A DNA stretch of 64,000 bases from Chloroflexota bacterium. GTDB taxonomy: Bacteria; Chloroflexota; Dehalococcoidia; JABGRK01. Shown in pieces: positions 1 through 64,000 of this stretch. The notes beneath the pieces are model-generated. The model did no database searches. It had not been told where the DNA came from and saw only the letters and a list, made by a program, of their open reading frames with translations. The stretch spans positions 141,969 to 205,968 of the forward strand of contig JABGRK010000009.1 in NCBI GenBank assembly GCA_018648325.1. Direction: 5' to 3'. The position numbers and the translations under genes were made by a program. Every line of letters begins with the position of its first letter. Positions within the stretch are counted from its first letter, which is position 1.

Positions 1-732
1 TCAGCAATAGAGATGGAACTGACTTTTTCCGATTTGGGCCTTATCGAAAAACGGTTGAAGCGTATAAAAGAAGGGCTTAAAGGATCCAAACCGGCAGAGC
101 GCGATATGGCGCTAAAAGAAACTGCCATACTTGAGGATATAAAAGCAAAATTAGAAGAGAGCATCCCTGTCCGTCAGCAGAACTTGAGCGAAGAGATTAT
201 AAAGGCGACAAGCCATTACCAGTTTATGACATCCAAGCCACTGCTGGTACTGGTCAACATCGGAGAAGCCCAGATAGACAGTGCTAAGGAAATAGAAGAA
301 GATCTGCGCGAAAATAACGATCAGTCCGGAACGGAAATTGTAACCCTGTGCGCTAAACTGGAGATGGAGCTGTCCGAGATGAAGGACGATGAGGCACAGG
401 AGATGCGTGAGGCTATGGGACTTGCCGAGTCGGCAGTGGGCAGCGTAATAAATGCCTCCTATAAGCTGCTGGGGTACATCTCGTTTTTCACCTACGGAAC
501 AGACGAAGTAAGAGCCTGGACCATAAGCGAGGGAACAAACGCACAAAGGGCTGCCGGTAAAATCCACACAGATTTGGAGAAGGGATTTATCAGGTCAGAG
601 GTTATAAAGTGCGATAAGCTACTGGAGCATAAAAGCGTTGCCGAGGCACGCAAGCATGCAGCAGTGCAGTTAGAAGGTAAAAACTACATAGTCCGTGATG
701 GGGACTGCGTAACCGTGCTGTTTAACGTATAG
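1..732 (+). CDS. ychF: ribosome-binding ATPase YchF/Ola1, C-terminal ~243 aa (5' partial, runs off window start)
   Basis: ORF in frame from nt 1; conserved YchF C-terminal/TGS-like sequence (…GKIHTDLEKGFIRSEVIKCDKLLE…). Confidence 0.8.
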   Translation, partial: SAIEMELTFSDLGLIEKRLKRIKEGLKGSKPAERDMALKETAILEDIKAKLEESIPVRQQNLSEEIIKATSHYQFMTSKPLLVLVNIGEAQIDSAKEIEEDLRENNDQSGTEIVTLCAKLEMELSEMKDDEAQEMREAMGLAESAVGSVINASYKLLGYISFFTYGTDEVRAWTISEGTNAQRAAGKIHTDLEKGFIRSEVIKCDKLLEHKSVAEARKHAAVQLEGKNYIVRDGDCVTVLFNV

Positions 733-734
733 GT

Positions 735-1610
735 TTAACCAATTTCCTCTATGCGATACTCTATCTTGCCCATGGGAGCTTTCACCTGGACTACTTTCCC
801 CTTGGTGCGCCCCACAATTGCCTTGCCTATGGGAGACTCCACAGAAAGCTTGCTTTTTGCCAGATTTGCTTCACTGGGACCTACCAGCGTATAGCACAAT
901 TGCTCACTATGCGTTATATCAAATAAAGTAACTACTGCGCCAAGCTTGATCTTATTGTCACTCTTGCCTTCATCCGCAACAACACCAAGTTTGATAATAG
1001 CTTCTAGCTCCCTTATGCGAGCCTCAACCTGTCCCTGATGATCCTTGGCTGCATCCAGCGGAGCGTTTTCTTTAAAGTCTTTGTCGGCTGCGGCAAGATT
1101 TATGGACTTTGCAATGGCCGGCCGTTCAGCAATAAGCTTTTCCAGCTCGACCTTATGCTCTTCGAGCCCCTGACGAGTAAGGGTGATAGTCTTTTCTTTC
1201 TTACTGCTGGTTTTTAAGGGGCGCTTCTTATTGCTCCGTTTCACTCGCAGATGAACACCAAGGTTGGCTTCGGTTACCTTGATCTTTTTGAGGTAAGCAA
1301 AAAAAGCTTTTACCGGCTGTAGCTTTTGCAATGGATCATTCTGATCGCTGACATGTTCTCCGTAGTTATCAAGCTCCCGTATTTTGATACTGAGAAGCTC
1401 TCTTTTTGCGCCACACCAGCGCACAAACCTGTTTAGATCCTGCTGTCTGGCTTGCTTCTCATCAACCTTAAGTGTTGCTAAGTACTGGGCAATTGCTTCG
1501 CCAATGGTTATGATCTCATCATTCAATGTATCACCCCTATCCTTTAAATTGTAAGCTGCAACGATAATGATGTCAATCAAATCACCTTGCCGAACTAACC
1601 ACTTGCGCAA
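735..1610 (-). CDS. GreA/GreB-family transcription elongation factor with ~170-aa N-terminal extension
   Basis: C-terminal ~110 aa match GreA FKBP-like domain (…KLSVESPIGKAIVGRTKGKVVQVKAPMGKIEYRIEEIG); N-terminal part is lysine-rich and unrecognised. Confidence 0.6.
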   Translation of the reverse strand: MRKWLVRQGDLIDIIIVAAYNLKDRGDTLNDEIITIGEAIAQYLATLKVDEKQARQQDLNRFVRWCGAKRELLSIKIRELDNYGEHVSDQNDPLQKLQPVKAFFAYLKKIKVTEANLGVHLRVKRSNKKRPLKTSSKKEKTITLTRQGLEEHKVELEKLIAERPAIAKSINLAAADKDFKENAPLDAAKDHQGQVEARIRELEAIIKLGVVADEGKSDNKIKLGAVVTLFDITHSEQLCYTLVGPSEANLAKSKLSVESPIGKAIVGRTKGKVVQVKAPMGKIEYRIEEIG

Positions 1611-1939
1611 ATATGCCTACAAGTCAGTACTTTTAACAGGTGCCACAACCACTTGACAAACTATGGAGTCAAGCATAATATGAGCCACAAGACCACGTGG
1701 GACTTAAATAACGCTGTATAGGGGGTGCAAGGTATGAGGCTCCATGCAGTAAAGGGAGTTTGGCAAACTGACAAGTGAGGCCCTGCTTAAATCAGGTAAT
1801 GGCAGGGCGCTTGAAAGACAAAAGACCGGGCCGATTTTAAAAGGCCACTCTCGCTGTAAAAAGCAGAGACCTGATGCGGTGCATTACATCGCAATGCGCT
1901 TGGTCTTGAGTACGCAAATAAAAAACAATTAAAATATGC

Positions 1940-1992
1940 AAAATAAATGGAGGGTTGCTCAAGAAATGGTAGAGCGCCCTCCATTTTTAAAT
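1940..1992 (-). terminator. intrinsic terminator-like hairpin downstream of the minus-strand operon ending at 2010
   Basis: 10-bp inverted repeat AAATGGAGGG…CCCTCCATTT followed by T-run on minus strand; inner GCTC…GAGC stem. Confidence 0.45.
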
Positions 1993-2009
1993 TCTTATGC
2001 AGCCCTTAA

Positions 2010-2993
2010 CTAACTATCTTTATTGTTTTTTGCTTCAATAGGCAAAGTAAAACTAAAAATACTGCCCTCACCCTCAACACTCTCAACCCATATGCGCCCG
2101 CCATGAGCCTCAACTATTTGCTTTACTATGTAAAGCCCCAGCCCCGTACCCTGCGCCTTGCGCGTAAGCGATCCATCAACTTGATGAAAACGATCAAATA
2201 TACGGCCGATAGCCGATTGAGGAATACCAATGCCATTATCCTCCACATGAACTACTACCTCTGTATCACTTTTATCGGTCTTGACCCTGATAATTCCTTC
2301 ATCATGACTAAACTTAATTGCATTGCTAAGAAGATTAACCATAACCTGTTTTATACGTATCTTGTCGGCGGGCACCTGCAATTGTGACGTCATCTGCTCG
2401 TTATTAATAGTTATTCTTTTCTGCAACGCAAGATTGCTTAGTTCATGCACAGCATCGGAAACTAGCTCGTCAATGAGTTCAGTGCTCTTATCAATTTGAA
2501 ATCCGCCCGCCTCAAGACGCTGAATATCGATTAAATCGTTGATAAGCATAACAAGGTGCTCGCTCTGCTTGTCAATGATGCCCAAAAACTCCATCTGCCT
2601 TTCAGCCATTGCCTCAAGCAGCGCCGACTGGGACTTCGGCGGCGTACGGTTTATCTCATCAGCAAGCAATATGTTAGTGAAAATAGGCCCTTTCATAAGC
2701 TCAAACTTGTTTTCTTTCTGCTTCCAAATCCGTGTACCGATGATATCGGCGGGAAGAATGTCAGGAGTAAACTGAATTCTAGTGTGGTGACAGCCAATGG
2801 TTTTAGCAAGAGCCTTAACCAGCAGTGTTTTGCCAACGCCAGGGTAGTCCTCCAGCAGTACATGTCCATTAGCGATACCAGCAGCCAGCAGTTTTTTCAG
2901 AAGCTGCATGTTGCCGACAAAAACACTGCTTACTTCATCCATTATGTTCTGGCATAAAGTAGCAGCCCCATCTATATGATCATTTTTCTTCAT
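2010..2993 (-). CDS. chimeric protein: truncated MoxR-like AAA+ ATPase N-terminus (Walker A/B only) fused to HisKA-helix + HATPase_c histidine kinase catalytic domain
   Basis: N-term …GHVLLEDYPGVGKTLLVKALAKTIGCHHTRIQFTPDILPADIIGT…ILLADEINRTPPKSQSALLEAM typical of MoxR; C-term …LINDLIDIQRLEAGG… then N/G1/G2 boxes (…LLSNAIKFS…VEDNGIGIP…GTGLGLYIVK…). Confidence 0.7.
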   Translation of the reverse strand: MKKNDHIDGAATLCQNIMDEVSSVFVGNMQLLKKLLAAGIANGHVLLEDYPGVGKTLLVKALAKTIGCHHTRIQFTPDILPADIIGTRIWKQKENKFELMKGPIFTNILLADEINRTPPKSQSALLEAMAERQMEFLGIIDKQSEHLVMLINDLIDIQRLEAGGFQIDKSTELIDELVSDAVHELSNLALQKRITINNEQMTSQLQVPADKIRIKQVMVNLLSNAIKFSHDEGIIRVKTDKSDTEVVVHVEDNGIGIPQSAIGRIFDRFHQVDGSLTRKAQGTGLGLYIVKQIVEAHGGRIWVESVEGEGSIFSFTLPIEAKNNKDS

Positions 2994-3025
2994 TATTTAA
3001 CATTACCCCCTTAACAAGCACTCAG

Positions 3026-4339
3026 CTAGCCCATTTGAATATGGCGCTCAGAAAGTGCATTCATTATATTTTTGAGTATCTGATCGCGATTTTGACGGTT
3101 GCGATCTCTTATAAGATTACGCGCTCTGGTGAAAGAAAACATTGGTATGTTGTCATCACGATACTCGGACATAGGATGAAGCAACTCGCTGATCTCTTCT
3201 ACCGACAGTCCGTTGTCGTGCATAAGTGTGACCAGATATACCAACAATTGATCCTTGTGAGAACGCTCTATAAAATCCGCCTGCACGTTCAGAGCGTAGT
3301 TGAAATCAGAGTCGGTCTGTTTTTCTACCTGTTGCAAGTGTTTTTTCCAGGATGTGTATTTCAAATGAATAGAATATGTATCGCTGATTCTGCCACGTAT
3401 TCCATCATACATGCGCCACACAACAAAGCAAAACGTAGCCCACTCAATAAGCGCTGTGGACCAGGAAGCCATGTTAAACAAGAACGGCCTTAGGAATACA
3501 ATGTAAGCACCTATAACCGCACCAATAACAAACAGCCTCACCTTGGAATTGGATAACCAGCGGCAGATCTCCGATATAAAGGCATCTTCGAAATTTCTGC
3601 CATAGTGAGCAAGTATGCCCAGTACAGAAGTCAGCATCCCTGCAAGTATTACCCAGGCCACACCGGTTATTTCAATCCAAATGTTGGAAAAGGAGTAAAG
3701 CACAACAAATATCCCAAACCCCACCAGCGCTGTGACCACCGCCAACGTAAGCGCCCTCCACCTGTATATCCCGGCACCAACTTCGTGGATCAAGGGAACG
3801 GACTTATAAATGGTAACTGCTGCTATGCCCAATACTATATAAACACGGTTTGCAACAATGCTACGCAGAAACTCCAGCATGTCAGCTATACTTGCTGCCC
3901 CGCCGCTGCCTAAGTAATAGCTCACCATGACTTCCATCTGCGCAGATCTGCCAAGCATTATATAAACAAAAACACCGACCGCAGTACCGGTAAACAGGCG
4001 ATAGCAGTAAGCATCCAAAGGTTTGGGAACAAAGATATGCGAAAGCCGGGCAACAATAACTACCTGCAACGAAGCTACCAGCGGCAGGGTCATATATCTC
4101 AATTCAGGAAAGTAATTCTGTCGCCAGAAGATTGCATAGACCACAACCGACAGGATGGTATAAACCATAATCCTGATAAGGTCAGCGCCAGTACTTTCGC
4201 GCTGCGACCAGCCCGTGGGCTTGCCTCCTGCCTGAGCCTCTAATGAATCAACAGCATCATTGCCACGCAAAGACTGCATATACGTATAAAGAGCAAGGGG
4301 AATGCCAATCCCAAACAGCAGCCATATTATAAGTGCCAC
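3026..4339 (-). CDS. polytopic membrane protein (~8-10 TM) with ~130-aa hydrophilic C-terminal domain; GTG start directly after stop of upstream gene
   Basis: 437-aa ORF, multiple hydrophobic segments; translationally coupled to giant surface-protein gene. Confidence 0.55.
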   Translation of the reverse strand: MALIIWLLFGIGIPLALYTYMQSLRGNDAVDSLEAQAGGKPTGWSQRESTGADLIRIMVYTILSVVVYAIFWRQNYFPELRYMTLPLVASLQVVIVARLSHIFVPKPLDAYCYRLFTGTAVGVFVYIMLGRSAQMEVMVSYYLGSGGAASIADMLEFLRSIVANRVYIVLGIAAVTIYKSVPLIHEVGAGIYRWRALTLAVVTALVGFGIFVVLYSFSNIWIEITGVAWVILAGMLTSVLGILAHYGRNFEDAFISEICRWLSNSKVRLFVIGAVIGAYIVFLRPFLFNMASWSTALIEWATFCFVVWRMYDGIRGRISDTYSIHLKYTSWKKHLQQVEKQTDSDFNYALNVQADFIERSHKDQLLVYLVTLMHDNGLSVEEISELLHPMSEYRDDNIPMFSFTRARNLIRDRNRQNRDQILKNIMNALSERHIQMG

Positions 4340-7228
4340 TTAAGCTCCCTCTATATGTTCTAAAACAGGCCTGTAGACGTTTAGCATATCTATAAAGCTC
4401 TCTCTTGTAAAGTCATGAGAGCTATAGAGGGCCTCTTCGCAGAATGTAATAAACCTATCCAGCTTCCTCTGGTCGATATCTTTGAGTGATGCGACAATTA
4501 CACTCTCGATTTCTCTAGGTGTAGACTTCCTGCTTATATAAATGTCCCTATGCCTTGAGGCATTGACTGCCGAATCAAAGAGGCTGACAGCCTCCTCGCG
4601 ATAGTCAACTATTTTTATTGCCCTGCTATCATTTGACGGAGCATATTTCCCATCCCCATTAAAGAAGCACGTAACGTTATAGATGCCCTGCACTTTAAAG
4701 CGGCACATATATACGTCGGTACCATGTCCGTCCGTAATAATTTCACTTATTCTGTTGTCATTTGCCAACACCTCAATAGAGCGTGTGGCGACAGGCTCAC
4801 TCGCGATATCAGTGAGTTTACATACGATTTTGAGTTTTTCGTTTGTCCCCCATATTCCCTCAAGCGGTGCTGCGACATAAGGAAACTGCACTTCCATACG
4901 AGTGACTATAAGATTTGGGTTGTACTGCCTGGCAGGTTTCTCTGGCATTTCCGGTATTTCGGAAACCAATACCTCTTGAAGCGCAACAGTGTTCTGGGTC
5001 GCTGCCATAACATATGCGGCCCTGCGCCTTGAGCGAATAAAGAGATAGGCAACATATGCGGCCACAAGCGCCCCAAGTGCGACTAGAATCCACAGCACCC
5101 ATCCCATATAATCCTGGGCAGTCGCAGGGGCGCTAAGGTCTGCGCCATAATTCCGCTGGCCAATCTGCATATTAAAAACGGTTTGAGCAGGTGTATACAA
5201 CTCCGAACCATCAAATACAGCAGTAATGGTATAGTCACCGGAATTTGAGAAAAGATGCTCACTCATCTTAAAATTACCACCCAAATTGGTTAGAACCGGT
5301 TCATATTCAATTTCACTGCCATCAAAATCAATGATGACCCTAACCGGTACCTGTCTAACAGGGGATTGATCACCAGTGAGTATGTTACCCCGTATCTTTA
5401 TATCATCAAACTCGGTGGCGGTTTCAGGCATCTGGTCATCGAATGCAATCACGGATTGGGCCATAACGATAAAAGTGATGTTTTCATTGGATCCCCAAAA
5501 ATAGCCGGTTTGCTGAAAGTCTGACTGAAATTCCCAATATCCTTCTTCATCAAATTCATGGTTAATAAGAATTATGCCATCTGCATCGGTGTTCTGAAGT
5601 GGATAACCATGATGAGCTATACCCATTGATGTACTATAATCAATGCTCTGTCCGGCAACAGGATTGCCCTCTACATCACGCAACTCCACCTCAATAGACA
5701 CTTCATCCCCTGTCATGTGCGGTGCCGGCGAAGTTACAACTACACTTATGCGGGTAGGCATCATAACAACCATATCGGTACTGACACTGGTCGGCAGATA
5801 ATCAGACGTGCCAAGAAAAAAGGCCGTTGCGGTGTAATTTCCAACTCCCGAAAAGCCGTCCACCCAAGTGTAACTATAGCGGCCTTTCACATCTGTGATA
5901 GTTTGTACACGCATATCAGGATCGCTCACTGGAAAGACCATCTGTAGTTCAGTATGTGGGATGGGATCGCCATTAATGTCTTCGAGTACACCACCAAGAG
6001 TTACGGCGCGCTCAAACATGAAACTTCCAGAATAATCGGTTGTCAAAGAGCCAAGCGGGATGGATGCTACTGCATCTTCAAACCACAAATCTACGCTAAC
6101 ATTAGATTCAAAAGAATAGCCATATAAAGGATTATATGACCTGACAGTACCCTGAAGGCCAATTGAATAGGGCAGAGAATATGCCCCATCGGAGTCGGTT
6201 AACATCAGCACCTGCGGGAAAAAGGCACGCTGGTCCAGCAACAAATCAACTGTAAGCCCGTCAAACGGATCACCGCCATAAGTGGTAATTGTTCCTCTAA
6301 GATCAAATGTTGTAGATAATATAAACTGACCCAGCCCATTGGTTGTCAACTGGGCAAATACTACCATCCCCTCACCATCGTCTATCATAAGGTCAATGGT
6401 CTGCCCTGTTATTGGCTGACCCAGGGCATCGGTAAGAACGCCGGCAATATTAATAACATCATCTAGCACAAAGCCACCGCTTGCATCTGTAACTACCTGT
6501 GCAGAAATTGACTTGCTGCACAGATGAATATACACCGATTGGTTTATTAGAGGATCACCAAACTCATCCAACAAAAAGCCCTCATATGTAACAGGGTTGA
6601 GTGCATCAATTACACTTTCAGAATCAAGAGTAAGAGCAGAATCGATACGCGTCTCAATAACAGCCACAGCGTTAGAGCCTGCCAAATAAAGAGCGCTCCG
6701 TTGTTCAAATTCTGTTTTGACCCCGAATATATTAAAATCTTCAAACGTATATGTAAAGCTGTAGCTTCCATTCAAATTTGTGGTAAATGTGCCAATATAG
6801 TCGCCATTGATACTCAGATATATCGTCTGGTCGGCTATCGGGTCGCCCGACACCGTTTCCGTAAGAAAGCCTTCAATAACAACTTCCTCATTTATTAGGG
6901 CATACTGCGGCATATTTATAGTGAGTGTGGTTGGAGTAAGCACCATTACTTGATAAGAGTTATCGGCAGCGGGCGGATATAAGTTGGCACCGGCAAACGA
7001 GGCGGTGATCTCATAATCGCCGGAAGCATTAAACGTATGCACCAGAAAAAAGCGCCCTTTATCGTCAGTTACAACCTGTACATCGGGACTGCCGTCGTCA
7101 ACATGAATATTAACGGTGTAACCCACCAGGTCATTACCGAACTCGTCATGCATCGCCCCCCCCAATATCACAGGGTCCGTACGCAAGCGGCTGATTGCTA
7201 ACAAAAAGAACAATGGTGGGAGGACCAT
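4340..7228 (-). CDS. C-terminal portion (962 aa) of giant repeat surface protein: Ig-like repeats, one TM helix, ~250-aa C-terminal tail
   Basis: repeat units homologous to those of 7146..10508 (…EFGNDL…DGSPD…); frame differs from upstream ORF by a G8 tract. Confidence 0.65.
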   Translation of the reverse strand: MVLPPLFFLLAISRLRTDPVILGGAMHDEFGNDLVGYTVNIHVDDGSPDVQVVTDDKGRFFLVHTFNASGDYEITASFAGANLYPPAADNSYQVMVLTPTTLTINMPQYALINEEVVIEGFLTETVSGDPIADQTIYLSINGDYIGTFTTNLNGSYSFTYTFEDFNIFGVKTEFEQRSALYLAGSNAVAVIETRIDSALTLDSESVIDALNPVTYEGFLLDEFGDPLINQSVYIHLCSKSISAQVVTDASGGFVLDDVINIAGVLTDALGQPITGQTIDLMIDDGEGMVVFAQLTTNGLGQFILSTTFDLRGTITTYGGDPFDGLTVDLLLDQRAFFPQVLMLTDSDGAYSLPYSIGLQGTVRSYNPLYGYSFESNVSVDLWFEDAVASIPLGSLTTDYSGSFMFERAVTLGGVLEDINGDPIPHTELQMVFPVSDPDMRVQTITDVKGRYSYTWVDGFSGVGNYTATAFFLGTSDYLPTSVSTDMVVMMPTRISVVVTSPAPHMTGDEVSIEVELRDVEGNPVAGQSIDYSTSMGIAHHGYPLQNTDADGIILINHEFDEEGYWEFQSDFQQTGYFWGSNENITFIVMAQSVIAFDDQMPETATEFDDIKIRGNILTGDQSPVRQVPVRVIIDFDGSEIEYEPVLTNLGGNFKMSEHLFSNSGDYTITAVFDGSELYTPAQTVFNMQIGQRNYGADLSAPATAQDYMGWVLWILVALGALVAAYVAYLFIRSRRRAAYVMAATQNTVALQEVLVSEIPEMPEKPARQYNPNLIVTRMEVQFPYVAAPLEGIWGTNEKLKIVCKLTDIASEPVATRSIEVLANDNRISEIITDGHGTDVYMCRFKVQGIYNVTCFFNGDGKYAPSNDSRAIKIVDYREEAVSLFDSAVNASRHRDIYISRKSTPREIESVIVASLKDIDQRKLDRFITFCEEALYSSHDFTRESFIDMLNVYRPVLEHIEGA

Positions 7229-10200
7229 ACACCCGTATCACATCAGATGCTGAGTTAGACTTATAATAATCATTTTCGGTAAAAACGGCGTATACAGTAC
7301 GATCGCCGGAGTCAGTAAATGTGTGATCGTAAGTATAGCTGCCATCTCCTAAAATTTCCACATTGCCGCTGATAAGCGTTACTCCATCAAACAGGGATAA
7401 GCTTTGCCCTGCCAGCGGGATGCCATCTATATCATGTAGAGTACCATTGATAGTAATCTGAGTATTTACTTTTGCCTCTTCAGGAACGTTAACAGTAAGC
7501 TGGGTCGGCATTATTATTTTGATAATGTCAGAAGAACTTGTTCCGGGATAAAGCGCCGTTCCTATAAAACTAGCTGTTACAGTATAATCGCCTACATCAG
7601 CAAACGTATGCTCCCATACAAATAGTCCGCCTGCGCCCGTCACAAACGGAACATCGGGGCTACCATCTGAGAAATGAATTACAACCGGTTGGCCCTCTAG
7701 ATCGTTGCCGAACTCCTCATACATATGAATTCTGATAGTAACAGGCTGATCATATATATCTACTCTTGGGATCAGGATAATGTCTATAAACGGCGGACCA
7801 TACACACGTACATCAGCAACCGGTTCGCTGCGAGCCTCCTTATAGAAGTTAGCATTATCAACAGCGAATTTTGCAAATACATCGTAATCGCCCGAGCGTA
7901 CAAACTTATAATCAACTTCGTAGCTTCCATCAGACTGTGTAGTTGTCTGTGTAAGAACCTCATCACCGTTCATTATGTAAACCGTTGTACCCGCAAGAGG
8001 ATCACCCCAGTCATCCAGCAAAGAGCCTTCCATTGTAAGCGTTGTAGCCTGTTTGATTTCGATTGGCAGCGCGTTCATGGTTATACTGGTGGGCATCCAC
8101 ACAGTTACATCTACGCTGCTCTCAACACCGGGCATATAAGGGTCTATACCATCAAAAGCAGCACTTATTGTACGCTGCCCAACAGACAAGTATTGGATAG
8201 GGACCTCCAAAATACCCTGATTATCTGTTAGCAGATTGCCAATATTAACTGAATTTCCATTGCGAATGGAGTAAAAATGTATTATTTCCCCACTCACAGG
8301 TTCATCAAATTCGTCTATTAAGGTAGCTTTTATGAGATTCCCTCTCTCCTCATCATTGTCAATCACTCCATTATTATTTCTATCCAGAGATACATCTACG
8401 TTTTCATCTATCTCAAGTGTGAGAGTAGGCGGACCATACACGCGTATATCCTGCTCAAACCTTGAGGAATTGAACAATCCAAAAGTCGGGTCTTCATCCG
8501 GGAGGTAACCAAATATCCCGCCACCATCGTACACCACGCTGATGGTAAACTCGCCACGCTGATCAAACGTGCGATCCAACGTAAACTTCCCAGTGGGAAG
8601 CGTTACAACCTGTCCGATCAGAAGGGGTATCGTAGTGGCTCCCGTACGATTATAATAAATTCGCACTGTGCGGCCACCCATCTGCCTGCGAAGGATATCC
8701 TCAAGGGTGCCCTCAATCGTCCACGGGGCACCCAGCTTTATCTTTTCAGGCAGATTGTCAATAGAAAGAAGTGTATCTATAGTAACCTTTGTATCAGCGA
8801 TTTCGCTCACAGGCTTATGAAATTCATTGCCACTAAAAGATGCTTCAACGCTATAGTTTCCCTGAACACCAAAAACGTAGGGTAATACAAAGTCGCCACT
8901 TGGCAAAGTGGTAGTAGAAAGAGTGCTCAGTGTTGCGCCACTGTCTATATTTACTATTTCAATATCGACCGTTACCCCTGCTATAGGATTATCGGGGTAG
9001 ATTGCATCATGCAGATTGCCTGATATAATAAAAACATCGCCCACCTTGGCATCTTCAGACATTTTCGGTACAATCTCAGATTCCGTGGTAATGATTACAT
9101 CAGGATCACTATCCGATCCCAGCAGGAACGGCTGCAGACCCACCGCTTGCGCAATAATGTGCCAGTTGCCTGCCGTCATATCAATAGGCACATCGCACTC
9201 AATGTTATAGCCATCGCTTCCAACCACTCCCAATGCTACAAAAGAGGCTGGCTTGTTCGGCATCCCGTTAACAAATTCGGGCTTATCACTATCACCTCCC
9301 TGCCAGAGCCATATCCTTACAGGCATACTAGGCACGGTGATACCCTCAACGGTCGTTACATTGCCGATCACATAAAACGGCTGGTCTTTCTCTATTATAA
9401 TTCCTTCAAGAATGGGGGTTTCGGGATCATACTCAGGATTGCTCTGGATACTCCAGATATCGGTTATCGTCTCAACGGCTATATTATTTACATCTTTAAT
9501 CGGCATACTGTTGTAAACAATCCAACCAAGTTCCTCAAAACCTACCTCGGCCAGATAAATCGTCTGAACAGCGCTTACCGTCTGCTCTTCATCAGTAGGT
9601 GCAATCCAATATCCCGATGTCAGCCTTGCCGGTATGCCCGCGCAACGGGCCAATATCACATATGCCGATGCAAAGTGGTTTGAAAGACCCTGCCTCTCCT
9701 CAAACAAAAACCAGTCGGTTGCTTCCTCCCCACTAGGAAGAGCTGCCATATTTTCCCGCGAAAACTCGTAGTTTTCCAGTAAATACGTCTCTATGGCTTT
9801 CGATTTTTCGTAGGGGGACTCATAATCCGCAGTTATCTCAAGGGACAGTGCTTTAGTACGCGATGATATATTACCAGGCAGTTGCAGATACCTGGTGTCA
9901 TCAAGAACCTCTGCCTCAATGAGCACCTCATCATCAAAGTAGTAGTGTGTGGCAGTAAACTCGTAGGCCTCGGATGTACTCTGCTGCACCCAAAAGGACC
10001 CCGCCTCCGGATACAACATTATGGGATCGGGATGCGTAAGCTGTCTGGTATGAAGCGAAGTTGGAATAAACTGAGCAGGGAACTGTAAAAGCGGTGTGAT
10101 CGTAATTGTGTCTGTTGCCATATTCGAGTAGTTGCTCACATCAGCAGCGGGAAGCGTTTCGCCACGATAACTTCGCGGCTTATCATTTATGTCTTTTGCC

Positions 10201-10508
10201 CAAAGATTGCCATTATAGTGCGTTGCAGCAAAGCTTCTTAAGAAAAAAGTACTGCCTGCACCGGAAACAGTAAAAATATCCACATCACCAGGATAGTCCC
10301 CTTTCGGCTCTATCCCATCCCAACCTGCAGGCATGATAGCTGAGGGTTCAATATCCTTATCCCATATAGTATGCAAAATTGCATCTTCGGCCAACGGCGA
10401 TATCAGATTATCCGATATCATCATAAAAAGGCCGACCAGCGATACTAACACCGCCGCACCTACAAACGGAGCCAGAAGTCTCCTTTTGGAGCCAAACATG
10501 TTTCTCAT
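7146..10508 (-). CDS. N-terminal portion (1120 aa) of giant surface protein: signal/anchor, degenerate transglutaminase-like core, ~8 Ig-like/CarboxypepD_reg-like repeats
   Basis: …GLSNHFASAYVILARCAGIPARLTSGYW… resembles Transglut_core but Cys->Ser, His->Thr, Asp->Asn; recurring ~95-aa repeats ending RVYGPP. Confidence 0.7.
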   Translation of the reverse strand: MRNMFGSKRRLLAPFVGAAVLVSLVGLFMMISDNLISPLAEDAILHTIWDKDIEPSAIMPAGWDGIEPKGDYPGDVDIFTVSGAGSTFFLRSFAATHYNGNLWAKDINDKPRSYRGETLPAADVSNYSNMATDTITITPLLQFPAQFIPTSLHTRQLTHPDPIMLYPEAGSFWVQQSTSEAYEFTATHYYFDDEVLIEAEVLDDTRYLQLPGNISSRTKALSLEITADYESPYEKSKAIETYLLENYEFSRENMAALPSGEEATDWFLFEERQGLSNHFASAYVILARCAGIPARLTSGYWIAPTDEEQTVSAVQTIYLAEVGFEELGWIVYNSMPIKDVNNIAVETITDIWSIQSNPEYDPETPILEGIIIEKDQPFYVIGNVTTVEGITVPSMPVRIWLWQGGDSDKPEFVNGMPNKPASFVALGVVGSDGYNIECDVPIDMTAGNWHIIAQAVGLQPFLLGSDSDPDVIITTESEIVPKMSEDAKVGDVFIISGNLHDAIYPDNPIAGVTVDIEIVNIDSGATLSTLSTTTLPSGDFVLPYVFGVQGNYSVEASFSGNEFHKPVSEIADTKVTIDTLLSIDNLPEKIKLGAPWTIEGTLEDILRRQMGGRTVRIYYNRTGATTIPLLIGQVVTLPTGKFTLDRTFDQRGEFTISVVYDGGGIFGYLPDEDPTFGLFNSSRFEQDIRVYGPPTLTLEIDENVDVSLDRNNNGVIDNDEERGNLIKATLIDEFDEPVSGEIIHFYSIRNGNSVNIGNLLTDNQGILEVPIQYLSVGQRTISAAFDGIDPYMPGVESSVDVTVWMPTSITMNALPIEIKQATTLTMEGSLLDDWGDPLAGTTVYIMNGDEVLTQTTTQSDGSYEVDYKFVRSGDYDVFAKFAVDNANFYKEARSEPVADVRVYGPPFIDIILIPRVDIYDQPVTIRIHMYEEFGNDLEGQPVVIHFSDGSPDVPFVTGAGGLFVWEHTFADVGDYTVTASFIGTALYPGTSSSDIIKIIMPTQLTVNVPEEAKVNTQITINGTLHDIDGIPLAGQSLSLFDGVTLISGNVEILGDGSYTYDHTFTDSGDRTVYAVFTENDYYKSNSASDVIRVYGPPTIVLFVSNQPLAYGPCDIGGGDA
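7156..7163 (-). repeat. poly-G(8) homopolymer on coding strand at the frame junction of the giant protein
   Basis: …catcgcccccccc aat… ; with 7 G the two ORFs fuse into one ~2,050-aa protein (…PCDIGGAMHDEF…). Confidence 0.8.
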
Positions 10509-10789
10509 ACAACCACCGTGCAGGATACTTTGTTGCCGATTGTATTATCAATAGGTTTCATATCTCTAATAAACCTTATATCTTTACCAGTTAATCAAAC
10601 GCCACTTTGGGCCTGATTGCTCCATACTGTCTATATTAATATATACGCTGAAAGTGTCAATAATGTTCACCCCAAAGCAAGTAACAGTTTCCTCACAGTT
10701 TGTTAAGATATTGTTAAGACCCTCTAATTACTTTTAACGATAGCTACGTTAAAATGTCAGATGGCAAATATTTTCATATGCTACAATTT

Positions 10790-10945
10790 CTACAACGGTC
10801 TATACAGCCCTAATACGTAACCACATGCCTGACAGTAGTAACCATCAAAATCACGTTGGCGAGCCGTCCACTTCCCACCTGTCGCCATTCTAAACAATTC
10901 CTTTTTTATCTTCCTGCTATCGCACTTCGGACACTGCGATTCCAT
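10790..10945 (-). CDS. small YgiT-type zinc-ribbon protein (51 aa)
   Basis: MESQCPKCDSRK…YYCQACGYVLG; CxxC…CxxCG; paralog at 11731..11910. Confidence 0.5.
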   Translation of the reverse strand: MESQCPKCDSRKIKKELFRMATGGKWTARQRDFDGYYCQACGYVLGLYRPL

Positions 10946-11097
10946 GCATCCTCCCGTCTCAATAAACAGTATTGCTATTTTATATATAATACGACGTACA
11001 TGCAAGTGTAGAACTACGGTAGTTTGTATATCCCTGCGTGCGTCATGATATACTGCTGCAATAATACAATTGTGAATAGAAGATAAGAGACTAAGAA

Positions 11098-11271
11098 ATG
11101 GAATACAGCGATACACTTATAATACTATCGGTGGGGCTGTTTATCGGGTTGTTCGGCGGCAAAATGAGCAGGCCGTGGTCTCAGATAGCCACATGGCAGA
11201 AGACACTGCGTATCACCCTGCTTGTGATCGTTATGCTCATAATAGCAACCATTGTCCTTATGGCGCTTTAG
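11098..11271 (+). CDS. small hydrophobic protein (57 aa), 2 TM
   Basis: ATG after AG-rich RBS-like stretch (aagataagagactaag); MEYSDTLIILSVGLFIGLF…. Confidence 0.3.
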   Translation: MEYSDTLIILSVGLFIGLFGGKMSRPWSQIATWQKTLRITLLVIVMLIIATIVLMAL

Positions 11272-11295
11272 GTTAGAAGAAGGAAAAGAGACTTA

Positions 11296-11727
11296 ATGAA
11301 AAAACGTGGTTTGGGAATTGTGCTGATCATCATGCTGGTGCTGGTTATACCGGGTACTATCAATTGCAGTTGCGCTGGCGATAATCCCGCAGGTGAGATT
11401 GAAGAAACCATAACGGCTTATGTGCAGGCATATGCATCAAAAGATGCAACCGCAATGCTTGACCTTCAAACTACAGCGTATACAGCATCACTATCCGGAG
11501 GCCACCAAACTTATTGGGAAAACAGGTGGGGTGATAATACAGATTCAATAACAGAGTTAGAGGTAACCATTGTTTATCAGAATGCAACGGTTGCAACAGC
11601 CAGTGCTATATGCAATATAAAAACAACGCTGCCAAATGGCAGTACATGGTACCAAGGTAGCTGGCAATGGAACTACACGCTGGTAAAAACCGATAAGGTG
11701 TGGTTGATATCTTCAGAGATTCGATAG
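11296..11727 (+). CDS. secreted/lipoprotein of unknown function (paralog A)
   Basis: signal peptide + Cys; paralogous to 12056..12502 (…ASCNI…LPNGS…YQG…W…LVKT.DKW…). Confidence 0.6.
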   Translation: MKKRGLGIVLIIMLVLVIPGTINCSCAGDNPAGEIEETITAYVQAYASKDATAMLDLQTTAYTASLSGGHQTYWENRWGDNTDSITELEVTIVYQNATVATASAICNIKTTLPNGSTWYQGSWQWNYTLVKTDKVWLISSEIR

Positions 11728-11730
11728 TGA

Positions 11731-11910
11731 TTATTTATCATAATAACTATTCTTGTACCTATCTCGCTTATACGTTCCCAAAACATAGCCGCATGCCTGA
11801 CAGATATTAGTATCAAATAAAACAGCACGTTTAAACAATCCGTACTCTGTCATAACGTAAGTTTCCTTTTCAATATCACTGCTGCCACACTTAAGACACT
11901 CCGATTCCAT
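11731..11910 (-). CDS. small YgiT-type zinc-ribbon protein (59 aa), paralog of 10790..10945
   Basis: MESECLKCGSSDIEKETYVMTEYGLFKRAVLFDTNICQACGYVLGTYKRDR…; not in ORF track (<60 aa). Confidence 0.5.
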   Translation of the reverse strand: MESECLKCGSSDIEKETYVMTEYGLFKRAVLFDTNICQACGYVLGTYKRDRYKNSYYDK

Positions 11911-11992
11911 AAGTCCTCCTTACACAAAAACCATTACTGTTATTTCTTACGTATAATAAGATGTGCACGCCAATGAATCAATACTACACTTA

Positions 11993-12020
11993 TTGATATC
12001 CATGCGCACCATGCTATACT
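11993..12020 (+). promoter_or_regulatory. sigma70-like promoter TTGATA-N16-TATACT for lipoprotein paralog B
   Basis: hexamers and spacing; homologous element (…TGCG…ATACTG(C/T)TGCAATAATACAA) upstream of paralog A at ~11041-11085. Confidence 0.4.
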
Positions 12021-12055
12021 GTTGCAATAATACAACGGCTGATACGAGAGATGAC

Positions 12056-12502
12056 ATGATGAAGAAACGATTTTTTGTACTTACTTTAATCACGGTTCTA
12101 GCGATGGTTATGGCAAGCGCTATTGGTTGTGGTAGCAGCAATACGCAGGATACGCCGGAAAGCACAGTGAGGCTATGGTTGAAGGCATATGAATCCAAAA
12201 ATGCGACAGCACTTGTTAATCTTGGAACAGAAGGATTTAAAACGTTGACATATCCCCAAGAACCCGAGGACTATTGGGAAGGCAGATGGGGTTATAATAT
12301 ATTTTCAATGTCATCTATTAGTGTGACAATTACAGACCAAGACGAAACTACGGCAGAAGCTACCGCTTCATGCAATATTGTCGTAAGACTATCAGATGGT
12401 AGTATACAATATCAAGGTGGTACGACATGGGATTTTTCTCTGGTAAAAACCGCTGACAAATGGAGAGTATCCGCGGATGTGTGGCCACAACAAACCGGGT
12501 AA
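12056..12502 (+). CDS. lipoprotein of unknown function (paralog B)
   Basis: MMKKRFFVLTLITVLAMVMASAIGCGS lipobox; paralog of 11296..11727. Confidence 0.6.
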   Translation: MMKKRFFVLTLITVLAMVMASAIGCGSSNTQDTPESTVRLWLKAYESKNATALVNLGTEGFKTLTYPQEPEDYWEGRWGYNIFSMSSISVTITDQDETTAEATASCNIVVRLSDGSIQYQGGTTWDFSLVKTADKWRVSADVWPQQTG

Positions 12503-12528
12503 GTTATAGAGATACTAGAACCAAGGAG

Positions 12529-13917
12529 ATGTTGATGCCAACTAAAAATGAGCTAAAGAAAAAAGTCTGCGAGGAAATTGAGCGCAGGGCAGATGAGATA
12601 ATCGCCGCGGCAAAGGCAATCGCGAACAACGCCGAGACTGGCTTTCGCGAGGTCGAAACCGCCAAGCTGGTAGCGCAAACGTTTACCAGAGCGGGAATCG
12701 AGTATAGGGACGGGCTAGCGATTACCGGCGTAAAAGGCATGCTAAACGGAAACGGCGCTGGTCCCACCGTGGCGGTGCTGGGTGAGCTGGATGCACTGAC
12801 CATACCCGACCATCCGCAGGCACATCCGGAAACGGGGGCAGCACACGCCTGCGGTCACAACGGACAGATAGGCATGCTGCTGGGGGTGGCGCTGGGACTC
12901 AAAGGATCAGGTGTTCTATCATCACTTAGCGGCAACATAGCCCTGATGGCCGTACCCGCCGAAGAGTACATCGAGATCGAATACCGCAACGGACTGCGTC
13001 AAGAGGGCAAACTGTCGTTTCTGGGAGGCAAGCCGGAGCTTATCAAGCTGGGTGAGTTCGACGATGTAGATATGGCCATAATGGCGCACAACGGCACAAT
13101 CAAGGAAGGCCGTGTCAGTGGCGCCCGTGGTGGCAGCAGCAACGGCACAGTGGCCAAACAGATCGAGTTTATTGGACGTAGCGCTCATGCCGGAGCAGCG
13201 CCGGAAAAAGGAATAAACGCCCTGAATGCAGCCAACATAGCGCTTGCCGCCATACATGCGCAGCGCGAAACGTTCAAGGACGCTGACACCGTGCGGGTGC
13301 ATCCCATCATCACCAAGGGCGGTCAGTCGGTAAACGCCGTGCCCGCCGATGTGCGCATGGAAACATTCGTGCGGGGCAAAACTATCGAAGCTATAACAGA
13401 TGCCAACGCCAAGGTAGACAGGGCGCTGCGTGCGGGAGCAATGGCAGTGGGTGCCAAGGTACGCATCACCACCCTGCCGGGATATATGCCGATGACGGCC
13501 AACCCTGAGTTGCGCGATCTTTTCAGGGATAACGCCGTATCGCTGCTGGGAGAGGACAAGGTAATACCGATAGACCCAACAGCCCACGCGGCAGGATCAA
13601 CTGACCTTGGCGATCTGGGCCACATAATGCCGGTGATATGCGGCTTTGCCGCCGGAGCCATCGGAACTGCCCACGGCAACGACTTTATAATGGAGGACTA
13701 CACGCTGGCGGTGATCAATCCGGCCAAGATCATGGCGATGATGATTATCGACCTGCTTGCCGACGGGGCGTCCTGCGCAAAAGACGTGCTTGCCAAAAAC
13801 AAACCTCCTATGACCAAAGCGCAGTATCTTGAATCGATGGAGGCTTTGCTCAAGGTAGAGGAGTATGGGGACGATAGCGAGGACAATCCCCCTGAACAGG
13901 CTGGCGTTATATTATAA
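12529..13917 (+). CDS. M20D-family amidohydrolase/peptidase (AbgB/HipO-like)
   Basis: …AHACGHNGQIGMLLG… metal-binding motif; RBS AAGGAG before ATG at 12529. Confidence 0.8.
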   Translation: MLMPTKNELKKKVCEEIERRADEIIAAAKAIANNAETGFREVETAKLVAQTFTRAGIEYRDGLAITGVKGMLNGNGAGPTVAVLGELDALTIPDHPQAHPETGAAHACGHNGQIGMLLGVALGLKGSGVLSSLSGNIALMAVPAEEYIEIEYRNGLRQEGKLSFLGGKPELIKLGEFDDVDMAIMAHNGTIKEGRVSGARGGSSNGTVAKQIEFIGRSAHAGAAPEKGINALNAANIALAAIHAQRETFKDADTVRVHPIITKGGQSVNAVPADVRMETFVRGKTIEAITDANAKVDRALRAGAMAVGAKVRITTLPGYMPMTANPELRDLFRDNAVSLLGEDKVIPIDPTAHAAGSTDLGDLGHIMPVICGFAAGAIGTAHGNDFIMEDYTLAVINPAKIMAMMIIDLLADGASCAKDVLAKNKPPMTKAQYLESMEALLKVEEYGDDSEDNPPEQAGVIL

Positions 13918-13920
13918 GAG

Positions 13921-14334
13921 GTGCAGGATATGAGAGGTAGGATGAAATACGCTGTTTTGCTTATAGCCGTATGCATAACAGGGCTTTTCTTAGCAAGTTG
14001 TGATGGGGGCATTACTCTAGAGGGTACTGTATATGAATGGACTGATGCACCGACATCGTTGGAGGGGATTATTTATATTGATGAGGAAGTAGACCTAAGC
14101 GGTAAAAACCTGCAACCACTTAATGAAATACAGTTGTCGACTACGTATAGTGCTGAAACGGCTAGAAGTGATTCCACCGGATATATATATTTAGACGATA
14201 TGGGTGCGCCAGGATTCATGAATGTTACGCTAACAGCAGAAAAAGAGGGCTATCATACTGTCGCAAAGTCTTTCAGTCACAAAGGATCAAATCTGGGCTA
14301 CAACGTAATCATCATTATGGTGCGCGATGAGTAA
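13921..14334 (+). CDS. small lipoprotein with CarboxypepD_reg-like beta-sandwich (possible start at 13942)
   Basis: MKYAVLLIAVCITGLFLASC lipobox; …ITLEGTVYEW…. Confidence 0.5.
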   Translation: MQDMRGRMKYAVLLIAVCITGLFLASCDGGITLEGTVYEWTDAPTSLEGIIYIDEEVDLSGKNLQPLNEIQLSTTYSAETARSDSTGYIYLDDMGAPGFMNVTLTAEKEGYHTVAKSFSHKGSNLGYNVIIIMVRDE

Positions 14335-14345
14335 ACCCACCCATC

Positions 14346-14726
14346 CTAAATACTGTCTATAACCTTCTTAAGTTTCTGCTCCACCTGCAGCGCTATCTCA
14401 CCCAACCCCCGGTTTTCAACCGCGCTCATGGCAACCGTAGGTACTATGGCAGATGCATATGTCTTGCCTTCCTGCTCATAAACTATCACGTTGCACGGCA
14501 ACAGCAAGCCAATGTCCCGCTCGGCCTTAAGTGCCTCATAGGCAAACGGCGGATTGCATGCTCCTAAAATAACGTACTTATCAAAATCAACGTCCATCTT
14601 CTTTTTAAGCGTTGCCTTTACATCTATCTCGGTAAGTATGCCAAAGCCCTCTTTTGCAAGCTCTTCTGTCGCTTTTTGCTTAACCTGATCATACGTCCCG
14701 TCTATCTGTCTTTTATATCCGTACAT
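14346..14726 (-). CDS. DUF302 domain protein
   Basis: …YVILGACNPPFAYEAL… typical DUF302. Confidence 0.65.
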   Translation of the reverse strand: MYGYKRQIDGTYDQVKQKATEELAKEGFGILTEIDVKATLKKKMDVDFDKYVILGACNPPFAYEALKAERDIGLLLPCNVIVYEQEGKTYASAIVPTVAMSAVENRGLGEIALQVEQKLKKVIDSI

Positions 14727-14771
14727 GTTTTTACCTCCTGATGTGTGTTTGATAGCAAGCGTGGTTATCGC

Positions 14772-16079
14772 TTACTTATCTATTGTATCATCAGCGCATA
14801 TTATTTTGCATCCGTCCATGTCGACACCATCGCCTTTGCCCTTAAGCGGCGTAAGCAGCATGAGCAAGGCGAATACGGCGGCAATAGCAGCAACAGGCCA
14901 GAAGTATCCGCCCAAACCATCATGCCCCTTTACATAGTCCACCGCCACACCAAGGATTGGTGCAACAAGCATTGTGGAAAATGATTTTGCCTGACTTTCT
15001 ATGGATAGAATGGTGGCACCATGCGTTTCAGAGGCAAAAGCATCGAACCTGCTCATTAACATAGGACGCCAGAAATTCTGGATGAGAGCAAGACAAATGA
15101 AGCCAACTATAGCTACATAGTAATACTCAAAGTAAAGCAGCGGGACAAGGGCTATATAGAAAACAAAGGCCATTTTCCACAGCAAACGACTGCCCTTTTC
15201 CTCCCCACCTGCACGATCGCTCAAGATGTGAGAATGACGGCTGGCATAGGCTGATCCCAGATACAAGATGAAGTAGACTATGCAAACCAAAATTGTTTCG
15301 CGGCTCCTGTCCGCCATGCCAACAAAAATGGGAACAAGTAATACAAGACCAGCAACTACGGGCTGCAAATAACTTTCAGCCGCCTTATAAACGCCTTCAA
15401 ACGACATCGATTCAACGATCAGGCGACGCAAACGTTTCATGGCAATCGCACTGCGCAAACACTGCCAAAGATGAACGCATACGTTTCGAACACTCACTCC
15501 GGTAGAGGTCTGCCCCTCCAGCTCGGCCGGATAGCTAAGGAAATTAATCAGTCCTATCACATATGGCACAATGGCAAAAAGGAACACATAGCTGTAATCG
15601 TTGGTCAGTAGAACAATGGGAATGGCCAGTAACGTAGACAGCGCCGACCCCAGCTTGGACCAGGAGCGCGTATAGCCATAAACCTTTGTTTTTTCATCGG
15701 TGCGGCCCCTGTTGCGTAGCCATGTAAATATCATCGCCTTGTTCGTGCCTGTTCTAAACGCCTCACCTATGGCAAAAAAGAACATGGCGATAAAGAAATA
15801 CCAGTAATACGGGCTAAAACCGAATATGGCAAAGGCACCAAATGTGGCGAAAGAGGCGATATATGCAACAAACGATAGTATCATACTGCGTCGGCGGCCG
15901 AACAGATCGGCGATAGCACCACTGGGTATTTCCATGATTATAACGCAAAGCTCGCGGAATCCGATAAGAAGGCCAATCTGAGTGAATGTTAGCCCGTGCT
16001 GCAGGAAGTACAATATAATAATCGGATCAAAATAGCGCTGATTCTTTAAAAATCCGTATAGTGAAAATCGCCTAATCAT
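14772..16079 (-). CDS. MFS transporter
   Basis: 12-TM profile, MFS motifs (…GAIADLFGRRR…). Confidence 0.8.
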   Translation of the reverse strand: MIRRFSLYGFLKNQRYFDPIIILYFLQHGLTFTQIGLLIGFRELCVIIMEIPSGAIADLFGRRRSMILSFVAYIASFATFGAFAIFGFSPYYWYFFIAMFFFAIGEAFRTGTNKAMIFTWLRNRGRTDEKTKVYGYTRSWSKLGSALSTLLAIPIVLLTNDYSYVFLFAIVPYVIGLINFLSYPAELEGQTSTGVSVRNVCVHLWQCLRSAIAMKRLRRLIVESMSFEGVYKAAESYLQPVVAGLVLLVPIFVGMADRSRETILVCIVYFILYLGSAYASRHSHILSDRAGGEEKGSRLLWKMAFVFYIALVPLLYFEYYYVAIVGFICLALIQNFWRPMLMSRFDAFASETHGATILSIESQAKSFSTMLVAPILGVAVDYVKGHDGLGGYFWPVAAIAAVFALLMLLTPLKGKGDGVDMDGCKIICADDTIDK

Positions 16080-16095
16080 CTAGTTTATCTGCCGC

Positions 16096-16401
16096 CTATT
16101 TTTCATCAATTACTTCTTTTACCAGTTCCATGATCTGCTTTTTGGACTGGGCCAACATACTTAGCCCCTCATCGGTTGCACGGTAGTACTTGCGCATCTT
16201 GCCGCCGACGATTTCACGATTGCTGAACAGATACCCATCACGCTCAAGACGATGTAGCATGGGATAGAGCGTACCTGGGCTGATGTCGTAGCCATGCCTT
16301 GCCAGTTCACTCATAATCTCCACTCCAAAGATGGGCTCTTTGGAAGCGTGATATATGATGTGTATCTTAACAAACCCTAGAAAAAACTCTCTGTCTATCA
16401 T
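16096..16401 (-). CDS. PadR-family transcriptional regulator
   Basis: …HGYDISPGTLYPMLHRLERDGYL… wHTH signature; start taken at MIDREFF. Confidence 0.75.
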   Translation of the reverse strand: MIDREFFLGFVKIHIIYHASKEPIFGVEIMSELARHGYDISPGTLYPMLHRLERDGYLFSNREIVGGKMRKYYRATDEGLSMLAQSKKQIMELVKEVIDEK

Positions 16402-16472
16402 AATAACGCCTACCGATATTGCTAACCGATATAGTACTTCATGGAGGATCAAAAGTCAAGGTATCGGCATAA

Positions 16473-16503
16473 AAAAGACCGGCCCGATTTGGGCCGGTCT
16501 TAC
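16473..16503 (-). terminator. rho-independent terminator of arsM operon
   Basis: perfect 11-bp stem AAGACCGGCCC/GGGCCGGTCTT, followed by T6 on minus strand. Confidence 0.6.
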
Positions 16504-16526
16504 GTACTTAAATGAAAATCTTAGCC

Positions 16527-16691
16527 TTATTCAGGCTTTGGCACACAGCCGCAGGAACATGCTTGGCCCGTATTTGGAGCGCAATTTACCATCCACTTTT
16601 CGGCATCGGGACCGCAGAATGATTTCATCTGCTCCATCCAATCTGCAAACTGCTTTTCTTTGCCTTGATCTTTAGACTTCTGCTCAGACAT
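16527..16691 (-). CDS. 54-aa Cys-rich peptide downstream of arsM (candidate metal(loid)-binding peptide)
   Basis: MSEQKSKDQGKEKQFADWMEQMKSFCGPDAEKWMVNCAPNTGQACSCGCVPKPE; own GGAGG RBS; not in ORF track. Confidence 0.45.
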   Translation of the reverse strand: MSEQKSKDQGKEKQFADWMEQMKSFCGPDAEKWMVNCAPNTGQACSCGCVPKPE

Positions 16692-16750
16692 TTTTGCACC
16701 TCCTTTCCTTTTTCAGCTGACATTTATTACAGCCGTCAGATGTTTTTCAT

Positions 16751-17584
16751 CTATTTGGATTTGATGGCCTGCACCTTTATGCTTATGATCGAGCTGGACA
16801 CTTCCCTGACCTGCTCAGCAGTTATGCCTAAGTCTGCAACGATCTGTTCAGTAGCATTGTCGTAGATACCGGCAGCAGACACTTCGCTCACTATTTTGAC
16901 ATCTGTAAATCCGGCTGATGTGAGGTTTGCCAGGTAATCTTCTTTTGTCTCGGCACCGGCCACACATCCTACATATGCCTCTACAGAACCCTTGATACCC
17001 TCCGGCAGCTCCTTTAATAGCACTATGTCTGATAGCATTACCCTGCCGCCGGGCCTGAGCACGCGATACGCCTCGGAAAACACCTGCCGCTTATCCGGGG
17101 AAAGATTGATCACACAGTTGGATATGATAGCATCTACAGTGTTGTCGGCAACGGGCAAATGCTCTATCTCACCCATCCTGAATTCTACGTTATCGTAACC
17201 ACCTTTGCTGGCATTTTCCCGCGCCCGCTCAAGCATGGCCGGCGTCATGTCTACACCGATCACCCTGCCCGTCTTACCCACGGCAGCAGCGGCCAGAAAA
17301 CAGTCGATACCTGCGCCGGAGCCCAGGTCGAGCACAACCTCACCTTCTTTAAGTGAGGCCATTGCAGTGGGATTACCACAGCCAAGCCCCAGATCCGCAC
17401 CATCGGGCAGTGAAGCCAGTTGCTCATCAGTGTAGCCTATCGCCTTGCTGGCAGTATCTGGCGTCGGACCACCGCAACACGGTGATGCCTGCAATGATTC
17501 GGGCCCGCAGCAGGAACCGCCCTGCTGGGTTGCCACCTTTCCATAGCTTTCTCTAACAGCGTTTCTTATATCCTGATCGTTCAT
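16751..17584 (-). CDS. arsM: arsenite S-adenosylmethionine methyltransferase
   Basis: N-terminal Cys pairs (…GGSCCGPES…SPCCGG…), SAM motif VLDLGSGAGIDCFLAA, full-length similarity to ArsM/AS3MT. Confidence 0.85.
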   Translation of the reverse strand: MNDQDIRNAVRESYGKVATQQGGSCCGPESLQASPCCGGPTPDTASKAIGYTDEQLASLPDGADLGLGCGNPTAMASLKEGEVVLDLGSGAGIDCFLAAAAVGKTGRVIGVDMTPAMLERARENASKGGYDNVEFRMGEIEHLPVADNTVDAIISNCVINLSPDKRQVFSEAYRVLRPGGRVMLSDIVLLKELPEGIKGSVEAYVGCVAGAETKEDYLANLTSAGFTDVKIVSEVSAAGIYDNATEQIVADLGITAEQVREVSSSIISIKVQAIKSK

Positions 17585-17604
17585 TTTACTTTCTCCTTCA
17601 TTTT

Positions 17605-17943
17605 TTATAGAATGTCTTTCATTAACGGACCGAGCATCTGCTTTACCATATCCGTCAGATCATCGGCTTTGGTCATTACAATGCAGCAAACCTTGCCGTC
17701 TTTTTCCCAGCTGGACAGGGCAAGCTTATCGCCCGATTTTATACCAGCCTTTTCGCGCAGGTCTTTGGGCAGCACCATCTGGCCCCTGTCGTCTACACTT
17801 ACCAGCGCCTCAACCTTGCAGCAACCGGCTGTTGAACAATTGTCCTGAGAACAACAATCGCCGGACATATCCTTATCCATAACTTTCCTCCTTGTTTGAT
17901 GCTTAAGTGTTTTCAGTATATTCAGAATATTCTGATTTGTCAA
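17605..17943 (-). CDS. AbrB/SpoVT-type DNA-binding protein with Cys-rich N-terminus (putative arsenic-responsive regulator)
   Basis: …VDDRGQMVLPKDLREKAGIKSGDKLAL… swapped-hairpin motif; N-term …SGDCCSQDNCSTAGCCK…; immediately upstream of arsM. Confidence 0.5.
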   Translation of the reverse strand: MTNQNILNILKTLKHQTRRKVMDKDMSGDCCSQDNCSTAGCCKVEALVSVDDRGQMVLPKDLREKAGIKSGDKLALSSWEKDGKVCCIVMTKADDLTDMVKQMLGPLMKDIL

Positions 17944-17987
17944 GAGGGTAGTTAAAATTGTATAATTATTATGTAGGGGGAATAGCC

Positions 17988-18407
17988 ATGAAACATAAAA
18001 ACAGGTTTGTATCGATACTGATGCTGGCGGTTTGCACTATTGCAATCGCAGTAATTGCTGCGTGCGGCACACCCCAAACGCACCAGGACATATCAGTACA
18101 ACAAGCACACCAGCTTATTGAGGACAACCAGTCAAACAGCAACTTCGTTATCCTGGATATACGAGCGCCTTCGGAATATGCAGATGGATATATAGCAGGC
18201 GCACTGAACATTAATTTCTACGACACCGATTTTGCAGACCAGATTGACGCGCTGGACAAAAGCAAAACGTATCTGGTTTACTGCCGCTCAGCAAATCGCA
18301 GCGGACAGGCCATGCCCACATTCAACGATCTTGGATTTACTGACGTGTACGATATGCAAGGCGGCATCGTGGCATGGTTAAATGCAGGATACGACGTACT
18401 GGAGTAG
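17988..18407 (+). CDS. rhodanese-domain sulfurtransferase lipoprotein
   Basis: MKHKNRFVSILMLAVCTIAIAVIAAC lipobox; active-site loop YCRSANRSG. Confidence 0.75.
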   Translation: MKHKNRFVSILMLAVCTIAIAVIAACGTPQTHQDISVQQAHQLIEDNQSNSNFVILDIRAPSEYADGYIAGALNINFYDTDFADQIDALDKSKTYLVYCRSANRSGQAMPTFNDLGFTDVYDMQGGIVAWLNAGYDVLE

Positions 18408-18515
18408 CACTAAACCTAGCATTGACAGAAATAGCTTTCCATTATTAGAATGACACTTGAGTAATAATTCCGGGAATGGTGAGCTATTAGGACTATTCTA
18501 AGACGCAATCTTCTA

Positions 18516-20327
18516 ATGCCTATAATTCTGGCGTTGTTCTTAACATTTACTATGTTTGCAAGTAATTGTTCAACGTCATGCAACAGCATTACAGCTGTTG
18601 AAATCACTTCCAACGCATGGGAACGGTTTAATCCTTTGCCACAAGGTAATGATCTCCGCGCTGTCTGGGGCACTTCATCATCGGATGTGTACGCTGTGGG
18701 TTGGGCAGGTACCATAGTTCATTATGACGGCAACAACTGGGATGTGATGATAAGCGGCACAACAGAAGATCTTACCGGCATCTGGGGCAGTTCATCATCC
18801 GATGTGTACGCAGTAGGTGGAGAAGGAACCATACGGCACTATGATGGCAGCACATGGTCTCCAATGAATAGTGGCACCACAGAACCACTTTCTGATATTT
18901 GGGGCACTTCATCATCCAATATCTACGCAGTGGGTTGGGACGGAACTATTCAGCACTATAACGGTAGCCGGTGGACTCCCGTAAAAATTGCCGGTACATT
19001 GATCGGTAAATATGATTTTAGCTGCACTCCTTATCTCTTAAATCCAATTGATGAGGTTTGGGGCAGCTCAGAATCTGATGTGTTCATTGCGACTTCGCAT
19101 ACCATACTGCATTTTGACGGCAACGCATGGACTGAGATGGATAGCAGTCTTACAGCTGCACTTAATGATGTTTGGGGCAGTTCTTCCACCGATGTCTTTG
19201 CCGCAGGCTATAACGGTATTATCCATTATGACGGCAACGCATGGACTTCAATGGATAGTGGCAATACAGAGACCATTTATGGAATCTGGGGTAGTTCATC
19301 ATCCGATGTCTACGCCATAGGTACAGGTAGCGCTATCCTGCACTATGACGGAATCAGATGGACTGAGGTGTATGGTGATCCCACAGATTACTTGGCTAAT
19401 ATCGCTGATATTTGGGGCAGTTCTTCCGGTGATATCTTTGCCGTAGGAAATCAAGGCACCATTATACATTATGACGGCAACAACTGGGATGTGATGATAA
19501 GTGGTGTTACACTCTACGCAATCTGGGGCAGTTCATCTACCGATGTTTTCGTTACGGGTAGCCATGGCACTATATTGCATTATGATGGCAGCACTTGGGG
19601 TGCGATGGAGAGTGGCACCACAGAACCCCTTTTTGATATTTGGGGCACTTCATCATCCAATGTCTACGCAGTGGGTGGAGACGGAACTATACGGCACTAT
19701 AATGGCAACAAGTGGAATTCAATGTACAGCGGAACAACAAAGTACCTTGCCGGAATCTGGGGCACTTCATCATCCAATGTCTACGCAGTGGGTTGGGACG
19801 AAATTATTCACTATGATGGCAGAACATGGTCTCCGATGCACGATTATACAACAACGGTTAGTTTGGACGCCATATGGGGCAGTTCCTCATCCGATATCTA
19901 CGCAGTGGGTGGGGGACGAAGTCAACATTATAATGGCAGTACCTGGTCCGAGATGGACGATATATACGGGCTTTGGGATATATGGGGCAGTTCATCATCT
20001 GATGTCTTCGCTGTGGGTATATACGGCGGGATTACATACTACGATGGAAACGAGTGGACTACAATGGATATCGTCCAACGTACGGGAGTAGGTAACACTT
20101 GCAATGCAGGTGCAAAGTCGCCAGCTTACGTAAGCGATTTCACTGCGCTCTGGGGCAGTTCATCCACTGATGTTTATGCTGTGGGGGAAAGCGGCATTAT
20201 GCATTACGATGGCATAGAATGGACCACAATAGACAATACGGTGTCGCTTAACGCAATCTGGGGCAGTTCAGCTTCTGATGTCTATGCGATAGCAAACGGT
20301 GGCACTATTCTGCATTTGTCGGAATAG
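18516..20327 (+). CDS. secreted beta-propeller-like repeat protein (~15 x ~38-aa WGSSSSDVYAVG…GTI.HYDG..W repeats; Ycf48/BNR-like)
   Basis: highly regular repeats, also near-identical at DNA level (ggggcagttcatcatccgatgt… recurring). Confidence 0.6.
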   Translation: MPIILALFLTFTMFASNCSTSCNSITAVEITSNAWERFNPLPQGNDLRAVWGTSSSDVYAVGWAGTIVHYDGNNWDVMISGTTEDLTGIWGSSSSDVYAVGGEGTIRHYDGSTWSPMNSGTTEPLSDIWGTSSSNIYAVGWDGTIQHYNGSRWTPVKIAGTLIGKYDFSCTPYLLNPIDEVWGSSESDVFIATSHTILHFDGNAWTEMDSSLTAALNDVWGSSSTDVFAAGYNGIIHYDGNAWTSMDSGNTETIYGIWGSSSSDVYAIGTGSAILHYDGIRWTEVYGDPTDYLANIADIWGSSSGDIFAVGNQGTIIHYDGNNWDVMISGVTLYAIWGSSSTDVFVTGSHGTILHYDGSTWGAMESGTTEPLFDIWGTSSSNVYAVGGDGTIRHYNGNKWNSMYSGTTKYLAGIWGTSSSNVYAVGWDEIIHYDGRTWSPMHDYTTTVSLDAIWGSSSSDIYAVGGGRSQHYNGSTWSEMDDIYGLWDIWGSSSSDVFAVGIYGGITYYDGNEWTTMDIVQRTGVGNTCNAGAKSPAYVSDFTALWGSSSTDVYAVGESGIMHYDGIEWTTIDNTVSLNAIWGSSASDVYAIANGGTILHLSE

Positions 20328-20333
20328 CATTCC

Positions 20334-20365
20334 AAAAAAAAATCGGCCCGTAAAAGGACCGACTT
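20334..20365 (-). terminator. terminator-like hairpin between convergent genes (T9 on minus strand)
   Basis: aaaaaaaaa-TCGGCCCgtaaaagGACCGA; imperfect stem. Confidence 0.4.
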
Positions 20366-20391
20366 TGAATATGTTATATTTTATGTAAAGC

Positions 20392-20997
20392 CTATTTCAT
20401 CTCTTCTTTAAAACCAGCCATCAACTCAGCAAAGGCCTGGGTGTATTTTTCTTCCTGCTGTTTTAGAAACTGCTGGTACTGCGGATTCATCTTTACCGCA
20501 TCATCAACGCCAAGTTGCACCCTGACGTTCTGTCCGCCCTGCTGCACCTGCTGAATGCGCATATTCGGGTCCTGCTCCACCCGCTCTTTGAGCGAATTGA
20601 ACACCTGCTCATTTTCAGCGGCGTACTGCTCCTTGAGGGCCTTTATGGCATCAAAGCCCTGCTCAAAAAGAGGCATGTTGGGTTTGTCCTTCAGGCTTTC
20701 GATGGACAGTACGCCCTGTCTGCGCTTATCCAACTCATCATCGTCACTGCCCAACCTGAGCGTGTCCAGCAGCTTTTCCTGCGCCGCACCAAGTATACTG
20801 GCGCTGCCACTGTCTTTATACTCCTTTAGCTTCTGCCAAAAATCATCCCCCGACAGATCGCCCTTAAAGTACTCGGCAACCAGCACATCAAGCTGCTCCA
20901 TATCCTTCATGCGCTGCTTTTCATCAGACGTAAGCTCACCCGCCTGGGCAAGCCTCTCTCTTATTCTGGGGGAAAGCGAATCTTCCCACTTTGACAT
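20392..20997 (-). CDS. acidic coiled-coil hypothetical protein
   Basis: 201-aa ORF, no recognisable domain. Confidence 0.45.
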   Translation of the reverse strand: MSKWEDSLSPRIRERLAQAGELTSDEKQRMKDMEQLDVLVAEYFKGDLSGDDFWQKLKEYKDSGSASILGAAQEKLLDTLRLGSDDDELDKRRQGVLSIESLKDKPNMPLFEQGFDAIKALKEQYAAENEQVFNSLKERVEQDPNMRIQQVQQGGQNVRVQLGVDDAVKMNPQYQQFLKQQEEKYTQAFAELMAGFKEEMK

Positions 20998-21038
20998 ACT
21001 GCCACCTCCCCTTAAGCGTTATCTATACGGATTAAAGT

Positions 21039-21224
21039 TTACTTTGTGGACTCAGGTGCCTTCTTGAGATAAGTCCAAACATTGCCGTTGGAATCATACA
21101 GTGGTTTTCCACAGCGTCCGCAAACAACTCTGGTGTTGCCATCGGCGATTGTGGAGGTCTGGTGACCCACCAGCCGCATACAATCCGGGCAATAAACTTT
21201 CATGCGATGCTTCATCTTAGTCAA
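21039..21224 (-). CDS. small zinc-ribbon protein
   Basis: CPDC…CGRCG. Confidence 0.4.
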   Translation of the reverse strand: MTKMKHRMKVYCPDCMRLVGHQTSTIADGNTRVVCGRCGKPLYDSNGNVWTYLKKAPESTK

Positions 21225-21312
21225 TAAATTTTCTCCCTTAGCTTAAACGTTTTCATATATTATATAATATTAGACGACAATAGCAACAGTACCCTACCGG
21301 GATAATTGAAAA

Positions 21313-21759
21313 ATGAAACTAATATCAATGTGCCTTCTGGGCAAAATATGTAACTGGCGCGGGGATGACAGATACAAAAGTCTGGCCGCACTACGTCTGG
21401 CCGAGCACGAACAACTGTTGTCCGTGTGCCCGGAACAGCTTGCACAAATGCTGACACCGCGCCCTCAAATGGAAATCGTTGGCGGAACAGGCCAAGACGT
21501 ATTAGATAGCAAAGCGCGCGTGATGACCATCGATGGAGTGGATGTTACGGCAAGCCTTATTGCCGGAGCAAAGGCTGCGCTCAAACAGGCCCGTGATAAT
21601 AAGGCAACCGTTTTCATCGGTAAGGCGCGCAGCCCGTCATGCGGACGGGGCATGATATATGACGGCACGTTTTCAGGAAAAACAACGCCGGGTGATGGCG
21701 TAACGTCCGCCCTGCTAAAAAGGCATGGCATTAGTGTCATTACAAATGACCAGTTATAA
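21313..21759 (+). CDS. DUF523 family protein (TudS-like 2-thiouracil desulfurase family)
   Basis: N-term …ISMCLLGKICNWRGDD…, …SPSCG… motif. Confidence 0.6.
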   Translation: MKLISMCLLGKICNWRGDDRYKSLAALRLAEHEQLLSVCPEQLAQMLTPRPQMEIVGGTGQDVLDSKARVMTIDGVDVTASLIAGAKAALKQARDNKATVFIGKARSPSCGRGMIYDGTFSGKTTPGDGVTSALLKRHGISVITNDQL

Positions 21760-21761
21760 GC

Positions 21762-21965
21762 TTAGCGTTTCAGCTTAAGCGCCTTTAACACCTTTGTCAG
21801 GAGCGAGTCCTTCTCTTCAACAGTGTTTTTGCTTTTGTATTCATCCTCGGTTAAAATCAGGCCGCACTCCTTATTCTGGCATGCGTAGTTACTTTTTGTC
21901 TCATCATGCAAAAACATAGGCTGGCCGCATTCGGGGCAATTTTCATACTGAAAAGGATTATCCAT
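21762..21965 (-). CDS. small zinc-ribbon protein
   Basis: CPECGQ…CQNKECG. Confidence 0.4.
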   Translation of the reverse strand: MDNPFQYENCPECGQPMFLHDETKSNYACQNKECGLILTEDEYKSKNTVEEKDSLLTKVLKALKLKR

Positions 21966-22118
21966 AACGTACTAGTCCTCCAATCATTATGCCATCCGGG
22001 TGATAAATAGTAGCATCATTACAATTACAATACAAGCGTAGTCTGCTAGCGGTATATGACATAGGTCACAGACGATGATAGGGTTTGCGGATGAGTTGAA
22101 AGGTAATTGATCAAACGC

Positions 22119-23069
22119 CTACTCTTGAACAATGCCCTCAACTTTGATAGTGCGTTTGTCATCGGCGGGGCCATATTCTACACTAACAACGCCATCGGCA
22201 CCGGCGTAACGCGCAGTAAGGCGCGCGGCCTGCTCGATTAATTCATCACTCTTGTCGCCGCGCAGTAGCGTTGCCGGACCGGAGATATCATCGGACAGCT
22301 TGAATATCCAGTCGTCACTTAGCTGCAATTCCAACAGCTTGAGGTTTTCATCATGCTTGCGCCCAACTACTATCTCGGAAACGCCTTCATAGAAGTGTCT
22401 GCCTATCTTGGTAAGTGCTATATCGTTATCGGTAATATCAGCTTTTAAGTCCAGCAAACGCTTTAGTTTCAAACCATATTCTTTTTCGGTAAGTAAACAC
22501 CCGCCTGCCGGTGCGCTAAATCCGGTAAGACCCCACTTTTTGGCAAGCTCAAACTGAGCTTTTCGGCCCCTGCCTTTAATGTCCAACAGTTTTTCGCGAT
22601 CAACCCAGCCCTCGCGCTCAGGAATGGTCATTTTAAGGTTCTTTGCCGAAAGCGGGCGCAGTAGCAGCCCCTCAAGTTCGCTATCTTCTTCCACCTTAAT
22701 CAGCGAGCCCTTGTTCTGACTCATAGGACGCTGGCCCAGTACCTCACCGGTTATCACAAAAGAGGCACCTTCCTGCTCAAGCAACTGCCCCGCCCTGCGT
22801 ATCATATATGTGTGGCAATCGATACATGGATTAAAAGCAGCACCGTAGCCGTGCTTGGGGTTACGCAGCATTTCTATGTAATCATCACCGGCCGGCACTT
22901 TCAAAACAGGTACGCCCAGTGACTCGGCTATGGCAGCCGGATGATCCATTTTGGCCGAGCCAAATCGCGTCTGGATATGAACTGCCGTCACATCGATTCC
23001 CTGCTCAAGTATCACCTTTATTGCCAGTGACGAGTCCAGTCCGCCTGATACAAGTGCCAGTGCCTTCAT
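22119..23069 (-). CDS. PP-loop ATP pyrophosphatase, ThiI-like sulfurtransferase domain (no THUMP domain)
   Basis: SGGLDSS PP-loop; …NPCIDCHTYMIRRAG…ITGEVLGQRPMSQ… as in ThiI; start set at MKALALVSGG. Confidence 0.65.
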   Translation of the reverse strand: MKALALVSGGLDSSLAIKVILEQGIDVTAVHIQTRFGSAKMDHPAAIAESLGVPVLKVPAGDDYIEMLRNPKHGYGAAFNPCIDCHTYMIRRAGQLLEQEGASFVITGEVLGQRPMSQNKGSLIKVEEDSELEGLLLRPLSAKNLKMTIPEREGWVDREKLLDIKGRGRKAQFELAKKWGLTGFSAPAGGCLLTEKEYGLKLKRLLDLKADITDNDIALTKIGRHFYEGVSEIVVGRKHDENLKLLELQLSDDWIFKLSDDISGPATLLRGDKSDELIEQAARLTARYAGADGVVSVEYGPADDKRTIKVEGIVQE

Positions 23070-23222
23070 AAATTCACCTCTTAAAAGTATTATTATAATA
23101 ATACAGATAATTAGCGAGCGCAACCTTTAAAAAGCAAAAACGCAACAGTTGCGGCTTGTGAAAAAACCAGCGAAGCTATAAAATGACATTCAACGATATG
23201 AAGTAAGGATAGCATAAAAATA

Positions 23223-24119
23223 GTGAGAACCAGAATAACCAAAAGGCCGAAACTAAGAGAGCCCGATCTTATCGCCTGCTGGCCGGGAATCGGAAACGTC
23301 GGTGTAATTACCGCCGATGTCATACGCAAGCAAACAGGTGGAGAGCAATTGGGCTACATAGAACCATGGGATTTTTTCTATCCCAAAGCGGTGACGATCG
23401 ATCAAGGCGAGCTTACGGCACTCGATTTTCCCTTGAGCCATTTCTATTACTCTGAGACAGAAAAGCGCGATCTACTCTTTTTCATCGCCGGCGAGCAGCC
23501 TTCGGACGGATACAGCTCATATGCACAAGGAGAGCAAGCCTACAAGATGGCAAACATGGTGCTGGATGTGGCCCAGAAGTTTGGTTGCAAGCGCGTTTAC
23601 ACTTCCGGAGCGGCAGTTACCTATATGCATCACAGCGCCAGACCGCGTGTGTGGGCCGTACCCAACTCCAAACACTTGCTTGAGGAAACAGACGACTGGA
23701 ACAACGTTGTAAAGGTATCCGAACTGAAGGAAAAGGAAGAAAATATAAGAATAACCGGCATGAACGGGATAATGCTGGGTGCCGCCCGCAAACGCGGTAT
23801 TGACGGATTCTGCCTGATGGGAGAAGTACCAGTGTACCTGCAGGGTCTGCCGTTTGCTTACCCTAAAGCGTCCAAATCGGTAATAGAGGTTCTGAGTTAT
23901 ATCCTCAATATCAATATCGACTATAAACGTCTGGACAAGCTGGCCGCACGCAACCAGAAGGAAATTTTGCGGCTGTACAAGCACCTGCCCAAGGCCACCA
24001 TAGAGCTTATAGACAGGCTGGCCAAGAACGCCGAGCCAACAGATACCGGCCCCATAACCGAAAAAGACAAACAGCAGATATTGGACGAGATAGACAAATT
24101 CTTTAAACCAAAACCTTAA
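23223..24119 (+). CDS. PAC2 (proteasome assembly chaperone 2-like) family protein
   Basis: …REPDLIACWPGIGNVG… PAC2 N-terminal signature. Confidence 0.6.
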   Translation: MRTRITKRPKLREPDLIACWPGIGNVGVITADVIRKQTGGEQLGYIEPWDFFYPKAVTIDQGELTALDFPLSHFYYSETEKRDLLFFIAGEQPSDGYSSYAQGEQAYKMANMVLDVAQKFGCKRVYTSGAAVTYMHHSARPRVWAVPNSKHLLEETDDWNNVVKVSELKEKEENIRITGMNGIMLGAARKRGIDGFCLMGEVPVYLQGLPFAYPKASKSVIEVLSYILNINIDYKRLDKLAARNQKEILRLYKHLPKATIELIDRLAKNAEPTDTGPITEKDKQQILDEIDKFFKPKP

Positions 24120-24138
24120 AGGATGAAATAAAAGTAAA

Positions 24139-24978
24139 TTGAGTAAGAAAAACCATTTCATATTACATGAAGACTACATGATACCACGCTCCACTCTGAT
24201 CACCTGCTGGAGTGAGGATGCCGGCAGCGTTGGAGAATGTACCAGCCAGTATTTGAAAGACAACCTGAAATCGTACCACATGGGCAACATCGAACCGAAC
24301 GGCTACTATACAATGGACGGAGTAGAAGTTGACCGCGACATTGCCAGGTTCCCCGAAAATACTTTTACCTATTATCCCGACGCCGAGCTGGTTGTTTTCG
24401 AAGGGACGCCGCCGGACCACCAGTGGTTCAGTTTCGTACAAACCATCATGGACGTGGCCCAGAAGCATTGCAATGCCAGCCAAATATACACACTGGGCGG
24501 CATGATATCGATAGCGGCACATACGGCCCCGCGCGAACTGCTAACCGTGGCAAGCTCCCCGGAAATGCTCCATAAGCTAAAGCAGTACGATCCGATAACG
24601 CGTGAGATCGATTACTACCAGACCCCTCCCGGGCACAGGCCCACCATAAACGCCTACCTGGTGTGGGCGGCACAACAGCGTAATATAGAAGCGGCCTGTC
24701 TGTGGCTGCCCGTGCCATTCTACTTAGCACCGGATAAAGATCCGCAAGCCTTACGCAGGATACTCGATTTTCTGACACTGCGGCATAATTTCAACCTGGA
24801 CTTCAGCGATATCGACAACGATATAAATACGCAGATTGATAAGATTGCTGAACTGCGCAGCCTGGACACCGACGCAGATGACGCCATACGCGCCCTTGAA
24901 AATAACGAAACTGTTTCAGGAGAAGACAGCCAGAATCTGATATCCATTATTCAGGCCTTGCTTAAGGATACTTCATGA
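24139..24978 (+). CDS. PAC2 family protein, divergent paralog
   Basis: similar architecture; stop overlaps start of downstream MFS gene (ATGA). Confidence 0.55.
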   Translation: MSKKNHFILHEDYMIPRSTLITCWSEDAGSVGECTSQYLKDNLKSYHMGNIEPNGYYTMDGVEVDRDIARFPENTFTYYPDAELVVFEGTPPDHQWFSFVQTIMDVAQKHCNASQIYTLGGMISIAAHTAPRELLTVASSPEMLHKLKQYDPITREIDYYQTPPGHRPTINAYLVWAAQQRNIEAACLWLPVPFYLAPDKDPQALRRILDFLTLRHNFNLDFSDIDNDINTQIDKIAELRSLDTDADDAIRALENNETVSGEDSQNLISIIQALLKDTS

Positions 24979-26249
24979 AAGAAAAGAAGATATTCTATGG
25001 CTGGTGGGTACTGGCTGCCAGCTTCGTCATTGTCTTCATATACTCAGCCGTGGGATATTACGCCTTCCAGTTTATATGGGAAGAAATCAGGGCCGACTAC
25101 GATTGGTCCATGGGCACACTTACGGCATCCTTTACCATTGTCTATGCCACACTGGCACTATCGTCGCCGATTACCGGCAGAATAATTGGGCACTACGGCC
25201 CCAGAAAAACAATTGCCGGTGGTGCTTTTATAGTGGGTTTAGGCCTATGTATGTTAAGCCAGACCACCAGCCTTTGGTATTTCTGGCTATGTCATATACT
25301 TATAGGCATGGGCATGGCCGCCTCCGGATTCATGCCAACCAGTATTGCCATATCCAACTGGTTCTCCAAGAGGCGCGGGTTTGTCTTGGGACTTACCATG
25401 ACCGGTATCGGTGTTGGCGGATTTATAATAGGCCCTCTGCTGCAAAACGTTCTGCTCCCTAAACTAGGCTGGAGCGATACATACTACATTCTCGCTGCCA
25501 CCATCTGGATAGTTGTCATCCCGTTGGCGCTGCTGGTAATGAGAGACAAGCCACAGGATATGGGGCTTTTTCCTGATGGGGTTGCCACTGCAGAAGAAGT
25601 GATACTACCCAAATCTTCCGCGACGGGCCATGTAAGCTGGACACGCCCCATGGCACTTAAAACAGTCGCATTCTGGATCATCGCCATAGCGTTTTGTCTG
25701 CAAAGCTTCGGCAACACCGGCACAGTGCAGAACCAGACGCGCCACCTTAAAACGGTCTTTGCTGAAGGGTCTTTTGTATGGAAGCAGCTGGGCACCATCG
25801 TGGGAACCGTGGCCATTGGCAGCACCGCGGGCAAGCTCTTCTTTGGATGGCTGGCCGACAAAATAGGCCCCCAGATAACCTCCATGGCGTGCATCGCCTG
25901 TAGTCTGGTGGCCGTAACTCTGCTGATCAATATTACGGAAACTTCCTCAACCTCGATAATATGGGTATATTCCATCTTTATGGGTCTTAGTATGGGGGGA
26001 TGGGCATCCAACACACCTATGCTTATCTCAAACTACTTCGGGCTAAAACATTACGGCGCCATTTATGGCGCAGCGAACCTTTTTATCATGATGGGAACAG
26101 CTTTCGGGCCGCTAATTGCCGGATTTATATACGACGCTGTTGATACATACCGCCCGGTACATATCTACGCTCTTATTTTGTCAACAATAGCTTTAACGGC
26201 AATAGCATTCCTGCGTGCGCCCAAGGAAAAAAAGACCATAAGCACATAA
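24975..26249 (+). CDS. MFS transporter
   Basis: 12 TM, MFS family. Confidence 0.8.
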   Translation: MKEKKIFYGWWVLAASFVIVFIYSAVGYYAFQFIWEEIRADYDWSMGTLTASFTIVYATLALSSPITGRIIGHYGPRKTIAGGAFIVGLGLCMLSQTTSLWYFWLCHILIGMGMAASGFMPTSIAISNWFSKRRGFVLGLTMTGIGVGGFIIGPLLQNVLLPKLGWSDTYYILAATIWIVVIPLALLVMRDKPQDMGLFPDGVATAEEVILPKSSATGHVSWTRPMALKTVAFWIIAIAFCLQSFGNTGTVQNQTRHLKTVFAEGSFVWKQLGTIVGTVAIGSTAGKLFFGWLADKIGPQITSMACIACSLVAVTLLINITETSSTSIIWVYSIFMGLSMGGWASNTPMLISNYFGLKHYGAIYGAANLFIMMGTAFGPLIAGFIYDAVDTYRPVHIYALILSTIALTAIAFLRAPKEKKTIST

Positions 26250-26264
26250 GTTAACTAAAAAATC

Positions 26265-27312
26265 TTACGCCCACTCTTTTTCAAACAAAGCCTTCATTTC
26301 AATCTTATTGGCCTCAGGCATAAATGAGGCCTCAATGCCGTTCATACTTATCTGTTTCAGGTCATCAACGGTAAAACCCAATCGCTTAACCAGTGTCAGA
26401 TATTCATCGTTCATAGATGTATTAAACATGGCAGGATCATCAGAGTTAACAGTAACCATCAGCCCATCATCGAAGTACTGTTTTATGGGATGAGACTTAA
26501 TCGATTCACAAACACCGGTTCTGATGTTACTGATGGGACACATCTCCAGAGGAATACGTTTTTGCTTGAGCAATGCAACCAGTTCGGGATCTTCGTTAGC
26601 CCGCATGCCATGACCGATGCGCTCCACTCCCAGCTTACGTACAGCGCCCCATATCGACTCAACGCCCGCAAACCTCACCGGCATGCGCACTAAGCCTGTA
26701 TCCAAGCTCTTTGGCCCGCCTATATACGCCTGCATACGGTCCAGGCGGATGGTGCTGCTCGCTGCCGCCGATGGTAATTCCGACCAGTCCCTTGTCCAGA
26801 TAAGGCGACAGCTCCTCTATTCGCCGCATACCTATTTCCGGGCCATGGTCCCGTATGAGGTCCACGATAAGCGCGCTTTTTATGCCGAAGTCCGTATACG
26901 CTCTTTGCTTGCCCTCAATAATGCACTCGGTGATCTTCTGTGGAGGAAACCCCTTTCGCTCCGACGGAGCACCGTGTCTCCAGTAATCGCCGGGCGAATA
27001 GGTTAGTTCGGCATACTTAACGTTTTGCCCATGCAGGTCCCGCAGCACATCATAAGTTATCTGCTCAAAATCATGCTCCGATGTAATAAAGGTGTTTTTC
27101 CAGACCCACAGCCTGATGAAATTGTCAAAGTCTGTATAGGTAAACCTGCGTCGCAGGTCATCGACAGTGTTGATTTCCGGCTCCGTGCCCTTTTTCTTGA
27201 TAAGGCTCAGCAGTGTATCCAGAGGGATGGCTCCCTCCATGTGAAGGTGAAGTTCCACCTTGGGCATCTGCCGAATGAGCTGGGCTACCTGAGTACTAGC
27301 CTGCATACGCAC
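26265..27312 (-). pseudogene. add: adenosine deaminase split by +1 frameshift (ORFs 26659..27312 and 26265..26735); likely single-nt indel in a GGG run
   Basis: …VELHLHMEGA…SAHAGEV | …[18 protein letters not shown]…; removing one G restores …[15 protein letters not shown]…. Confidence 0.75.
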
Positions 27313-27384
27313 CTCAATACACTTTCACATGAATATATCGAAGCTATCATTGTATAGCAGGCGTCACACAGGCGTCAACACACT

Positions 27385-27609
27385 TTATAGGCTGACTATA
27401 CCCTGCCCGGCAATCATATCTTTGAGCTTTGCAGACAGGTCAGGCGAATACGAATCCAGCAAGCGCAGTACTTCACCAAGCGTGGTTGCCTGCTGACGCT
27501 TGCACAGATTTTTCATATACTTAACCAGCCCCAGATGCTTTATGCATCCCGATGGATATTTGTTTAGAGCCGCTACTTCAGCCTTGTCTCCAAGCAGCTT
27601 AAACTCCAT
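27385..27609 (-). CDS. hypothetical protein
   Basis: 74-aa ORF only. Confidence 0.25.
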   Translation of the reverse strand: MEFKLLGDKAEVAALNKYPSGCIKHLGLVKYMKNLCKRQQATTLGEVLRLLDSYSPDLSAKLKDMIAGQGIVSL

Positions 27610-27737
27610 GGCACCCCCTTGCTTGCACTATCCTATGCCTTCGATCAAAATCTGTATGCGACATATATCTCATGCCAGTTTGATTAGCAAGCGCCACTCT
27701 TGACAAGCTCATGCGCGGCCACCTACACTTGCATACT

Positions 27738-28775
27738 ATGAAAGCAGCATTACTAGAACAGATCCACAAGCTTACCGTAAAGCAAATCCCCGATCCGCAA
27801 ACGGATGTCGGCGGTATGACAGTGCGAATCAAGGTCTGCGCCGTATGTAACTCAGATCTGCGTATATACCACTACGGCCACAACCGCGTCCAACTGCCAC
27901 AGATAATCGGACACGAAGTTAGCGCTATAATCGAACATATCAATGGTACAGCAGACGGCTTTGCCATCGGCGATAGAGTACAGATAACGCCCAAAATCCC
28001 CTGTGGCAAATGCTACTACTGCAAACGCGGACAACCACTGTCCTGCACACAAGGGCTAAGCTTCGGATATCAGCTACCCGGCGGATTTGCCGAACTGATG
28101 GCAGTGCCCAAAGCAGGTATCGACTTCGGTGTTGTAAGCAAGATAGAAGATGAAACGCTTACCGACAATGAGGTTGCCATGGCCGAACCACTGGCATGTT
28201 GCGTAAGGGCGCAACAGTTGCTGTCGGTAAAGAGTGGTGAAACAGTGGTGGTAATCGGTGGTGGCCCCATCGGTATGTTACACTGTCGCGTGGCCAAAGC
28301 CAGCGGAGCATTCGTTATACTGATCGAACACGATCAGAGACGACTGGCTGACGTCGATCTTTCGGCAGTAGACGTAAATATAGAAGCTCCTGACAGCGAC
28401 CTTCCTCCGCAGGTGATGGAACTCACGCAAGGCGAAGGCGCCGATGTTGCCATCGTAGCCTGCTCATCGACAAGGGCGCAGGTACAAGCGCTGGGGCTGG
28501 TCAACAAGGGTGGCAGGGTAAACTTCTTTGGAGGACTGGGCGTCGGACACCCGGAAATTACCATCGACTCTGACATCATCCACTACCGAGAACTGACTGT
28601 CACCGGTACGCACGGATCACTGCCGCAGGATAACAGAGAAGCGCTGGAGCTAATAACAAATCGAGAGGTCAAGGTAAGCGACCTGATGTCGCACAGCTAT
28701 AGCCTGGATGCTATTGGAGAAGCATTTGCCTTTGCCGAAAGCAAACAGGGCATGCACGTAGCAGTGACCCCTTAA
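27738..28775 (+). CDS. Zn-dependent medium-chain alcohol/threonine dehydrogenase family
   Basis: …CAVCNSDLR…GHE… , Rossmann VVVIGGGPIGM. Confidence 0.8.
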   Translation: MKAALLEQIHKLTVKQIPDPQTDVGGMTVRIKVCAVCNSDLRIYHYGHNRVQLPQIIGHEVSAIIEHINGTADGFAIGDRVQITPKIPCGKCYYCKRGQPLSCTQGLSFGYQLPGGFAELMAVPKAGIDFGVVSKIEDETLTDNEVAMAEPLACCVRAQQLLSVKSGETVVVIGGGPIGMLHCRVAKASGAFVILIEHDQRRLADVDLSAVDVNIEAPDSDLPPQVMELTQGEGADVAIVACSSTRAQVQALGLVNKGGRVNFFGGLGVGHPEITIDSDIIHYRELTVTGTHGSLPQDNREALELITNREVKVSDLMSHSYSLDAIGEAFAFAESKQGMHVAVTP

Positions 28776-28995
28776 ACCTTCTAGCCTACCTCATAACCAA
28801 ACACAAGTCTTGGAACCTATCTGCGCGCTCACATGACCCTGTTGGACCTTATGTCAATCAGCACAACTGTCATAAAATTATAGTTACATTTCGCTATATG
28901 TACCTGTAAGCAAACCAAACCGTAAGACAACTGAATATACAATCGAATATGAAGGATACCGGTTATGACGGATTATCTAAGTGTACGAAGTGCGT

Positions 28996-29214
28996 CTATC
29001 GGTCGGAAAGGCGATCCATCTGTTTTTCCAGCCGGTCGACGCGCTTACCCACAGGACAGGCGCCCGCCATGTTGTTTCGCAGCGTCTTTTCCACTACTAC
29101 GAAATCTTCCTTAATACTGTCTATTTGTTGACCGACCTTACCCTGCCACTTGGCGTTGGACTTGCCGTTGTGAAAAACGGTGTATCCCCAACCCACGGCA
29201 GTGGTGATCGACAA
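28996..29214 (-). CDS. hypothetical small protein
   Basis: 72-aa ORF only. Confidence 0.25.
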   Translation of the reverse strand: MSITTAVGWGYTVFHNGKSNAKWQGKVGQQIDSIKEDFVVVEKTLRNNMAGACPVGKRVDRLEKQMDRLSDR

Positions 29215-29287
29215 TATGATTACGCTTGCCCACGATACATCCAGGCTAAGGCTATGCTCCTAACTAATTCCATTCTGTAAATCTTTT

Positions 29288-29452
29288 CTACTTTGCTGCC
29301 AAATGTACTTGTTCCCTTGAAGTAACTTCTATAACGAAAATATCACTGCAATTATCACAAACGTCCTCAACGTTAACAGGATATTCCGGAAAATCAGATA
29401 CGTCACTTATTAGGATTTTTTGCTCTACTCCACAATATGGACACTCTCTCAC
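29288..29452 (-). CDS. small zinc-ribbon protein (54 aa, GTG start, AAGGAGG RBS)
   Basis: VRECPYCGVEQ…VCDNCSDIF; not in ORF track. Confidence 0.3.
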   Translation of the reverse strand: MRECPYCGVEQKILISDVSDFPEYPVNVEDVCDNCSDIFVIEVTSREQVHLAAK

Positions 29453-29525
29453 TTTATCCTCCTTATGAGCTTGCTGGCCGATAGTGCGGCGGTTGTTAGC
29501 GGCATATGTAAAACCTCCTGATAAT

Positions 29526-29568
29526 AAAAAAACCCCTCCGGTGACGCATATGAGTCACTTTGGAGGGG
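29526..29568 (-). terminator. strong hairpin + T7 on minus strand with no obvious upstream minus-strand gene (orphan terminator / island boundary)
   Basis: CCCCTCCGGTGAC…GTCACtttGGAGGGG preceded by A7 on + strand. Confidence 0.45.
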
Positions 29569-29761
29569 CAAATACTCTGCCTGTTATGGGGCGAAAGTTA
29601 TTCGCCATGTGGGGCTGTCATGCAGCCTTGTTTATTTGTACTTTCCTAGTTTCGTGAATTTTACTATTTTTGTCAAACGCAGTATATAGTGCAATAGGTA
29701 TTATCAACAATCATGAATATGATATTTACTTCGGCATAGTCAGAATAGTAAAATCCAAGGC

Positions 29762-30601
29762 ATGGATAGAGAAGAACTTAGGAATAAAACCATTTTCGAA
29801 ATTGAGGAGTTTCTTCAAGAATACAAAGAATATGTGCAAAACGTTAGGCAACGCACTATTAAGTCACTCATTGATGAATTGCGTGTAAATTTACAGAGGA
29901 AGGCTCCTTTAATAACAAGACACGTCCTAGCTATTAAAGGTGAAGGAACTTTCAGCCTTGGACTGGCTGGTAGTATACAAACAAGCGCTGTATTGGCCTC
30001 TGCAGTCATGGGCGGCAACAATGAAGTTTCTCATAATCTATCCATGTATGAAACAGCCGTATCATCTATATTAAATAGTGCCTTGGGCTCTATAGAAGCA
30101 GACATTTGGCCGCCTAAAGAAAATACACCTGCGAAGGAGCAAAAACAAATGGTAAACCCTCTCTCAAATAATAGTGTATGGCAACATATTGAGAATGATT
30201 ATGGTATATCTAAAAATTCCTTTGCTAGGAAAATCAATTTCATTAAAGACACGTTCAAAAGAAAAATAATATTCCGTGATATTGAACACGCATATACACT
30301 CGCAAAGAACGGATTCTCAAAGCCAGCAGTAATCATATCTGGTGGCGTAATAGAAGAATTATTACGTCAATACTTAGAAAGTAATAATGTTACCCCATCA
30401 AGAAATGATTTCAATAATTATATTAAGGCCTGTGAGGATAACGATCTTCTCAAAGGAGATATATCTCAATTATCGCATGTTGTTCGAGAGTTTCGAAACT
30501 ACGTACACTTAAGCAAAGAAAAAAGTTCAAAAGATACAGTCTCAAAGGCTACAGCAATAGGAGCCGTGTCCTTTATTTTTACAATAGCAAACGATTTTTA
30601 G
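29762..30601 (+). CDS. hypothetical protein, AT-rich island gene 1; C-terminal HEPN-like motif (R-E-F-R-N-Y-V-H)
   Basis: 279 aa; local GC ~35-40% vs ~50% flanks; …LSHVVREFRNYVHLSKE…. Confidence 0.4.
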   Translation: MDREELRNKTIFEIEEFLQEYKEYVQNVRQRTIKSLIDELRVNLQRKAPLITRHVLAIKGEGTFSLGLAGSIQTSAVLASAVMGGNNEVSHNLSMYETAVSSILNSALGSIEADIWPPKENTPAKEQKQMVNPLSNNSVWQHIENDYGISKNSFARKINFIKDTFKRKIIFRDIEHAYTLAKNGFSKPAVIISGGVIEELLRQYLESNNVTPSRNDFNNYIKACEDNDLLKGDISQLSHVVREFRNYVHLSKEKSSKDTVSKATAIGAVSFIFTIANDF

Positions 30602-30633
30602 TTAGGTAGAACAGTTATCCAAAGGATATTTAT

Positions 30634-31155
30634 ATGCAAGAACCACCAGAAGTAATAAAAGAACGAATCTACAATCTAGCTCGCGGCGAATACCTTAGTA
30701 AGATGGCTTCAATTGAGCATCGTATGACTTCCCTTATTGTTGATTTACTTGGAGTGCAGAACTTCACAACCGAGTTTCATTGGTGGTTTCTAGAAGCTAG
30801 AATCCCGTTCGAGCAAAAAGTTTCTCTCCTTAAAGAATTGATTAAGGGGGAAACGTATCTGAATCAGTTTGGGGATATTAGCAAAAAAATCATTGACGCA
30901 CAAAAATTCAGAAATAAACTGGCTCATTCTTTCCATCTAATGGATGAAATCATGACTTCCCGCGGTGAAATCCTACAATCAGATCAAATATCTTTAAAAG
31001 TTCTCAGCAATAAATTGGGGCAAATACACGCTCTTAATATTCTCCTTGGAGACACCTATATGGTATCGATTTATGGTGGTTCCCCTCCTATATCCGTTGA
31101 GGAATACAAAAAGTATGAAGACTATCGGCCAGAATACCTAGAAGGCTTCATATAG
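30634..31155 (+). CDS. hypothetical protein, AT-rich island gene 2; HEPN/Abi-like R-N-x3-H motif
   Basis: 173 aa all-helical; …AQKFRNKLAHSFHLMDE…. Confidence 0.4.
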   Translation: MQEPPEVIKERIYNLARGEYLSKMASIEHRMTSLIVDLLGVQNFTTEFHWWFLEARIPFEQKVSLLKELIKGETYLNQFGDISKKIIDAQKFRNKLAHSFHLMDEIMTSRGEILQSDQISLKVLSNKLGQIHALNILLGDTYMVSIYGGSPPISVEEYKKYEDYRPEYLEGFI

Positions 31156-31202
31156 CCCCCCCTCCATCACCTTCCTCCACCCCACACAAAACATCGCTTT
31201 TC

Positions 31203-31340
31203 TGCTATAATCGAAACGAGCGGTTATTTTCACATCGATATAGTCACTAAAAACCGAATGTGACTACTATAATCGTAACGTTTTGGCTTACTACTGTTGA
31301 CATCGCACGATTTACGTCCTATAATCGCAATATCCTACGT
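31203..31340 (+). promoter_or_regulatory. three direct repeats YTATAATCG(N)AAC spaced 62/52 nt plus GTCAC-N12-GTGAC inverted repeat
   Basis: tgctataatcgaaacg / tactataatcgtaacg / tcctataatcgcaatatcc. Confidence 0.4.
31297..31325 (+). promoter_or_regulatory. consensus sigma70 promoter TTGACA-N17-TATAAT upstream of aminotransferase
   Basis: exact hexamers, 17-nt spacer. Confidence 0.5.
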
Positions 31341-31421
31341 TTTCAGTACGGCACTTACTTCAATAGCAAACTATTAGAAAAACCATCACTACATATATAT
31401 GTAAGGTAAGGGAGAGAAATT

Positions 31422-32786
31422 ATGACAAACACATCCGCAGACCAGTTAGTTCAGTGGTCAAGAGACCATATCCTGCCTTCCGGTATGCCCCTTGGCCCCT
31501 TCGCCAAAAACGGCCCGCCCAAAGCAGCTATCACCGCTGAGGCACACAGGATCAGCATGACCGATGTTAACGGCAATACAAATATCGCCGGTTCCAGTTC
31601 AGCGGTAAACGTAAACCTCGGCTACTCCAATCCGGAGCTGGCACAAGCCGCCTACGATCAACTCATAAAAATGGGCAACGGCGGATTCACCCCCGGCGGA
31701 GGATCAAGCGCCTCCATTGAGTACGCCCATGCATTGGCCCAAGTCACCCCCGATCATATCAACCGCTTCATGTTCGTACACAGTGGTTCTGAAGGTAACG
31801 ACAGCGCCTACAAGATCGCGCGCTACTACTGGACCATGCAGGGCAAACCGAACAAGTACAAGATCATCAGCCGCAAAATGGCCTACCATGGCCTGACCAT
31901 CGGCTCAATGTATGCCACCGACGGCGATGCGTTTCGCAAAAACTACGGCCCAGAGCTTCCCGGATACGTGCAGATACCGGCGGTTCACTGCTACCACTGC
32001 CCGTTTAACAAAACCTACCCCGGCTGCAACTTCGAATGCGCCGAAAGCCTTGCCGATGCCATTGAAAAGGAAGACGCCGATACGGTAGCAGCCTTTGTCG
32101 CAGAGCCCATCTACGGCGTTGCAGGCACCCTTATACCCCCAGCCGAGTACCTGCCCAAGATAAGAGCAATCTGCGACCAATATGACGTCCTGTATATTGA
32201 TGATGAGGTCATGACCGGCTTCGGCAGAACAGGCAAATACTTCGCCACCGAGCACTGGGACGTCAAAGCCGACCTGCTGATCATGTCCAAAGGCATGACC
32301 GGCGCACAGCTTCCGCTGGCAGGTGTCGGTATAGCCGATAATATCTTCGACGGAATGAGCGGCAAACAAGCCTTCGTTCATTTCCATAGCACAGGTGGTC
32401 ATCCGGCCTGCTGCGCTGTTGGCATAAAAGTGCTTGAGATCATGAAAAGAGACAATCTGGTGCATAACTCCGCTGTCCTGGGCGAGCGCCTGCTTAACGG
32501 AATAAACCAGATGACAGATCACCCGCATATCGCCGATGCGCATGGTTTGGGACTGTTCGCAGGATTCGAGATCATCAAGGATAAAGATACTGCAACCAGC
32601 TATGACCCGGCGCTGGCCATACCCAGAAAGTTCACTGAGGCCACATCCAAGCGTGGACTGGGCGTGCGTGCATCTGTTTCAACCGGACGTATCCAGGTCG
32701 CACCACCGCTGGTGTCTACTGCAGATGATATCGACAAGATAGTTGAGATCATGCAGGCAGCCCTTGCAGACATGCAACTGGACTAG
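31422..32786 (+). CDS. class III (omega) aminotransferase, PLP-dependent
   Basis: full-length similarity to AT-III family. Confidence 0.85.
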   Translation: MTNTSADQLVQWSRDHILPSGMPLGPFAKNGPPKAAITAEAHRISMTDVNGNTNIAGSSSAVNVNLGYSNPELAQAAYDQLIKMGNGGFTPGGGSSASIEYAHALAQVTPDHINRFMFVHSGSEGNDSAYKIARYYWTMQGKPNKYKIISRKMAYHGLTIGSMYATDGDAFRKNYGPELPGYVQIPAVHCYHCPFNKTYPGCNFECAESLADAIEKEDADTVAAFVAEPIYGVAGTLIPPAEYLPKIRAICDQYDVLYIDDEVMTGFGRTGKYFATEHWDVKADLLIMSKGMTGAQLPLAGVGIADNIFDGMSGKQAFVHFHSTGGHPACCAVGIKVLEIMKRDNLVHNSAVLGERLLNGINQMTDHPHIADAHGLGLFAGFEIIKDKDTATSYDPALAIPRKFTEATSKRGLGVRASVSTGRIQVAPPLVSTADDIDKIVEIMQAALADMQLD

Positions 32787-32949
32787 AAAAACACTAAAAA
32801 GGCGGAATTTGACGGTAAACTCGCTAAATCTGGGGATAACTTGCCTAGCTTCAGGTAGTATCGAGGCAGCAAATCCCCGGGTTTAGCAACGTAAACCATA
32901 TGCATTTAGCTACGATTTCGACCGAATACGATCTTTTTTTCACAAAATG

Positions 32950-32978
32950 TTGACAAATAGAAGAATCTTCGGCATAAT
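32950..32978 (+). promoter_or_regulatory. promoter-like TTGACA-N17-CATAAT
   Basis: hexamers/spacing upstream of 33093 gene. Confidence 0.35.
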
Positions 32979-33092
32979 CTAGGCAGTTTAGGTTTAGGTT
33001 AGGTCATTACACATTGCAACATACCCTTGGTACAATCAGGCATTGGATGACCCCAAACTCTAAAGGCAAATACTAAGAGAGGAGGTCATCCG

Positions 33093-33377
33093 ATGGCATT
33101 CGAAGAAAAAACCCTAGCTTGTGTCGAGTGTGGAGCCGATTTCCCGTTCACCGCTGAAGAGCAGGAATTCTACCAGTCTAAAGGCTTCGAAAACGAGCCC
33201 AAGCGCTGCCAGCCATGCAGACGCGCACGCAAACAGCGTGTAGGCGGACCTCGCCAGATGCATGCAGCCGTATGCGCCAAATGTGGCAAGGACACCGAAG
33301 TACCGTTCGAGCCTCGCGAAGGCAGACCGGTATACTGTAGTGATTGCTACAGCCAGCAACAGACAAACAGATACTAG
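33093..33377 (+). CDS. zf-trcl-type probable zinc-ribbon protein
   Basis: CVECGADFPFTAEEQEFYQSKGFENEPKRCQPCR…CAKCGKDTEVPF…CSDCY. Confidence 0.6.
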   Translation: MAFEEKTLACVECGADFPFTAEEQEFYQSKGFENEPKRCQPCRRARKQRVGGPRQMHAAVCAKCGKDTEVPFEPREGRPVYCSDCYSQQQTNRY

Positions 33378-33457
33378 TACCAAAAATAAAAGAGCACACG
33401 TTAAACAAATATGTCTAGCGTGTGCTCTTTTCTATTGTATGCAATTGCAGGAAATGC

Positions 33458-33985
33458 TTACTGCTGATCACCTGCGTTGGGCGGATTTTTCTTAAGCCAA
33501 GATGCCATCACCAGCAGGGTTGAGGCAAACGCGCCGGTAAGGAACAGCGGGTACAGTATCGCCGAGACCTCGGTCAAAGTGGCAGTTGGGGTGCTGTAAA
33601 CTATACGCAGTACCAGAACAGCAATGAACAACCCAATGCAAATAACCGCGGTATAGCGTAGCACATCAGCAATGCCCACCCCAAACAATGTCTTGGAAGC
33701 GTCATTCTTCACAATATATGAGAGCCCATACAAAAGAATGCCGGTAAAAATAACAACCTGAATACCGTTAAGGGCAATTGTCACCGTTTCCTCTATTGGA
33801 GCAGAAGGATCCGCAGTTACAGTACCCGCAGTCATCAATGCCACGACGACCACTCCAATGCCCGTAACCGTAACAGCCAGAAACTGCAACAACATCTGAT
33901 AATTACTCATAAAAAAACCTCCTTCATCAATACATTGACTAGTATCACGTATTATAGCAGCAGATAGACAGTTGTCAAGATACAA
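33458..33985 (-). CDS. membrane protein (4 TM)
   Basis: hydrophobicity. Confidence 0.45.
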   Translation of the reverse strand: MYLDNCLSAAIIRDTSQCIDEGGFFMSNYQMLLQFLAVTVTGIGVVVVALMTAGTVTADPSAPIEETVTIALNGIQVVIFTGILLYGLSYIVKNDASKTLFGVGIADVLRYTAVICIGLFIAVLVLRIVYSTPTATLTEVSAILYPLFLTGAFASTLLVMASWLKKNPPNAGDQQ

Positions 33986-33996
33986 ACGTGCTCATT

Positions 33997-34689
33997 TTAT
34001 AGCCTAGTGAATGTAAATGTGCCCAATCTGGCCACCGTCTGATTGTGAAGAAAAGGATCGCCTGCTATTCTATACATAACCTGTGCCGGATTAGTAACGC
34101 TGTTTGCCGAGCTATAGATTGTACCACTATCCGTTCCTGCATCATATGGATACAGATCAATGGTAATGCTATCAATCCAAACACCGTCCTCTCTCAAATC
34201 AAGCGACGATACGCCAACAAACCAGTCCGGGCTGGGCGCGATCATGGAAACCAGTGACACCAACGGATAATCACTGCTGACGGTGAAGTTCAGGCTTACT
34301 GTGCCCGGTGATGTGCCTATACCTCCACCCGACATCTTCACCCCAGCGTTTCCGCCAGCAATCAACTGATCTATCTCTGTATTAAGCGGATCCTTGCCGC
34401 CGGTTTCAGCCATCTTCTTTATACCCGGCGAGGCAAGCTGACCCGTTTGCCATATATTAACCGATGAGTTATGCGTAACCCCAATCAATCCCGAAAAATG
34501 AGGACGATCCGGAAAATCGTCAGGGTGAGTGGTAGCACTCCAGGTGCTATTGAAATCCACCCGGTAGGTTGCATCTGCAAGAGGTTCTTTTTGTCCGCAC
34601 CCCATACCTGCTAACAACAAAGATGTAAGCATCAAAAAAGGCATTATGATAACTACTGCTTCAATACGCATGATTCCCTCCTGAGCCAT
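33997..34689 (-). CDS. Spondin_N-domain secreted lipoprotein
   Basis: …IAPSPDWFVGVSSL… hallmark of spondin N domain; signal peptide. Confidence 0.6.
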   Translation of the reverse strand: MAQEGIMRIEAVVIIMPFLMLTSLLLAGMGCGQKEPLADATYRVDFNSTWSATTHPDDFPDRPHFSGLIGVTHNSSVNIWQTGQLASPGIKKMAETGGKDPLNTEIDQLIAGGNAGVKMSGGGIGTSPGTVSLNFTVSSDYPLVSLVSMIAPSPDWFVGVSSLDLREDGVWIDSITIDLYPYDAGTDSGTIYSSANSVTNPAQVMYRIAGDPFLHNQTVARLGTFTFTRL

Positions 34690-34785
34690 TGCTTGTTCCA
34701 GTCTACACCATCAAAGCAAATTAATAATGCAACACTACATAGACCCTGATCCAGCCAACCAATATGTCACATAATAACATTACGG

Positions 34786-34815
34786 TTGACCATAACCCAC
34801 CTTTAATGCGATACT
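34786..34815 (+). promoter_or_regulatory. promoter TTGACC-N18-GATACT
   Basis: near-identical to element at 38913..38941. Confidence 0.45.
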
Positions 34816-34860
34816 ATGTAGCGTTGCAATAAACCATTTTTAAGCAAATAGGAGAGATGA

Positions 34861-35358
34861 ATGTACTGTCCCAAATGCGGTAGCCAGGCAACGGACGGCA
34901 ATGCCTTCTGCATCCGCTGTGGAGCACCAATGTCCGGTCATGTATATCCAACAAATGCATACCCAGCGCGAGAAGGACAAGCATTGCAGACATCGCTACC
35001 AAACCGGAACGGATTACTTACCGCTGGTGCAGTATTGCTATTCGTCTCAGGTGGAATCGGCTTACTATTCTCAATAGGCGTAATTCTTTTGGCATCCCTT
35101 TTTATGACTGATATTACATATGGCTATACCAGCGCGGTTGACATCGTTTATCTGATCATGGGACTAGTAGTATTAGTGCTGTCTGTTCTGGCTATACTCG
35201 GCGGTATAAAAACACTGCAAAGATCAAGCTTCGGCTGGGCACTTGCCGGAAGTATTTGTGGAATTATCGCCACTTGGTGGATGTTGGGAATACCCGGTAT
35301 AATAGCCTGCGTTTTCATCGCCATATCAAAAAAAGAATTCGACGCACAACCACAATAG
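34861..35358 (+). CDS. N-terminal zinc-ribbon + 4-TM membrane protein (family member 1)
   Basis: MYCPKCGSQATDGNAFCIRCG…; C-term …GIKTLQRSSFGWA…ISKKEF. Confidence 0.6.
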   Translation: MYCPKCGSQATDGNAFCIRCGAPMSGHVYPTNAYPAREGQALQTSLPNRNGLLTAGAVLLFVSGGIGLLFSIGVILLASLFMTDITYGYTSAVDIVYLIMGLVVLVLSVLAILGGIKTLQRSSFGWALAGSICGIIATWWMLGIPGIIACVFIAISKKEFDAQPQ

Positions 35359-35385
35359 CAACATACAAAAATGAAGGAGATATGC

Positions 35386-35910
35386 ATGTACTGCTCCCGA
35401 TGCGGCAGCCAGACAGAAACCAATGCTGCCTTCTGCCATCGCTGTGGATCACCCTTGTTCGGGTATATATATCCAACGCATAAGGCAGCGCAACCAAAAC
35501 GCAACGGCATTCTTATCGCAGGCGCGGTACTATGCCTGGTCTCCGGGGGAATTGGCATTTTAGTCGGTTTTTTCTTGGTGCTTGGAGGATTGTATTATAT
35601 GTATACAGACTTCTCCTATGACTTGTCAGTAACCGGCTTCGAGGAGATGATTGGTGCCACTTATCTGACCATAGGAATCATAGCAATAGTGTTCTCAGTG
35701 CTAGCCATCTTCGGCGGTATAAAGACACTTAAAAAATCAAGCTTCGGCTGGGCCATTGTAGGGAGCATCGGCGCAGTTTTTGCCAGTTTCTGGCTGGTTA
35801 TGATACCCGGCATAGTGGCCTGTATTTTCATCATCATGTCAAGGAAAGAGTTCTATAACAAACCGGAGCAACCTGAAACAGGCGTAGAGCAAAACAACGT
35901 TATACATTAA
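35386..35910 (+). CDS. zinc-ribbon + TM protein (family member 2)
   Basis: MYCSRCGSQTETNAAFCHRCG…GIKTLKKSSFGWA…MSRKEF. Confidence 0.6.
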   Translation: MYCSRCGSQTETNAAFCHRCGSPLFGYIYPTHKAAQPKRNGILIAGAVLCLVSGGIGILVGFFLVLGGLYYMYTDFSYDLSVTGFEEMIGATYLTIGIIAIVFSVLAIFGGIKTLKKSSFGWAIVGSIGAVFASFWLVMIPGIVACIFIIMSRKEFYNKPEQPETGVEQNNVIH

Positions 35911-35928
35911 AAAAGAGAAGTGCAACCC

Positions 35929-36597
35929 TTATCTCAAAACAAGTGCGTAACCCATGATCAGAAGCAGTAGACCTGCAAGCGTTATAATCTTGGCATATCT
36001 GTCAAGAGTATCCACATCCTTCGATGCAGCCCACGCAGTGCGGGGATTTTGACTGATCCGTTCAAAGTACTTAGCTGCCCAATCCTTGAACCAAAACCCA
36101 TACCCTGCTACGGCAAATATGCTGATGGCTGAAACAAAAAATATATGCACAGCCCAACTCGCCGCAAGTATCAGCCCAACAATGAAAAGCAGGCCGCAAA
36201 ATACCAGCACACCATAGTATATTTGACATACGCGCTCCGACATCCCCGGTTCCAGCACCGCTCGCCCCGGCATTTTCGGGTCATAGTAGACATTGACATC
36301 AGATCCGTTGGTATACTTGTCGATGGCAAGTTGTTCGCGCGCTAAAGGACCGTAGCCACGCCACGCCGTAATCCTGTCCGACTTGTGCATCACACCGTTT
36401 ACACTGTAGTCATATACCACCCTAGCCAAATACATCTTCTCCAGATCCTGATCCACTTTCTCTTCGATGCGGGAGAACACTACAACCCCCGGTACAACAG
36501 GCCAGTCCTGTATGTCCTTAGACTTGCGCAGAAGTATGCATATCACCGCTACGATAATCAAGCTGCAAGCTACAAAAATAAGCCCCGGCGTTTGCAT
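35929..36597 (-). CDS. DUF3592 membrane protein
   Basis: …VPGVVVFSRIEE…YLARVVYDYSVNGVMHKSDRIT…VNVYYDP…. Confidence 0.55.
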   Translation of the reverse strand: MQTPGLIFVACSLIIVAVICILLRKSKDIQDWPVVPGVVVFSRIEEKVDQDLEKMYLARVVYDYSVNGVMHKSDRITAWRGYGPLAREQLAIDKYTNGSDVNVYYDPKMPGRAVLEPGMSERVCQIYYGVLVFCGLLFIVGLILAASWAVHIFFVSAISIFAVAGYGFWFKDWAAKYFERISQNPRTAWAASKDVDTLDRYAKIITLAGLLLLIMGYALVLR

Positions 36598-36708
36598 GAT
36601 TCATATCCCCACTGTCTCACTATGCACAGTGAATGATAGCAAAAATATGCTATAATGTCCAATATAATACCACGGAACATTATGTACACCTCTAGCGTCT
36701 AAGTATAT

Positions 36709-37224
36709 ATGGAGCATAGCTTGAAAAAATACATTCCTATTTTAGCGATAGCGATCTTCTTTACACTGACTCGGCCTATTTACGCCAATCCCATCAGTGT
36801 CCCAAGTGTGTATAATATGAAAAATATAACCTTGCCTGTAACTTATATCATACTGGTAATTTCGCCGTTCATAGAATCACTCATTATCACCATCACTCTG
36901 AAGTGGAAGGGCAATGATTGGTATAACCTGCCATTATTATATTGGCCTATAATCCTGATCAATGCCATCACCCTCACCCTCACTCAAATACTAGCGATTG
37001 GGCTTCGATCGTGGACAAGCAATCAAAATTATATTTACCTTGCCGAAATTTTCCCGCTTGTTTCAGAATATTTTCTACTCAGATGGTTATTCACAAGGTT
37101 ATATAAACAAGATAGACTCACTAAACCTCTATCCAACAAATCGGTTGCCCTAATAACTGTAGTAGCAAATCTAATAACACTCAGTTTAGGGATGATTTTA
37201 ATCTTAGTAGAGAATCTTGGATAA
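36709..37224 (+). CDS. membrane protein
   Basis: hydrophobicity. Confidence 0.4.
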   Translation: MEHSLKKYIPILAIAIFFTLTRPIYANPISVPSVYNMKNITLPVTYIILVISPFIESLIITITLKWKGNDWYNLPLLYWPIILINAITLTLTQILAIGLRSWTSNQNYIYLAEIFPLVSEYFLLRWLFTRLYKQDRLTKPLSNKSVALITVVANLITLSLGMILILVENLG

Positions 37225-37340
37225 TAAACGCGAAAATCGATATACCTAAACAAACCTCTTTACTCTCATCATATAACGGATTTCCCAGCAACATAGAACA
37301 TTTTGGGTAGTTTTGACGTATATATATGTAGAGGGATGTT

Positions 37341-37694
37341 TTGGTATCACTAACACATTCGTTTAAAGAACATAAGCGCCTCTGGATTTACCGGGTGGAG
37401 GTCTTTCTAGTGCTGGGCATATTCAGCATGGGCATCGGCAGAACACCCGTCTCCATCCACACCAGCGACCTCACTTACCATCCGAACTGGCTGCTCAACC
37501 GCTTCCTGTGGCTACCCTATTGGGGCAGTGGCGATATGCTCTGGGAGCTGGAGAACCTGAATTTTCTGGGCGTTAGCGGACTCATACTTCCAGCCATACT
37601 CACTATACTGTGGTGGATATTTATCTCTTTTGTCAGCTTCAGCATTGCTTTTCGGCTATACGGTTACATCAAAACCAGAGTGCTAAAACTATAA
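37341..37694 (+). CDS. small membrane protein
   Basis: hydrophobicity. Confidence 0.35.
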   Translation: MVSLTHSFKEHKRLWIYRVEVFLVLGIFSMGIGRTPVSIHTSDLTYHPNWLLNRFLWLPYWGSGDMLWELENLNFLGVSGLILPAILTILWWIFISFVSFSIAFRLYGYIKTRVLKL

Positions 37695-37733
37695 TAAATA
37701 CCCGCCCTCTTCTCGATTACAAACGCTTATACG

Positions 37734-38258
37734 CTAGTGCATCTGGCAGCACTCAAGAAAATCGTTCAATTGATTGTACTGACCTGCAATATACGAGCCC
37801 ATCTTGAAGGCAGCAATCGACTGTTTTGTATCATCGCCAAACATACTATCCCTTGCCACTCTTGCCACACTCAAAAGCCTGCCCGATGAACTACCGGCAC
37901 TCATTTCCTGATCATAATCGTTGTAACAGGCAGCAACAAATCTGAGCCATCCCATGTAATCACATTCATCCCCGCGTATACTCTTATCATAGACCAGGCG
38001 GTGGAACAGCTGCATACAACCAAACAAACCGTTCCACCCCTGGAGCCGTGACTGGCAAGTGCTTACCACCAGCCACATATTTAAAACCAGCAAAAGCTGG
38101 TGTGCGCTAAAGTAATCCTGCCTGTCATCAATATCAAAAGCCAGCTCCCCTACCACCTTGTTGATCTGCGGGCCCTCCACGCAACGTGCGACCCAGTGGA
38201 AAAGCAGGTTTGCCAGCTCTTCTATCGCCAAATGTATACTAGTCCGGTTCATGGCCAC
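37734..38258 (-). CDS. hypothetical protein
   Basis: ORF only. Confidence 0.35.
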   Translation of the reverse strand: MAMNRTSIHLAIEELANLLFHWVARCVEGPQINKVVGELAFDIDDRQDYFSAHQLLLVLNMWLVVSTCQSRLQGWNGLFGCMQLFHRLVYDKSIRGDECDYMGWLRFVAACYNDYDQEMSAGSSSGRLLSVARVARDSMFGDDTKQSIAAFKMGSYIAGQYNQLNDFLECCQMH

Positions 38259-38444
38259 CTCCTTGAAATCAAGGTGAACTTGTGTACTATGCCCGGTTAC
38301 TATTTTTGCATCGGCACTGTATATAAATATTTTTCTTGTCGGGCGTTATATATACCACTAACATAAAACTTTGTCAATATCTATGAGATATAACAAGTCT
38401 CCTAATGAAGAGAAAAGAGGGGAAGAGAGAGAATTAAAAACAGA

Positions 38445-38885
38445 CTAGCCAAATTTCCTGCGCCATCCTACGCACAGGTACATTAGCGAAAAAATGAAAA
38501 AGAATACCAACAGTCCCAGGAAAAGATATGCAGATACACTAGGCTTGACCTGTACAGTCACACCAATAGCAGAGTATGCACCCCAAATAACAGCTGGCAG
38601 ATACACGCTTAAGGCCACCGCCGACATTAAAGCTCCGATCCCGCTGCCAATAACAGGCTTCCTGATAACCACTAAAGGACTAAATACAAACAGAGCAACA
38701 ATCGACACTGCCAGCATCCGAAGCCAAAGGTATCCATTTCCGTTTTGCAAAGCCTCTATAGCAGAGGTAAGGAATATTGCAACGCCGCATGTTAAATAGA
38801 TCGTATTTGCACCAAACTCCTTTTTCGACTTGCCTTGCGATGTTTCCATGTCCACAATAATACCTCTACACTTAACAGACGTCAA
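38445..38885 (-). CDS. membrane protein
   Basis: hydrophobicity. Confidence 0.4.
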   Translation of the reverse strand: MTSVKCRGIIVDMETSQGKSKKEFGANTIYLTCGVAIFLTSAIEALQNGNGYLWLRMLAVSIVALFVFSPLVVIRKPVIGSGIGALMSAVALSVYLPAVIWGAYSAIGVTVQVKPSVSAYLFLGLLVFFFIFSLMYLCVGWRRKFG

Positions 38886-38912
38886 TAATGATTGCTATTA
38901 TATGACAAGCCA

Positions 38913-38941
38913 TTGACTACCACCTCGATTGATGCGATACT
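38913..38941 (+). promoter_or_regulatory. promoter TTGACT-N17-GATACT
   Basis: shares …CACCT…ATGCGATACTA(CA/TG)TAG with 34786..34815. Confidence 0.45.
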
Positions 38942-38977
38942 ACATAGAAAGAAGATTGCCTTCAGATAAGGAGAAAT

Positions 38978-39544
38978 ATGTACTGTAAAACATGTGGGGG
39001 GCAAAACAACGACAATGCCGATTATTGCGTAACCTGTGGCGCAAAACTGACTTCGGCAGCTGCGCAGTATGAAGGTCATACTACGGGAACAGGTGGACCG
39101 GCATTCAGGCAGCGCCATGGTTGTCTGACTGCGTACCTTGTTGTGATATTAATTCTTTACTCTCTCAGCCTACTCATAACACCAATATCCTTAGCCTCAC
39201 GAGATTTTTTCGAGCAAACATATCCGGAATACGCAATAGCTGCTAACTGGTCAACATGGGTCAGTTTGGTGCTCAACGTTGCTATAATCGCCTTTGCTGT
39301 TGCCATTTTCAAGTGGAAGAAATGGGCGGTCTATGGATTCATCGTTGCATTTGCCATCCAGTCTATTGTAGGCATCAGCAACACCAGCAGCATAGCGGGC
39401 ATGCCTGGTATTACCGACGACATAGCTTCGATTGCCACAGCCATCACCATAGTCGCATCAATCATAGTCTATGTCCTGATAATCGGCTTGTTCATAGTGT
39501 CTCTCAGAATGGGCAGGCCCAGCGGCTGGAACCAGATGGATTAG
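38978..39544 (+). CDS. zinc-ribbon + TM protein (family member 3)
   Basis: MYCKTCGGQNNDNADYCVTCG…. Confidence 0.55.
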   Translation: MYCKTCGGQNNDNADYCVTCGAKLTSAAAQYEGHTTGTGGPAFRQRHGCLTAYLVVILILYSLSLLITPISLASRDFFEQTYPEYAIAANWSTWVSLVLNVAIIAFAVAIFKWKKWAVYGFIVAFAIQSIVGISNTSSIAGMPGITDDIASIATAITIVASIIVYVLIIGLFIVSLRMGRPSGWNQMD

Positions 39545-39564
39545 AAGATATATAAGGAGAGTAC

Positions 39565-39768
39565 ATGTACTGTGAAAAGTGCGGAACGCATATCGAAAAC
39601 GCAAGCGCCGAATTTTGCTTTAAATGCGGAACCACACTGGCAAAAGTGTCAGGCCAATCCCCCACGCCAACTACACAACAGGCTGGCTCGCCTGCTGCTG
39701 CGCCCGTCCCGGAAACCTCGTTTAGTGTTGACTCAGCTCCGGTGGTATATCCTCAAACTCTTTTTTAG
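39565..39768 (+). CDS. zinc-ribbon-only family member with Pro/Thr-rich tail
   Basis: MYCEKCGTHIENASAEFCFKCG…. Confidence 0.4.
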   Translation: MYCEKCGTHIENASAEFCFKCGTTLAKVSGQSPTPTTQQAGSPAAAPVPETSFSVDSAPVVYPQTLF

Positions 39769-40057
39769 ATAGAACGATCAATATAAGCGCAAACAACCCA
39801 AAGAGCATACCGCTTACTAAACTACAAATGCCACCAAAAAGGATCGCCAGCTTATAATTTTCACCCTTGAATACAAAGCGGCGCGCGCCCCAGATAGAAC
39901 CAATACCAGCTATAAGAACAGCCACTCCCGTTATATGGTCCCACGTGCTGTACCTGTTCCATCCCAGAAATATAAATCCGGCAATTGCCAAACCCAATGC
40001 CCCGGAAAATACAGCCAACACTCCGGCAGCGCCTATATTATCACGTCCGTATGCCAA
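39722..40057 (-). CDS. TM-only relative of the zinc-ribbon/TM family (opposite strand, 3' overlap with 39565..39768)
   Basis: C-term …LSKKEFEDIPPELSQH parallels …ISKKEFDAQPQ / …MSRKEFYNKPEQ. Confidence 0.45.
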   Translation of the reverse strand: MAYGRDNIGAAGVLAVFSGALGLAIAGFIFLGWNRYSTWDHITGVAVLIAGIGSIWGARRFVFKGENYKLAILFGGICSLVSGMLFGLFALILIVLSKKEFEDIPPELSQH

Positions 40058-40229
40058 TGCAGTTACCCACTCTATCTAATCAGTCAAAGAATATTAACTC
40101 ACTTGCACATACTCGGTCAACCACAAAATCATGTAATTGTCACAACAACCCAATCCTGAGCAATACATACTAGAGAACAAAAACCTTCCCCTCAAGCCAA
40201 ACCCATAGTATAATAGCGCAAAGATATTC

Positions 40230-40982
40230 GTGACACGAAACCAAGGAGCTATGCACATGTCAGATACAACCGAGCTAACACAGCAGTGGTTTAAAAACTG
40301 GTCCAACGATTACGACAATACGCTTGGCAAGATCAAACGCCACCAGCAACTACTGGACATGGCCGTTAAAATATCAAAGGTCAAAGGTAGCGAGCGTGTG
40401 CTGGATATCGGCGTGGGCACAGGCCTGCTGGCGCTTAAGTTTCTGGCCAAGGCAGGCTGCACCGTCGTGGGCATAGACTACTCCCGTGATATGATGGATA
40501 TCTGCACCGATAAGATAAAAAAACTGAATTTAGGCAATAGAATCGAGTGCAAAATAATGGACGCCGCAGCGCTCGATTTCCCAAAAAACTCATTCGATAT
40601 AGCAGCCGCAACAGTAACGCTGCACCATATCAAAAACAAGCTGCCGGTCATTAAGGCTATACGCAACGTGCTAAAGCCCGGTGGCAGGTTCGTTCTGGGC
40701 GACCTGGATATGGACACAACGGGTTCTCACACTAATCCCAAACGCCTGGCGCGCATTCTGGACTACCTTATGCCGGAACTGGTTGAGGCGCTAAAAGACG
40801 GCGGCGTGCAGGGCTTTTCGCGCATGTACGATAACGGCAAAAAACACATACTCAACGATGGCGAGTACTGCGTCAGCTTTGAGCAGTGGTCCGATCTGTG
40901 CTACAAGGCAGGATTTACTAAAGTGGTCTACAAATCAATGCCCAATTTCGAACGATTCAAGGTGCTTTGCGCCTATAAATAA
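40230..40982 (+). CDS. class I SAM-dependent methyltransferase
   Basis: VLDIGVGTGLLALKF motif I. Confidence 0.75.
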   Translation: MTRNQGAMHMSDTTELTQQWFKNWSNDYDNTLGKIKRHQQLLDMAVKISKVKGSERVLDIGVGTGLLALKFLAKAGCTVVGIDYSRDMMDICTDKIKKLNLGNRIECKIMDAAALDFPKNSFDIAAATVTLHHIKNKLPVIKAIRNVLKPGGRFVLGDLDMDTTGSHTNPKRLARILDYLMPELVEALKDGGVQGFSRMYDNGKKHILNDGEYCVSFEQWSDLCYKAGFTKVVYKSMPNFERFKVLCAYK

Positions 40983-41145
40983 CCCTTCGGGCAGCAAAAT
41001 GGAAATAACAATCGTATTGCCTATGTACAGCATTGCACCATAAGCAAGACGCAGTAGAATACGAAAAACCCCATGCGTGCGGGATACAGGAGGTTGATAA
41101 CAACCTCAATCGACCATAAAGCTAAGCGATATTAAGGAGAAAACA

Positions 41146-42378
41146 ATGACTGACAACAAACCCAACGCAGTACTAATAAAAGGCGGCACGCTTATAGACG
41201 GAACCGGCGCCGCACCCATAAAAAACGCCGATGTCCTCATAGAAGGTAATTCAATTAAGAGCGTCGGTAATAATATACAAACTCCCGCTGGAGTCGAGGT
41301 CATCGCCGCCAAAGGCAAAACGATTATGCCCGGACTGATCGATTCACATATACACCTGTGGGGTAGCGTTGCAGGCGGCATACAGGAATGGCTGACAAGA
41401 CCACTCGAGCTTGGCCTGCTTAAGGCCGCTAACGATGCCAAGGCCATGCTTAATGCCGGATTCACCACGGTCAAATGCTGCGGTTCCAGAAATGGACTAC
41501 ATCTCCGTAATTCTGCTGCTGAAGGAACGATTAATGGCGTGCCCCGCATCATAGCATCGGGCCACTGGATATGCCAGACATTCGGCCACGGCGATCCTCA
41601 CATCCTACCCACCGAGTACGTGGACATGCGCACTACAAAACATCACTCCGTATTCACCGATGGACTGCTGGCCGATGGCGTTGACGAGTGCATCAAGGCC
41701 ACACGCCACGCACTTCGCGCCGGCGCCGACTTCGTCAAGATACACGTTTCCGGCGGCTTCACATCGCCACTGGACAAGGTCACCGACGTTCAGTTCAACC
41801 TTTCGGAGATAAAAGCGATATCTGACACCGCAATGCAGGTGGGTAAGTACGTTACCGCCCACTACCAGAAGTCTATTGCGGCCTTAAGGAACGCAATCTT
41901 AGGCGGTGTAAAAACTATTGAACACGCCCTCTTAACCGATGACAAGAGCGTAGAAATGGCAATGGAAAAGGACTGCATCTTCGTATCCACCATTGGTGTC
42001 CTGCGCAGGTCTTTTGAGAATATGACCGAAAACGCTCAGCTTATGATGGAAAGCTATAATCGCCTGACCAAAGCTGGGGCAACATTCGCCATGGGCACCG
42101 ATAACATGGGCATCGCCGACACAGCTGGCAAAAATGCGCGTGAGCTTGAACTGCTTACCCATTTCTGCGATATCTCCACGATGGATGCCATAGTCATGGC
42201 TACAAAGAATGGAGCCAAGGCCTGCTTCATGGGCGATCAAGCCGGTACGATCGAAGCTGGCAAACTGGCCGACATCATCTTGGTTGATGGTGACCCTCTC
42301 AAGGACATCACCATCCTGCAAAACGCCGACAAAATAAAGATGGTCATGCTGGAAGGCAAGGTCAAAAAGCAGGCCTGA
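41146..42378 (+). CDS. metal-dependent amidohydrolase family protein
   Basis: …MPGLIDSHIHL…. Confidence 0.8.
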   Translation: MTDNKPNAVLIKGGTLIDGTGAAPIKNADVLIEGNSIKSVGNNIQTPAGVEVIAAKGKTIMPGLIDSHIHLWGSVAGGIQEWLTRPLELGLLKAANDAKAMLNAGFTTVKCCGSRNGLHLRNSAAEGTINGVPRIIASGHWICQTFGHGDPHILPTEYVDMRTTKHHSVFTDGLLADGVDECIKATRHALRAGADFVKIHVSGGFTSPLDKVTDVQFNLSEIKAISDTAMQVGKYVTAHYQKSIAALRNAILGGVKTIEHALLTDDKSVEMAMEKDCIFVSTIGVLRRSFENMTENAQLMMESYNRLTKAGATFAMGTDNMGIADTAGKNARELELLTHFCDISTMDAIVMATKNGAKACFMGDQAGTIEAGKLADIILVDGDPLKDITILQNADKIKMVMLEGKVKKQA

Positions 42379-42442
42379 TTAGCGGCCTGCATACCCGTAA
42401 CCGCATTGACAATTTGCCCTTTTTGTGCATATGCTGTAATGT

Positions 42443-43380
42443 ATGAAAAAGCTTTTGCCCGTCCTTTTAACCTTGCTAATTCTATCCGGCCTTCTGCATT
42501 CCGGCTGCTCCAATGGCAGCGTCGCGGCTAACCCCCTCACCGCAGAGCTGTACATGATGAACGCAGACGGAACAAACGTCGTACAGCTCACCACCACAGG
42601 CTGGAAAGAGTACTTCGATATATCACCCGATGGCACTAAACTCGTGTATAGCACCCCGTCCAGCGGTTTCGGCTCAAGAGATGATGTCCATGTACTGGAC
42701 GTGCAAACCCGTATAGAAACCAACCTCACCAACAGCAAAAACATCGATGTACTTCCCTGCTGGTCAGCGCACAAAACAGCATCAACGTAGTAAATATTGA
42801 TGGCACAAACCCAACCATAATCTCGCAGGAAACAGGGCATTATCAATCACCCTGCTGGTCGCCAGACGGCCAGAAAATCGCATACTACTATAGTTCAGAC
42901 AAAGGCTATGACAAAGAGTATGATATCTATGTCAGCAACGCAGACGGATCAAACCCAACCAACCTCACCGAGAATTACCGTGAAATATCGACCATAGACA
43001 GCGTTAAGTGGTCACCGGATAGCACCATGCTGGCCTACACGATTAACGGAAACTGGGTACACGTGATGAATGCAGACGGTTCCAATAAAAGGTCCATAAC
43101 CCACACCTGGTTCGCCAGAAATTACAGGTGGTCACCAGGCAGCCTCCGCATCATTTTTGTATATACGATGGATAAATGGTCGCTCAATATAAATAAAAAT
43201 GAAATCTATACAAGCTCTGTAACTGGCTATGGAGTCGGCATCCGACTTACAAACAACGATGTCTGTGAATACGAAGCTCAGTACTCACCGGACGGCACAA
43301 AAATATTCTACGTGCGCAACGACGATGTAAAAATAACCCTCCCGCCCAACTACGATGACATGCCCAATCCCGGTGAATAA
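42443..43380 (+). pseudogene. TolB-like beta-propeller lipoprotein interrupted by -1 frameshift near 42770-42790 (A4/A5 run)
   Basis: …DISPDGTKLVYS… / …CWSPDGQKIAYYY…YSPDGTKIFYVRNDD; adding one A restores …LPCWSAHKNSINVVNIDG…. Confidence 0.6.
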
Positions 43381-43432
43381 TAAATATCACGCTACTAAGT
43401 AGCAGATTTAAATAGAGGAGGGCTGATATTCA

Positions 43433-43777
43433 TTGAGGCTTATTTATCGCATTAAAAAGCGCAAGTGGCTGATTATAAGCTGGCTAGCACTATTCGGCAC
43501 CTTTGCGCTCTTGAGCCTGACTATAGGCAATACCGTCAAGCCTTACCCTCCAAACATGATCTTTGAAAACCCGGATTTTCTGAGATATTTCAACCAACCT
43601 TTGTGGTCGCCTCTTTACAAGACAGGGTTTTTGCCTTGGGACTCACCTGGCTTCACTACCGTGTGGTGGCGTTGGCGCGCTTTCATCGGGGGCATGATCT
43701 GGTGGGCATTGCTGTCATCGGCAATAGTATATGCGAGCAACTACCTACTCAAGACACCCAACCGCAATACCCGTTAA
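43433..43777 (+). CDS. small membrane protein (LPWD family, paralog of 50162..50584)
   Basis: …FNQPLWSPLYKTGFLPWDSPG… vs …FNRFWWPSYSERGLLPWDAHSG…. Confidence 0.4.
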   Translation: MRLIYRIKKRKWLIISWLALFGTFALLSLTIGNTVKPYPPNMIFENPDFLRYFNQPLWSPLYKTGFLPWDSPGFTTVWWRWRAFIGGMIWWALLSSAIVYASNYLLKTPNRNTR

Positions 43778-43898
43778 TACCTCCTTACTGATCACCAACA
43801 CCTATCTACGTATGCGCAGCATCCCAACCTTCATACAAACGCAGTAAAGTACAAAAAACCTTGACTTGCATGAAGCTATCGCCATATAATGTGCGCAT

Positions 43899-44297
43899 AT
43901 GAACAGCACAGACAAACTGAAATGGACAGCACGCGCGTATTACATAGCGGCAATACTCAGCCTGGCGGGGATTTGTCTCTTTTTAGCCTTCTACGATATC
44001 AGACCCAATATGAGGTTTAACGAAGGACCGCTTATATTTCTGGCAATCTTTGGCACAATCATGCTTATAGGCGGCTTTATTTCGTGGTTTTCCCCATCGA
44101 ATGGAGGCATACTTACGTTAACCATCACCCCACTGGTATTGCTTTTCTTTATGGGTGCATTGTGCGGATGGAGCCCACATGGCTCGTTTATATTTGTCCT
44201 GCCCCCTTTTGTGCCTATGTTCGTCAGCGGCATACTGCACATCAGGCTGAACAATCGTCTCAACCATAAAAATGAAGCATTACATGAAACGCTCTAG
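43899..44297 (+). CDS. membrane protein
   Basis: TTGACT-N18-TATAAT promoter upstream; hydrophobic. Confidence 0.4.
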   Translation: MNSTDKLKWTARAYYIAAILSLAGICLFLAFYDIRPNMRFNEGPLIFLAIFGTIMLIGGFISWFSPSNGGILTLTITPLVLLFFMGALCGWSPHGSFIFVLPPFVPMFVSGILHIRLNNRLNHKNEALHETL

Positions 44298-44367
44298 CCC
44301 AACATATCGAACTTTTTATGCTAATAAGGGCTATATATATAGTAAGGACGCAAGGAGCTAGCAAGGC

Positions 44368-44913
44368 TTGACAGAAACGACGAAGGTGCAGGACTTCGAG
44401 CAGGTCTTTCACCAATACAAAGGCTGGGTATACAAAACAGCCTACCTGATAACGGGCGATCATCAAAAAGCAGAGGACGTTATGCAGGAAGTCTTTATAA
44501 GCGCATATAAATTTTCAAACACGTACGACGCCAGCAAAGGCAGCTACACCAACTGGTTGCGCCGTATCACCGTAAACCAATGCACAAGGAGCAGTCGCAG
44601 AAAAATCCTACCATCATCTTCTATCGAAGAGATGCAGGATAACGGCCATGGTATATCGGACAACAGTATGCCCGTAGATGAGCAGGTGTTGCTTACAGAT
44701 CAGATCAGCCGCCTCCTAAAATCTCTTGACAACAAGTACCGTGCCGTACTCATCCTGCGATTCTATGAGGACCTGTCATATGCCGAGATCGGCGATATAC
44801 TCCATATACCGCTGGGAACGGTCAAATCGCGTATACACATGGCCATCAGCACACTGCAAAACGGCCACCAAACTACCGAGCAAAAGGAAACAACATATCA
44901 TGAACTGCGATAA
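44368..44913 (+). CDS. ECF-type RNA polymerase sigma factor (sigma-70 regions 2 and 4)
   Basis: …DVMQEVFISAYK… / …LSYAEIGDILHIPLGTVKSRIH…. Confidence 0.8.
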   Translation: MTETTKVQDFEQVFHQYKGWVYKTAYLITGDHQKAEDVMQEVFISAYKFSNTYDASKGSYTNWLRRITVNQCTRSSRRKILPSSSIEEMQDNGHGISDNSMPVDEQVLLTDQISRLLKSLDNKYRAVLILRFYEDLSYAEIGDILHIPLGTVKSRIHMAISTLQNGHQTTEQKETTYHELR

Positions 44914-45274
44914 CATGAAACAACTACTAATAAGCTACCACAATAATGAGGTCGATCCCGGCGAGCCCGATGCTATAAAGGCTCATCTGGAAACATGTCC
45001 TGATTGCCAACTCGAACACCGGTCGATCATAGACGTGCAATCGAAGTTCAAGCAGGTGCTGAGCACCACTGCCGAGTTGGTCTCGCCACCACCGGACGCA
45101 TGGCTGGCTATTCAGGGGCGTTTGGATCCTAACCGCAACCGCTTTGCCGGTCTAACAGAGCGAATAGCCAGAGCAACACGCAACTTCCTTGATACGCCTG
45201 TGTGGCAAAAAAGGCTGGTCGGCTCGCTTACAGCACTAACCACTCTGGCGTTAGTGGCAACGGTTATTCTGTAG
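44900..45274 (+). CDS. zf-HC2 anti-sigma factor (overlaps sigma gene by 14 nt)
   Basis: …AHLETCPDCQLEH…. Confidence 0.6.
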   Translation: MNCDNMKQLLISYHNNEVDPGEPDAIKAHLETCPDCQLEHRSIIDVQSKFKQVLSTTAELVSPPPDAWLAIQGRLDPNRNRFAGLTERIARATRNFLDTPVWQKRLVGSLTALTTLALVATVIL

Positions 45275-45393
45275 AGACTGGCCTACCTGCAAATCAGATC
45301 TTTGCTCGCCAACATGAGCGTCTACACCCTTCCATTACAACATTGTTTTGTTGTATACTGTGTGCAACTCTCCTGCGAGTAGAGAGGGCTAAA

Positions 45394-45798
45394 ATGTCAG
45401 AAGTTAAAATTAGGTTCTTCAGATGTATTCACGATTCCAAAGAATACGGCTCAAGTGAAGTCAATATAATTTCACGCATTTTCATGCAGATAGAGGTAGA
45501 TAGCCAGCTGAAGGGCAATCACTGTGCAGACGTAAAACATGCGCCATACGATCATACAGGGCTTATCGGCGACATTGAGGTTGGGCCCCCCATCGCGATT
45601 GCCGGCGATCTATACCTGGGCCCTATAGACCACCTGCTCTTTGGCGACGAGGCCGAAAAGTATTACAAAGGCCTGCTTGATCAAACAACCTGGGCAATCC
45701 ATATCGGCGGCAAGAAGCACAACGGACGCACGTACAACAGCACCTATCTTGCGGAATATGAGTTTACGTTCGAAGCCGCAGACCCATCAAATAACTAA
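45394..45798 (+). CDS. hypothetical protein
   Basis: ORF from MSEVKIRFF…. Confidence 0.3.
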   Translation: MSEVKIRFFRCIHDSKEYGSSEVNIISRIFMQIEVDSQLKGNHCADVKHAPYDHTGLIGDIEVGPPIAIAGDLYLGPIDHLLFGDEAEKYYKGLLDQTTWAIHIGGKKHNGRTYNSTYLAEYEFTFEAADPSNN

Positions 45799-45837
45799 CG
45801 CCCATCTACATGCGTACTCGCTCTCCGAAAAAAGCAA

Positions 45838-45930
45838 GTGCAGGATGCAATCCTGCCGGGGGCATCGGGGGTGTCCCCCGAACCTCTCTCTCCCTTCCCA
45901 CAAGAGTGGGGGATTAAGGGGGTTGATCAC
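45838..45930 (+). repeat. structured repeat R1 copy a (three consecutive hairpins)
   Basis: GCAGGATgcaATCCTGC; CGGGGGtgtCCCCCG; CCCACaagaGTGGG; ends …AAGGGGGTTGATCA. Confidence 0.55.
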
Positions 45931-46003
45931 CATTACTGACCACCAACGCTTATCTACGTGCGTATCTACTTACTGACCCTCATATAACGCAGTAGAATAC
46001 GAA

Positions 46004-46189
46004 TTACATATCGGATGCTGGTGTTCCGCCTATTACCCAGTCCTCTTTGGCAACATCTTCAAATATCACCGTGGTCGCTTCTGCTGGAGCTCCAACCGCA
46101 GCGGTTACAGCCTCGGTAATTCGCTTTGCCAGATCAACCTTCTGCTCTTTCGGCCTTCCCTCCCACATCGACACTCTTACAAACGGCAT
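46004..46189 (-). CDS. 4-oxalocrotonate tautomerase family protein
   Basis: MPFVRVSMWEGRPKEQK… (Pro1 after Met). Confidence 0.7.
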   Translation of the reverse strand: MPFVRVSMWEGRPKEQKVDLAKRITEAVTAAVGAPAEATTVIFEDVAKEDWVIGGTPASDM

Positions 46190-46287
46190 AACGTTTCCCT
46201 CCTATATGCATACTGATTTAATCGTAAGCTACATTATATCACCGCTGCCCCTCGACCGCTGTACATCGCAATAAAACCTAAAGAAAG

Positions 46288-46380
46288 TGGTGCAGGATTC
46301 TTCCTGCCGGGGGTTTGGGGGTGTCCCCCAAATCTCTTAATCCTTTCCCCCATGAGTGGGGGATCAAGGGGGTTGATCAG
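46288..46380 (+). repeat. structured repeat R1 copy b (~85% identical to copy a, compensatory stem changes)
   Basis: GCAGGAttctTCCTGC; TGGGGGtgtCCCCCA; CCCCCAtgagTGGGGG. Confidence 0.55.
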
Positions 46381-46476
46381 TTTGTGGACAAACAATGGGT
46401 AACTTACCTCAAGGCTCAGCATTGTTTCTTACTGAGTGCCACTCTGGCCTACAGCCAAACGATGGGTAATTTAAAA

Positions 46477-47304
46477 CTATGCAGACCAGAGTTCGCCCAT
46501 GTCATCACTGACAGCCTTGTGCCTGTGCTCGGTGGCAAGGAACAGTTCGCTGAAAACTTCAGGAAGTTTTTCGTCAAGAACTTTCACTCCCGCTTCGGTA
46601 ATACCGCCCTCTGTAGCTACACGCTGGACAATGGTGTCAAACGATAGCTTTCGCTTGGTAATCAGTGTTGCCGTGCCCAGCATGGTCTTGCGCACCATTT
46701 CTTCTGCCTCTTCAGGGGTGAAACTGCTGTGCTTAACAGCCTCGGCAATGAAATACTTCATCATGGCTGCCATAAAGGCGGGAGCGCAACTGGTAAGGTT
46801 GGCACCTACCTCAAATTGATCCTCGTCCAGTATTTTGAAATTGCCTATCTTGGAAAACCACATCTCCACCCGTGCCGACTCGTCCTCGGTCACCTTATCG
46901 TTGTGGTGTATCAGCGTAACGCAGTTTTTGGTGCCACATACCAGCGATGGAATAACGCGGGTTAGCTGACCATCGAATATCTTGGAAACATTCTCCATGG
47001 ACAGTCCGGCACTAATTATAACAATATGCTTATCCTGGCTGAGTTGAGGTTTCATTTCTTCGATAATACCTTTTACGTCTTCTATGCGTACGCAGATGAA
47101 TATTGTCCGGCTCTTTTCGGCAAGTTCGACATTAGAGCGAACAAGCTCCATACCCGGATTACTCGACGCAAACCCCGACAGCTTGTCTCGCGAACGTGTG
47201 CAAAGAATAACCTCTTCCTGAACCAGCGCACCATAGCGCAACAGAGAGCGCAACAGCACACTACCCATACTACCAAAACCGATAAATCCAACTTTAGCTT
47301 CCAT
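46477..47304 (-). CDS. proC: pyrroline-5-carboxylate reductase
   Basis: …VGFIGFGSMGS… Rossmann + ProC C-terminal domain. Confidence 0.85.
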   Translation of the reverse strand: MEAKVGFIGFGSMGSVLLRSLLRYGALVQEEVILCTRSRDKLSGFASSNPGMELVRSNVELAEKSRTIFICVRIEDVKGIIEEMKPQLSQDKHIVIISAGLSMENVSKIFDGQLTRVIPSLVCGTKNCVTLIHHNDKVTEDESARVEMWFSKIGNFKILDEDQFEVGANLTSCAPAFMAAMMKYFIAEAVKHSSFTPEEAEEMVRKTMLGTATLITKRKLSFDTIVQRVATEGGITEAGVKVLDEKLPEVFSELFLATEHRHKAVSDDMGELWSA

Positions 47305-47475
47305 CTTCTCACCCTCACTTCAGTTACATTGTGCAGCAATAATAACACACATGCCACACAAGTCAAAAAGGCATACTCATAGCGAGTACGCCCTGTACAA
47401 ACCATTCCTCTTTTTAGACTAAACAAACCAACTACAACGGCTCCGTAATGATCGTGATTATCACGCCATCCTGCT

Positions 47476-50016
47476 CTAACTGGCGTCTATAAACGGATCA
47501 ATAGGTTCTACACTTAGCAGATTTACCGGCCCTATCATAGACGGAACATAGCCATACATGTACACCCCCTGATCCTCAATCCATCCTGTAAAACGGTCTA
47601 TTCTATATGCATTAGGTGTTATCGGATGATAGAGGGGCAGACACGGCAATTCCTCGGCTATTCGCCACTGCGTTTCGGCAATAAGAGCATCGCGCGTTGC
47701 ATTCCCTTCAGGCAACGTTTGCAATAAATTCAATTGTTCACCAATCGCCTGAGCCTCCGGGCTATCCCAGCCCACAACAGAACTGCGCTTGTCAGATCGA
47801 ACGTTCTCATAGTATCCCCACTGGCTGGCAAAATAATCGTAATCAGGTGGAATCGTTTGACCATAGATATAGGCGTCCCAATCATCATTCCCTCCCTCTA
47901 TATCAACACTGATTCTAAACGCAATTTCTACAAGTGAAAGAGCGCTAATCCCCACTTCTATACCCATGTCAGCAAGACTATCCTCAACCAGCCCTGCAAT
48001 AGCCATATCTTCAGCACTGGTATCCATACATATTAATTCGATCACCAGCGGCTCTCCGTTGTATGTGCGAATACCATCAACCCCATCATTAATGGTCGAC
48101 ATACCGGGTATGTCATCAAGCAAGTCATTGGCTGTATTAATACGATCCCATAACTGCATTCCCACATACGGCCACTCCAGAGAAAGGTCGGCATAAGACA
48201 AATGCGGAGCCACCTCAATCTGCTGCGGTATTACCGCCCAACCATTGGTTACCAAGCTCATCATTGACATCCTGTCTATTCCTACGTTAAGCGCCTGCCT
48301 GAATTTCAGAAAGTTGAACGGTGCAACGCGATGATTGAGATATAACGAGAAGGTGGTATTCTCTGCAACCTGATATATATCAAGATCTTGATCGTCGAGC
48401 AACTGAACAATTCCCCTGGGCAACATAGACGCAGTAGCATCAATATCACCGTTTCCAAGAGCTGCCTTTTGTTGTTCGTCGCTACCATAGTATATTTTTG
48501 CAAGCACATCTATTTTCGGTGCGCCTCCCCAATAATCAGCATGCGCCTCATAAATTACGTAGGTATCGGCCACCGTCTCTCTAACAGTCCATGCCCCACT
48601 GCCTATAGGATTAGCGTTTTCATATACCAAAATCTCAGTATTTGTCATACCACCCCATATCGATTCAGGCACAATAACAACATTACTCAAATAGCTCATG
48701 AACATTGCGGCAAACGTCTCCAGTTCTATTGTCAGTGTCGTATCGTCCAGCACGGTAATCGCATCAACATCAGGCCCAACAGCCGTCAAGATCATACCGG
48801 CATTCGACCATTCACTATCTATAGAAACGGTGGGATCAAGTGTTATAACGGTAGGTGTTACCGAGTAGATTAAATATGCCCCGTCCTGATCACCTGTGGT
48901 ACCTTTGTCAGGACCGTCAGTCGTTCCTCTTATCTCAACCATCTCGCCGGCAGAAAAACCGTCAGCGATGAAGTTTCCGCCTATGCTCTCAATCGTATCT
49001 GAAAACGGATCATTATCCTCCAATGAAAATGGAATTCCTGAAGTTCCTCCCTGGTTCTGCTTTATTGTCGCTGCTATATCAGCAGTCTGTCCCAACCCAA
49101 GGGCCATATATTTTAAAAGGCTGAACTTAACATCATAAGCGGTTACCTGCGTACCATTACTGAACTTGGCATCGGGGTCAAGAGTGATGGTCCACTTCAT
49201 GGTATCATCATCATAATCCCAAGACTCAGCCAGCAAGGGTAGAACCTCACCCATATTGTTGTAGTGAACCAGAGGCTCGTACATGATGCCTATATGCGCC
49301 GCATCGGCCTCTCCATCCACGGCAAGAAACGGGTTGTTAGTAGAAGGTAAGGACTGCACTCCAACGTTTAACTGATATTCCATCGGTGTAGTAAACGTAT
49401 AATCATCTGATACTGCCACAACGCCCGCCTCATCCACAGATTTCACACGGTAATGGTAGGTAGTCTCAGATGCCAACCCGGTAAGTAAAACGCTGTGATC
49501 GGTCCTGGTCATAGTATCAGGCGTCGTGGATGTACTATAACCGGTCGTGATACCATACTCTACTAGCGATGACGATGCCAGGTTGGTGCCCCATGTTATA
49601 GTCGCACTGGAGCCTGCAATATTAGAAGCCATGCAGTTTGATATTGCAAGAATTATCACACCCTTGAGCGTGGTAAACGTATAATCGACTGATGTGGCTT
49701 TATTACCATACCCGTCTGCCGATACTACGCAGTAATGATAGGTAGTCAGAGATTCAAGCCCGGTCAGTTCTACGACATGAGTGGTTGTAGGTAGAGTGAT
49801 CGGCACACTACTTGTACCGTAACCATCTGTCAGCCCATACTCCACCCATCCTATTGATGCTGTATCAGTGCCCCAGGTTATTTTCGCTCCATTCTCCATC
49901 GGCATGTATGTAACACCAGATACAACCTTACCTATCACCGGGCTACAACAAGCCAGCGGCGCAACGCAAAGAACCAGTACGCTTAAAATCGCAACTACCG
50001 TACTACGGCGTTTCAC
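47476..50016 (-). CDS. secreted protein: signal peptide, two FN3-like domains, ABC-transporter family-5 substrate-binding domain
   Basis: …VEYGLTDGYGTSS…TTYHYCVVS… x2; …LLAESWDYDDDTMKWTITLDPDAKFSNGTQVTAYDVKFS… (SBP_bac_5). Confidence 0.7.
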   Translation of the reverse strand: MKRRSTVVAILSVLVLCVAPLACCSPVIGKVVSGVTYMPMENGAKITWGTDTASIGWVEYGLTDGYGTSSVPITLPTTTHVVELTGLESLTTYHYCVVSADGYGNKATSVDYTFTTLKGVIILAISNCMASNIAGSSATITWGTNLASSSLVEYGITTGYSTSTTPDTMTRTDHSVLLTGLASETTYHYRVKSVDEAGVVAVSDDYTFTTPMEYQLNVGVQSLPSTNNPFLAVDGEADAAHIGIMYEPLVHYNNMGEVLPLLAESWDYDDDTMKWTITLDPDAKFSNGTQVTAYDVKFSLLKYMALGLGQTADIAATIKQNQGGTSGIPFSLEDNDPFSDTIESIGGNFIADGFSAGEMVEIRGTTDGPDKGTTGDQDGAYLIYSVTPTVITLDPTVSIDSEWSNAGMILTAVGPDVDAITVLDDTTLTIELETFAAMFMSYLSNVVIVPESIWGGMTNTEILVYENANPIGSGAWTVRETVADTYVIYEAHADYWGGAPKIDVLAKIYYGSDEQQKAALGNGDIDATASMLPRGIVQLLDDQDLDIYQVAENTTFSLYLNHRVAPFNFLKFRQALNVGIDRMSMMSLVTNGWAVIPQQIEVAPHLSYADLSLEWPYVGMQLWDRINTANDLLDDIPGMSTINDGVDGIRTYNGEPLVIELICMDTSAEDMAIAGLVEDSLADMGIEVGISALSLVEIAFRISVDIEGGNDDWDAYIYGQTIPPDYDYFASQWGYYENVRSDKRSSVVGWDSPEAQAIGEQLNLLQTLPEGNATRDALIAETQWRIAEELPCLPLYHPITPNAYRIDRFTGWIEDQGVYMYGYVPSMIGPVNLLSVEPIDPFIDAS

Positions 50017-50161
50017 AAATGCCTCCCGAATTATACCGACAATGCATTATCACGTGCATACTATATTACAGTACTAACACTAATGCAATGCATAAAGAAG
50101 GCGCACTCTTTATGCTGTGCGCCTCATGCCCCAATAATACTTGTATATGATTCACACGCCC

Positions 50162-50584
50162 CTACCCACGCCTGCGCCTCCAGTACAGCAGCCTCGGCAG
50201 CACACGATTAATGAAAACGTCGATTACAACCGATAAAAACAGCCACCAGAGAACGCTTAGCACAAAAGCGGGAATACTACTAAAAAATGATGTACCGCTA
50301 TGCGCATCCCATGGCAAAAGGCCTCTTTCACTGTATGATGGCCACCAAAATCGGTTGAAAATACGTATAAAACGAGCTGAGGAATCCCATTCAACGACAG
50401 CTATCCTCATACCGGACAGAGGACCTTTATCGTAAATCGTATTGCCAATAGTCAGGCTCATCCCAGCGATGACGATAAACACCACCTCCCACCTTATGCG
50501 CAGGCGCCAGCATGTATATACCCCTGCGTTTAATCGTTCCATATAAGTTAAGACGTATAGGTCTGCCAAAAAGTTCCATAACAT
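50162..50584 (-). CDS. small membrane protein (LPWD family)
   Basis: paralog of 43433..43777. Confidence 0.4.
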   Translation of the reverse strand: MLWNFLADLYVLTYMERLNAGVYTCWRLRIRWEVVFIVIAGMSLTIGNTIYDKGPLSGMRIAVVEWDSSARFIRIFNRFWWPSYSERGLLPWDAHSGTSFFSSIPAFVLSVLWWLFLSVVIDVFINRVLPRLLYWRRRRG

Positions 50585-50676
50585 GAGGTTAACGATAAAA
50601 ACCTATAACTTAAGCCACGACGTAGTTTCTTACGGCAAATGATCCCTGATCGTAGCTAGACGATGGGTAACTTGCC

Positions 50677-51300
50677 TCAAGGCTTAGCCTTGCGTAAGGC
50701 GAAAAGCGGCAGCGACAGTCCCCAGCGCATCGCCGCCAGACGAATGCCAAGCGTAACAGCAATCGACACCACCACCGATGCTGCGTATGGCGCACCAAGC
50801 GTGACCATCACAACATATGCAATTGCCCCTGCCAACGTTGCAGTGGCATAAATTTCCTTGTGCAATACAAGCGGCACCTCAGATAAAAGCACGTCTCTGA
50901 GCATGCCTCCAACCACCCCAGTCATCATTCCCATAACCACCGCCAGTACACCGGAGTCGGTCACAGCCAGCGCCTTGTCGGCACCAATCATTGTAAAGAC
51001 CGCCAAACCAACAGCGTCAAACAACAGCAACCAGCGTCGAGGAATAGTGAGTACACGCACGACAAAGAACGTGAACAATGCGGCGATGAGCACCACCAGC
51101 AGATAGACAGTGTTGGCTATCCAGAACACGTCGCCGTCCCTTAAGAGCAGGTCACGCAGAGTACCACCTCCCAGCGCTGTAACCAGCGCCAGCACCAGCA
51201 CACCAAAGATGTCTATGCGCTTGCGTCCCGCAGCCAGCGAGCCGGAAACGGCAAAAACCGCCACCCCGAAAAGGTCCAAAACGTATACTGCTTCACTCAT
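50677..51300 (-). CDS. UPF0126/TRIC-like membrane protein (YadS/YicG family)
   Basis: …VLDLFGVAVFAVSGSLAAGRKRIDIFGVLVLALVTALGGGTLRDLLL…. Confidence 0.75.
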   Translation of the reverse strand: MSEAVYVLDLFGVAVFAVSGSLAAGRKRIDIFGVLVLALVTALGGGTLRDLLLRDGDVFWIANTVYLLVVLIAALFTFFVVRVLTIPRRWLLLFDAVGLAVFTMIGADKALAVTDSGVLAVVMGMMTGVVGGMLRDVLLSEVPLVLHKEIYATATLAGAIAYVVMVTLGAPYAASVVVSIAVTLGIRLAAMRWGLSLPLFALRKAKP

Positions 51301-51448
51301 TGACGACTATGATAACATATTCGTGATGCGAATAAAAAAACCTGGTACAAAGACCCTGCCTTGTTTCTTACGGAGTTCTACCCCAACTCATAACCAACGA
51401 TGGGTAGTTTGTGTCAAGATTCAATCTTGCGATGGGTAATCCGAAAGT

Positions 51449-51479
51449 AAAAAGGCGCACCGGTTAAAGTGCGCCTCTT
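51449..51479 (-). terminator. terminator hairpin downstream of SBP5 gene
   Basis: AGGCGCACcggttaaaGTGCGCCT, T5 on minus strand. Confidence 0.5.
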
Positions 51480-51514
51480 GTAGCATTATTCGATCTGGTC
51501 CGATACTTCCCCGC

Positions 51515-53318
51515 TTATGGCCACCACGAGATATCGCTACCATCCACATTAATAGACCACGCGTAACCAGACCCGTCTGATTTATATACAATTATTTGGC
51601 TATTAGAACCTACAGTTTCAACAAATGCCCCATCAGCAGACCAAACAGGTGTAGTAAAATCAATGGCTGGGTGGTCTGTCAAATTCGTCAAACCACTACC
51701 ATCGGCGTTTATTACGTATATATCATCGTTGCCATCGCGATCAGACACAAACGCTATCTTTGAACCATCCAGCGACCATTGGGCCTGAGTGTCAAGAGCT
51801 GCATTATTGCTCCACTGCTTGAAAAATGATGAAAAATCAGGATCCGACGGATACCCAAAAAGAGACATCTCCCAATCCCAAATAAACCAACCGCTAAACA
51901 GAGTTCGTCCTAGATAAGAGCCCTCAACGGGTGTTGGATTTACCTTGATGCCAATATCCATCAGGTTATCCGCTGTTATCCGTGCCGCCCGCTCATACGT
52001 GGCACTGTCAATATATATGCACTCATATCCCATTGGTTGAGGGCCATCGCCCAGTCCCCTGTCATACGTTCGCACAAAATCAGGTATTTCCATTACAGGG
52101 TCTTCGTCCGTACCTACATTTACAGCAGCAGGCGTTTTGGATATCCCCTCAACGTCATCAAGCAATGCGTTAGCCGCCGCAACCAGCGTGTCACGATCCA
52201 GCCCCGCATCGTTCCATGCCACATCAGGGTTAGACCACGGCAAACCGGGAGCGTATGAAACGTTCTGCGGCATGTTGGCATAACCGGCCTGCGAGAAATT
52301 GATCAGGGCCTCTCTGTCTATTGCATTACTTATCGCCTGCCTCACCTCAAGTACCTTAAACGGATCATAGCGCATATTCATAAACAACATGGCGTTGTGA
52401 TTGTAGGTCGTGATCATATCCATATTTATGCTTCCCGCGGCCAATAGCTCCGGTACATCCGTCGGAGTTTCTATCATCTGCAACGCATCTACCTCACCCG
52501 TTTTTAGCGCTGCGAGTGCAACTTCAGGTGTTTCATAGATATAGATAACCACATCACTCATTTTGGCAACACCATCGCGATAATAGGGGGTTGCCTTCAC
52601 CCAATAATGCTGATCTGCCACATATTCGTGGAAGATAAAAGGCCCGCTGCCAATAAGAAGTTCCCTTCTTGCTTGGTCTCCGGAAGGCGCCACGTAATCT
52701 GCAAATACTGTGGAATCCTCCGCACCTTCTATGTCTTGCCATATAACTTTTGGGACAATAAACACGCTCTCTAGCGTCCCCAAAAATGTCCCATACGGCT
52801 CTTCAAGCGTAAATTTGACCGTACGGCTAACCTCTTTGCTCATCCTCAACCACCTCAATGCTGTCTATCTGTGCCCACGCCTTCTTGGTTTGAGCAAATA
52901 GGTCCTCTCCATGATGTCTTTTGCCCACCTCAAAGCTGTACTTTACATCCTCAGCGGTAACCGGATTGCCATCACTCCAGGCGGCATCAGGGTCTATGTA
53001 AAAGGTATACTCAAGCTTGTCCTCAGAAACATCCCAGCTCGCTGCAAGACAGGGTTCCAATGTGCCATCCTCCAGTTGTCGCACCAGCGGTTCCCATATA
53101 AGCTGAGCCAGACTGGCCTGAATTAGTTTTTCTGACTTCATCGGCACCAGCGTGTTGGGACTACTTGTCATGCCGATGTTCAGTTTTACCGACTCCGGCT
53201 CATCAACAACTACCTCCGGGCTACTACAAGCCAGTGGCGCAAGGCAAAGCATCAGCACACTTAAAATCGCAACCAGAATACTAAAGTGTTTCATGATAAG
53301 CTCCTTCTTACCTCTCAC
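51515..53318 (-). pseudogene. family-5 substrate-binding protein with C-terminal TolB-like repeats, split by frameshift at ~52827-52858
   Basis: N-part (…LAASWDVSEDKLEYTFYIDPDAAWSDGNPVTAEDVKYSF…) and C-part in different frames; signal peptide near-identical to 47476..50016 product. Confidence 0.6.
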
Positions 53319-53674
53319 TTCCTGCCACCACCACCAGAAAAGTTACTACCTCGTTGATTTCTAAGCATATGACCTCCATAAAGGAATAGGCCAAACGCCG
53401 TATATATAATCAATGTCGCAATAAAGCAACCAAACCAGAACAAAGAAGCTGAGAAAAAAACATCACCGGCTCGCGTACCAAAAGGGTTGATGAAAAGCTG
53501 AACGCTGTGATCAGGAATAACAGCAGTTATAATACCGAGTAAAACGCCAAAAACAGCAAATGCTACAACCAGACGCCCCCACAAAGGAACTTTCCACTTG
53601 CCTAATCCCTTGGCCAGCCATAATATAAACAGGCTATGTACTGCTAACGCCAAAATATATGATATACCAGCCAT
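53315..53674 (-). CDS. small membrane protein, INPFG family (member 1)
   Basis: …LFINPFGTRAGDVFF…; start overlaps stop of SBP5 gene. Confidence 0.45.
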   Translation of the reverse strand: MAGISYILALAVHSLFILWLAKGLGKWKVPLWGRLVVAFAVFGVLLGIITAVIPDHSVQLFINPFGTRAGDVFFSASLFWFGCFIATLIIYTAFGLFLYGGHMLRNQRGSNFSGGGGRK

Positions 53675-53855
53675 ATTGCACCTTTTACCTCATTACCAGA
53701 CAATCTATCATCTGCTGTCATAACAGTCATTCTATCTAGTAAAACGTATCAGGGACAAAATCGTCACACCACACATAAAAAAACGCATCATTTGCGATGC
53801 GCTCTGCGTTAAATAGATGTCATATTCGTCGGATTGCCAGCCCAACTTCTTGCTA

Positions 53856-54362
53856 TCAAGCTCCGGGGTAAGCAGGAGGCTCTTTAGCATCAGGATCAGA
53901 ATCCGTTTGAGATGTTGATTGATCCTCGGTCTCATCTTCAAGTACCCCATCCATATCGGGAATGCGCCCTACGAAATTGCGCGGATCGAATATACCGAAC
54001 AAACCGCTCAGCCACGTAAGCGAACCGAAGGCCCCATATGCCAAAGCCGTGCTAAAAATATAGGTTTGCGGAATAAGCATTGTCCAGGGAATCGACGGCT
54101 CCCTATCTATAGTAGGATCATTCAGCGCCGGATCCCAGTTGTTATACAGCCAGTCACCCAGCCAGGCGCCAAACGGATTAACTATCTCGCGCGCCTCGGG
54201 ACTGCTAATTAAGGCAGTAATCGATCCAAACAGCAGCCCTCCCAACGCAAAGGCAACAAACATGGACGTCTTGCGTGACATACCGGCCCTGTCCAGCCTC
54301 ACGCTGACAAAAAGAATAACGATGATATGCCCAAACAAAACGAATAATTTGGCAATCGCCAC
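53856..54362 (-). CDS. small membrane protein, INPFG family (member 2) with acidic C-tail
   Basis: …IVNPFGAWLGDWLYNNW…. Confidence 0.45.
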   Translation of the reverse strand: MAIAKLFVLFGHIIVILFVSVRLDRAGMSRKTSMFVAFALGGLLFGSITALISSPEAREIVNPFGAWLGDWLYNNWDPALNDPTIDREPSIPWTMLIPQTYIFSTALAYGAFGSLTWLSGLFGIFDPRNFVGRIPDMDGVLEDETEDQSTSQTDSDPDAKEPPAYPGA

Positions 54363-54416
54363 TTAATTACCTCCGCTTAACTAATGATATACCATCACTC
54401 TGACAGATACCAGCGA

Positions 54417-55817
54417 CTACTCCCGCTCGGCAGATTCAATGGCAGATGCCAATTTGCGCGGATACCTCAGATGAAAACCAATACCTAGACGTCGGTAGGT
54501 GATAACCAGCCAAGCAATTGTGATAGTAATCGCTATCGTGTCGACAACGGGGAACACCATCCACAGCCCGGTATCGGCAAACAACCAGGTCAATATAAAT
54601 ACGCCCGGTATCCATAGTAAAATATCCGGTGTAGCTGTAAGTAATAGCGATGCTACCCCTTTACCAATACCCTGGAAGAAATTGGTAAGCGTTATCTGCA
54701 ATGTAAGCGCAATTATTCCTATACCGGCTATGCGCAACCCATATGCCCCCAGTGATACATCGACAGAACCGAAGATCGACATTACCTGCTCCGGTATAAT
54801 AAAAGCGATAAGAGCACATATCACGCCCCACACCAGTGCAACCTTTGCTGACTTGACCACAACCTCGCCCACCCGCTCCAGCTTTTTGGCACCGAAGTTG
54901 TACCCTATCAGCGGCAGTGTTCCCTGCGTCAACCCCACAATAGGCATTATCACCACACTAAAGGAGCGCATGATGACACCAAAAACATTGAGCGTGTTCG
55001 GACCAAAACCCAGGGCCAATGTATTGCTCACTGCCATAGCGATGGATGTACCGCTCATACGCACTATAGACGCCAGCCCGATGCGGTATATCTCAAACAC
55101 AGTTCTGAGGTCGGGCACAAAATATTTGAGTTTGAAGGAAAACGACGTCTTACCCATGGCAAAGTAGGCGATGAACAGCACCATACCCAGACCTCGTGCG
55201 ATAACGGTAGCAACAGCGGCACCGGCAACACCCATATCAAGCGCATAGATAAACACCGGGTCCAGCGCTATATTGGTCAGCGCCAGTATGATTAAAACCA
55301 CGCTGGGAAACGTCGGCGCACCCTGTGCCCTGACAATACCCCCTGTAACCAGTGTAAACGTGTTGAGAAAGGCAAATATTATCAGGATGTACATGTACTC
55401 TTTAGCCAGAGGCAGCATCGCACCTTTAGCACCAATCCAGCCCAGTATAGTATCTAAATTGGGAAGACATATCGCCGTTATCAAAGCGCCGATTATCAGG
55501 GTCAGCGTAATGGTGGTACAGGTTACCCTGTCTGCACCTTCGTGATCGCCGGCACCCAGTCTACGCGCAATAAGCGATGAAGAACCAATGGCGGTACCTA
55601 CTGAGAGCGCCATGAATAATATCATCAGCGGAAATACTATTATGAGCGCGCTCAAGGGGTCTTCTCCCAAATGCCCTACAAATATCTGATCAACAATATT
55701 ATAGGTAGAACCCACGGTCATGGAGATGATCGCAGGTGTGGAGAATTTGGCAATCAGACTCCATACGGAATCTTTGCCCATTCGCATAGCTCTTTCCCTA
55801 GAATCGCCTGATTGCAA
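54417..55817 (-). CDS. MATE family efflux transporter
   Basis: 12 TM, MATE signature. Confidence 0.8.
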   Translation of the reverse strand: MQSGDSRERAMRMGKDSVWSLIAKFSTPAIISMTVGSTYNIVDQIFVGHLGEDPLSALIIVFPLMILFMALSVGTAIGSSSLIARRLGAGDHEGADRVTCTTITLTLIIGALITAICLPNLDTILGWIGAKGAMLPLAKEYMYILIIFAFLNTFTLVTGGIVRAQGAPTFPSVVLIILALTNIALDPVFIYALDMGVAGAAVATVIARGLGMVLFIAYFAMGKTSFSFKLKYFVPDLRTVFEIYRIGLASIVRMSGTSIAMAVSNTLALGFGPNTLNVFGVIMRSFSVVIMPIVGLTQGTLPLIGYNFGAKKLERVGEVVVKSAKVALVWGVICALIAFIIPEQVMSIFGSVDVSLGAYGLRIAGIGIIALTLQITLTNFFQGIGKGVASLLLTATPDILLWIPGVFILTWLFADTGLWMVFPVVDTIAITITIAWLVITYRRLGIGFHLRYPRKLASAIESAERE

Positions 55818-55888
55818 TTAAATATCTCCTTACTGTATTGTACTCTGTATAGCGATGCATTCCTAGTTGATCTGTGCTACTTCGATCA

Positions 55889-56365
55889 TCAAACCTGGCT
55901 GTGTTTTGCAACACGATATCTGGCAATAAAGGCGATCTTTTCTCTCGGATTAAAACCACAATCCTCATAAAACCTGTGTGCGTCTTCTCTAAATGCTGCT
56001 GATTGCAACATTACTTTATGACAACCTGCCTGCCACGCATGTTTTAATGCAAACAGCATAAGTTGTTTTCCATATCCCTTTCCTCTCATCGCGGCATCCG
56101 TTATCACGTTCTCAATCACCCCGTATGGGGAAGCATAAATAGCCAGGTTTGGGATAATATTCAAATAACATGTAGAAATGATTTTACCGTCCAGTGCAAG
56201 AACAAAGTAGTGCAGATTTGGATCTTGTAGAATCTGGTCAAATACTACTCTATTGGTTCCATCCGTTATACTTGGGTCATTAGGGATAAGTTGTACAAGA
56301 AGACCGATGATACCTTGAAAATCATTGTCTTCTGCAATTCGAATTATGCAATCTTGTTTTTCCAT
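55889..56365 (-). CDS. GNAT family N-acetyltransferase
   Basis: …RGKGYGKQLM… motif A. Confidence 0.75.
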   Translation of the reverse strand: MEKQDCIIRIAEDNDFQGIIGLLVQLIPNDPSITDGTNRVVFDQILQDPNLHYFVLALDGKIISTCYLNIIPNLAIYASPYGVIENVITDAAMRGKGYGKQLMLFALKHAWQAGCHKVMLQSAAFREDAHRFYEDCGFNPREKIAFIARYRVAKHSQV

Positions 56366-56441
56366 TTCATTCTCCTATTAGATATTGCCCCACCTTAACT
56401 ATCAATGTTATTCTAAGCCCACGACAAATAACAAACACATT

Positions 56442-56948
56442 TTAATTAATCAACACAAACCCATAGCGATTCTCAAGATCGCCCTTTTTCTGTACAACCT
56501 CAATGGGAAAGCCAAGTCCCCGTGCCGTAGCAAACACGTCTACTCCAAAAACCTCTTCGCAGGGTCGCGCCAGTTTCGGCGTAGGACATTGCTCTCCCTT
56601 AGCCGCTCCGCAATCCTTGCACAGGTTGCAGCCTTTCAAAGCAAATGCTAAGTAATAGCCATCGTAAAAGGCGGCACGTTCTACGTCTAATAAGGCACGG
56701 CTCAAGGACATTTTGTCGTTACAATGCAGCAGCAATATGTTTTTATACGCCTTGACCATATCCTGCCTCTCTGAAAGCGAGACGCCTCCAGTGTTACAGC
56801 GCACGCTCTGACGGCCATTATTGGCCGCAAGAGTGCATCCCCATCTGCACTTAAGCAGCGCGCGTATGTCGAAAACTATATCGTTTGGACTGATGAGCAT
56901 AGCGTCTGCCATACCCAGCTCTTTTGCCAAATCAATGTATTTCTGCAT
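56442..56948 (-). CDS. DUF2284 predicted metal-binding protein
   Basis: …LLKCRWGC…CNLCKDCG…CPTPKLARPCEE…. Confidence 0.6.
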   Translation of the reverse strand: MQKYIDLAKELGMADAMLISPNDIVFDIRALLKCRWGCTLAANNGRQSVRCNTGGVSLSERQDMVKAYKNILLLHCNDKMSLSRALLDVERAAFYDGYYLAFALKGCNLCKDCGAAKGEQCPTPKLARPCEEVFGVDVFATARGLGFPIEVVQKKGDLENRYGFVLIN

Positions 56949-57039
56949 AATCCGTGGCCTCCTTTTATAAACACTTTTTATTCGATAAACCTCTACTCTT
57001 TTTTGCATGCCTTCATCCTCTGTTTTATCAACTGCTATA

Positions 57040-57825
57040 TTATTCCTTTCTTCTGGCGATTTGCCTTACCCAGGCCAGAGACCGCCCACCGTCTTGGGCT
57101 AAAACCTCCTGGGCTGAAGGAAATATGTTTGTTCCTGCCGCAACAACCGCTTTTTCGAACTGAAGCCACAGCCCGATGCCGTCCTCAAGCACATCAGTGG
57201 TCTCGACGTCAACCAGTCTGGTGCGGCCCCAAAAATGTTTCCACCAGTCGGCAGTGTGAAAGCAAAAACAGTCGTCCACCCAGAATACAAGCCCATTGCT
57301 CTGAGGTCTTGTCAGATGCTCCGGCACTTCTCCCTCAATCTCTCGTGCCAATCCCGGAACTACTATGCCCATCTGCCCGCCAGGTTTTACATACTTGCTG
57401 AAATATCCTAAGTACAGGTCGTCGGTGCCATAGTACTGGTACGAATCTATGCTGACGATGGCATCGAAGTATCCTTCTGCGTACGGCAACGATCGTGCCT
57501 CGGCGTGTATAGGACATATCTGATCTTCAAAACCAGCCTCGCAAATGCGCTCCCAGTTTTCTGACGCACTTATCCATAAATCATTGGCCCATACCTTTAC
57601 GCCGTACTCCTTTGCCAGAAAGATGGAGCTCATCGCCTTGCCACATCCCATATCCAGTACACGCATTCCGGGCTTAAGGTCCATCTTCTCGACCAGCCAC
57701 TCGGTAAGCCACAGTGCGCTTGGCCCCATCTGGTTAGTCAATACCCACTCAGAATCGTATTTATTTGACAGTGGAAATCTATCTACTGCAATCATTTTTG
57801 CCGCTTGTTGTTTTGTGATATTCAA
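57040..57825 (-). CDS. class I SAM-dependent methyltransferase
   Basis: VLDMGCGKAMSSIFLAKEYG. Confidence 0.75.
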   Translation of the reverse strand: MNITKQQAAKMIAVDRFPLSNKYDSEWVLTNQMGPSALWLTEWLVEKMDLKPGMRVLDMGCGKAMSSIFLAKEYGVKVWANDLWISASENWERICEAGFEDQICPIHAEARSLPYAEGYFDAIVSIDSYQYYGTDDLYLGYFSKYVKPGGQMGIVVPGLAREIEGEVPEHLTRPQSNGLVFWVDDCFCFHTADWWKHFWGRTRLVDVETTDVLEDGIGLWLQFEKAVVAAGTNIFPSAQEVLAQDGGRSLAWVRQIARRKE

Positions 57826-57921
57826 TTTCTTCTCCTAATATTTTTTTTCTGTTTATCCAACGCCTATCTACGTACGTATCTGCTCTCTAACCATATGCGA
57901 CACTCCGTAGAATCCGAAAAT

Positions 57922-57949
57922 AAAAAAACCCGAGATCTTTCGATTCGGG
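57922..57949 (-). terminator. terminator-like hairpin with A7/T7 run
   Basis: CCCGAGATCtttcGATTCGGG; T-run on minus strand. Confidence 0.35.
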
Positions 57950-58443
57950 CCAAGTGTGTCTTATATTGTTGTTCGATTAAGTACTAAAAACGCCTGCTTT
58001 GCGAACATACGGCACACAATACCCAAACCGGCATAACTACCAGTTTATGCATCTGACGTCTTGTCATGGCCGTAAAGTTGATCACAAAAACCCCTTCCTT
58101 GTATTGTTTAGCTATGATATCGCATTTTCGTAATGCTTGTCAATACCCGCTTTTTTGCAAAATCATATGGTTCATCAATAAATACGTCCGATGGTATTGC
58201 AGTAAACCCATCCGGAAATTCTGTTGTTTCAAGTGACGCAAAAACGGACATTGTTCGATCCGCCTTATCTGGCCAAAATAAGAACTTCAGGGTCGGAGGC
58301 CCCCATAATCCGCAGCAGAGGGGCAAGCATATGGCAATCACAATATACACATCCCACCAAACCTAATTGCTTTTAACCATGAGATACGTATGCTATAATT
58401 TTTTGGGTTCTTTCGTTTAATTTATGCGTTTTTCAAAGGAGTA

Positions 58444-59496
58444 ATGATGGAGAGCTTTTTCGGCCCATGGGATCTGGGCAGGCTGTTTGGCGACACATTT
58501 AATATCTACTTCAAGAATTTCTTACGATTTATCGCCATCGCCGCTATGGCAACCATAATACTCACGGCACTTGCCCTCCCATTCTTCTATATGTTCGGTT
58601 TGCAGGAACTGATGGATGAAATCAATGTCTACAACACCAGTACTGTGACTGATATCGACCCGTTAATACAAGCTCTCAGGGATTTCTTTGCTAACTCCGC
58701 ACTAATTGCTTACGGACTATTTTTCATAGTCGCCTACCTTGTGGGTTACTCTCTAATAAAGGCTGCACTTGCTCACGGAACCGCTCAGCACTTTTTCAGA
58801 CCACAGATAGATCCCTGGACCGCATACGGCTCGGCATGGAAAAGGATATTCAGATACATACTGGTCAATCTATTAATCGGACTTGCCGTAGGGGCATTGG
58901 CGATAACGCTGGTAGGAATCCCAATCGCCATCTGGCTGGGCGTGCGCTGGGTTTTTGTGGGACATGCAGTACTTTTCGAAGATGCCCGTATCGGTGCAGC
59001 GTTTTCGCGCAGCTCGCAACTTATCAATAACAACTGGTGGCGAGCGCTGGGTTACGGACTACTGTTCGGGCTTATCACAAGTGTAATCAATTCTGCCATC
59101 TCTATGATACCCTTGGTCGGTTACCCCATCGGAATCATACTTACCACACCGATAACTATCATCGGCTTAACGCTGTTTTACTTCAGTCTGCGGGTAGAGA
59201 ATGAAGGCTACAGCACCCATAGAATGAAATCGGATCTGGACGCATGGGATGAAGGCAAAAAACCAGTCTATACCGCCAACCCCACTCAGCGAAACACGGG
59301 ATTATACGGCAATCGTTTTGATGAACAGGAATCTGCATTCTGCTCAAAATGCGGCGCTTCGCGTACGCCCGATTCAAACTTCTGCATCAGATGCGGCAAG
59401 CCTTTTGATGAAAACAATACGCCGCCCGATACGAGCGACAAACCGGAAAATAACAACGCTGATGATAATAACAACGAGGGACCGTTCATCAGGTAG
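58444..59496 (+). CDS. polytopic membrane protein with C-terminal zinc ribbon
   Basis: …WVFVGHAVLFED…; C-term CSKCGASRTPDSNFCIRCG; paralog of 61863..62852. Confidence 0.55.
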   Translation: MMESFFGPWDLGRLFGDTFNIYFKNFLRFIAIAAMATIILTALALPFFYMFGLQELMDEINVYNTSTVTDIDPLIQALRDFFANSALIAYGLFFIVAYLVGYSLIKAALAHGTAQHFFRPQIDPWTAYGSAWKRIFRYILVNLLIGLAVGALAITLVGIPIAIWLGVRWVFVGHAVLFEDARIGAAFSRSSQLINNNWWRALGYGLLFGLITSVINSAISMIPLVGYPIGIILTTPITIIGLTLFYFSLRVENEGYSTHRMKSDLDAWDEGKKPVYTANPTQRNTGLYGNRFDEQESAFCSKCGASRTPDSNFCIRCGKPFDENNTPPDTSDKPENNNADDNNNEGPFIR

Positions 59497-59536
59497 CAGG
59501 TTGTTTCTCAGACTGCTTCACTCTAACTATTAGTGC

Positions 59537-59971
59537 CTACATTTCGATCGAGTTTGAGTTAACGGCCTCTATGATGGCACTGCCAATCTCCTCCTCTATA
59601 CCACCCGCCGACACGGCATTCCCAATTCCGCACACGCCGCAGACAACCCCGGGTACGTTCATGGCAAAGGTAAAGGTCGGGAATTGATTGCAAGCGACAT
59701 CGAAAGTAAAATCCATCGGTACAGCTGCGGAGATATCGAGCGCCTCACCACAGCTACGACAGCTATACTTTTTTTTGAAAGCGCCCTTCTTTTTGGCAAA
59801 CACAGGCTGATTCTTATTGATTTCATCAAACGGGGCAACGCTGATATCCACATCCATCCTCTTTTTACTACCGTCCTCCGACGCCCAGACAGGAAGATTG
59901 GTAAATACCACGAAGGCCTTGCCTGCCTTGCCCTCAATCCTGTCCATTATTATGATCTGATCTTTACCCAT
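59537..59971 (-). CDS. hypothetical Cys-containing protein
   Basis: start taken at MGKDQIIIM; …CRSCG…CGVCG. Confidence 0.35.
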   Translation of the reverse strand: MGKDQIIIMDRIEGKAGKAFVVFTNLPVWASEDGSKKRMDVDISVAPFDEINKNQPVFAKKKGAFKKKYSCRSCGEALDISAAVPMDFTFDVACNQFPTFTFAMNVPGVVCGVCGIGNAVSAGGIEEEIGSAIIEAVNSNSIEM

Positions 59972-60257
59972 TTTGAATCTCCTGATTGCTTCTGCTAAAC
60001 TTTTCGTGCATAAGGATTTCTTCTTTTCTATCACCAAACTTCTTAAGCATTAAAATCGTTTCAATGGCTTCACCCACAAGCGTAAATAGAACCAGCCAAT
60101 GAATATTCCTGATAATCATGTTTGCCTGTGGAAGCTCAACTGCAAAGGTTACAATAACGATAACAATTGCAATTGCCAGAACAATGGCCTGAGTTATCAC
60201 ATATTGCTTTTTGGTAAAATTGATTAACCCGTAAGCCTTAACCTTAATCTCTTCCAT
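59964..60257 (-). CDS. small membrane protein
   Basis: 2 TM. Confidence 0.3.
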   Translation of the reverse strand: MEEIKVKAYGLINFTKKQYVITQAIVLAIAIVIVIVTFAVELPQANMIIRNIHWLVLFTLVGEAIETILMLKKFGDRKEEILMHEKFSRSNQEIQNG

Positions 60258-60354
60258 AAATAATCCCTTCTACCTAATAATTTTATCTTTTAGTCTTTGT
60301 TCTAATCCCAAAACCAGCCTATCAGGGCACGTCTTCTCCGCTTTCTATATTGCA

Positions 60355-60564
60355 TCACTCTCTGCCTGTGTACTTCTTAAAAACCTTGCTGCCAACACCT
60401 ATGCCAAGTCCAATACTGGCACCGGCAGCAGCCCAGCCCAGAGCCGAACTACCGAAAGCCCATATACAAAGCCAAGCAAGCGGTATGGCAATAGCAAACA
60501 CAAGAACCGCGCCAATCAGAAATCCTACAATATCGCTTCCATCCTTACTCCCCATAGTATCCAT
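60355..60564 (-). CDS. small membrane protein
   Basis: 2 TM. Confidence 0.3.
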   Translation of the reverse strand: MDTMGSKDGSDIVGFLIGAVLVFAIAIPLAWLCIWAFGSSALGWAAAGASIGLGIGVGSKVFKKYTGRE

Positions 60565-60593
60565 ACTCTCCTCTCGTTAAAAGAATTTACTAA

Positions 60594-61115
60594 CTACTGC
60601 ACCAACTCAAACGAATCAAGAAACTTTGCCACATTTGAAGAAGAGGCATCACCAGCTTCTGTCTCAATCAAAAGCTGATAGAGCCTGTTACCAACCACGT
60701 ACATTCTTTGAGTTATTATCGTATCATTGGATGTAGTTAAATTAATCTCTCTGCCCGGATATGAACTATAAGTTATTGACGTTTGAGAATTCATAGAGCC
60801 TTGCGCGCCTTCAACTGCTCCGCTACACGCATCATCAAGCATATCCTGCACATTGGATTGATCAATCATTGACTGGGGATAATCAGAATAGACCACAGCA
60901 TAAGCAGCGTCTGAATTTTCTACTGAGAAAGCATATATATCTATATTCCCTACCACAGTATCCAACGAATCCGTTTCCTCAACAGGTGTTCCAGGCATCT
61001 GTACCGAAAAACTCCCATCGGTCGAGGTATACTCCTCCCACGCGGCTGCCCCGCACCCTGTCATTGTCACGGCAATCGCCGTGGCCAGAATGAATACCAG
61101 AATCTTTCTTTTCAT
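60594..61115 (-). CDS. lipoprotein
   Basis: MKRKILVFILATAIAVTMTGC lipobox. Confidence 0.5.
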   Translation of the reverse strand: MKRKILVFILATAIAVTMTGCGAAAWEEYTSTDGSFSVQMPGTPVEETDSLDTVVGNIDIYAFSVENSDAAYAVVYSDYPQSMIDQSNVQDMLDDACSGAVEGAQGSMNSQTSITYSSYPGREINLTTSNDTIITQRMYVVGNRLYQLLIETEAGDASSSNVAKFLDSFELVQ

Positions 61116-61301
61116 AATATATCTCCTTCTATCCTCTATATTGTATAGTGCCTTTATTCACGTATTGTTCGGTCCATTAAAAACATACCAGCGTGGCATA
61201 CTCCATTTTCCTACACGCCTGCCAAGCCGGATTACGATGATGGGATGAATCATTAATGCTAATAAAACCGATACTGCTAGCATGTATTCCTGTCTTACGC
61301 C

Positions 61302-61721
61302 CTACTTTTGTGTGTAAATATCAAGGCCGGCAGTTCGCCGCAAAACTTTGGTTCTGAGTACAGACCAAAATGAAAGCATGGCTCCGATCGAGCAATAGAG
61401 GGCCATAGTCATAAGAATGTAGGCCTGCGGATATTTCAGTGCCCACGGCAAAACGTCCTCCCAGTTATCGGGTCTGAATGCCTCTGGATACCAGTTGTCA
61501 TAGAGAAAATCGGCAAGGCGCACGCCAAATGGATTAATAAACTGACGGGCAAAATCGCTGGAAATAGCCATTGTTATTGCGCCCAACACCGCACTAAAAA
61601 ACACCGAGACCACAAATATAACCAGCCAGCGTGGCAAATCCCATCTTTCTGTACGCCAGATAAGCCAGAGCACGATGATGGGATGACCCACAACAGCTAT
61701 TAGAAAGGATAATCCATACAT
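61302..61721 (-). CDS. small membrane protein, INPFG family (member 3)
   Basis: …FINPFGVRLADFLYDNWYP…. Confidence 0.45.
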   Translation of the reverse strand: MYGLSFLIAVVGHPIIVLWLIWRTERWDLPRWLVIFVVSVFFSAVLGAITMAISSDFARQFINPFGVRLADFLYDNWYPEAFRPDNWEDVLPWALKYPQAYILMTMALYCSIGAMLSFWSVLRTKVLRRTAGLDIYTQK

Positions 61722-61862
61722 ATCTTTTTCCCGTCCACCTAATGGTTAAATCATATCATCTACTGTCAAAATTGCTCTATATGCTATAATATACCATATT
61801 AAGTCTGATCAGTCACACGTAAATGCAATACTCAGCGGCCTGATTTTGAAGGTGGAAAGACA

Positions 61863-62852
61863 ATGAAATCGTGGTGGAAACTTACAGAGCGATTCCTGAT
61901 TACTTACAGCTTATATGTTTACGGCAGAAGGTTTATCAACATACTGGTTGTCGGAGTCATCGTCTCGCTCGCACTTACCGGCATTGCCGCAGCACTTATC
62001 TATGGAAAAGGCTGGAACGTGCATATACCCATCAACAATACCTGGACATATGCCGATCCAATCAAACGTCTGATCACGGAACCCAGTTTGATTATTGGCA
62101 ATTCCTACTTGGACTCCTACAACATTTACTATCATTACCCGGGATATTTCTTCTTCACCCACTACTGGTCTTACAGCAGATACCTGTCTTTTTATCCCGG
62201 TCTGGTATTCATCATTATATCTATACCGGCGGGTTCACTCATAAGCGCCGCCGTTATGCGCATCATTGGGCAACACATGGCAAAGCAAAGGGTAGGCATA
62301 GGTATTACAGGCCCGCCATCGCTAGGTAGGCTTTGCAGGTTCCTACTAGTAAATAGCATATACTGGTTCCTCCCGGTAGTTCTGATATCCACCGGGGTTG
62401 GAATTCCCGTCGCTATCTATATCGGTTTCAGGTGGATATTTGCAGGGCATGCCATTTTATTTGAAGGTGCCAGCATAAAAGACTCATTAAGAAGAAGTGC
62501 TGCACTTTTTAACAACGACTGGGTGCGATCAATAACGTATGTGTTTGTTTTAAGCGTAATTATTACTGCAATCTCAGCGGTTATGCCGCTAATCCCCTAC
62601 TGGGGCAGCACCGCCGGAAGACTACTGGCGGTCTCGATACCACCTATGTTCATCACCATATACTATATTGCACTCAGGATTGAGAAAGAAGCCTATACCT
62701 CAGAGCAAATCGCCATTGATCTCAACGGATGGGCCAAAGGTATAACCCCAGTTTATCCGGACAAAGTAGCAAGTGATGCGGAGAATGAACAGCGACAGGA
62801 ACACTGGGGCAACTTCTGGGAAAAGCGCAAGATTCCCCAAAAAACCCGGTGA
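61863..62852 (+). CDS. polytopic membrane protein, paralog of 58444..59496 (no zinc ribbon)
   Basis: …GIPVAIYIGFRWIFAGHAILFEGASIKDSLRRSAALFNNDW… vs …GIPIAIWLGVRWVFVGHAVLFEDARIGAAFSRSSQLINNNW…. Confidence 0.5.
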   Translation: MKSWWKLTERFLITYSLYVYGRRFINILVVGVIVSLALTGIAAALIYGKGWNVHIPINNTWTYADPIKRLITEPSLIIGNSYLDSYNIYYHYPGYFFFTHYWSYSRYLSFYPGLVFIIISIPAGSLISAAVMRIIGQHMAKQRVGIGITGPPSLGRLCRFLLVNSIYWFLPVVLISTGVGIPVAIYIGFRWIFAGHAILFEGASIKDSLRRSAALFNNDWVRSITYVFVLSVIITAISAVMPLIPYWGSTAGRLLAVSIPPMFITIYYIALRIEKEAYTSEQIAIDLNGWAKGITPVYPDKVASDAENEQRQEHWGNFWEKRKIPQKTR

Positions 62853-62943
62853 ATCACACCTCAACGATAATTAAAAAAAGGACCGGGATTGTTACTCCCG
62901 GCCTTTTTTGATTTATCAATTGTTTGCCTAGTTAAACAAGGCT

Positions 62944-63255
62944 TTATGCGCGCTTAGCGTACTGCTGCCCCGGCATGAGTAAGCTAAACCTATTACCGCT
63001 TTCCTTCTCCTCGGCCTTAACTTTTCCATAAAAATCACAGGTCATGCATGACTGCTTCTTCTGTGCAAATGAACCCTGGACCGAGGCGCCACAGAACGTG
63101 CCTGTTACCGCCCAACATATTCTGCCGCCGTTCCTCCCCTTGTTATAACCGTTGCTTGCCGCATCCGTGGCCGCAGGACAAATGCCCATCTCTGCGACAT
63201 TACTGCCACCCGACTGCCTACCACATTGCTTGAAATCCCAAAAATTCTGTTTCAT
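62944..63255 (-). CDS. Cys-rich hypothetical protein
   Basis: 8 Cys in 103 aa; no recognisable family. Confidence 0.35.
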   Translation of the reverse strand: MKQNFWDFKQCGRQSGGSNVAEMGICPAATDAASNGYNKGRNGGRICWAVTGTFCGASVQGSFAQKKQSCMTCDFYGKVKAEEKESGNRFSLLMPGQQYAKRA

Positions 63256-63478
63256 TTATATAGCTCTCCTTTCATCTATTAATACTCTGTTAACTTAAGA
63301 ATAGTAAATGCGCAACGATAGATATAGATTGAAGCCGCTAACATAAGTGCTACAATGTAGGTCAAGATGTTTGTCACATAATGTCTACTACGTTGTGGGA
63401 GAAGACAGGTACGCGCACGCAGAAACAATTGCCTATTGGAGTAGAATACCGAACTTCCGAGAAGGAGCCGCAGATTTA

Positions 63479-63733
63479 TTATTGTGCAAGCATTATTATT
63501 ATATAGAGGATATAGAGGATACCCAGAACCCATATGCTCAAACGTATTCGCTTCTTTATAGATGCCAGATAAGCCTGTACATCCGCAGGATTGTCTGGTG
63601 ATAGTTCTTTATAGTATGCGTTCCCTTTTTTCTCAAACTGCCTCTCAAACCAACCTCGCTTGAATCCAAGCGTGTATAAGGCAACAAAAAAAGCAATGGC
63701 TAAAATAAATAATACGTGAATCCCAACAGTCAA
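63479..63733 (-). CDS. small membrane protein
   Basis: 2 TM. Confidence 0.3.
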   Translation of the reverse strand: MTVGIHVLFILAIAFFVALYTLGFKRGWFERQFEKKGNAYYKELSPDNPADVQAYLASIKKRIRLSIWVLGILYILYIIIMLAQ

Positions 63734-63821
63734 CGTTTGCCTCCGGTTAAACCTGCTTTTAAGAGTTTACCAAAGTTAGCCGTATGATGCACGCCTACTC
63801 CGGTAGATTAACTCCCTACCT

Positions 63822-64000
63822 AATTTGGAGGAATAGCGCCCGTTACAAACAGTATGCCGGAGATCAGCCAAGCCACACCCAGCGCCGCACAAAACACCCT
63901 TGTGCGCATATGATTAAGAACCCTTGGTATCATCTTAAATCGAGGGTCGCTGATGCTAAAGTTCCACTTAACCGCCGCCAGTACAATCAAAACCACCCCG
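63822..64000 (-). CDS. membrane protein, C-terminal fragment (5' end beyond window)
   Basis: open frame to window end, stop TAG at ~63822. Confidence 0.3.

What the first reader, a model, noticed from the sequence alone, without database searches (positions are those of the whole stretch)
2010..10508. Operon of a giant transglutaminase-like pseudoenzyme adhesin, a polytopic membrane protein and a MoxR/histidine-kinase chimera
Minus-strand genes are contiguous: the 4340/4339 stop and GTG start are adjacent, and a terminator follows at ~1940-1992. Gene 1 is the ~2,050-aa protein. It has an N-terminal anchor, a transglutaminase-like core in which the canonical Cys-His-Asp appears replaced by Ser-Thr-Asn (GLSNHFASAYVILARCAGIPARLTSGYW … TIYLAEVGFEELGWIVYNS), about 15 Ig-like repeats and a C-terminal TM helix with tail. 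Gene 2 is an 8-10-TM protein. Gene 3 begins as a MoxR AAA+ ATPase (Walker A GVGKT, Walker B LLADEINR). After ~135 aa it switches into a HisKA second helix plus a complete HATPase_c domain and lacks the AAA lid. MoxR, DUF58 and transglutaminase triads are a known conserved module. Here the DUF58/VWA partner is absent and MoxR is fused to a kinase catalytic core, a combination I do not recognise.
Basis: partly seen in the sequence, partly recalled or inferred. Interest (0 to 1): 0.55.

Follow-up and report, generated by a model that had tools for sequence, protein, structure and literature searches.

The report
Deletion scar in a decaying surface-protein operon
The "MoxR/histidine-kinase chimera" is real DNA, but it is a one-off join between two genes that are separate and intact in every relative, sitting in an operon whose giant surface-protein gene is also frameshifted: ordinary gene decay in one marine Chloroflexi population, not a new kind of system.

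Summary
Most of the anatomy is confirmed, with one error. The "~2,050-aa" gene is two overlapping ORFs (1120 and 962 aa) split at a G8 run. Removing one G restores a 2055-aa ORF. Gene 3 is MoxR residues 1-133 (Walker A and B) joined in frame to DHp helix 2 plus the full HATPase_c domain of a histidine kinase. It lacks AAA+ sensor 1, arginine finger, sensor 2 and lid, and the kinase's phospho-acceptor His. The join appears on about 15 contigs from about 12 sample or assembly records, nearly identical in DNA, so it is not an assembly artefact. Nothing else among 5.8 billion proteins or 1.84 billion cluster representatives shares this junction. Six orthologous operons read giant protein, membrane protein, intact 329-aa MoxR; DUF58 follows in the four contigs that reach that far and a small membrane protein in three. 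The closest kinase homologues are intact and sit before GreA and YchF, as the chimera does. One relative continues from the MoxR operon into a type IV pilus cluster, and two kinase loci follow pilM/pilD. The simplest reading is one deletion at an A(A/G)GCAG microhomology. The transglutaminase triad is Ser/Ile/Asn here and Cys/His/Asp(Glu) in 14 homologues. Interest is low.

The parts
7146..10508 (-). Giant-protein ORF 1 (1120 aa). It holds an N-terminal TM anchor (aa 11-29), a TgpA-like transglutaminase core (aa 220-332, window 9513-9851) and the first Ig-like repeats. It ends three codons after the G8 run.
9510..9683 (-). Positions of the transglutaminase catalytic triad, all substituted: Ser276 (TCA, 9681-9683), Ile317 (ATT, 9558-9560) and Asn333 (AAC, 9510-9512). 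All 14 aligned homologues have Cys and His at the first two positions and Asp or Glu at the third.
7156..7163 (-). G8 homopolymer (C8 on the + strand). It is the only G/C run of 8 or more in the window. It shifts the giant gene out of frame inside Ig-like repeat 7, and G7 would restore a 2055-aa ORF. It is G8 in three independent assemblies.
4340..7228 (-). Giant-protein ORF 2 (a 962-aa ORF; gene callers give 937 aa from the ATG just after the G run). It holds the remaining Ig-like repeats, a TM helix (aa 1804-1822 of the repaired protein, window 5042-5098), one more Ig-like unit and a conserved C-terminal tail (TPREIE...LDRF...EEALYSSHDFTR).
3026..4339 (-). Polytopic membrane protein (437 aa). 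It has 8 or more hydrophobic helices and a strongly conserved soluble C-terminal domain of about 130 aa. The family is rare, with 10 proteins found. There is no Pfam or NCBIfam hit for this copy; relatives carry a weak precomputed PF27715 (UCP019236) hit.
2595..2993 (-). MoxR-derived part of the chimera (codons 1-133). It has Walker A (GVGKT), Walker B (LLADE) and helix alpha-3. It is up to 87% identical to intact MoxR proteins of relatives and stops before sensor 1.
2595..2600 (-). Junction. AGG CAG (Arg132-Gln133) is shared with MoxR orthologues (GAA AGG CAG GTA) and resembles AAG CAG at the same point of the kinase homologues. This is a 5/6-nt microhomology.
2010..2594 (-). Kinase-derived part of the chimera (codons 134-327 plus stop). 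It holds DHp helix 2 and a complete HATPase_c domain with N, G1, F and G2 boxes. DHp helix 1 and the H-box His are absent.
1931..1986 (-). Terminator-like hairpin (arms at 1977-1986 and 1945-1954) followed by a U-rich tail, downstream of the chimera's stop codon.
10633..10660 (-). Promoter-like site (TTGACA, 16 nt, TAATAT) about 125 nt upstream of the giant gene's start. This is a consensus match only.
735..1610 (-). GreA-like gene, used as a synteny anchor. In three relatives the intact kinase lies directly upstream of this gene and of ychF, as the chimera does here. One of them, L023, also shows holA.

Best explanation
The locus is a degraded copy of an operon found in a small clade of Chloroflexi. 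In relatives the operon reads: giant transglutaminase/Ig-repeat surface protein, polytopic membrane protein, MoxR AAA+ ATPase, DUF58 protein, small membrane protein.

In this population one illegitimate recombination event joined codon 133 of moxR, in frame, to the start of DHp helix 2 of a histidine-kinase gene. The event was most simply a deletion of roughly 10-15 kb at an A(A/G)GCAG microhomology. The kinase gene lies upstream of greA, at the far end of a neighbouring type IV pilus cluster.

The event removed the C-terminal half of MoxR, DUF58, the small membrane protein, probably the pilus cluster, and the kinase's sensor and phospho-acceptor parts.

The resulting 327-aa ORF keeps the MoxR ribosome-binding site and the kinase's terminator, so it is probably still expressed. 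It can be neither a working AAA+ motor nor a working histidine kinase. It lacks sensor 1, the Arg finger, sensor 2 and the lid on one side, and the His and DHp helix 1 on the other. It is most likely a tolerated relic.

The giant gene has separately gained one G in a G run, which splits it. Its transglutaminase domain had already lost Cys/His/Asp.

Shown: the anatomy, the uniqueness of the join, its reality across assemblies, and intact separate genes in relatives. Inferred: that the two neighbourhoods were contiguous, the size of the deletion, and the loss of function.
For: - **Breakpoint.** Pfam, NCBIfam and the alignments all place it at Q133/M134.
- **Reality of the join.** About 15 contigs from about 12 sample or assembly records carry it, built with at least three contig-naming styles (k141_, NODE_, Logan). 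Searches give exact copies and one search gives the one-SNP variant. Ten of the loci were compared with the window and are 100% or 99.98% identical in DNA. A 6-nt microhomology cannot mislead an assembler.
- **Uniqueness.** In 5.8 billion proteins, every other hit covers only the MoxR half or only the kinase half. In 1.84 billion representatives the score falls from 714 to 335 bits.
- **Other chimeras are unrelated.** The only other AAA_3 plus HATPase_c proteins, P0084 and P0245, are singletons on single contigs. Their junctions differ.
- **Orthologous operons.** Six (L009, L010, L014, L017, L018, L019) have a normal MoxR that continues ...ERQVTIEG...ATQNP. DUF58 follows where the contig reaches (L009, L010, L014, L018) and a small membrane protein in L009, L010 and L018.
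- **Kinase synteny.** The closest kinase homologues (59-64% identity) are intact and lie before greA and ychF(-), as the chimera does; L023 also shows holA.
- **Same genome.** L017 (intact MoxR operon) and L012 (intact kinase next to greA) come from one MAG.
- **Pilus bridge.** In L018 the operon is followed by HTH, a response regulator and the PilB N-terminus. In L011 and L012 the kinase is preceded by pilM/pilD. These genes are orthologous to one pilus cluster in L020 and L021 that also holds this kinase family.
- **Junction DNA.** It shows AGGCAG against AAGCAG.
- **Structure model.** AlphaFold gives pLDDT 85-95 for the kinase ATP-binding domain and 37-58 for the truncated AAA half.
- **Population variant.** The only SNP in 6.8 kb between two variants is G298A, at an invariant Gly of the kinase 'HGG' motif.
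- **Giant gene.** G8 is present in three assemblies. G7 gives 2055 aa without stops, and the L019 orthologue is uninterrupted across the equivalent region.
Against: - No single contig from a relative spans the MoxR operon, the pilus cluster, the kinase and greA. Contiguity is pieced together from several lineages.
- In L010 the operon is followed by marR-type genes, not pilus genes.
- In L020 and L021 the kinase sits at the start of the pilus cluster, not at its end.
- The rest of this genome could not be searched. DUF58, the pilus genes or a reciprocal junction may exist elsewhere.
- The chimera's ORF is intact, has a good Shine-Dalgarno sequence and keeps all ATP-binding motifs of both halves. 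It is carried by a widely sampled population, so some function cannot be excluded.
- There is almost no sequence diversity, so selection cannot be measured.
- The AlphaFold alignment was shallow and mixed two families.
Confidence: 0.8

Rival explanations
1. The fusion is a functional new gene. Its product would be an expressed protein that uses the kinase ATP-binding domain, and perhaps the MoxR P-loop fragment, in a new regulatory role for the giant protein and the membrane protein. In this reading it replaces MoxR/DUF58.
For: - The ORF is intact and in frame, with a Shine-Dalgarno sequence and a terminator.
- All N, G1, F and G2 boxes and Walker A and B are kept.
- It is present in every sampled member of a widespread population.
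- Two other sporadic MoxR-HATPase_c chimeras exist.
Against: - There is no diverged homologue with this junction in 5.8 billion or 1.84 billion proteins.
- The other two chimeras are singletons with different junctions.
- The AAA+ core is cut after the Walker B strand and helix alpha-3. Sensor 1, the Arg finger and the lid are missing, and the fragment is modelled with low confidence.
- There is no phospho-acceptor His.
- The only known variant changes an invariant Gly.
- An in-frame outcome is expected in one of three random deletions.
Confidence: 0.07
2. The junction was made by a rearrangement other than a simple deletion, such as an inversion, a translocation or insertion of the operon next to the kinase. 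In that case DUF58, the small membrane protein, the pilus genes and perhaps a reciprocal kinase-N/MoxR-C gene survive elsewhere in the genome.
For: - Contiguity of the two neighbourhoods is only inferred.
- L010 shows that the operon's downstream neighbours vary.
- Only 64 kb of the genome could be searched.
Against: - The L018 and L011/L012 ends fit one pilus cluster, which makes a single deletion the most economical event.
- No trace of the missing parts is in the window.
Confidence: 0.1
3. The chimera and the frameshift are artefacts: assembly chimerism, and a homopolymer sequencing error.
For: All the data are metagenomic, and homopolymers are error-prone on some platforms.
Against: - The same junction occurs on about 15 contigs from about 12 sample or assembly records, built with MEGAHIT-, SPAdes- and Logan-style assemblers.
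- The same G8 occurs in the three independent assemblies that cover it.
- The loci compared are identical in DNA over up to 13 kb.
- The microhomology is only 6 nt.
Confidence: 0.02
4. The G8 run is a working switch. It would act through phase variation or transcriptional or translational slippage, so that full-length 2055-aa protein is still made in part of the population or at a low level.
For: - It is the longest G/C homopolymer in the window and sits exactly at the frame change.
- Both halves are otherwise free of stops, and the C-terminal tail keeps all conserved residues.
- Surface proteins are typical targets of such switches (general knowledge).
Against: - G8 is fixed in all three assemblies that cover it.
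- About one G/C run of this length is expected by chance in 64 kb.
- The partner genes MoxR and DUF58 are destroyed in the same operon.
Confidence: 0.12

Closest known systems
MoxR (MRP subfamily) / DUF58 / transglutaminase-like (TgpA-type) gene module, for example the P. aeruginosa PA2875-PA2872 operon that contains tgpA
   Same: The best solved-structure match of the transglutaminase core is TgpA (6g49, E 1.5e-8). The orthologous operons contain MoxR and DUF58 next to the transglutaminase-domain membrane protein. The tgpA operon and its conserved Cys/His/Asp triad are described in PMC3507681.
   Different: Here the transglutaminase domain heads a protein of about 2055 aa with 15 Ig-like repeats, and the gene order is transglutaminase first. 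An extra polytopic membrane protein from a rare family is inserted. In this genome the triad is Ser/Ile/Asn, MoxR is truncated and DUF58 is gone. That PA2875 and PA2874 are MoxR and DUF58 rests on my own recollection. The paper text I read does not say so.
PFNA cluster of bifidobacteria (pkb2, fn3, aaa-atp, duf58, tgm)
   Same: It combines a repeat-rich surface protein (FN3), a MoxR-family ATPase, a DUF58 protein and a membrane transglutaminase-like protein. It even includes a protein kinase, which phosphorylates the MoxR (PMC8430577, PMC12067865).
   Different: In PFNA the kinase is a separate Ser/Thr kinase, not a fused histidine-kinase fragment. The FN3 protein and the transglutaminase are separate genes. 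There is no homologue of the polytopic membrane protein. No sequence comparison with PFNA proteins was made here.
HisKA-type sensor histidine kinases of Chloroflexi type IV pilus clusters (PAS or receiver domain, then HisKA, then HATPase_c)
   Same: The C-terminal 194 aa are 53-64% identical to these kinases and sit in the same position before greA.
   Different: The sensor or receiver domains, DHp helix 1 and the phospho-acceptor His are missing.
Sporadic MoxR-HATPase_c chimeras P0084 and P0245
   Same: Both have AAA_3 followed by HATPase_c in one ORF.
   Different: Their junctions differ: after MoxR residue ~184 in P0245 and ~247 in P0084, against 133 here. The linker regions are not homologous. 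Each is a single sequence on a single short contig. They do not form a family with the window's protein.

Membership tests
MoxR AAA+ ATPase (Pfam AAA_3 plus AAA_lid_2) | Walker A (GxxGxGKT) and Walker B (hhhhDE) | tested here: met
   GVGKT and LLADE are present. AAA_3 profile positions 1-99 match at E 1e-41.
MoxR AAA+ ATPase (Pfam AAA_3 plus AAA_lid_2) | Complete AAA+ core (sensor 1 'ATQNP', Arg finger) and the C-terminal lid with sensor 2 | tested here: not met
   The AAA_3 match stops at profile position 99 of 131, and there is no AAA_lid_2 hit. Alignment to five intact MoxR proteins diverges after Q133.
HisKA-type histidine kinase | DHp helix 1 with the phospho-acceptor His (H-box, SHELRTP) | tested here: not met
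   HisKA matches only profile positions 23-66 of 66. The H-box region of the homologues has no counterpart.
HisKA-type histidine kinase | Catalytic ATP-binding domain with N, G1, F and G2 boxes | tested here: met
   HATPase_c positions 2-110 of 111 match at E 1.6e-32. NLLSNAIKF, DNGIGI, FDRF and GTGLGL are conserved. pLDDT is 85-95.
Transglutaminase-like superfamily (Pfam Transglut_core, TgpA type) | Sequence match to the core domain | tested here: met
   E 4.4e-17 against a cut-off of 23 bits. TgpA 6g49 matches at E 1.5e-8.
Transglutaminase-like superfamily (Pfam Transglut_core, TgpA type) | Cys-His-Asp catalytic triad | tested here: not met
   The window has Ser276, Ile317 and Asn333. All 14 aligned homologues have Cys, His and Asp or Glu. 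The TgpA Cys aligns to Ser.
MoxR/DUF58/transglutaminase module | A DUF58 gene adjacent to moxR | tested here: not met
   No DUF58 is in the 64-kb window. It is present in the orthologous operons L009, L010, L014 and L018.
Conserved domain fusion (a real protein family) | The same junction in diverged lineages | tested here: not met
   Only a 90% cluster of two sequences that differ by one residue was found. There is no other full-length match.
Phase-variable contingency locus | Homopolymer length varies between samples or reads | tested here: inconclusive
   The consensus is G8 in the three assemblies that cover the site. Read-level data are not available.

The most novel reading that the evidence does not exclude
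The 327-aa MoxR(1-133)/DHp-helix-2/HATPase_c protein is an expressed, selectively kept new gene in a widespread marine Chloroflexi population. In the same reading, the G8 run is a slippage switch that still allows some full-length, catalytically dead transglutaminase/Ig surface protein to be made. The locus would then be a rewired system rather than a decaying one.
Probability: 0.06. Interest if true: 0.55.

Novelty: new member of a known kind. Interest (0 to 1): 0.17.

Why it matters
The main value is as a caution. A striking "novel domain fusion" turns out to be a deletion scar once orthologous loci are compared. Public annotations of it ("AAA domain-containing protein", "signal transduction histidine kinase") are misleading.

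It also records gene loss in an abundant, near-clonal, uncultured Chloroflexi population. That population has lost a MoxR/DUF58 chaperone pair and probably a type IV pilus cluster, and its giant surface-protein gene is interrupted.

The intact operon in relatives is itself uncharacterised. It combines a giant transglutaminase/Ig protein, a rare polytopic membrane protein, MoxR, DUF58 and a small membrane protein. It is the better target for anyone interested in what MoxR/DUF58/transglutaminase modules do.

Tried and rejected
- **Assembly artefact.** Rejected. The junction and the G8 run are identical in independent assemblies and samples.
- **Paralogous recombination within the window.** There is no second MoxR or kinase copy, no DUF58 and no pilus gene in the 64 kb.
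- **Conserved fusion family.** Two exhaustive protein searches found none. P0084 and P0245 looked promising but are singletons with different junctions.
- **Function of the membrane protein.** Pfam and NCBIfam gave nothing significant. Its AlphaFold model was too poor for a fold search (mean pLDDT 56, conserved C-terminal domain 30-45), so none was run.
- **DUF4129 in the giant protein's tail.** There is no Pfam hit even at E of 1 or less. The resemblance (TPRE...ALYS) is from memory only.
- **Structured RNAs and tRNAs.** None were found in the window.
- **A contig bridging the MoxR operon and the kinase in a relative.** The metagenome and genome scans returned only short contigs.
- **Measuring selection.** This was not possible. 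The population variants differ by one SNP in 6.8 kb.
- **Sample metadata.** A literature search on the accession numbers found nothing.

Full report
**What is at the coordinates**

Four minus-strand ORFs, not three, fill 2010-10508. They are 7146..10508 (1120 aa), 4340..7228 (962 aa), 3026..4339 (437 aa) and 2010..2993 (327 aa).

The first two are in different frames and overlap at ATTGGGGGGGGCGATG. This G8 run (window 7156-7163) is the only G/C homopolymer of 8 or more in the window. About one is expected by chance. Removing one G gives a single 2055-aa ORF with no internal stop.

The other details hold:
- The stop at 4340 abuts the GTG at 4339, with GAGGGAG upstream.
- Gene 3 has AAGGGGG upstream of its ATG.
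- A hairpin with a U-rich tail lies at 1945-1986. The 113-nt stretch that contains it folds at -27.2 kcal/mol (z -2.66). The consensus scanner missed it because of its long loop.

**Gene 3**

Pfam gives AAA_3 profile positions 1-99 of 131 (aa 44-142). It then gives HisKA positions 23-66 of 66 (aa 125-163) and a complete HATPase_c domain (aa 210-320). NCBIfam kinase models all begin to match at aa 123-148, most of them at about 130-135.

Aligned to intact MoxR proteins, the sequence is conserved up to ...LLEAMAERQ133 and unrelated afterwards. The MoxR proteins continue VTIEG...ATQNP... into sensor 1, the Arg finger and the lid. Aligned to histidine kinases, homology starts at E135-F-L, the beginning of DHp helix 2. 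The H-box (SHELRTP) and helix 1 have no counterpart.

The product therefore has Walker A and B but lacks the rest of the AAA+ core and the lid. It has a complete kinase ATP-binding domain but no phospho-acceptor His.

AlphaFold, run on a 30-sequence mixed alignment, models the kinase ATP-binding domain at pLDDT 85-95. It models the MoxR fragment at 37-58. This is weak evidence, but it agrees that half an AAA+ core does not fold on its own.

**Real, but unique**

The exact protein is encoded on 12 contigs read, of which nine places were shown. These come from JGI, NCBI (GCA_018671315.1, a Chloroflexi MAG), ENA and Logan records. A further metagenome contig also carries it (L013). The contig names show MEGAHIT-, SPAdes- and Logan-style assemblies.

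Ten of these loci were compared with the window. Eight are 100% identical in DNA over up to 12,993 bp. A second variant, P0350 on three contigs, differs by one nucleotide in 6.8 kb. That change is G298A, at a Gly invariant in the kinase homologues. An assembly artefact is therefore excluded.

No other lineage has this protein:
- In the 5.8-billion-protein search the score falls from 714 to 257 bits. Every other hit covers about 40% (a 326-329-aa MoxR with lid) or about 60% (a PAS or receiver domain with HisKA and HATPase_c) of the query.
- In the exhaustive search of 1.84 billion representatives, the next hits are long multi-kinase proteins.
- Two other AAA_3 plus HATPase_c proteins surfaced, P0084 and P0245. 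Their junctions lie elsewhere (after MoxR residues ~247 and ~184), and their linkers are not homologous. Each is one sequence on one short contig.

These are sporadic chimeras between two very abundant families, not a family.

**What relatives look like**

The gene 2 family has only 10 members in the database, and it marks the orthologous operons. Six of them (L009, L010, L014, L017, L018, L019) read giant Ig-repeat protein, 445-451-aa membrane protein, intact MoxR. Where the contig continues, DUF58 (404-437 aa; L009, L010, L014, L018) and a small membrane protein (303-314 aa; L009, L010, L018) follow.

The closest homologues of the kinase half are P0003, P0006 and P0014, at 59-64% identity. 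They are complete kinases lying directly before a GreA-like gene and ychF on the other strand. L023 also shows holA. This is exactly the chimera's downstream neighbourhood.

So each half of the chimera sits in its own ancestral neighbourhood, and the join is between them. L017 (intact MoxR operon) and L012 (intact kinase next to greA) even come from the same MAG, CSMAG_962.

**How the join probably arose**

Three observations link the two neighbourhoods through a type IV pilus cluster:
- In L018 the operon is followed by an HTH gene, a response regulator and the MshEN N-terminus of a PilB-type ATPase.
- In L011 and L012 the kinase is preceded by pilM and a prepilin peptidase.
- In the more distant L020 and L021 these genes, and this kinase family, belong to one pilus cluster. 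The L018 response regulator is 60% identical to the L020 one, the PilB N-terminus 51%, and the L011 PilM 35%.

The simplest reconstruction is: operon, HTH, response regulator, pilB ... pilM, pilD, kinase, greA. A single deletion from moxR codon 133 to the kinase's DHp loop would then produce the window's arrangement.

At the DNA level the chimera reads GAA AGG CAG | ATG GAG TTT. MoxR orthologues read GAA AGG CAG GTA, and kinase homologues read AAG CAG GAT GAA TTC. This is a 5/6-nt microhomology, typical of illegitimate recombination.

This step is inferred. No single contig spans the whole arrangement, and L010 has different downstream genes. In L020 and L021 the kinase sits at the other end of the cluster. 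None of the missing genes is in the window, and the rest of the genome could not be searched.

**The giant gene**

The repaired protein has these features:
- TM helices at aa 11-29 and 1804-1822, and 15 Ig-like repeat units, 14 outside and one after the second helix.
- Big_1, Big_3_5 and CarboxypepD_reg matches.
- A C-terminal tail whose last ~100 residues are strongly conserved among seven orthologues.

The frameshift lies inside repeat 7. The L019 orthologue is an uninterrupted 1258-aa partial ORF across the equivalent region. G8 is present in all three independent assemblies that cover the site.

The transglutaminase core matches Pfam at E 4e-17 and TgpA of P. aeruginosa (6g49) at E 1.5e-8. 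In an alignment with 14 homologues, all of them have Cys, His and Asp or Glu. These include P0122, which shares the transglutaminase plus Ig architecture. The window has Ser276 (TCA), Ile317 (ATT) and Asn333 (AAC).

These codons need at least five nucleotide changes from Cys/His/Asp codons, whereas the 6.2-kb gene has a single disruption. The catalytically dead state is therefore older than the frameshift and evolved while the ORF was still maintained. The "adhesin" role is inference from architecture only.

**Gene 2**

It has eight strongly hydrophobic segments and a highly conserved soluble C-terminal domain. There is no significant Pfam or NCBIfam match. The AlphaFold model was too poor to use. 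Its function stays unknown. Its fixed position between the giant gene and moxR suggests it works with them.

**Comparison with what is known**

The intact operon is a variant of the MoxR (MRP)/DUF58/transglutaminase module. TgpA is the closest solved relative of the transglutaminase core, and its operon and triad are described in PMC3507681.

The bifidobacterial PFNA cluster (pkb2, fn3, aaa-atp, duf58, tgm) is the closest described system. It adds a repeat-rich surface protein and a kinase that acts on MoxR (PMC8430577, PMC12067865).

The window's copy fails the defining tests of each family it resembles:
- The AAA+ core is incomplete.
- There is no phospho-acceptor His.
- There is no catalytic triad.
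- There is no DUF58.

**Verdict**

The chimera, however, is a lineage-specific recombination scar in an operon that is being lost. It is not a new signalling or chaperone architecture.

The residual novel reading is a retained new gene plus a slippage switch at G8. I put it at about 6%.

Interest is low (0.17). The intact operon of the relatives, with its rare membrane protein, is the more interesting object, and it is still only a variant of a known module.

Noticed in passing
window 2100-2102 (codon 298 of the chimera); L024:4731: The only nucleotide difference in 6.8 kb between two population variants is GGC to GCC (G298A). It falls in the kinase 'HGG' motif, at a Gly invariant in all aligned kinase homologues. 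This fits relaxed constraint, but it is a single event.
   Followed up: yes
P0245 (365 aa, NCBI contig of 4.9 kb) and P0084 / L022:2122-3234: Two further MoxR-HATPase_c chimeras exist, each a singleton, with junctions at different MoxR positions (~184 and ~247). P0245, like the window's protein, joins at the start of DHp helix 2. L022 also carries a DUF4129 gene upstream.
   Followed up: partly
window 2640-2660 (ADEINRTP) compared with the kinase H-box: The MoxR Walker-B segment ADEINRTPPK resembles the kinase H-box SHELRTPL by chance. Aligners therefore extend kinase matches into the MoxR half (for example, and P0337). This can make the chimera look like it has a degenerate H-box, but no His is present.
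   Followed up: partly
window 12460-13917 (+): The M20-family peptidase gene has GC of 0.55-0.57, against 0.40-0.47 in the surrounding DNA. It may have been acquired from elsewhere.
   Followed up: no
window 735-1610 (-); L011:3688-4479, L012:2287-3078, L023:1583-2374: The GreA-like protein is long: a 291-aa ORF here and 263 aa in relatives. The GreA_GreB_N and GreA_GreB domains occupy only aa 143-290, so an N-terminal extension of about 100-140 aa has no family match.
   Followed up: no
L018:6299-7267; L011:354-2144; L020:6304-16884; L021:8531-14793: In this Chloroflexi group the kinase family that donated the chimera's C-terminal half is part of type IV pilus clusters. These read HTH, pilin, kinase, response regulator, PilB, PilC ... 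PilM/N. The position of the kinase within the cluster differs between lineages.
   Followed up: partly
L012:745-996: There is weak similarity to a response-regulator receiver domain (26% over 86 aa) between pilD and the 275-aa kinase P0006. That kinase may be a shortened form of the receiver-kinase seen in P0014.
   Followed up: no
window 18516-20327 (+) and 47476-50016 (-): A 603-aa ORF has no Pfam match. An 846-aa solute-binding protein (SBP_bac_5) carries an unusual N-terminal FN3/purple-acid-phosphatase-N-like domain.
   Followed up: no
window 7140-7165 (-): The ATG that gene callers use for the second half of the giant gene lies 2 nt after the G8 run. The run itself could act as a Shine-Dalgarno-like element for re-initiation. 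The 937-aa product would lack a signal sequence.
   Followed up: no

What the first reader, a model, noticed from the sequence alone, without database searches (positions are those of the whole stretch)
7140..7235. G8 homopolymer tract splits a ~2,050-aa surface protein into two ORFs: candidate phase-variable contingency locus (or homopolymer sequencing error)
ORFs 7146..10508 and 4340..7228 share the same repeat architecture, and their junction falls inside one repeat unit. On the coding strand the junction is GGGGGGGG (complement of 7156-7163). With 7 G the frames fuse, giving …AYGPCDIGGAMHDEFGNDL…. With 8 G translation stops after 1,120 aa, before the C-terminal TM helix, and the product would be released rather than anchored. 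Poly-G tracts of 7 or more nt in surface-protein genes are classic slipped-strand phase-variation switches. The same window has other homopolymer-associated frameshifts, so a sequencing artefact is equally possible.
Basis: seen in the sequence. Interest (0 to 1): 0.55.

Follow-up and report, generated by a model that had tools for sequence, protein, structure and literature searches.

The report
Real poly-G frameshift splitting surface-protein gene
A run of eight G's really does break a giant cell-surface protein gene of an uncultured Chloroflexota bacterium in two; every independent assembly shows the same eight G's, so it is not a sequencing error, and it looks like a fixed inactivating mutation rather than a demonstrated on/off switch.

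Summary
A G8 run (coding strand, window 7156-7163) separates ORF A (7146-10508, 1120 aa) from ORF B (4340-7153, 937 aa). Removing one G gives a 2055-aa ORF that aligns without a gap across the junction to single-ORF orthologues.

The sequencing-error reading is essentially excluded. The exact G8-encoded products occur on at least 10 contigs from at least 6 independent Illumina assemblies and three NCBI MAG protein accessions. The products predicted for G7, G9 and G10 are absent from about 15 billion proteins.

Phase variation is not supported at consensus level. No tract-length variation was seen. G/C runs are not enriched in the window. The partner operon is also damaged: MoxR is truncated and fused to a histidine-kinase tail, and no DUF58 gene lies beside it. 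Two other genes, adenosine deaminase and a solute-binding protein, carry fixed 1-nt frameshifts.

One observation keeps the switch idea alive. The only indel polymorphism in 175 kb of otherwise near-identical contigs is the window's other long G/C run (C7/C8, 31156-31162).

Best reading: a genuine, fixed G7-to-G8 slippage mutation in a decaying operon, mechanically reversible but not shown to switch. Ordinary; low interest.

The parts
7156..7163 (-). G8 homopolymer (C8 on the + strand). It encodes Gly-Gly-Gly(GGC) in the present frame and would encode Gly-Gly-Ala with 7 G. This is the site of the frame break.
   Evidence: G8 confirmed in the DNA of 5 distinct foreign contigs.
7146..10508 (-). 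ORF A, 1120 aa. It holds an N-terminal hydrophobic anchor (about aa 9-32), a Transglut_core domain (aa 220-332) with Ser in place of the catalytic Cys, and then Ig-like repeats (Big_1, Big_3_5, CarboxypepD_reg). It stops at TGA three codons after the tract.
   Evidence: The exact product is on 8 contigs.
4340..7153 (-). ORF B as called in public assemblies, 937 aa, starting MHDEFGNDL.... It holds Ig-like repeats, one TM helix (fused-protein aa about 1799-1822) and a roughly 230-aa C-terminal tail. It has no N-terminal signal sequence of its own.
   Evidence: The exact product is on 8 contigs.
7146..7153 (-). ATGCATGA: the ATG of ORF B overlaps the TGA of ORF A by 8 nt. The G8 run lies at -10 to -3 from that ATG, making a possible Shine-Dalgarno mimic. 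The Met is ancestral (Ile/Met in orthologues and in the paralogous repeat).
   Evidence: Reinitiation at this ATG is inferred, not tested.
3026..4339 (-). 437-aa protein with hydrophobic stretches and no Pfam match. It starts immediately after the stop of ORF B and is 54% identical to the gene that follows the intact orthologue in L001.
2010..2993 (-). Hybrid gene. Residues 1-136 are a MoxR AAA_3 N-terminus (81% identical to the L001 MoxR). The sequence then switches abruptly to a HisKA/HATPase_c histidine-kinase C-terminus. The breakpoint is near window 2585. The DUF58 gene that follows MoxR in L001 is absent here.
   Evidence: The same hybrid is present in all assemblies.

Best explanation
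The G8 run is a genuine genomic feature of a near-clonal, uncultured Chloroflexota population. It is most likely the product of one replication-slippage insertion (G7 to G8) in a run that originally read ATT GGG GGG GCG ATG (Ile-Gly-Gly-Ala-Met), at the first beta-strand of one Ig-like repeat.

The extra G shifts the frame, and translation ends three codons later. The cell makes at most a 1120-aa N-terminally anchored fragment (an inactive-type transglutaminase fold plus about half of the Ig-like repeats). This fragment lacks the distal repeats, the second TM helix and the cytoplasmic tail.

The mutation is fixed in all sampled populations and sits in an operon that has also lost its MoxR/DUF58 partners, so I read it as recent gene inactivation (a young pseudogene). 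The tract remains mechanically able to slip back.

Shown: the tract, the frame break, one-gene ancestry, uniformity across assemblies, damage to the partner gene, and other fixed frameshifts. Inferred: the direction of the mutation (G7 to G8), loss of function, recency (ORF B is still open), and membrane topology.
For: (a) One-gene ancestry. The orthologue P0001 is a single 2030-aa ORF, colinear over 2-2055, and three orthologues align without a gap across the junction only if the tract is G7.

(b) Real, not error. The exact 1120-aa product is on 8 contigs and the exact 937-aa product is on 8 contigs. G8 was read directly in JABHHX010000014.1, ERZ27237607 k141_478332, ERZ4201001 NODE_7234, ERZ508549 NODE_1858 and ERZ27246207 k141_123607. 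Added to these are the JGI 549-kb contig, fragment P0073 and three NCBI protein accessions.

(c) No alternative allele. The products predicted for G7, G9 and G10 are absent from about 15 billion proteins.

(d) Operon decay. MoxR is 81% identical to the orthologous MoxR up to about aa 136 and then becomes a histidine-kinase C-terminus. DUF58 is missing next to it, whereas L001 keeps TGase, 446 aa, MoxR and DUF58 in order.

(e) The lineage carries other fixed 1-nt frameshifts. Adenosine deaminase is split 215+146 aa in 6 contigs, and SBP_bac_5 is split 155+442 aa.

(f) No signature of an evolved switch or recoding site. G/C runs of 7 or more are not enriched (3 against 6.0 +/- 3.1). There is no downstream RNA structure (z = 0.07). 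The orthologues do not have Gly-Gly at this position, so they cannot carry this G run.
Against: ORF B is still a clean 937-codon open frame with recognisable domains. The lesion is therefore either very recent or ORF B is still under selection.

The only other long G/C run (C7, 31156-31162) is C8 in 2 of 6 independent contigs, against only 2 SNP sites in 175 kb. Such runs are thus unusually mutable in this lineage, and an ON subpopulation below consensus level could exist.

All contigs are about 100% identical and may represent one clone sampled repeatedly, so 'fixed' covers little evolutionary depth.

The look-up for alternative alleles needs a full-length, otherwise identical protein on one contig. 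This gene often breaks assemblies (contigs end at window 6831, 6887, 8281 and 8302), which weakens that negative result.
Confidence: 0.55

Rival explanations
1. Slipped-strand phase variation. The G tract is a contingency switch, and G8 (OFF/truncated) happens to be the majority state in every sampled population. A G7 (ON) minority makes the full-length doubly anchored protein.
For: The tract is G8 inside a cell-surface repeat protein. In N. meningitidis, homopolymers of 8 or more nt were predominantly variable (PMC5084427). In this same near-clonal population the other long G/C run varies between C7 and C8 among samples and is the only indel in 175 kb. ORF B remains fully open.
Against: There is no length variation at this tract in at least 10 contigs from at least 6 assemblies, and no G7, G9 or G10 product in the protein collection. 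G/C runs are not over-represented, whereas SSRs are significantly over-represented in N. meningitidis (PMC5084427). The tract is mid-gene and not conserved in orthologues. The MoxR/DUF58 partners are already destroyed. 0 of about 10 against 2 of 7 at the C7 tract is not statistically distinguishable, so this is absence of evidence rather than disproof.
Confidence: 0.22
2. A split but expressed gene. ORF B might be translated by reinitiation at the overlapping ATG (ATGCATGA), with the G run acting as a Shine-Dalgarno mimic. Alternatively a fraction of ribosomes (+1 slip on G GGG GGG G) or of RNA polymerases (slippage on the run) might restore the frame. Either route would give two products from one locus.
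For: The 8-nt stop/start overlap and the G run at -10 to -3 of the ATG resemble coupled cistrons. About half of the window's genes have GGAG-like motifs at -13 to -6. GGG-to-GGG re-pairing in the +1 frame is perfect (read from the sequence). ORF B is intact, and gene callers annotate it as a separate gene.
Against: ORF B would start 4 residues into an Ig-like domain and has no signal sequence, so about 680 aa of normally extracytoplasmic repeats could not be exported (topology is inferred). There is no stimulatory RNA structure. Orthologues are single ORFs without a slippery run. The ATG is an ancestral internal Met/Ile, not a new start. The window's other two frameshifts have no comparable features.
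Confidence: 0.12
3. Homopolymer sequencing or assembly error: the true tract is G7 and the gene is intact.
For: Homopolymers are the classic site of indel errors. At the C7 run, assemblies do disagree.
Against: The call is the same G8 in independent samples and with different assemblers (MEGAHIT k141 contigs, SPAdes NODE contigs, JGI, NCBI MAGs), and not one G7 call was found. The window's other frameshifts are at 3-nt runs and are also reproduced everywhere. The window therefore does not show an error-prone-platform signature.
Confidence: 0.04

Closest known systems
Poly-G/C contingency loci of Campylobacter jejuni, Neisseria meningitidis and Helicobacter pylori (slipped-strand phase variation)
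   Same: A G/C homopolymer of 8 nt inside the ORF of a surface-associated protein, where one unit of slippage toggles between a full-length and a truncated product. A second G/C run in the same genome is length-polymorphic.
   Different: No length polymorphism and no ON allele were seen at this tract. Such runs are not enriched. The tract is mid-gene, not near the 5' end. The organism is an uncultured Chloroflexota rather than a host-adapted pathogen. In N. meningitidis, SSR excess and inter-strain polymorphism are the working criteria (PMC5084427).
Homopolymer-slippage pseudogenes in clonal or decaying bacterial lineages (for example frameshifted genes in Mycobacterium; own knowledge, with PMC11898584 for M. 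tuberculosis homopolymer indels seen only as an abstract)
   Same: A single-nucleotide insertion in a run, fixed in a clonal population. It is accompanied by other fixed frameshifts and by a rearranged neighbouring gene.
   Different: Only 64 kb was examined, so the genome-wide pseudogene load is unknown.
Transglutaminase-like membrane proteins encoded with MoxR AAA+ ATPase and DUF58 (TgpA-type/MoxR-associated operons; own knowledge), and the giant multi-TGase/HEAT-repeat proteins of Chloroflexota found
   Same: A Transglut_core domain after an N-terminal membrane segment. Gene order TGase, membrane protein, MoxR, DUF58 in the orthologous locus L001.
   Different: The catalytic Cys is replaced (GLS here; GIH/GIY in the closest orthologues; GTC in the distant Chloroflexota giants). 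There is a long array of Ig-like repeats and a second TM helix. In this genome MoxR is truncated and fused, and DUF58 is absent.
Programmed +1 frameshifting (prfB type) and transcriptional slippage on homopolymers
   Same: A run that allows perfect +1 re-pairing, with a stop codon shortly downstream in the zero frame.
   Different: The stop is not adjacent to the slip site. There is no separate upstream SD at prfB-like spacing, no conservation in orthologues and no RNA structure. Known bacterial transcriptional slippage mostly uses A/T runs of 9 or more (own knowledge).

Membership tests
SSR-mediated phase-variable (contingency) locus | A simple-sequence repeat of switch-competent length (G/C homopolymer of about 7-8 or more) in the ORF or promoter | tested here: met
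   G8 at 7156-7163 inside the coding sequence.
SSR-mediated phase-variable (contingency) locus | Tract-length polymorphism between strains or samples | tested here: not met
   G8 in all contigs spanning the site, at least 10 contigs from at least 6 assemblies. This is consensus level only.
SSR-mediated phase-variable (contingency) locus | Both ON and OFF alleles exist | tested here: not met
   The products predicted for G7, G9 and G10 are absent from about 15 billion proteins. The look-up needs a full-length exact match.
SSR-mediated phase-variable (contingency) locus | Within-population (read-level) heterogeneity of tract length | not testable with these tools
   No access to reads.
SSR-mediated phase-variable (contingency) locus | Over-representation of such repeats in the genome | tested here: not met
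   3 G7 matches (2 tracts) against 6.0 +/- 3.1 expected in the 64-kb window. The whole genome was not examined.
SSR-mediated phase-variable (contingency) locus | G/C tracts are demonstrably hypermutable in this organism | tested here: inconclusive
   The C7 run at 31156-31162 is C8 in L008 and L020 and is the only indel in 174.7 kb aligned. It is a single locus and could partly reflect assembly noise.
Transglutaminase-like superfamily (Pfam PF01841) | Significant match to the Transglut_core profile | tested here: met
   62.8 bits against a cut-off of 23, at aa 220-332 of ORF A.
Transglutaminase-like superfamily (Pfam PF01841) | Catalytic Cys in the G-x-C-x-x-F-[AS] motif (an active enzyme) | tested here: not met
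   The motif is GLSNHFAS here and GIH/GIY in P0001-P0003, while distant homologues have GTC. The His/Asp of the triad were not checked.
MoxR-DUF58-transglutaminase operon | Intact MoxR AAA+ ATPase and a DUF58 gene adjacent | tested here: not met
   MoxR homology ends at about aa 136 and is followed by HisKA/HATPase_c. There is no DUF58 between it and greA. The orthologous locus L001 has both.
Programmed ribosomal frameshift site | A slippery sequence that allows re-pairing in the new frame | tested here: met
   G GGG GGG G allows GGG-to-GGG re-pairing at +1 (read from the sequence).
Programmed ribosomal frameshift site | Conservation of the two-frame arrangement in relatives and/or a stimulatory element | tested here: not met
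   Orthologues are single ORFs without Gly-Gly at this position. The fold of the downstream 136 nt has z = 0.07.
Sequencing or assembly artefact | Not reproducible in independent data sets | tested here: not met
   Reproduced in every independent assembly.

The most novel reading that the evidence does not exclude
The G8 run is a working slipped-strand (or +1 recoding) switch in a free-living, uncultured Chloroflexota bacterium. It would toggle a giant transglutaminase-fold/Ig-repeat envelope protein between a short N-anchored form and a full-length form anchored at both ends, with the short form dominant in all sampled populations. The C7/C8 polymorphism at 31156-31162 shows that such runs do slip in this lineage. 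To my knowledge SSR phase variation has not been described in this phylum; I did not search the literature for it.
Probability: 0.2. Interest if true: 0.55.

Novelty: new member of a known kind. Interest (0 to 1): 0.25.

Why it matters
For annotation, the two 'hypothetical proteins' deposited for this MAG lineage (MBT3362341.1 and MBT3362340.1, with their duplicates) are halves of one roughly 2055-aa transglutaminase-fold surface protein, interrupted by a real 1-nt insertion. They should be flagged as a frameshifted gene, not 'corrected' as an assembly error.

For biology, the locus, the fused MoxR gene and two other fixed frameshifts together suggest ongoing gene decay in a very clonal environmental Chloroflexota population. 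If read-level data showed G7/G8 mixtures, this would extend homopolymer phase variation to a phylum and lifestyle where, to my knowledge, it has not been described. Nothing found here demonstrates that.

Tried and rejected
- Exact DNA pattern scans for the tract with its flanks found nothing in genome contigs or in metagenome contigs (N{6,10} between the flanks).
- The search for related loci with 401 aa around the junction returned pattern matches but no relatives in either collection. No sister strains were available to compare tract length.
It was replaced by an exact look-up in the protein collection.
- Look-ups of the adenosine deaminase and solute-binding-protein ORFs using ORF listing start codons found nothing, because gene callers chose other starts. 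This was solved by looking up neighbouring genes.
- The search for homologous proteins returned nothing closer than 45% identity (40% for the only full-length hit), although the identical halves are in the collection. That search therefore could not reveal close alleles.
- A literature search for the sample and assembly accessions found nothing, so the habitat was not established.
- The idea that the MoxR-kinase hybrid and the SBP-PD40 ORF are assembly chimeras was rejected, because the same ORFs occur in independent assemblies.
- The idea that overlapping ORF pairs at 16751/17605, 44368/44726 and 56442/57040 are further frameshifts was rejected, because they are different gene families.
- Identity to P0001 is lower in the ORF B half than in the ORF A half (34% against 49%). 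I considered this as a sign of relaxed constraint and judged it uninformative: distal repeats are variable in any case, and ORF B has no stop codons.
Full report
**1. The observation**

On the coding (minus) strand the sequence is ...CCC TGT GAT ATT GGG GGG GGC GAT GCA TGA..., with the eight G's at window 7163-7156. ORF A (7146..10508, 1120 aa) ends at that TGA. ORF B is open from 7228, or from the ATG at 7153 that public gene calls use, down to 4340.

Removing one G gives a single 2055-aa ORF, and adding two gives 2056 aa. The tract is the longest G/C run in the window, and the only other run of 7 or more is C7 at 31156-31162. Its presence alone is not beyond chance: 3 overlapping G7 matches against 6.0 +/- 3.1 in shuffles.

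**2. The two ORFs are one gene**

ORF A has an N-terminal hydrophobic segment, a Transglut_core domain and Ig-like repeats (Big_1, Big_3_5, CarboxypepD_reg). ORF B has more of the same repeats, a second hydrophobic helix (fused aa about 1799-1822) and a tail with no Pfam family.

The best database relative, P0001, is a single 2030-aa protein that aligns with the fused sequence from residue 2 to 2055. At the junction, P0001, P0002 and P0003 align without a gap to the G7 reading: IGGAMHDEF against ISGHIYDEY, ISGHMYDEF and IKGNLSDEF. G7 is therefore the parsimonious ancestral state, and G10 would add one residue.

The break lies 2-4 residues into one CarboxypepD_reg-type repeat.

**3. It is not a sequencing error**

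- The exact 1120-aa product is encoded on 8 contigs and the exact 937-aa product on 8 contigs.
- I read G8 directly in five distinct foreign contigs: NCBI JABHHX010000014.1, ERZ27237607 k141_478332, ERZ4201001 NODE_7234, ERZ508549 NODE_1858 and ERZ27246207 k141_123607.
- A JGI 549-kb contig has the same two gene calls.
- A JGI fragment (P0073) ends ...CDIGGGDA.
- Three NCBI protein accessions, labelled Chloroflexi/Chloroflexota bacterium, exist for each half.

These come from different samples and assemblers. The proteins that G7, G9 or G10 would encode are not in the 15-billion-protein collection.

**4. The population and its polymorphisms**

27 fetched contigs align to 32.4 kb of the window, 174.7 kb in total. 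They show only two SNP sites (2101 and 26589) and one indel site. That indel is the other long G/C run: C7 in the window and four distinct contigs, and C8 in L008 and L020.

Of 11 homopolymers of 7 or more nt in the covered parts (positions, coverage), this is the only polymorphic one. G/C runs therefore do slip, or are miscalled, at a visible rate in this lineage, yet the G8 run in the gene is invariant. The comparison of 0 of about 10 against 2 of 7 is too small to argue for selection.

**5. Context points to decay rather than to a switch**

In the orthologous locus L001 the order is TGase (2030 aa), 446-aa membrane protein, MoxR (328 aa), DUF58, 282 aa.

In the window the 437-aa gene is conserved (54% identity). 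The next gene is 81% identical to MoxR only up to about residue 136 and then becomes a HisKA/HATPase_c kinase C-terminus. No DUF58 gene follows; greA comes next. This hybrid is present in all assemblies.

Two unrelated genes are also split by 1-nt frame changes. Adenosine deaminase is split with Pfam profile 1-200 in one ORF and 199-323 in the next, with the frame change within about 26658-26673. An SBP_bac_5 protein is split with the frame change within about 52825-52845. Both lie at runs of at most 3 nt, and both are reproduced in independent assemblies.

All three lesions need a +1 shift to read through, as expected for single-base insertions. Three cases are too few to make anything of this.

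**6. Mechanism**

The best-supported account is a replication-slippage insertion (G7 to G8) that became fixed in a near-clonal population. It truncates the protein after 1120 aa. The truncated product keeps its N-terminal hydrophobic segment, so it is probably still membrane-associated rather than released; this is an inference.

ORF B is still open over 937 codons, so the event is recent or ORF B is still used.

Alternatives that would keep ORF B in use:
- Reinitiation at the overlapping ATG (ATGCATGA), with the G run at -10 to -3 as an SD mimic.
- +1 ribosomal slippage on the run.
- Transcriptional slippage on the run.

Against these, ORF B has no export signal, there is no stimulatory RNA structure, and orthologues lack any such arrangement.

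True phase variation remains possible only as a sub-consensus phenomenon.

**7. Comparison with known systems**

The locus works like a poly-G contingency locus in the narrow mechanical sense. It fails the membership tests that could be run: inter-sample polymorphism, existence of an ON allele, and SSR enrichment. Those criteria are the ones used for N. meningitidis (PMC5084427).

The protein belongs to the transglutaminase-like superfamily by profile. It lacks the catalytic Cys, as do its closest orthologues.

**8. Verdict**

The artefact reading is rejected, phase variation is unproven, and gene inactivation in a decaying operon is the most likely explanation. This is an ordinary kind of feature. 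Its main practical value is correct annotation, plus a concrete read-level test.

Noticed in passing
window 31156-31162: A C7 run lies immediately after the TAG stop of ORF 30634..31155 and about 260 nt upstream of the class-III aminotransferase gene. It is C8 in two independent contigs (L008 from SAMN05224487, L020 from ERZ27237607) and C7 in four others. It is the only indel polymorphism in 174.7 kb of aligned contigs.
   Followed up: partly
window 2010-2993 (-), breakpoint near 2585: A hybrid ORF. A MoxR AAA_3 N-terminus (81% identical to the orthologous MoxR up to about aa 136, ending after the Walker B region) is fused in frame to a HisKA/HATPase_c histidine-kinase C-terminus. It is present in all assemblies, so it is a real rearrangement or deletion, not a chimera. 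The DUF58 gene expected next is missing.
   Followed up: partly
window 26265-27312 (-), frame change within about 26658-26673: The adenosine deaminase gene is split into 215-aa and 146-aa ORFs by a 1-nt frame change at a run of only 3 nt. From my recollection of the E. coli Add sequence, HAGE-VAGV-ESIW would be restored by removing one T from GTTT. The same split occurs in 6 independent contigs.
   Followed up: partly
window 51515-53318 (-), frame change within about 52825-52845: An SBP_bac_5 solute-binding protein is split into 155-aa and 442-aa ORFs. The larger piece also carries PD40/Tricorn_N matches at its C-terminus, an unusual combination. The split is also present in the JGI 549-kb contig and in ERZ4201001.
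   Followed up: partly
window 9681-9683 (-), residue 276 of ORF A: The catalytic Cys position of the transglutaminase core motif is Ser (GLSNHFAS). The closest orthologues have His or Tyr there, while distant Chloroflexota giants with 2-4 TGase domains keep GTC. This subfamily is probably a non-catalytic transglutaminase fold.
   Followed up: partly
window 1-13508, 23711-35786, 46677-53474 against loci L005-L035: Contigs from many samples and assemblers are essentially identical to the window: 2 SNP sites (2101 C/G, 26589 A/C) in 174.7 kb aligned. The population is extremely clonal, or the same clone was sampled repeatedly.
   Followed up: yes
window about 6831-6887 and about 8281-8302: Independent assemblies break at the same places inside the gene: L015/L016 end at 6831, L007 ends at 6887, and L035 and L014 start at 8281 and 8302. 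This is presumably because of the internal Ig-like repeats and not at the G tract.
   Followed up: no
L002 8510-9823 and L003 4190-5503: In two JGI contigs the 1298-aa orthologue P0002 ends where a 437-aa phage-integrase-family gene begins, with a 100-nt overlap. The surrounding genes there look archaeal or unusual (PAC2, DUF61, NFACT-R_2). This may be a homologue truncated by an integrated element.
   Followed up: no
This is probably a chance by-product of reading the VYGPPTIVLFV linker in another frame, but it would resemble a signal sequence if used.
   Followed up: no

What the first reader, a model, noticed from the sequence alone, without database searches (positions are those of the whole stretch)
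16470..17945. arsM operon with an unconventional AbrB-type Cys-rich putative regulator and a 54-aa Cys-rich peptide
The operon lacks ArsR or ArsD. Instead, arsM is preceded by a 112-aa protein combining an AbrB/SpoVT swapped-hairpin DNA-binding motif (VDDRGQMVLPKDLREKAGIKSGDKLAL) with vicinal cysteines (GDCCSQDNCSTAGCC, VCCIV). It is followed by an unannotated 54-aa peptide with its own RBS (…SFCGPD…NCAPN…ACSCGCVPKPE). A perfect 11-bp-stem terminator closes the unit. Vicinal Cys pairs are the As(III)-binding determinants in ArsR, ArsD and ArsM. These could therefore be a novel As(III)-sensing repressor and a small metalloid-binding chaperone or buffer peptide. A rhodanese lipoprotein gene (17988..18407) lies divergently adjacent.
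Basis: partly seen in the sequence, partly recalled or inferred. Interest (0 to 1): 0.5.

Follow-up and report, generated by a model that had tools for sequence, protein, structure and literature searches.

The report
Cysteine-rich AbrB-type regulator controlling arsM
A small cysteine-rich DNA-binding protein of the little-studied "HgcC" family sits in front of an arsenic-methylating enzyme gene. The same protein family, with the same repeated DNA site in its promoter, also precedes the mercury-methylation genes in many other anaerobic bacteria and archaea. It is therefore probably a shared, untested metal(loid)-sensing switch, whereas the 54-residue peptide behind arsM is an unconserved orphan.

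Summary
The sequence features are real. On the minus strand lie an AbrB-fold Cys-rich gene, arsM, a 54-codon ORF and an 11-bp-stem terminator, with a divergent rhodanese lipoprotein gene next to them.

The "novel regulator" belongs to a family NCBI already names: NF040962, "HgcAB-associated protein HgcC" (120.5 bits, cutoff 70). A 2023 paper flagged this family as a putative archaeal hgcAB regulator, and I found no experiments on it. No hgcA motif occurs in the 64-kb window.

In 81 related loci the gene directly after HgcC is ArsM (49) or HgcA (26). Two vicinal Cys pairs are conserved family-wide (C20/C21 and C65/C66). ArsM-linked members usually carry an extra N-terminal Cys pair.

Of 96 HgcC upstream regions, 70 carry at least 3 tandem 9-bp units (WWTCWGAWW). 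In bacteria the arrays overlap the sigma-70 core promoter. In archaea they abut the TATA box. I found no such array anywhere else.

The best reading is an autoregulated hgcC-arsM operon whose repressor is released by a thiophilic metal(loid). The ligand is inferred, not shown.

The 54-aa peptide has no homolog anywhere and intermediate codon usage, so the chaperone idea has no support.

The parts
17605..17880 (-). hgcC-family gene: a 91-aa AbrB/SpoVT-fold protein with an N-terminal CC (C9/C10) and conserved pairs C20/C21 and C65/C66. It is the putative autoregulator.
   Evidence: NF040962 scores 120.5 bits against cutoff 70; TIGR01439 and PF04014 are above cutoff. Public gene calls give 91 aa. 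Cys conservation is shown. The AF2 model has pLDDT >90 for residues 21-80, with SpoVT, AbrB and MazE as fold hits.
17887..17893 (-). Shine-Dalgarno sequence AAGGAGG, 6 nt upstream of ATG 17880.
   Evidence: Read directly from the sequence.
17915..17943 (-). Sigma-70-type promoter of the hgcC-arsM operon: TTGACA-N17-TATACT, 11 of 12 consensus matches.
   Evidence: CTTGACA is present in 60 of 96 homologous upstream regions.
17913..17935 (.). Putative HgcC operator: three 9-bp-spaced pentamers (TCAGA, TCTGA, ACTGA on the minus strand). They lie in the -35/-10 spacer and overlap the -10 hexamer. This is the only such array in the 64-kb window.
17937..17966 (+). Divergent promoter-like site TTGTCA-N18-TATAAT for the rhodanese gene. 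Its -35 hexamer overlaps the -35 of the hgcC promoter.
16751..17584 (-). arsM: a 277-aa SAM-dependent arsenite methyltransferase with an N-terminal CC...CC region and three catalytic Cys motifs.
   Evidence: NF008823 scores 358.6 bits against cutoff 263. The match to PDB 5EVJ has E 2.5e-37 with the Cys motifs aligned.
16527..16691 (-). Orphan 54-codon ORF with 6 Cys and a GGAGG Shine-Dalgarno sequence. Its coding status is unresolved.
16475..16501 (-). Intrinsic terminator with a perfect 11-bp stem (8 G-C pairs), a 5-nt loop and a TTTTAT tail. It closes the unit.
17988..18407 (+). Divergent rhodanese-domain lipoprotein gene of 139 aa. It may be co-regulated, because the promoter region is shared.
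   Evidence: PF00581 hit at E 2.1e-19. Conserved only in L001, at 47% identity.

Best explanation
This is an autoregulated two-gene detoxification or methylation operon, hgcC-arsM, possibly with a lineage-specific third ORF. It ends at a strong terminator.

HgcC is a 91-aa AbrB/SpoVT swapped-hairpin DNA-binding protein. It most likely binds as an oligomer to three tandem 9-bp units (core TCWGA). These units lie inside and over the -10 of its own TTGACA-N17-TATACT promoter, so binding would occlude RNA polymerase.

Four conserved cysteines in two vicinal pairs flank the DNA-binding barrel, and ArsM-linked members carry a further N-terminal pair. These are proposed to bind a thiophilic metal(loid): As(III) or methyl-As(III) here, and possibly Hg(II) in hgcAB-linked relatives. 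Binding would release the repressor and switch on ArsM.

Shown here:
- family membership and fold;
- conserved Cys pairs;
- conserved adjacency to ArsM or HgcA;
- the conserved, promoter-overlapping repeat array, found only at hgcC promoters.

Inferred:
- that HgcC is the protein that binds the array;
- that it represses rather than activates;
- the identity of the ligand.

The 54-aa ORF is treated as an unconserved add-on of unknown reality, not as part of the conserved system.
For: **Family and fold.** NF040962 scores 120.5 bits against cutoff 70. AbrB and SpoVT structures are the nearest by sequence and by fold.

**Family size.** 1642 hits in the 5.8-billion-protein database, 466 clusters at 50% identity, and at least 596 genomes.

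**Synteny.** The gene directly downstream is ArsM in 49 loci. It is HgcA in 24 loci, plus L040 and L068, out of 81. The hosts include Dehalococcoidia, Nitrospirota, Syntrophales, Desulfobacterales, Methanoperedens, Methanoregulaceae, Bathyarchaeota and Thermoplasmatota.

**Cysteines.** C20/C21 are present in 41/47 of 49 ArsM-linked and 18/23 of 24 HgcA-linked members. C65/C66 are present in 45/49 of 49 and 24/24 of 24. Among 150 diverse representatives the counts are 90-126 of about 145.

**Operator.**
- 7-mers such as AATCAGA occur in 60 of 96 upstream regions, against about 2.5 in controls.
- Strict pentamers are spaced 9, 18 or 27 nt apart.
- 70 of 96 regions have at least 3 units in exact 9-nt register, against about 1% of control windows and 0.1% of shuffles.
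- There are no further arrays in 988 kb of flanking genome sequence, and only one in the window.
- None of 32 arsM loci that lack HgcC has an array.
- 57 of 57 bacterial arrays overlap the core promoter. 9 of 9 archaeal arrays end 3-4 nt before the TATA box.

**No alternative regulator.** No ArsR or other ars genes lie within +/-10 kb.

**Context from the literature.** An ArsR-like regulator with a four-Cys site controls hgcAB in P. mercurii ND132 and responds to arsenic (10.1101/2022.10.17.512643). From general knowledge, vicinal Cys pairs are As(III) or MAs(III) ligands in AfArsR, CgArsR, SpArsR and ArsD.
Against: - No experiment exists for any family member. PMC10349881 offers only a hypothesis.
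- The ligand is unproven. Four Cys could equally hold Zn or an Fe-S cluster, or act as a redox switch.
- The monomer model gives no Cys geometry, and no dimer or tetramer could be modelled.
- A 9-bp period is shorter than a helical turn and has no established precedent that I could check.
- In archaea, a site at the BRE could in principle activate rather than repress.
- The 80 genome loci were the best matches to this arsM-linked query, so the 49:26 ratio is biased toward ArsM.
- 26 of 96 upstream regions have fewer than 3 units in strict register. Some of these may reflect wrong start-codon choices or short contigs.
Confidence: 0.58

Rival explanations
1. HgcC is a DNA-binding autoregulator, but its four conserved cysteines hold an Fe-S cluster or Zn, or form a thiol/disulfide switch. 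On this view it senses O2 or redox state rather than a metal(loid), and confines ArsM and HgcAB expression to anoxic conditions.
For: All hosts found are anaerobic lineages. There are exactly four strongly conserved Cys per monomer. HgcAB needs a low-potential corrinoid and ferredoxin (general knowledge). The operator evidence is neutral about the ligand.
Against: The only two partner genes are metal(loid) methylases, which argues for a substrate-related signal. ArsM-linked members gain an extra N-terminal Cys pair (31-36 of 49, against 7-8 of 24), as expected if the partner gene shapes ligand chemistry. From general knowledge, vicinal CC pairs are typical As(III) or MAs(III) ligands and unusual cluster ligands.
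Confidence: 0.17
2. HgcC is mainly an accessory protein or metallochaperone. It would hand As(III) or Hg(II) to ArsM or HgcA through its Cys pairs, and the upstream repeat array would be bound by some other factor.
For: It is always co-operonic with the enzyme. It is small and Cys-rich, and the NCBI name suggests a functional partnership. ArsM and HgcB themselves carry Cys-rich tails.
Against: The invariant residues (D30, R32, G33, Q34, P38, K39, R42) lie in the AbrB DNA-recognition loop and helix. The array follows HgcC across bacteria and archaea whatever the partner gene, and is absent from arsM loci without HgcC. No other regulator gene is conserved at these loci.
Confidence: 0.1
3. The AbrB-like gene is a type II antitoxin (MazE or PrlF), as several automatic annotations state.
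For: PF04014 (MazE_antitoxin) scores 29.1 bits. JGI labels some homologs 'antitoxin PrlF'. PMC10349881 discusses it as related to toxin-antitoxin systems.
Against: No toxin gene follows it in any of 81 loci; the downstream gene is ArsM or HgcA. PrlF and MazE models score far below their cutoffs.
Confidence: 0.02
4. The 54-codon ORF is not a functional gene. On this view it is a chance ORF in a 250-nt 3' region that arose when the padR-MFS segment was inserted between arsM and DUF302.
For: It finds only itself in 5.8 billion proteins. No homolog appears in 153 related loci. Its codon score of 0.031 is lower than 98% of genuine coding windows. The nearest relative, L001, has only 42 nt between arsM and DUF302.
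Against: A canonical GGAGG lies 7 nt before an ATG. The ORF ends 26 nt before the terminator. It has the best codon score of the six frames and scores above 95.5% of non-coding frames. Every public pipeline calls it a gene.
Confidence: 0.4

Closest known systems
NCBIfam NF040962, 'HgcAB-associated protein HgcC' (the prlF/abrB-like gene upstream of hgcA noted in PMC10349881)
   Same: The score is above the equivalog cutoff. The length (about 90 aa), the AbrB domain, the CC...CC signature, the C-terminal helix and the promoter repeat array all match.
   Different: Here the partner gene is arsM, and no hgcA lies in the 64-kb window. The protein carries the extra N-terminal Cys pair typical of ArsM-linked members. 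I found no experimental characterisation of the family.
ArsR/SmtB As(III)-responsive repressors, including ArsR2 of Pseudodesulfovibrio mercurii ND132, which controls hgcAB
   Same: The proposed logic is the same: a small, Cys-based, autoregulated repressor encoded first in the operon and released by a thiophilic metalloid. ArsR2 also has a four-Cys site and links hgcAB to arsenic.
   Different: The fold is unrelated (winged helix against swapped-hairpin beta-barrel). The operator is also different: an inverted repeat against a 9-bp tandem array. No ArsR domain is detected here.
AbrB, SpoVT, MazE, MraZ and Sso7c4 swapped-hairpin DNA-binding proteins
   Same: The DNA-binding fold is the same. 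MraZ likewise binds tandem direct repeats near its own promoter (from memory).
   Different: None of these has the conserved Cys pairs or a metal link. Sequence similarity is limited to about 30 residues (E about 1e-4). MraZ repeats have a 10-bp period.
ArsD and other small Cys-rich metallochaperones
   Same: The peptide is Cys-rich and lies in an operon with an arsenic enzyme.
   Different: There is no sequence or profile similarity, no conservation and no thioredoxin-like fold prediction. The peptide is an orphan.

Membership tests
NCBIfam NF040962 HgcC | HMM score above the curated equivalog cutoff of 70 bits | tested here: met
   120.5 bits, E 1.9e-35, covering the full 70-position profile.
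NCBIfam NF040962 HgcC | Encoded next to hgcA and hgcB, as the family name implies | tested here: not met
   No HgcA cap-helix motif occurs in any frame of the 64-kb window. The downstream gene is arsM. The same holds in 49 of 81 family loci.
NCBIfam NF040962 HgcC | Conserved vicinal Cys pairs flanking the AbrB domain | tested here: met
   C20/C21 and C65/C66 are present here and conserved in the family.
AbrB/SpoVT (swapped-hairpin) DNA-binding superfamily | Domain models above cutoff and a matching fold | tested here: met
   TIGR01439 scores 35.7 (cutoff 28.3) and PF04014 scores 29.1 (cutoff 24.7). Top Foldseek hits are SpoVT, AbrB-N, Sso7c4 and MazE.
AbrB/SpoVT (swapped-hairpin) DNA-binding superfamily | Sequence-specific DNA binding as a dimer or tetramer | not testable with these tools
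   Support is indirect only: a conserved repeat array found exclusively at hgcC promoters.
Type II antitoxin (MazE/PrlF) | An adjacent cognate toxin gene | tested here: not met
   The downstream gene is ArsM or HgcA in all informative loci. PrlF scores 16.6 bits against a cutoff of 125.
ArsR/SmtB metalloregulators | HTH_5 or HTH_20 winged-helix domain | tested here: not met
   No such Pfam or NCBIfam hit on the protein, and none within +/-10 kb.
Arsenite S-adenosylmethionine methyltransferase (ArsM) | Family HMM above cutoff and three catalytic cysteines | tested here: met
   NF008823 scores 358.6 (cutoff 263). GCGNP, SNCVINL and GCVAGA align with the motifs of 5EVJ.
Arsenite S-adenosylmethionine methyltransferase (ArsM) | As(III) methylation activity | not testable with these tools
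   This needs an enzyme assay.
Metallochaperone or metallothionein-like peptide (54-aa ORF) | Membership of any described family, or conservation in related genomes | tested here: not met
   No Pfam or NCBIfam hit even at E 10. It finds only itself in 5.8 billion proteins. No tblastn match lies downstream of arsM in relatives.

The most novel reading that the evidence does not exclude
HgcC is the founding member of a new structural class of metal(loid)-sensing transcription factors: an AbrB swapped-hairpin fold with a vicinal-Cys sensor. It would use one universal 9-bp tandem-repeat operator to switch on either arsenic methylation (arsM) or mercury methylation (hgcAB) in anaerobic bacteria and archaea alike. 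This would mean that hgcAB and arsM respond to the same chemical signal, and that the native role of HgcAB is tied to metalloid stress.
Probability: 0.35. Interest if true: 0.8.

Novelty: new variant of a known kind. Interest (0 to 1): 0.55.

Why it matters
What regulates hgcAB, and what HgcAB is 'for', are open questions in mercury biogeochemistry. The regulation of arsM in anaerobes is also poorly understood.

This analysis shows that one uncharacterised regulator family, with one conserved operator, precedes both arsM and hgcAB across many bacterial and archaeal phyla. That yields a concrete experiment:
- a 91-aa protein;
- a 23-bp operator;
- candidate ligands As(III), MAs(III) and Hg(II).

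If the protein is a metal sensor, it adds an AbrB-fold class to the known metalloregulator families. It would also give a sequence marker, the hgcC gene plus its TCWGA array, for predicting when methylation genes are expressed in the environment.

For this particular window the practical consequences are modest. The regulator should be annotated as HgcC-family, 91 aa. The 54-aa ORF should stay 'hypothetical'.

Tried and rejected
- **Peptide homologs.** I searched for the 54-aa peptide in three ways. The 5.8-billion-protein search returned only the peptide itself. Relaxed tblastn against 83 genome loci and 73 metagenome loci gave nothing significant. The best non-self hits were a 99-aa Met/Cys protein 1 kb downstream in L018 (E 0.05) and the Cys-rich N-termini of ArsM homologs.
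- **Selection test on the peptide.** A dN/dS-style test was impossible. All nine other contigs that carry the peptide are 100% identical in DNA to the window across the locus (one shows a single mismatch outside the annotated genes). The next ArsM relatives are at most 68-72% identical.
- **Peptide as a duplicated arsM 5' end.** There is no DNA similarity. The protein similarity is not significant against composition-preserving shuffles (p about 0.05).
- **Structured RNA around the peptide ORF and terminator.** Rfam gave only sub-threshold hits driven by the terminator.
- **hgcAB in the window.** None was found.
- **Wider regulon.** No further TCWGA arrays occur in the window or in 988 kb of related loci.
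- **Alignment-based genome scan.** It worked with 19 sequences.
- **Literature.** Searches for 'HgcC' and for arsM with AbrB, SpoVT, PrlF or MazE found only PMC10349881 as relevant.
- **Cys-Cys distances and an oligomer-DNA model.** These could not be obtained. The tool returns no coordinates and accepts monomers only.
Full report
**1. Observation.**

The minus strand between 16470 and 17945 carries, in order:
- a Cys-rich AbrB-like ORF;
- arsM (16751..17584);
- a 54-codon Cys-rich ORF (16527..16691);
- an intrinsic terminator with a perfect 11-bp stem, at 16475..16501.

A rhodanese-domain lipoprotein gene (17988..18407) is divergent.

arsM is a bona fide family member. NF008823 scores 358.6 bits against a cutoff of 263. 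The three catalytic Cys motifs align with solved ArsM 5EVJ.

Public gene calls for the same, 100%-identical locus show no ArsR, ArsD, ArsB, Acr3 or ArsC within +/-10 kb.

- The 112-aa reading starts at a TTG that is the first three bases of the -35 hexamer of a TTGACA-N17-TATACT promoter. The real start is almost certainly ATG 17880, behind AAGGAGG, which gives 91 aa. That is the length public pipelines call and the length of homologs.
- The peptide is already annotated as 'hypothetical protein'.
- The rhodanese neighbour recurs only in the nearest relative.

**2. What the regulator is.**

The protein matches NCBIfam NF040962, 'HgcAB-associated protein HgcC', at 120.5 bits against a cutoff of 70. 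It also passes the generic AbrB/SpoVT models.

No member has a solved structure. The nearest PDB sequences are AbrB and SpoVT N-domains at E about 1e-4. An AlphaFold model built on 59 homologs is confident for residues 21-80. It retrieves SpoVT, AbrB, Sso7c4 and MazE as its best structural matches, and adds a C-terminal helix at residues 72-90.

The family is large:
- 1642 hits in the 5.8-billion-protein set;
- 466 clusters at 50% identity;
- relatives in at least 596 species genomes.

The only relevant paper I could find is PMC10349881. It noticed a prlF/abrB/mazE-like gene directly upstream of hgcA, mostly in archaeal methylators. It proposed the gene as a putative regulator but did no experiments.

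**3. Synteny.**

No HgcA signature occurs in the 64-kb window.

In 81 loci from other genomes, the gene immediately downstream of the HgcC homolog falls out as follows:

| Downstream gene | Loci |
|---|---|
| ArsM-like methyltransferase (53-72% identical to the window's) | 49 |
| HgcA, followed by HgcB | 24, plus L040 and L068 on inspection |
| Not assignable (contig ends, or a frameshifted ArsM) | 6 |

No locus has a toxin gene, so the 'antitoxin' labels are wrong.

Both arrangements occur in bacteria (Dehalococcoidia, Nitrospirota, Syntrophales, Desulfobacterales, Aminicenantes). Both also occur in archaea (Methanoperedens, Methanoregulaceae, Bathyarchaeota, Thermoplasmatota).

On a neighbour-joining tree the partner gene changes at least 7 times.

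One caveat applies. The 80 genome loci are the best matches to an arsM-linked query, so the ratio is biased toward ArsM.

**4. Cysteines.**

Two vicinal pairs are family signatures.
- C20/C21 lies in CC[KR]VE, just before strand 1.
- C65/C66 lies in the last strand.

In 150 mutually diverse representatives they are present in 90-107 of about 141 sequences and 109-126 of 148. They are conserved in both the ArsM-linked and HgcA-linked sets.

The N-terminal pair (C9/C10 here) is present in 31-36 of 49 ArsM-linked proteins but only 7-8 of 24 HgcA-linked ones. C15 is not conserved.

**5. A conserved operator.**

The 150 nt upstream of 96 hgcC genes share strongly enriched words:

| Word | Regions of 96 |
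|---|---|
| CTTGACA | 60 |
| AATCAGA | 60 |
| ATTCTGA | 45 |
| ATACTGA | 39 |
| Each word in control windows | about 2-4 |

Exact TC[AT]GA pentamers are spaced 9 nt (60 cases), 18 nt (14) or 27 nt (7), and almost never otherwise.

Seventy of the 96 regions hold at least 3 units in exact 9-nt register, with unit consensus WWTCWGAWW. That compares with about 1% of random windows from the same loci and 0.1% of shuffled upstream regions.

The array is exclusive to hgcC promoters:
- no further array in 988 kb of flanking genome sequence;
- exactly one in this 64-kb window (17913, 17922, 17931);
- none upstream of 32 arsM genes that lack hgcC.

Position is also conserved:
- In bacteria, 57 of 57 arrays overlap the core promoter, starting 7-36 nt after the start of the -35 hexamer.
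- In archaea, 9 of 9 arrays end 3-4 nt before the TATA box, where the BRE lies.

In the window, two units lie in the -35/-10 spacer and the third overlaps the -10 hexamer. The -35 of the divergent rhodanese promoter-like site overlaps the -35 of the hgcC promoter.

A cis-element that follows one small DNA-binding protein across two domains of life, whatever the downstream enzyme, is strong comparative evidence. It points to HgcC binding the element and autoregulating its own operon.

**6. Mechanism proposed.**

HgcC oligomers would occupy the 9-bp repeats and block RNA polymerase in bacteria, or TFB/TBP in archaea. A thiophilic metal(loid) bound by the Cys pairs would release the protein and allow transcription of hgcC-arsM.

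The ligand is inferred from three things:
- the only two partner enzymes are metal(loid) methylases;
- vicinal Cys pairs serve as As(III) or MAs(III) ligands in some ArsR proteins and in ArsD (general knowledge);
- the ArsR-like, four-Cys regulator ArsR2 responds to arsenic and controls hgcAB in P. mercurii ND132 (10.1101/2022.10.17.512643).

The rivals are a redox or Fe-S sensor, and a chaperone role.

**7. The peptide.**

- The 54-aa product finds only itself in 5.8 billion proteins.
- It has no Pfam or NCBIfam match even at E 10.
- It has no tblastn counterpart downstream of arsM in 80 genome loci and 73 metagenome loci.
- Nine other contigs that carry it are identical in DNA across the locus (one has a single mismatch outside the annotated genes), so selection cannot be measured.
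- Its codon-usage score (0.031) is the best of six frames and beats 95.5% of non-coding frames. It is also lower than 98% of real coding windows.
- Its resemblance to the ArsM N-terminus is compositional (p about 0.05).
- In the nearest relative, L001, DUF302 follows arsM after 42 nt. The segment of peptide, terminator, padR and MFS therefore looks like an insertion.

The chaperone or buffer idea has no support. Whether the ORF is translated at all remains open.

**8. Comparison and novelty.**

By sequence, the protein is a member of the named but uncharacterised HgcC family. It fails the contextual feature in that name, because there is no hgcAB here.

Functionally it resembles ArsR-type metalloid repressors, but it has an unrelated fold and a different operator.

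In the searchable literature I found no description of any of the following:
- the arsM linkage;
- the partner-dependent N-terminal Cys pair;
- the 9-bp tandem operator shared by arsM- and hgcAB-linked loci.

That library is incomplete, so prior description cannot be excluded.

I rate it a new variant of a known kind, of moderate interest. This locus is one of many similar ones. Even so, the family-level pattern it exposes bears directly on how arsenic and mercury methylation genes are controlled.

Noticed in passing
window 14346..16459 (-): A separate operon lies behind the arsM terminator. It holds a PadR regulator (best NCBIfam hit to the Rv3488 family, below cutoff; 16096..16401), an MFS transporter (14772..16079) and DUF302 (14346..14726). 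It has its own promoter-like site at 16459..16431. In relative L001, DUF302 (75% identical) follows arsM directly, so padR-MFS and the peptide ORF look inserted. This may be a second metal(loid)-related unit.
   Followed up: partly
window 18516..20327 (+): A 603-aa protein built from about 15 copies of a 39-aa repeat (WGSSSSDVYAVGxxGTIxHYDGxxW). TRF finds a 117-nt period at 18664..18964 and 19641..19967. No Pfam family is on record, and the repeat looks propeller-like.
   Followed up: no
L018 9192..10394 and L068 8144..9576: Some HgcC operons, whether arsM- or hgcA-linked, also encode two extra proteins. One is an AhpD-like 83-96-aa CxxC protein ending in CGCG or SCCG. The other is an ECF-type sigma factor. 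L018 adds a 99-aa Met/Cys-rich protein.
   Followed up: partly
L040 5863..6147, L068 10692..10994, window 16527..16691: Terminal 'CGC'-type Cys tails recur in proteins of these operons: HgcB tails contain SCGCG (followed by G in L040, by DTAGECC in L068), ArsM N-termini carry SCGC or CC, and pep54 ends in CSCGCVPKPE. This is compositional rather than homologous, and I did not quantify it.
   Followed up: no
window 17913..17935 and 96 related promoters: The operator period is exactly 9 bp, not 10-11 bp. Successive sites therefore rotate around the helix. No explanation was tested.
   Followed up: no
window 4340..10508 (-): Two very large adjacent ORFs of 962 and 1120 aa overlap by about 80 nt. 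Public calls give transglutaminase-core and Big-domain hits, suggesting cell-surface proteins.
   Followed up: no
L084-L093 (ENA, JGI and NCBI samples): The whole locus is 100% identical in DNA in about 20 contigs from different public samples (one of the ten compared contigs has a single mismatch). One is a 549-kb JGI contig, and another is NCBI MAG GCA_018671315.1 ('Chloroflexi bacterium'). The next ArsM relatives are at most 72% identical, so this is a widespread clonal population with no close sequenced relatives.
   Followed up: partly
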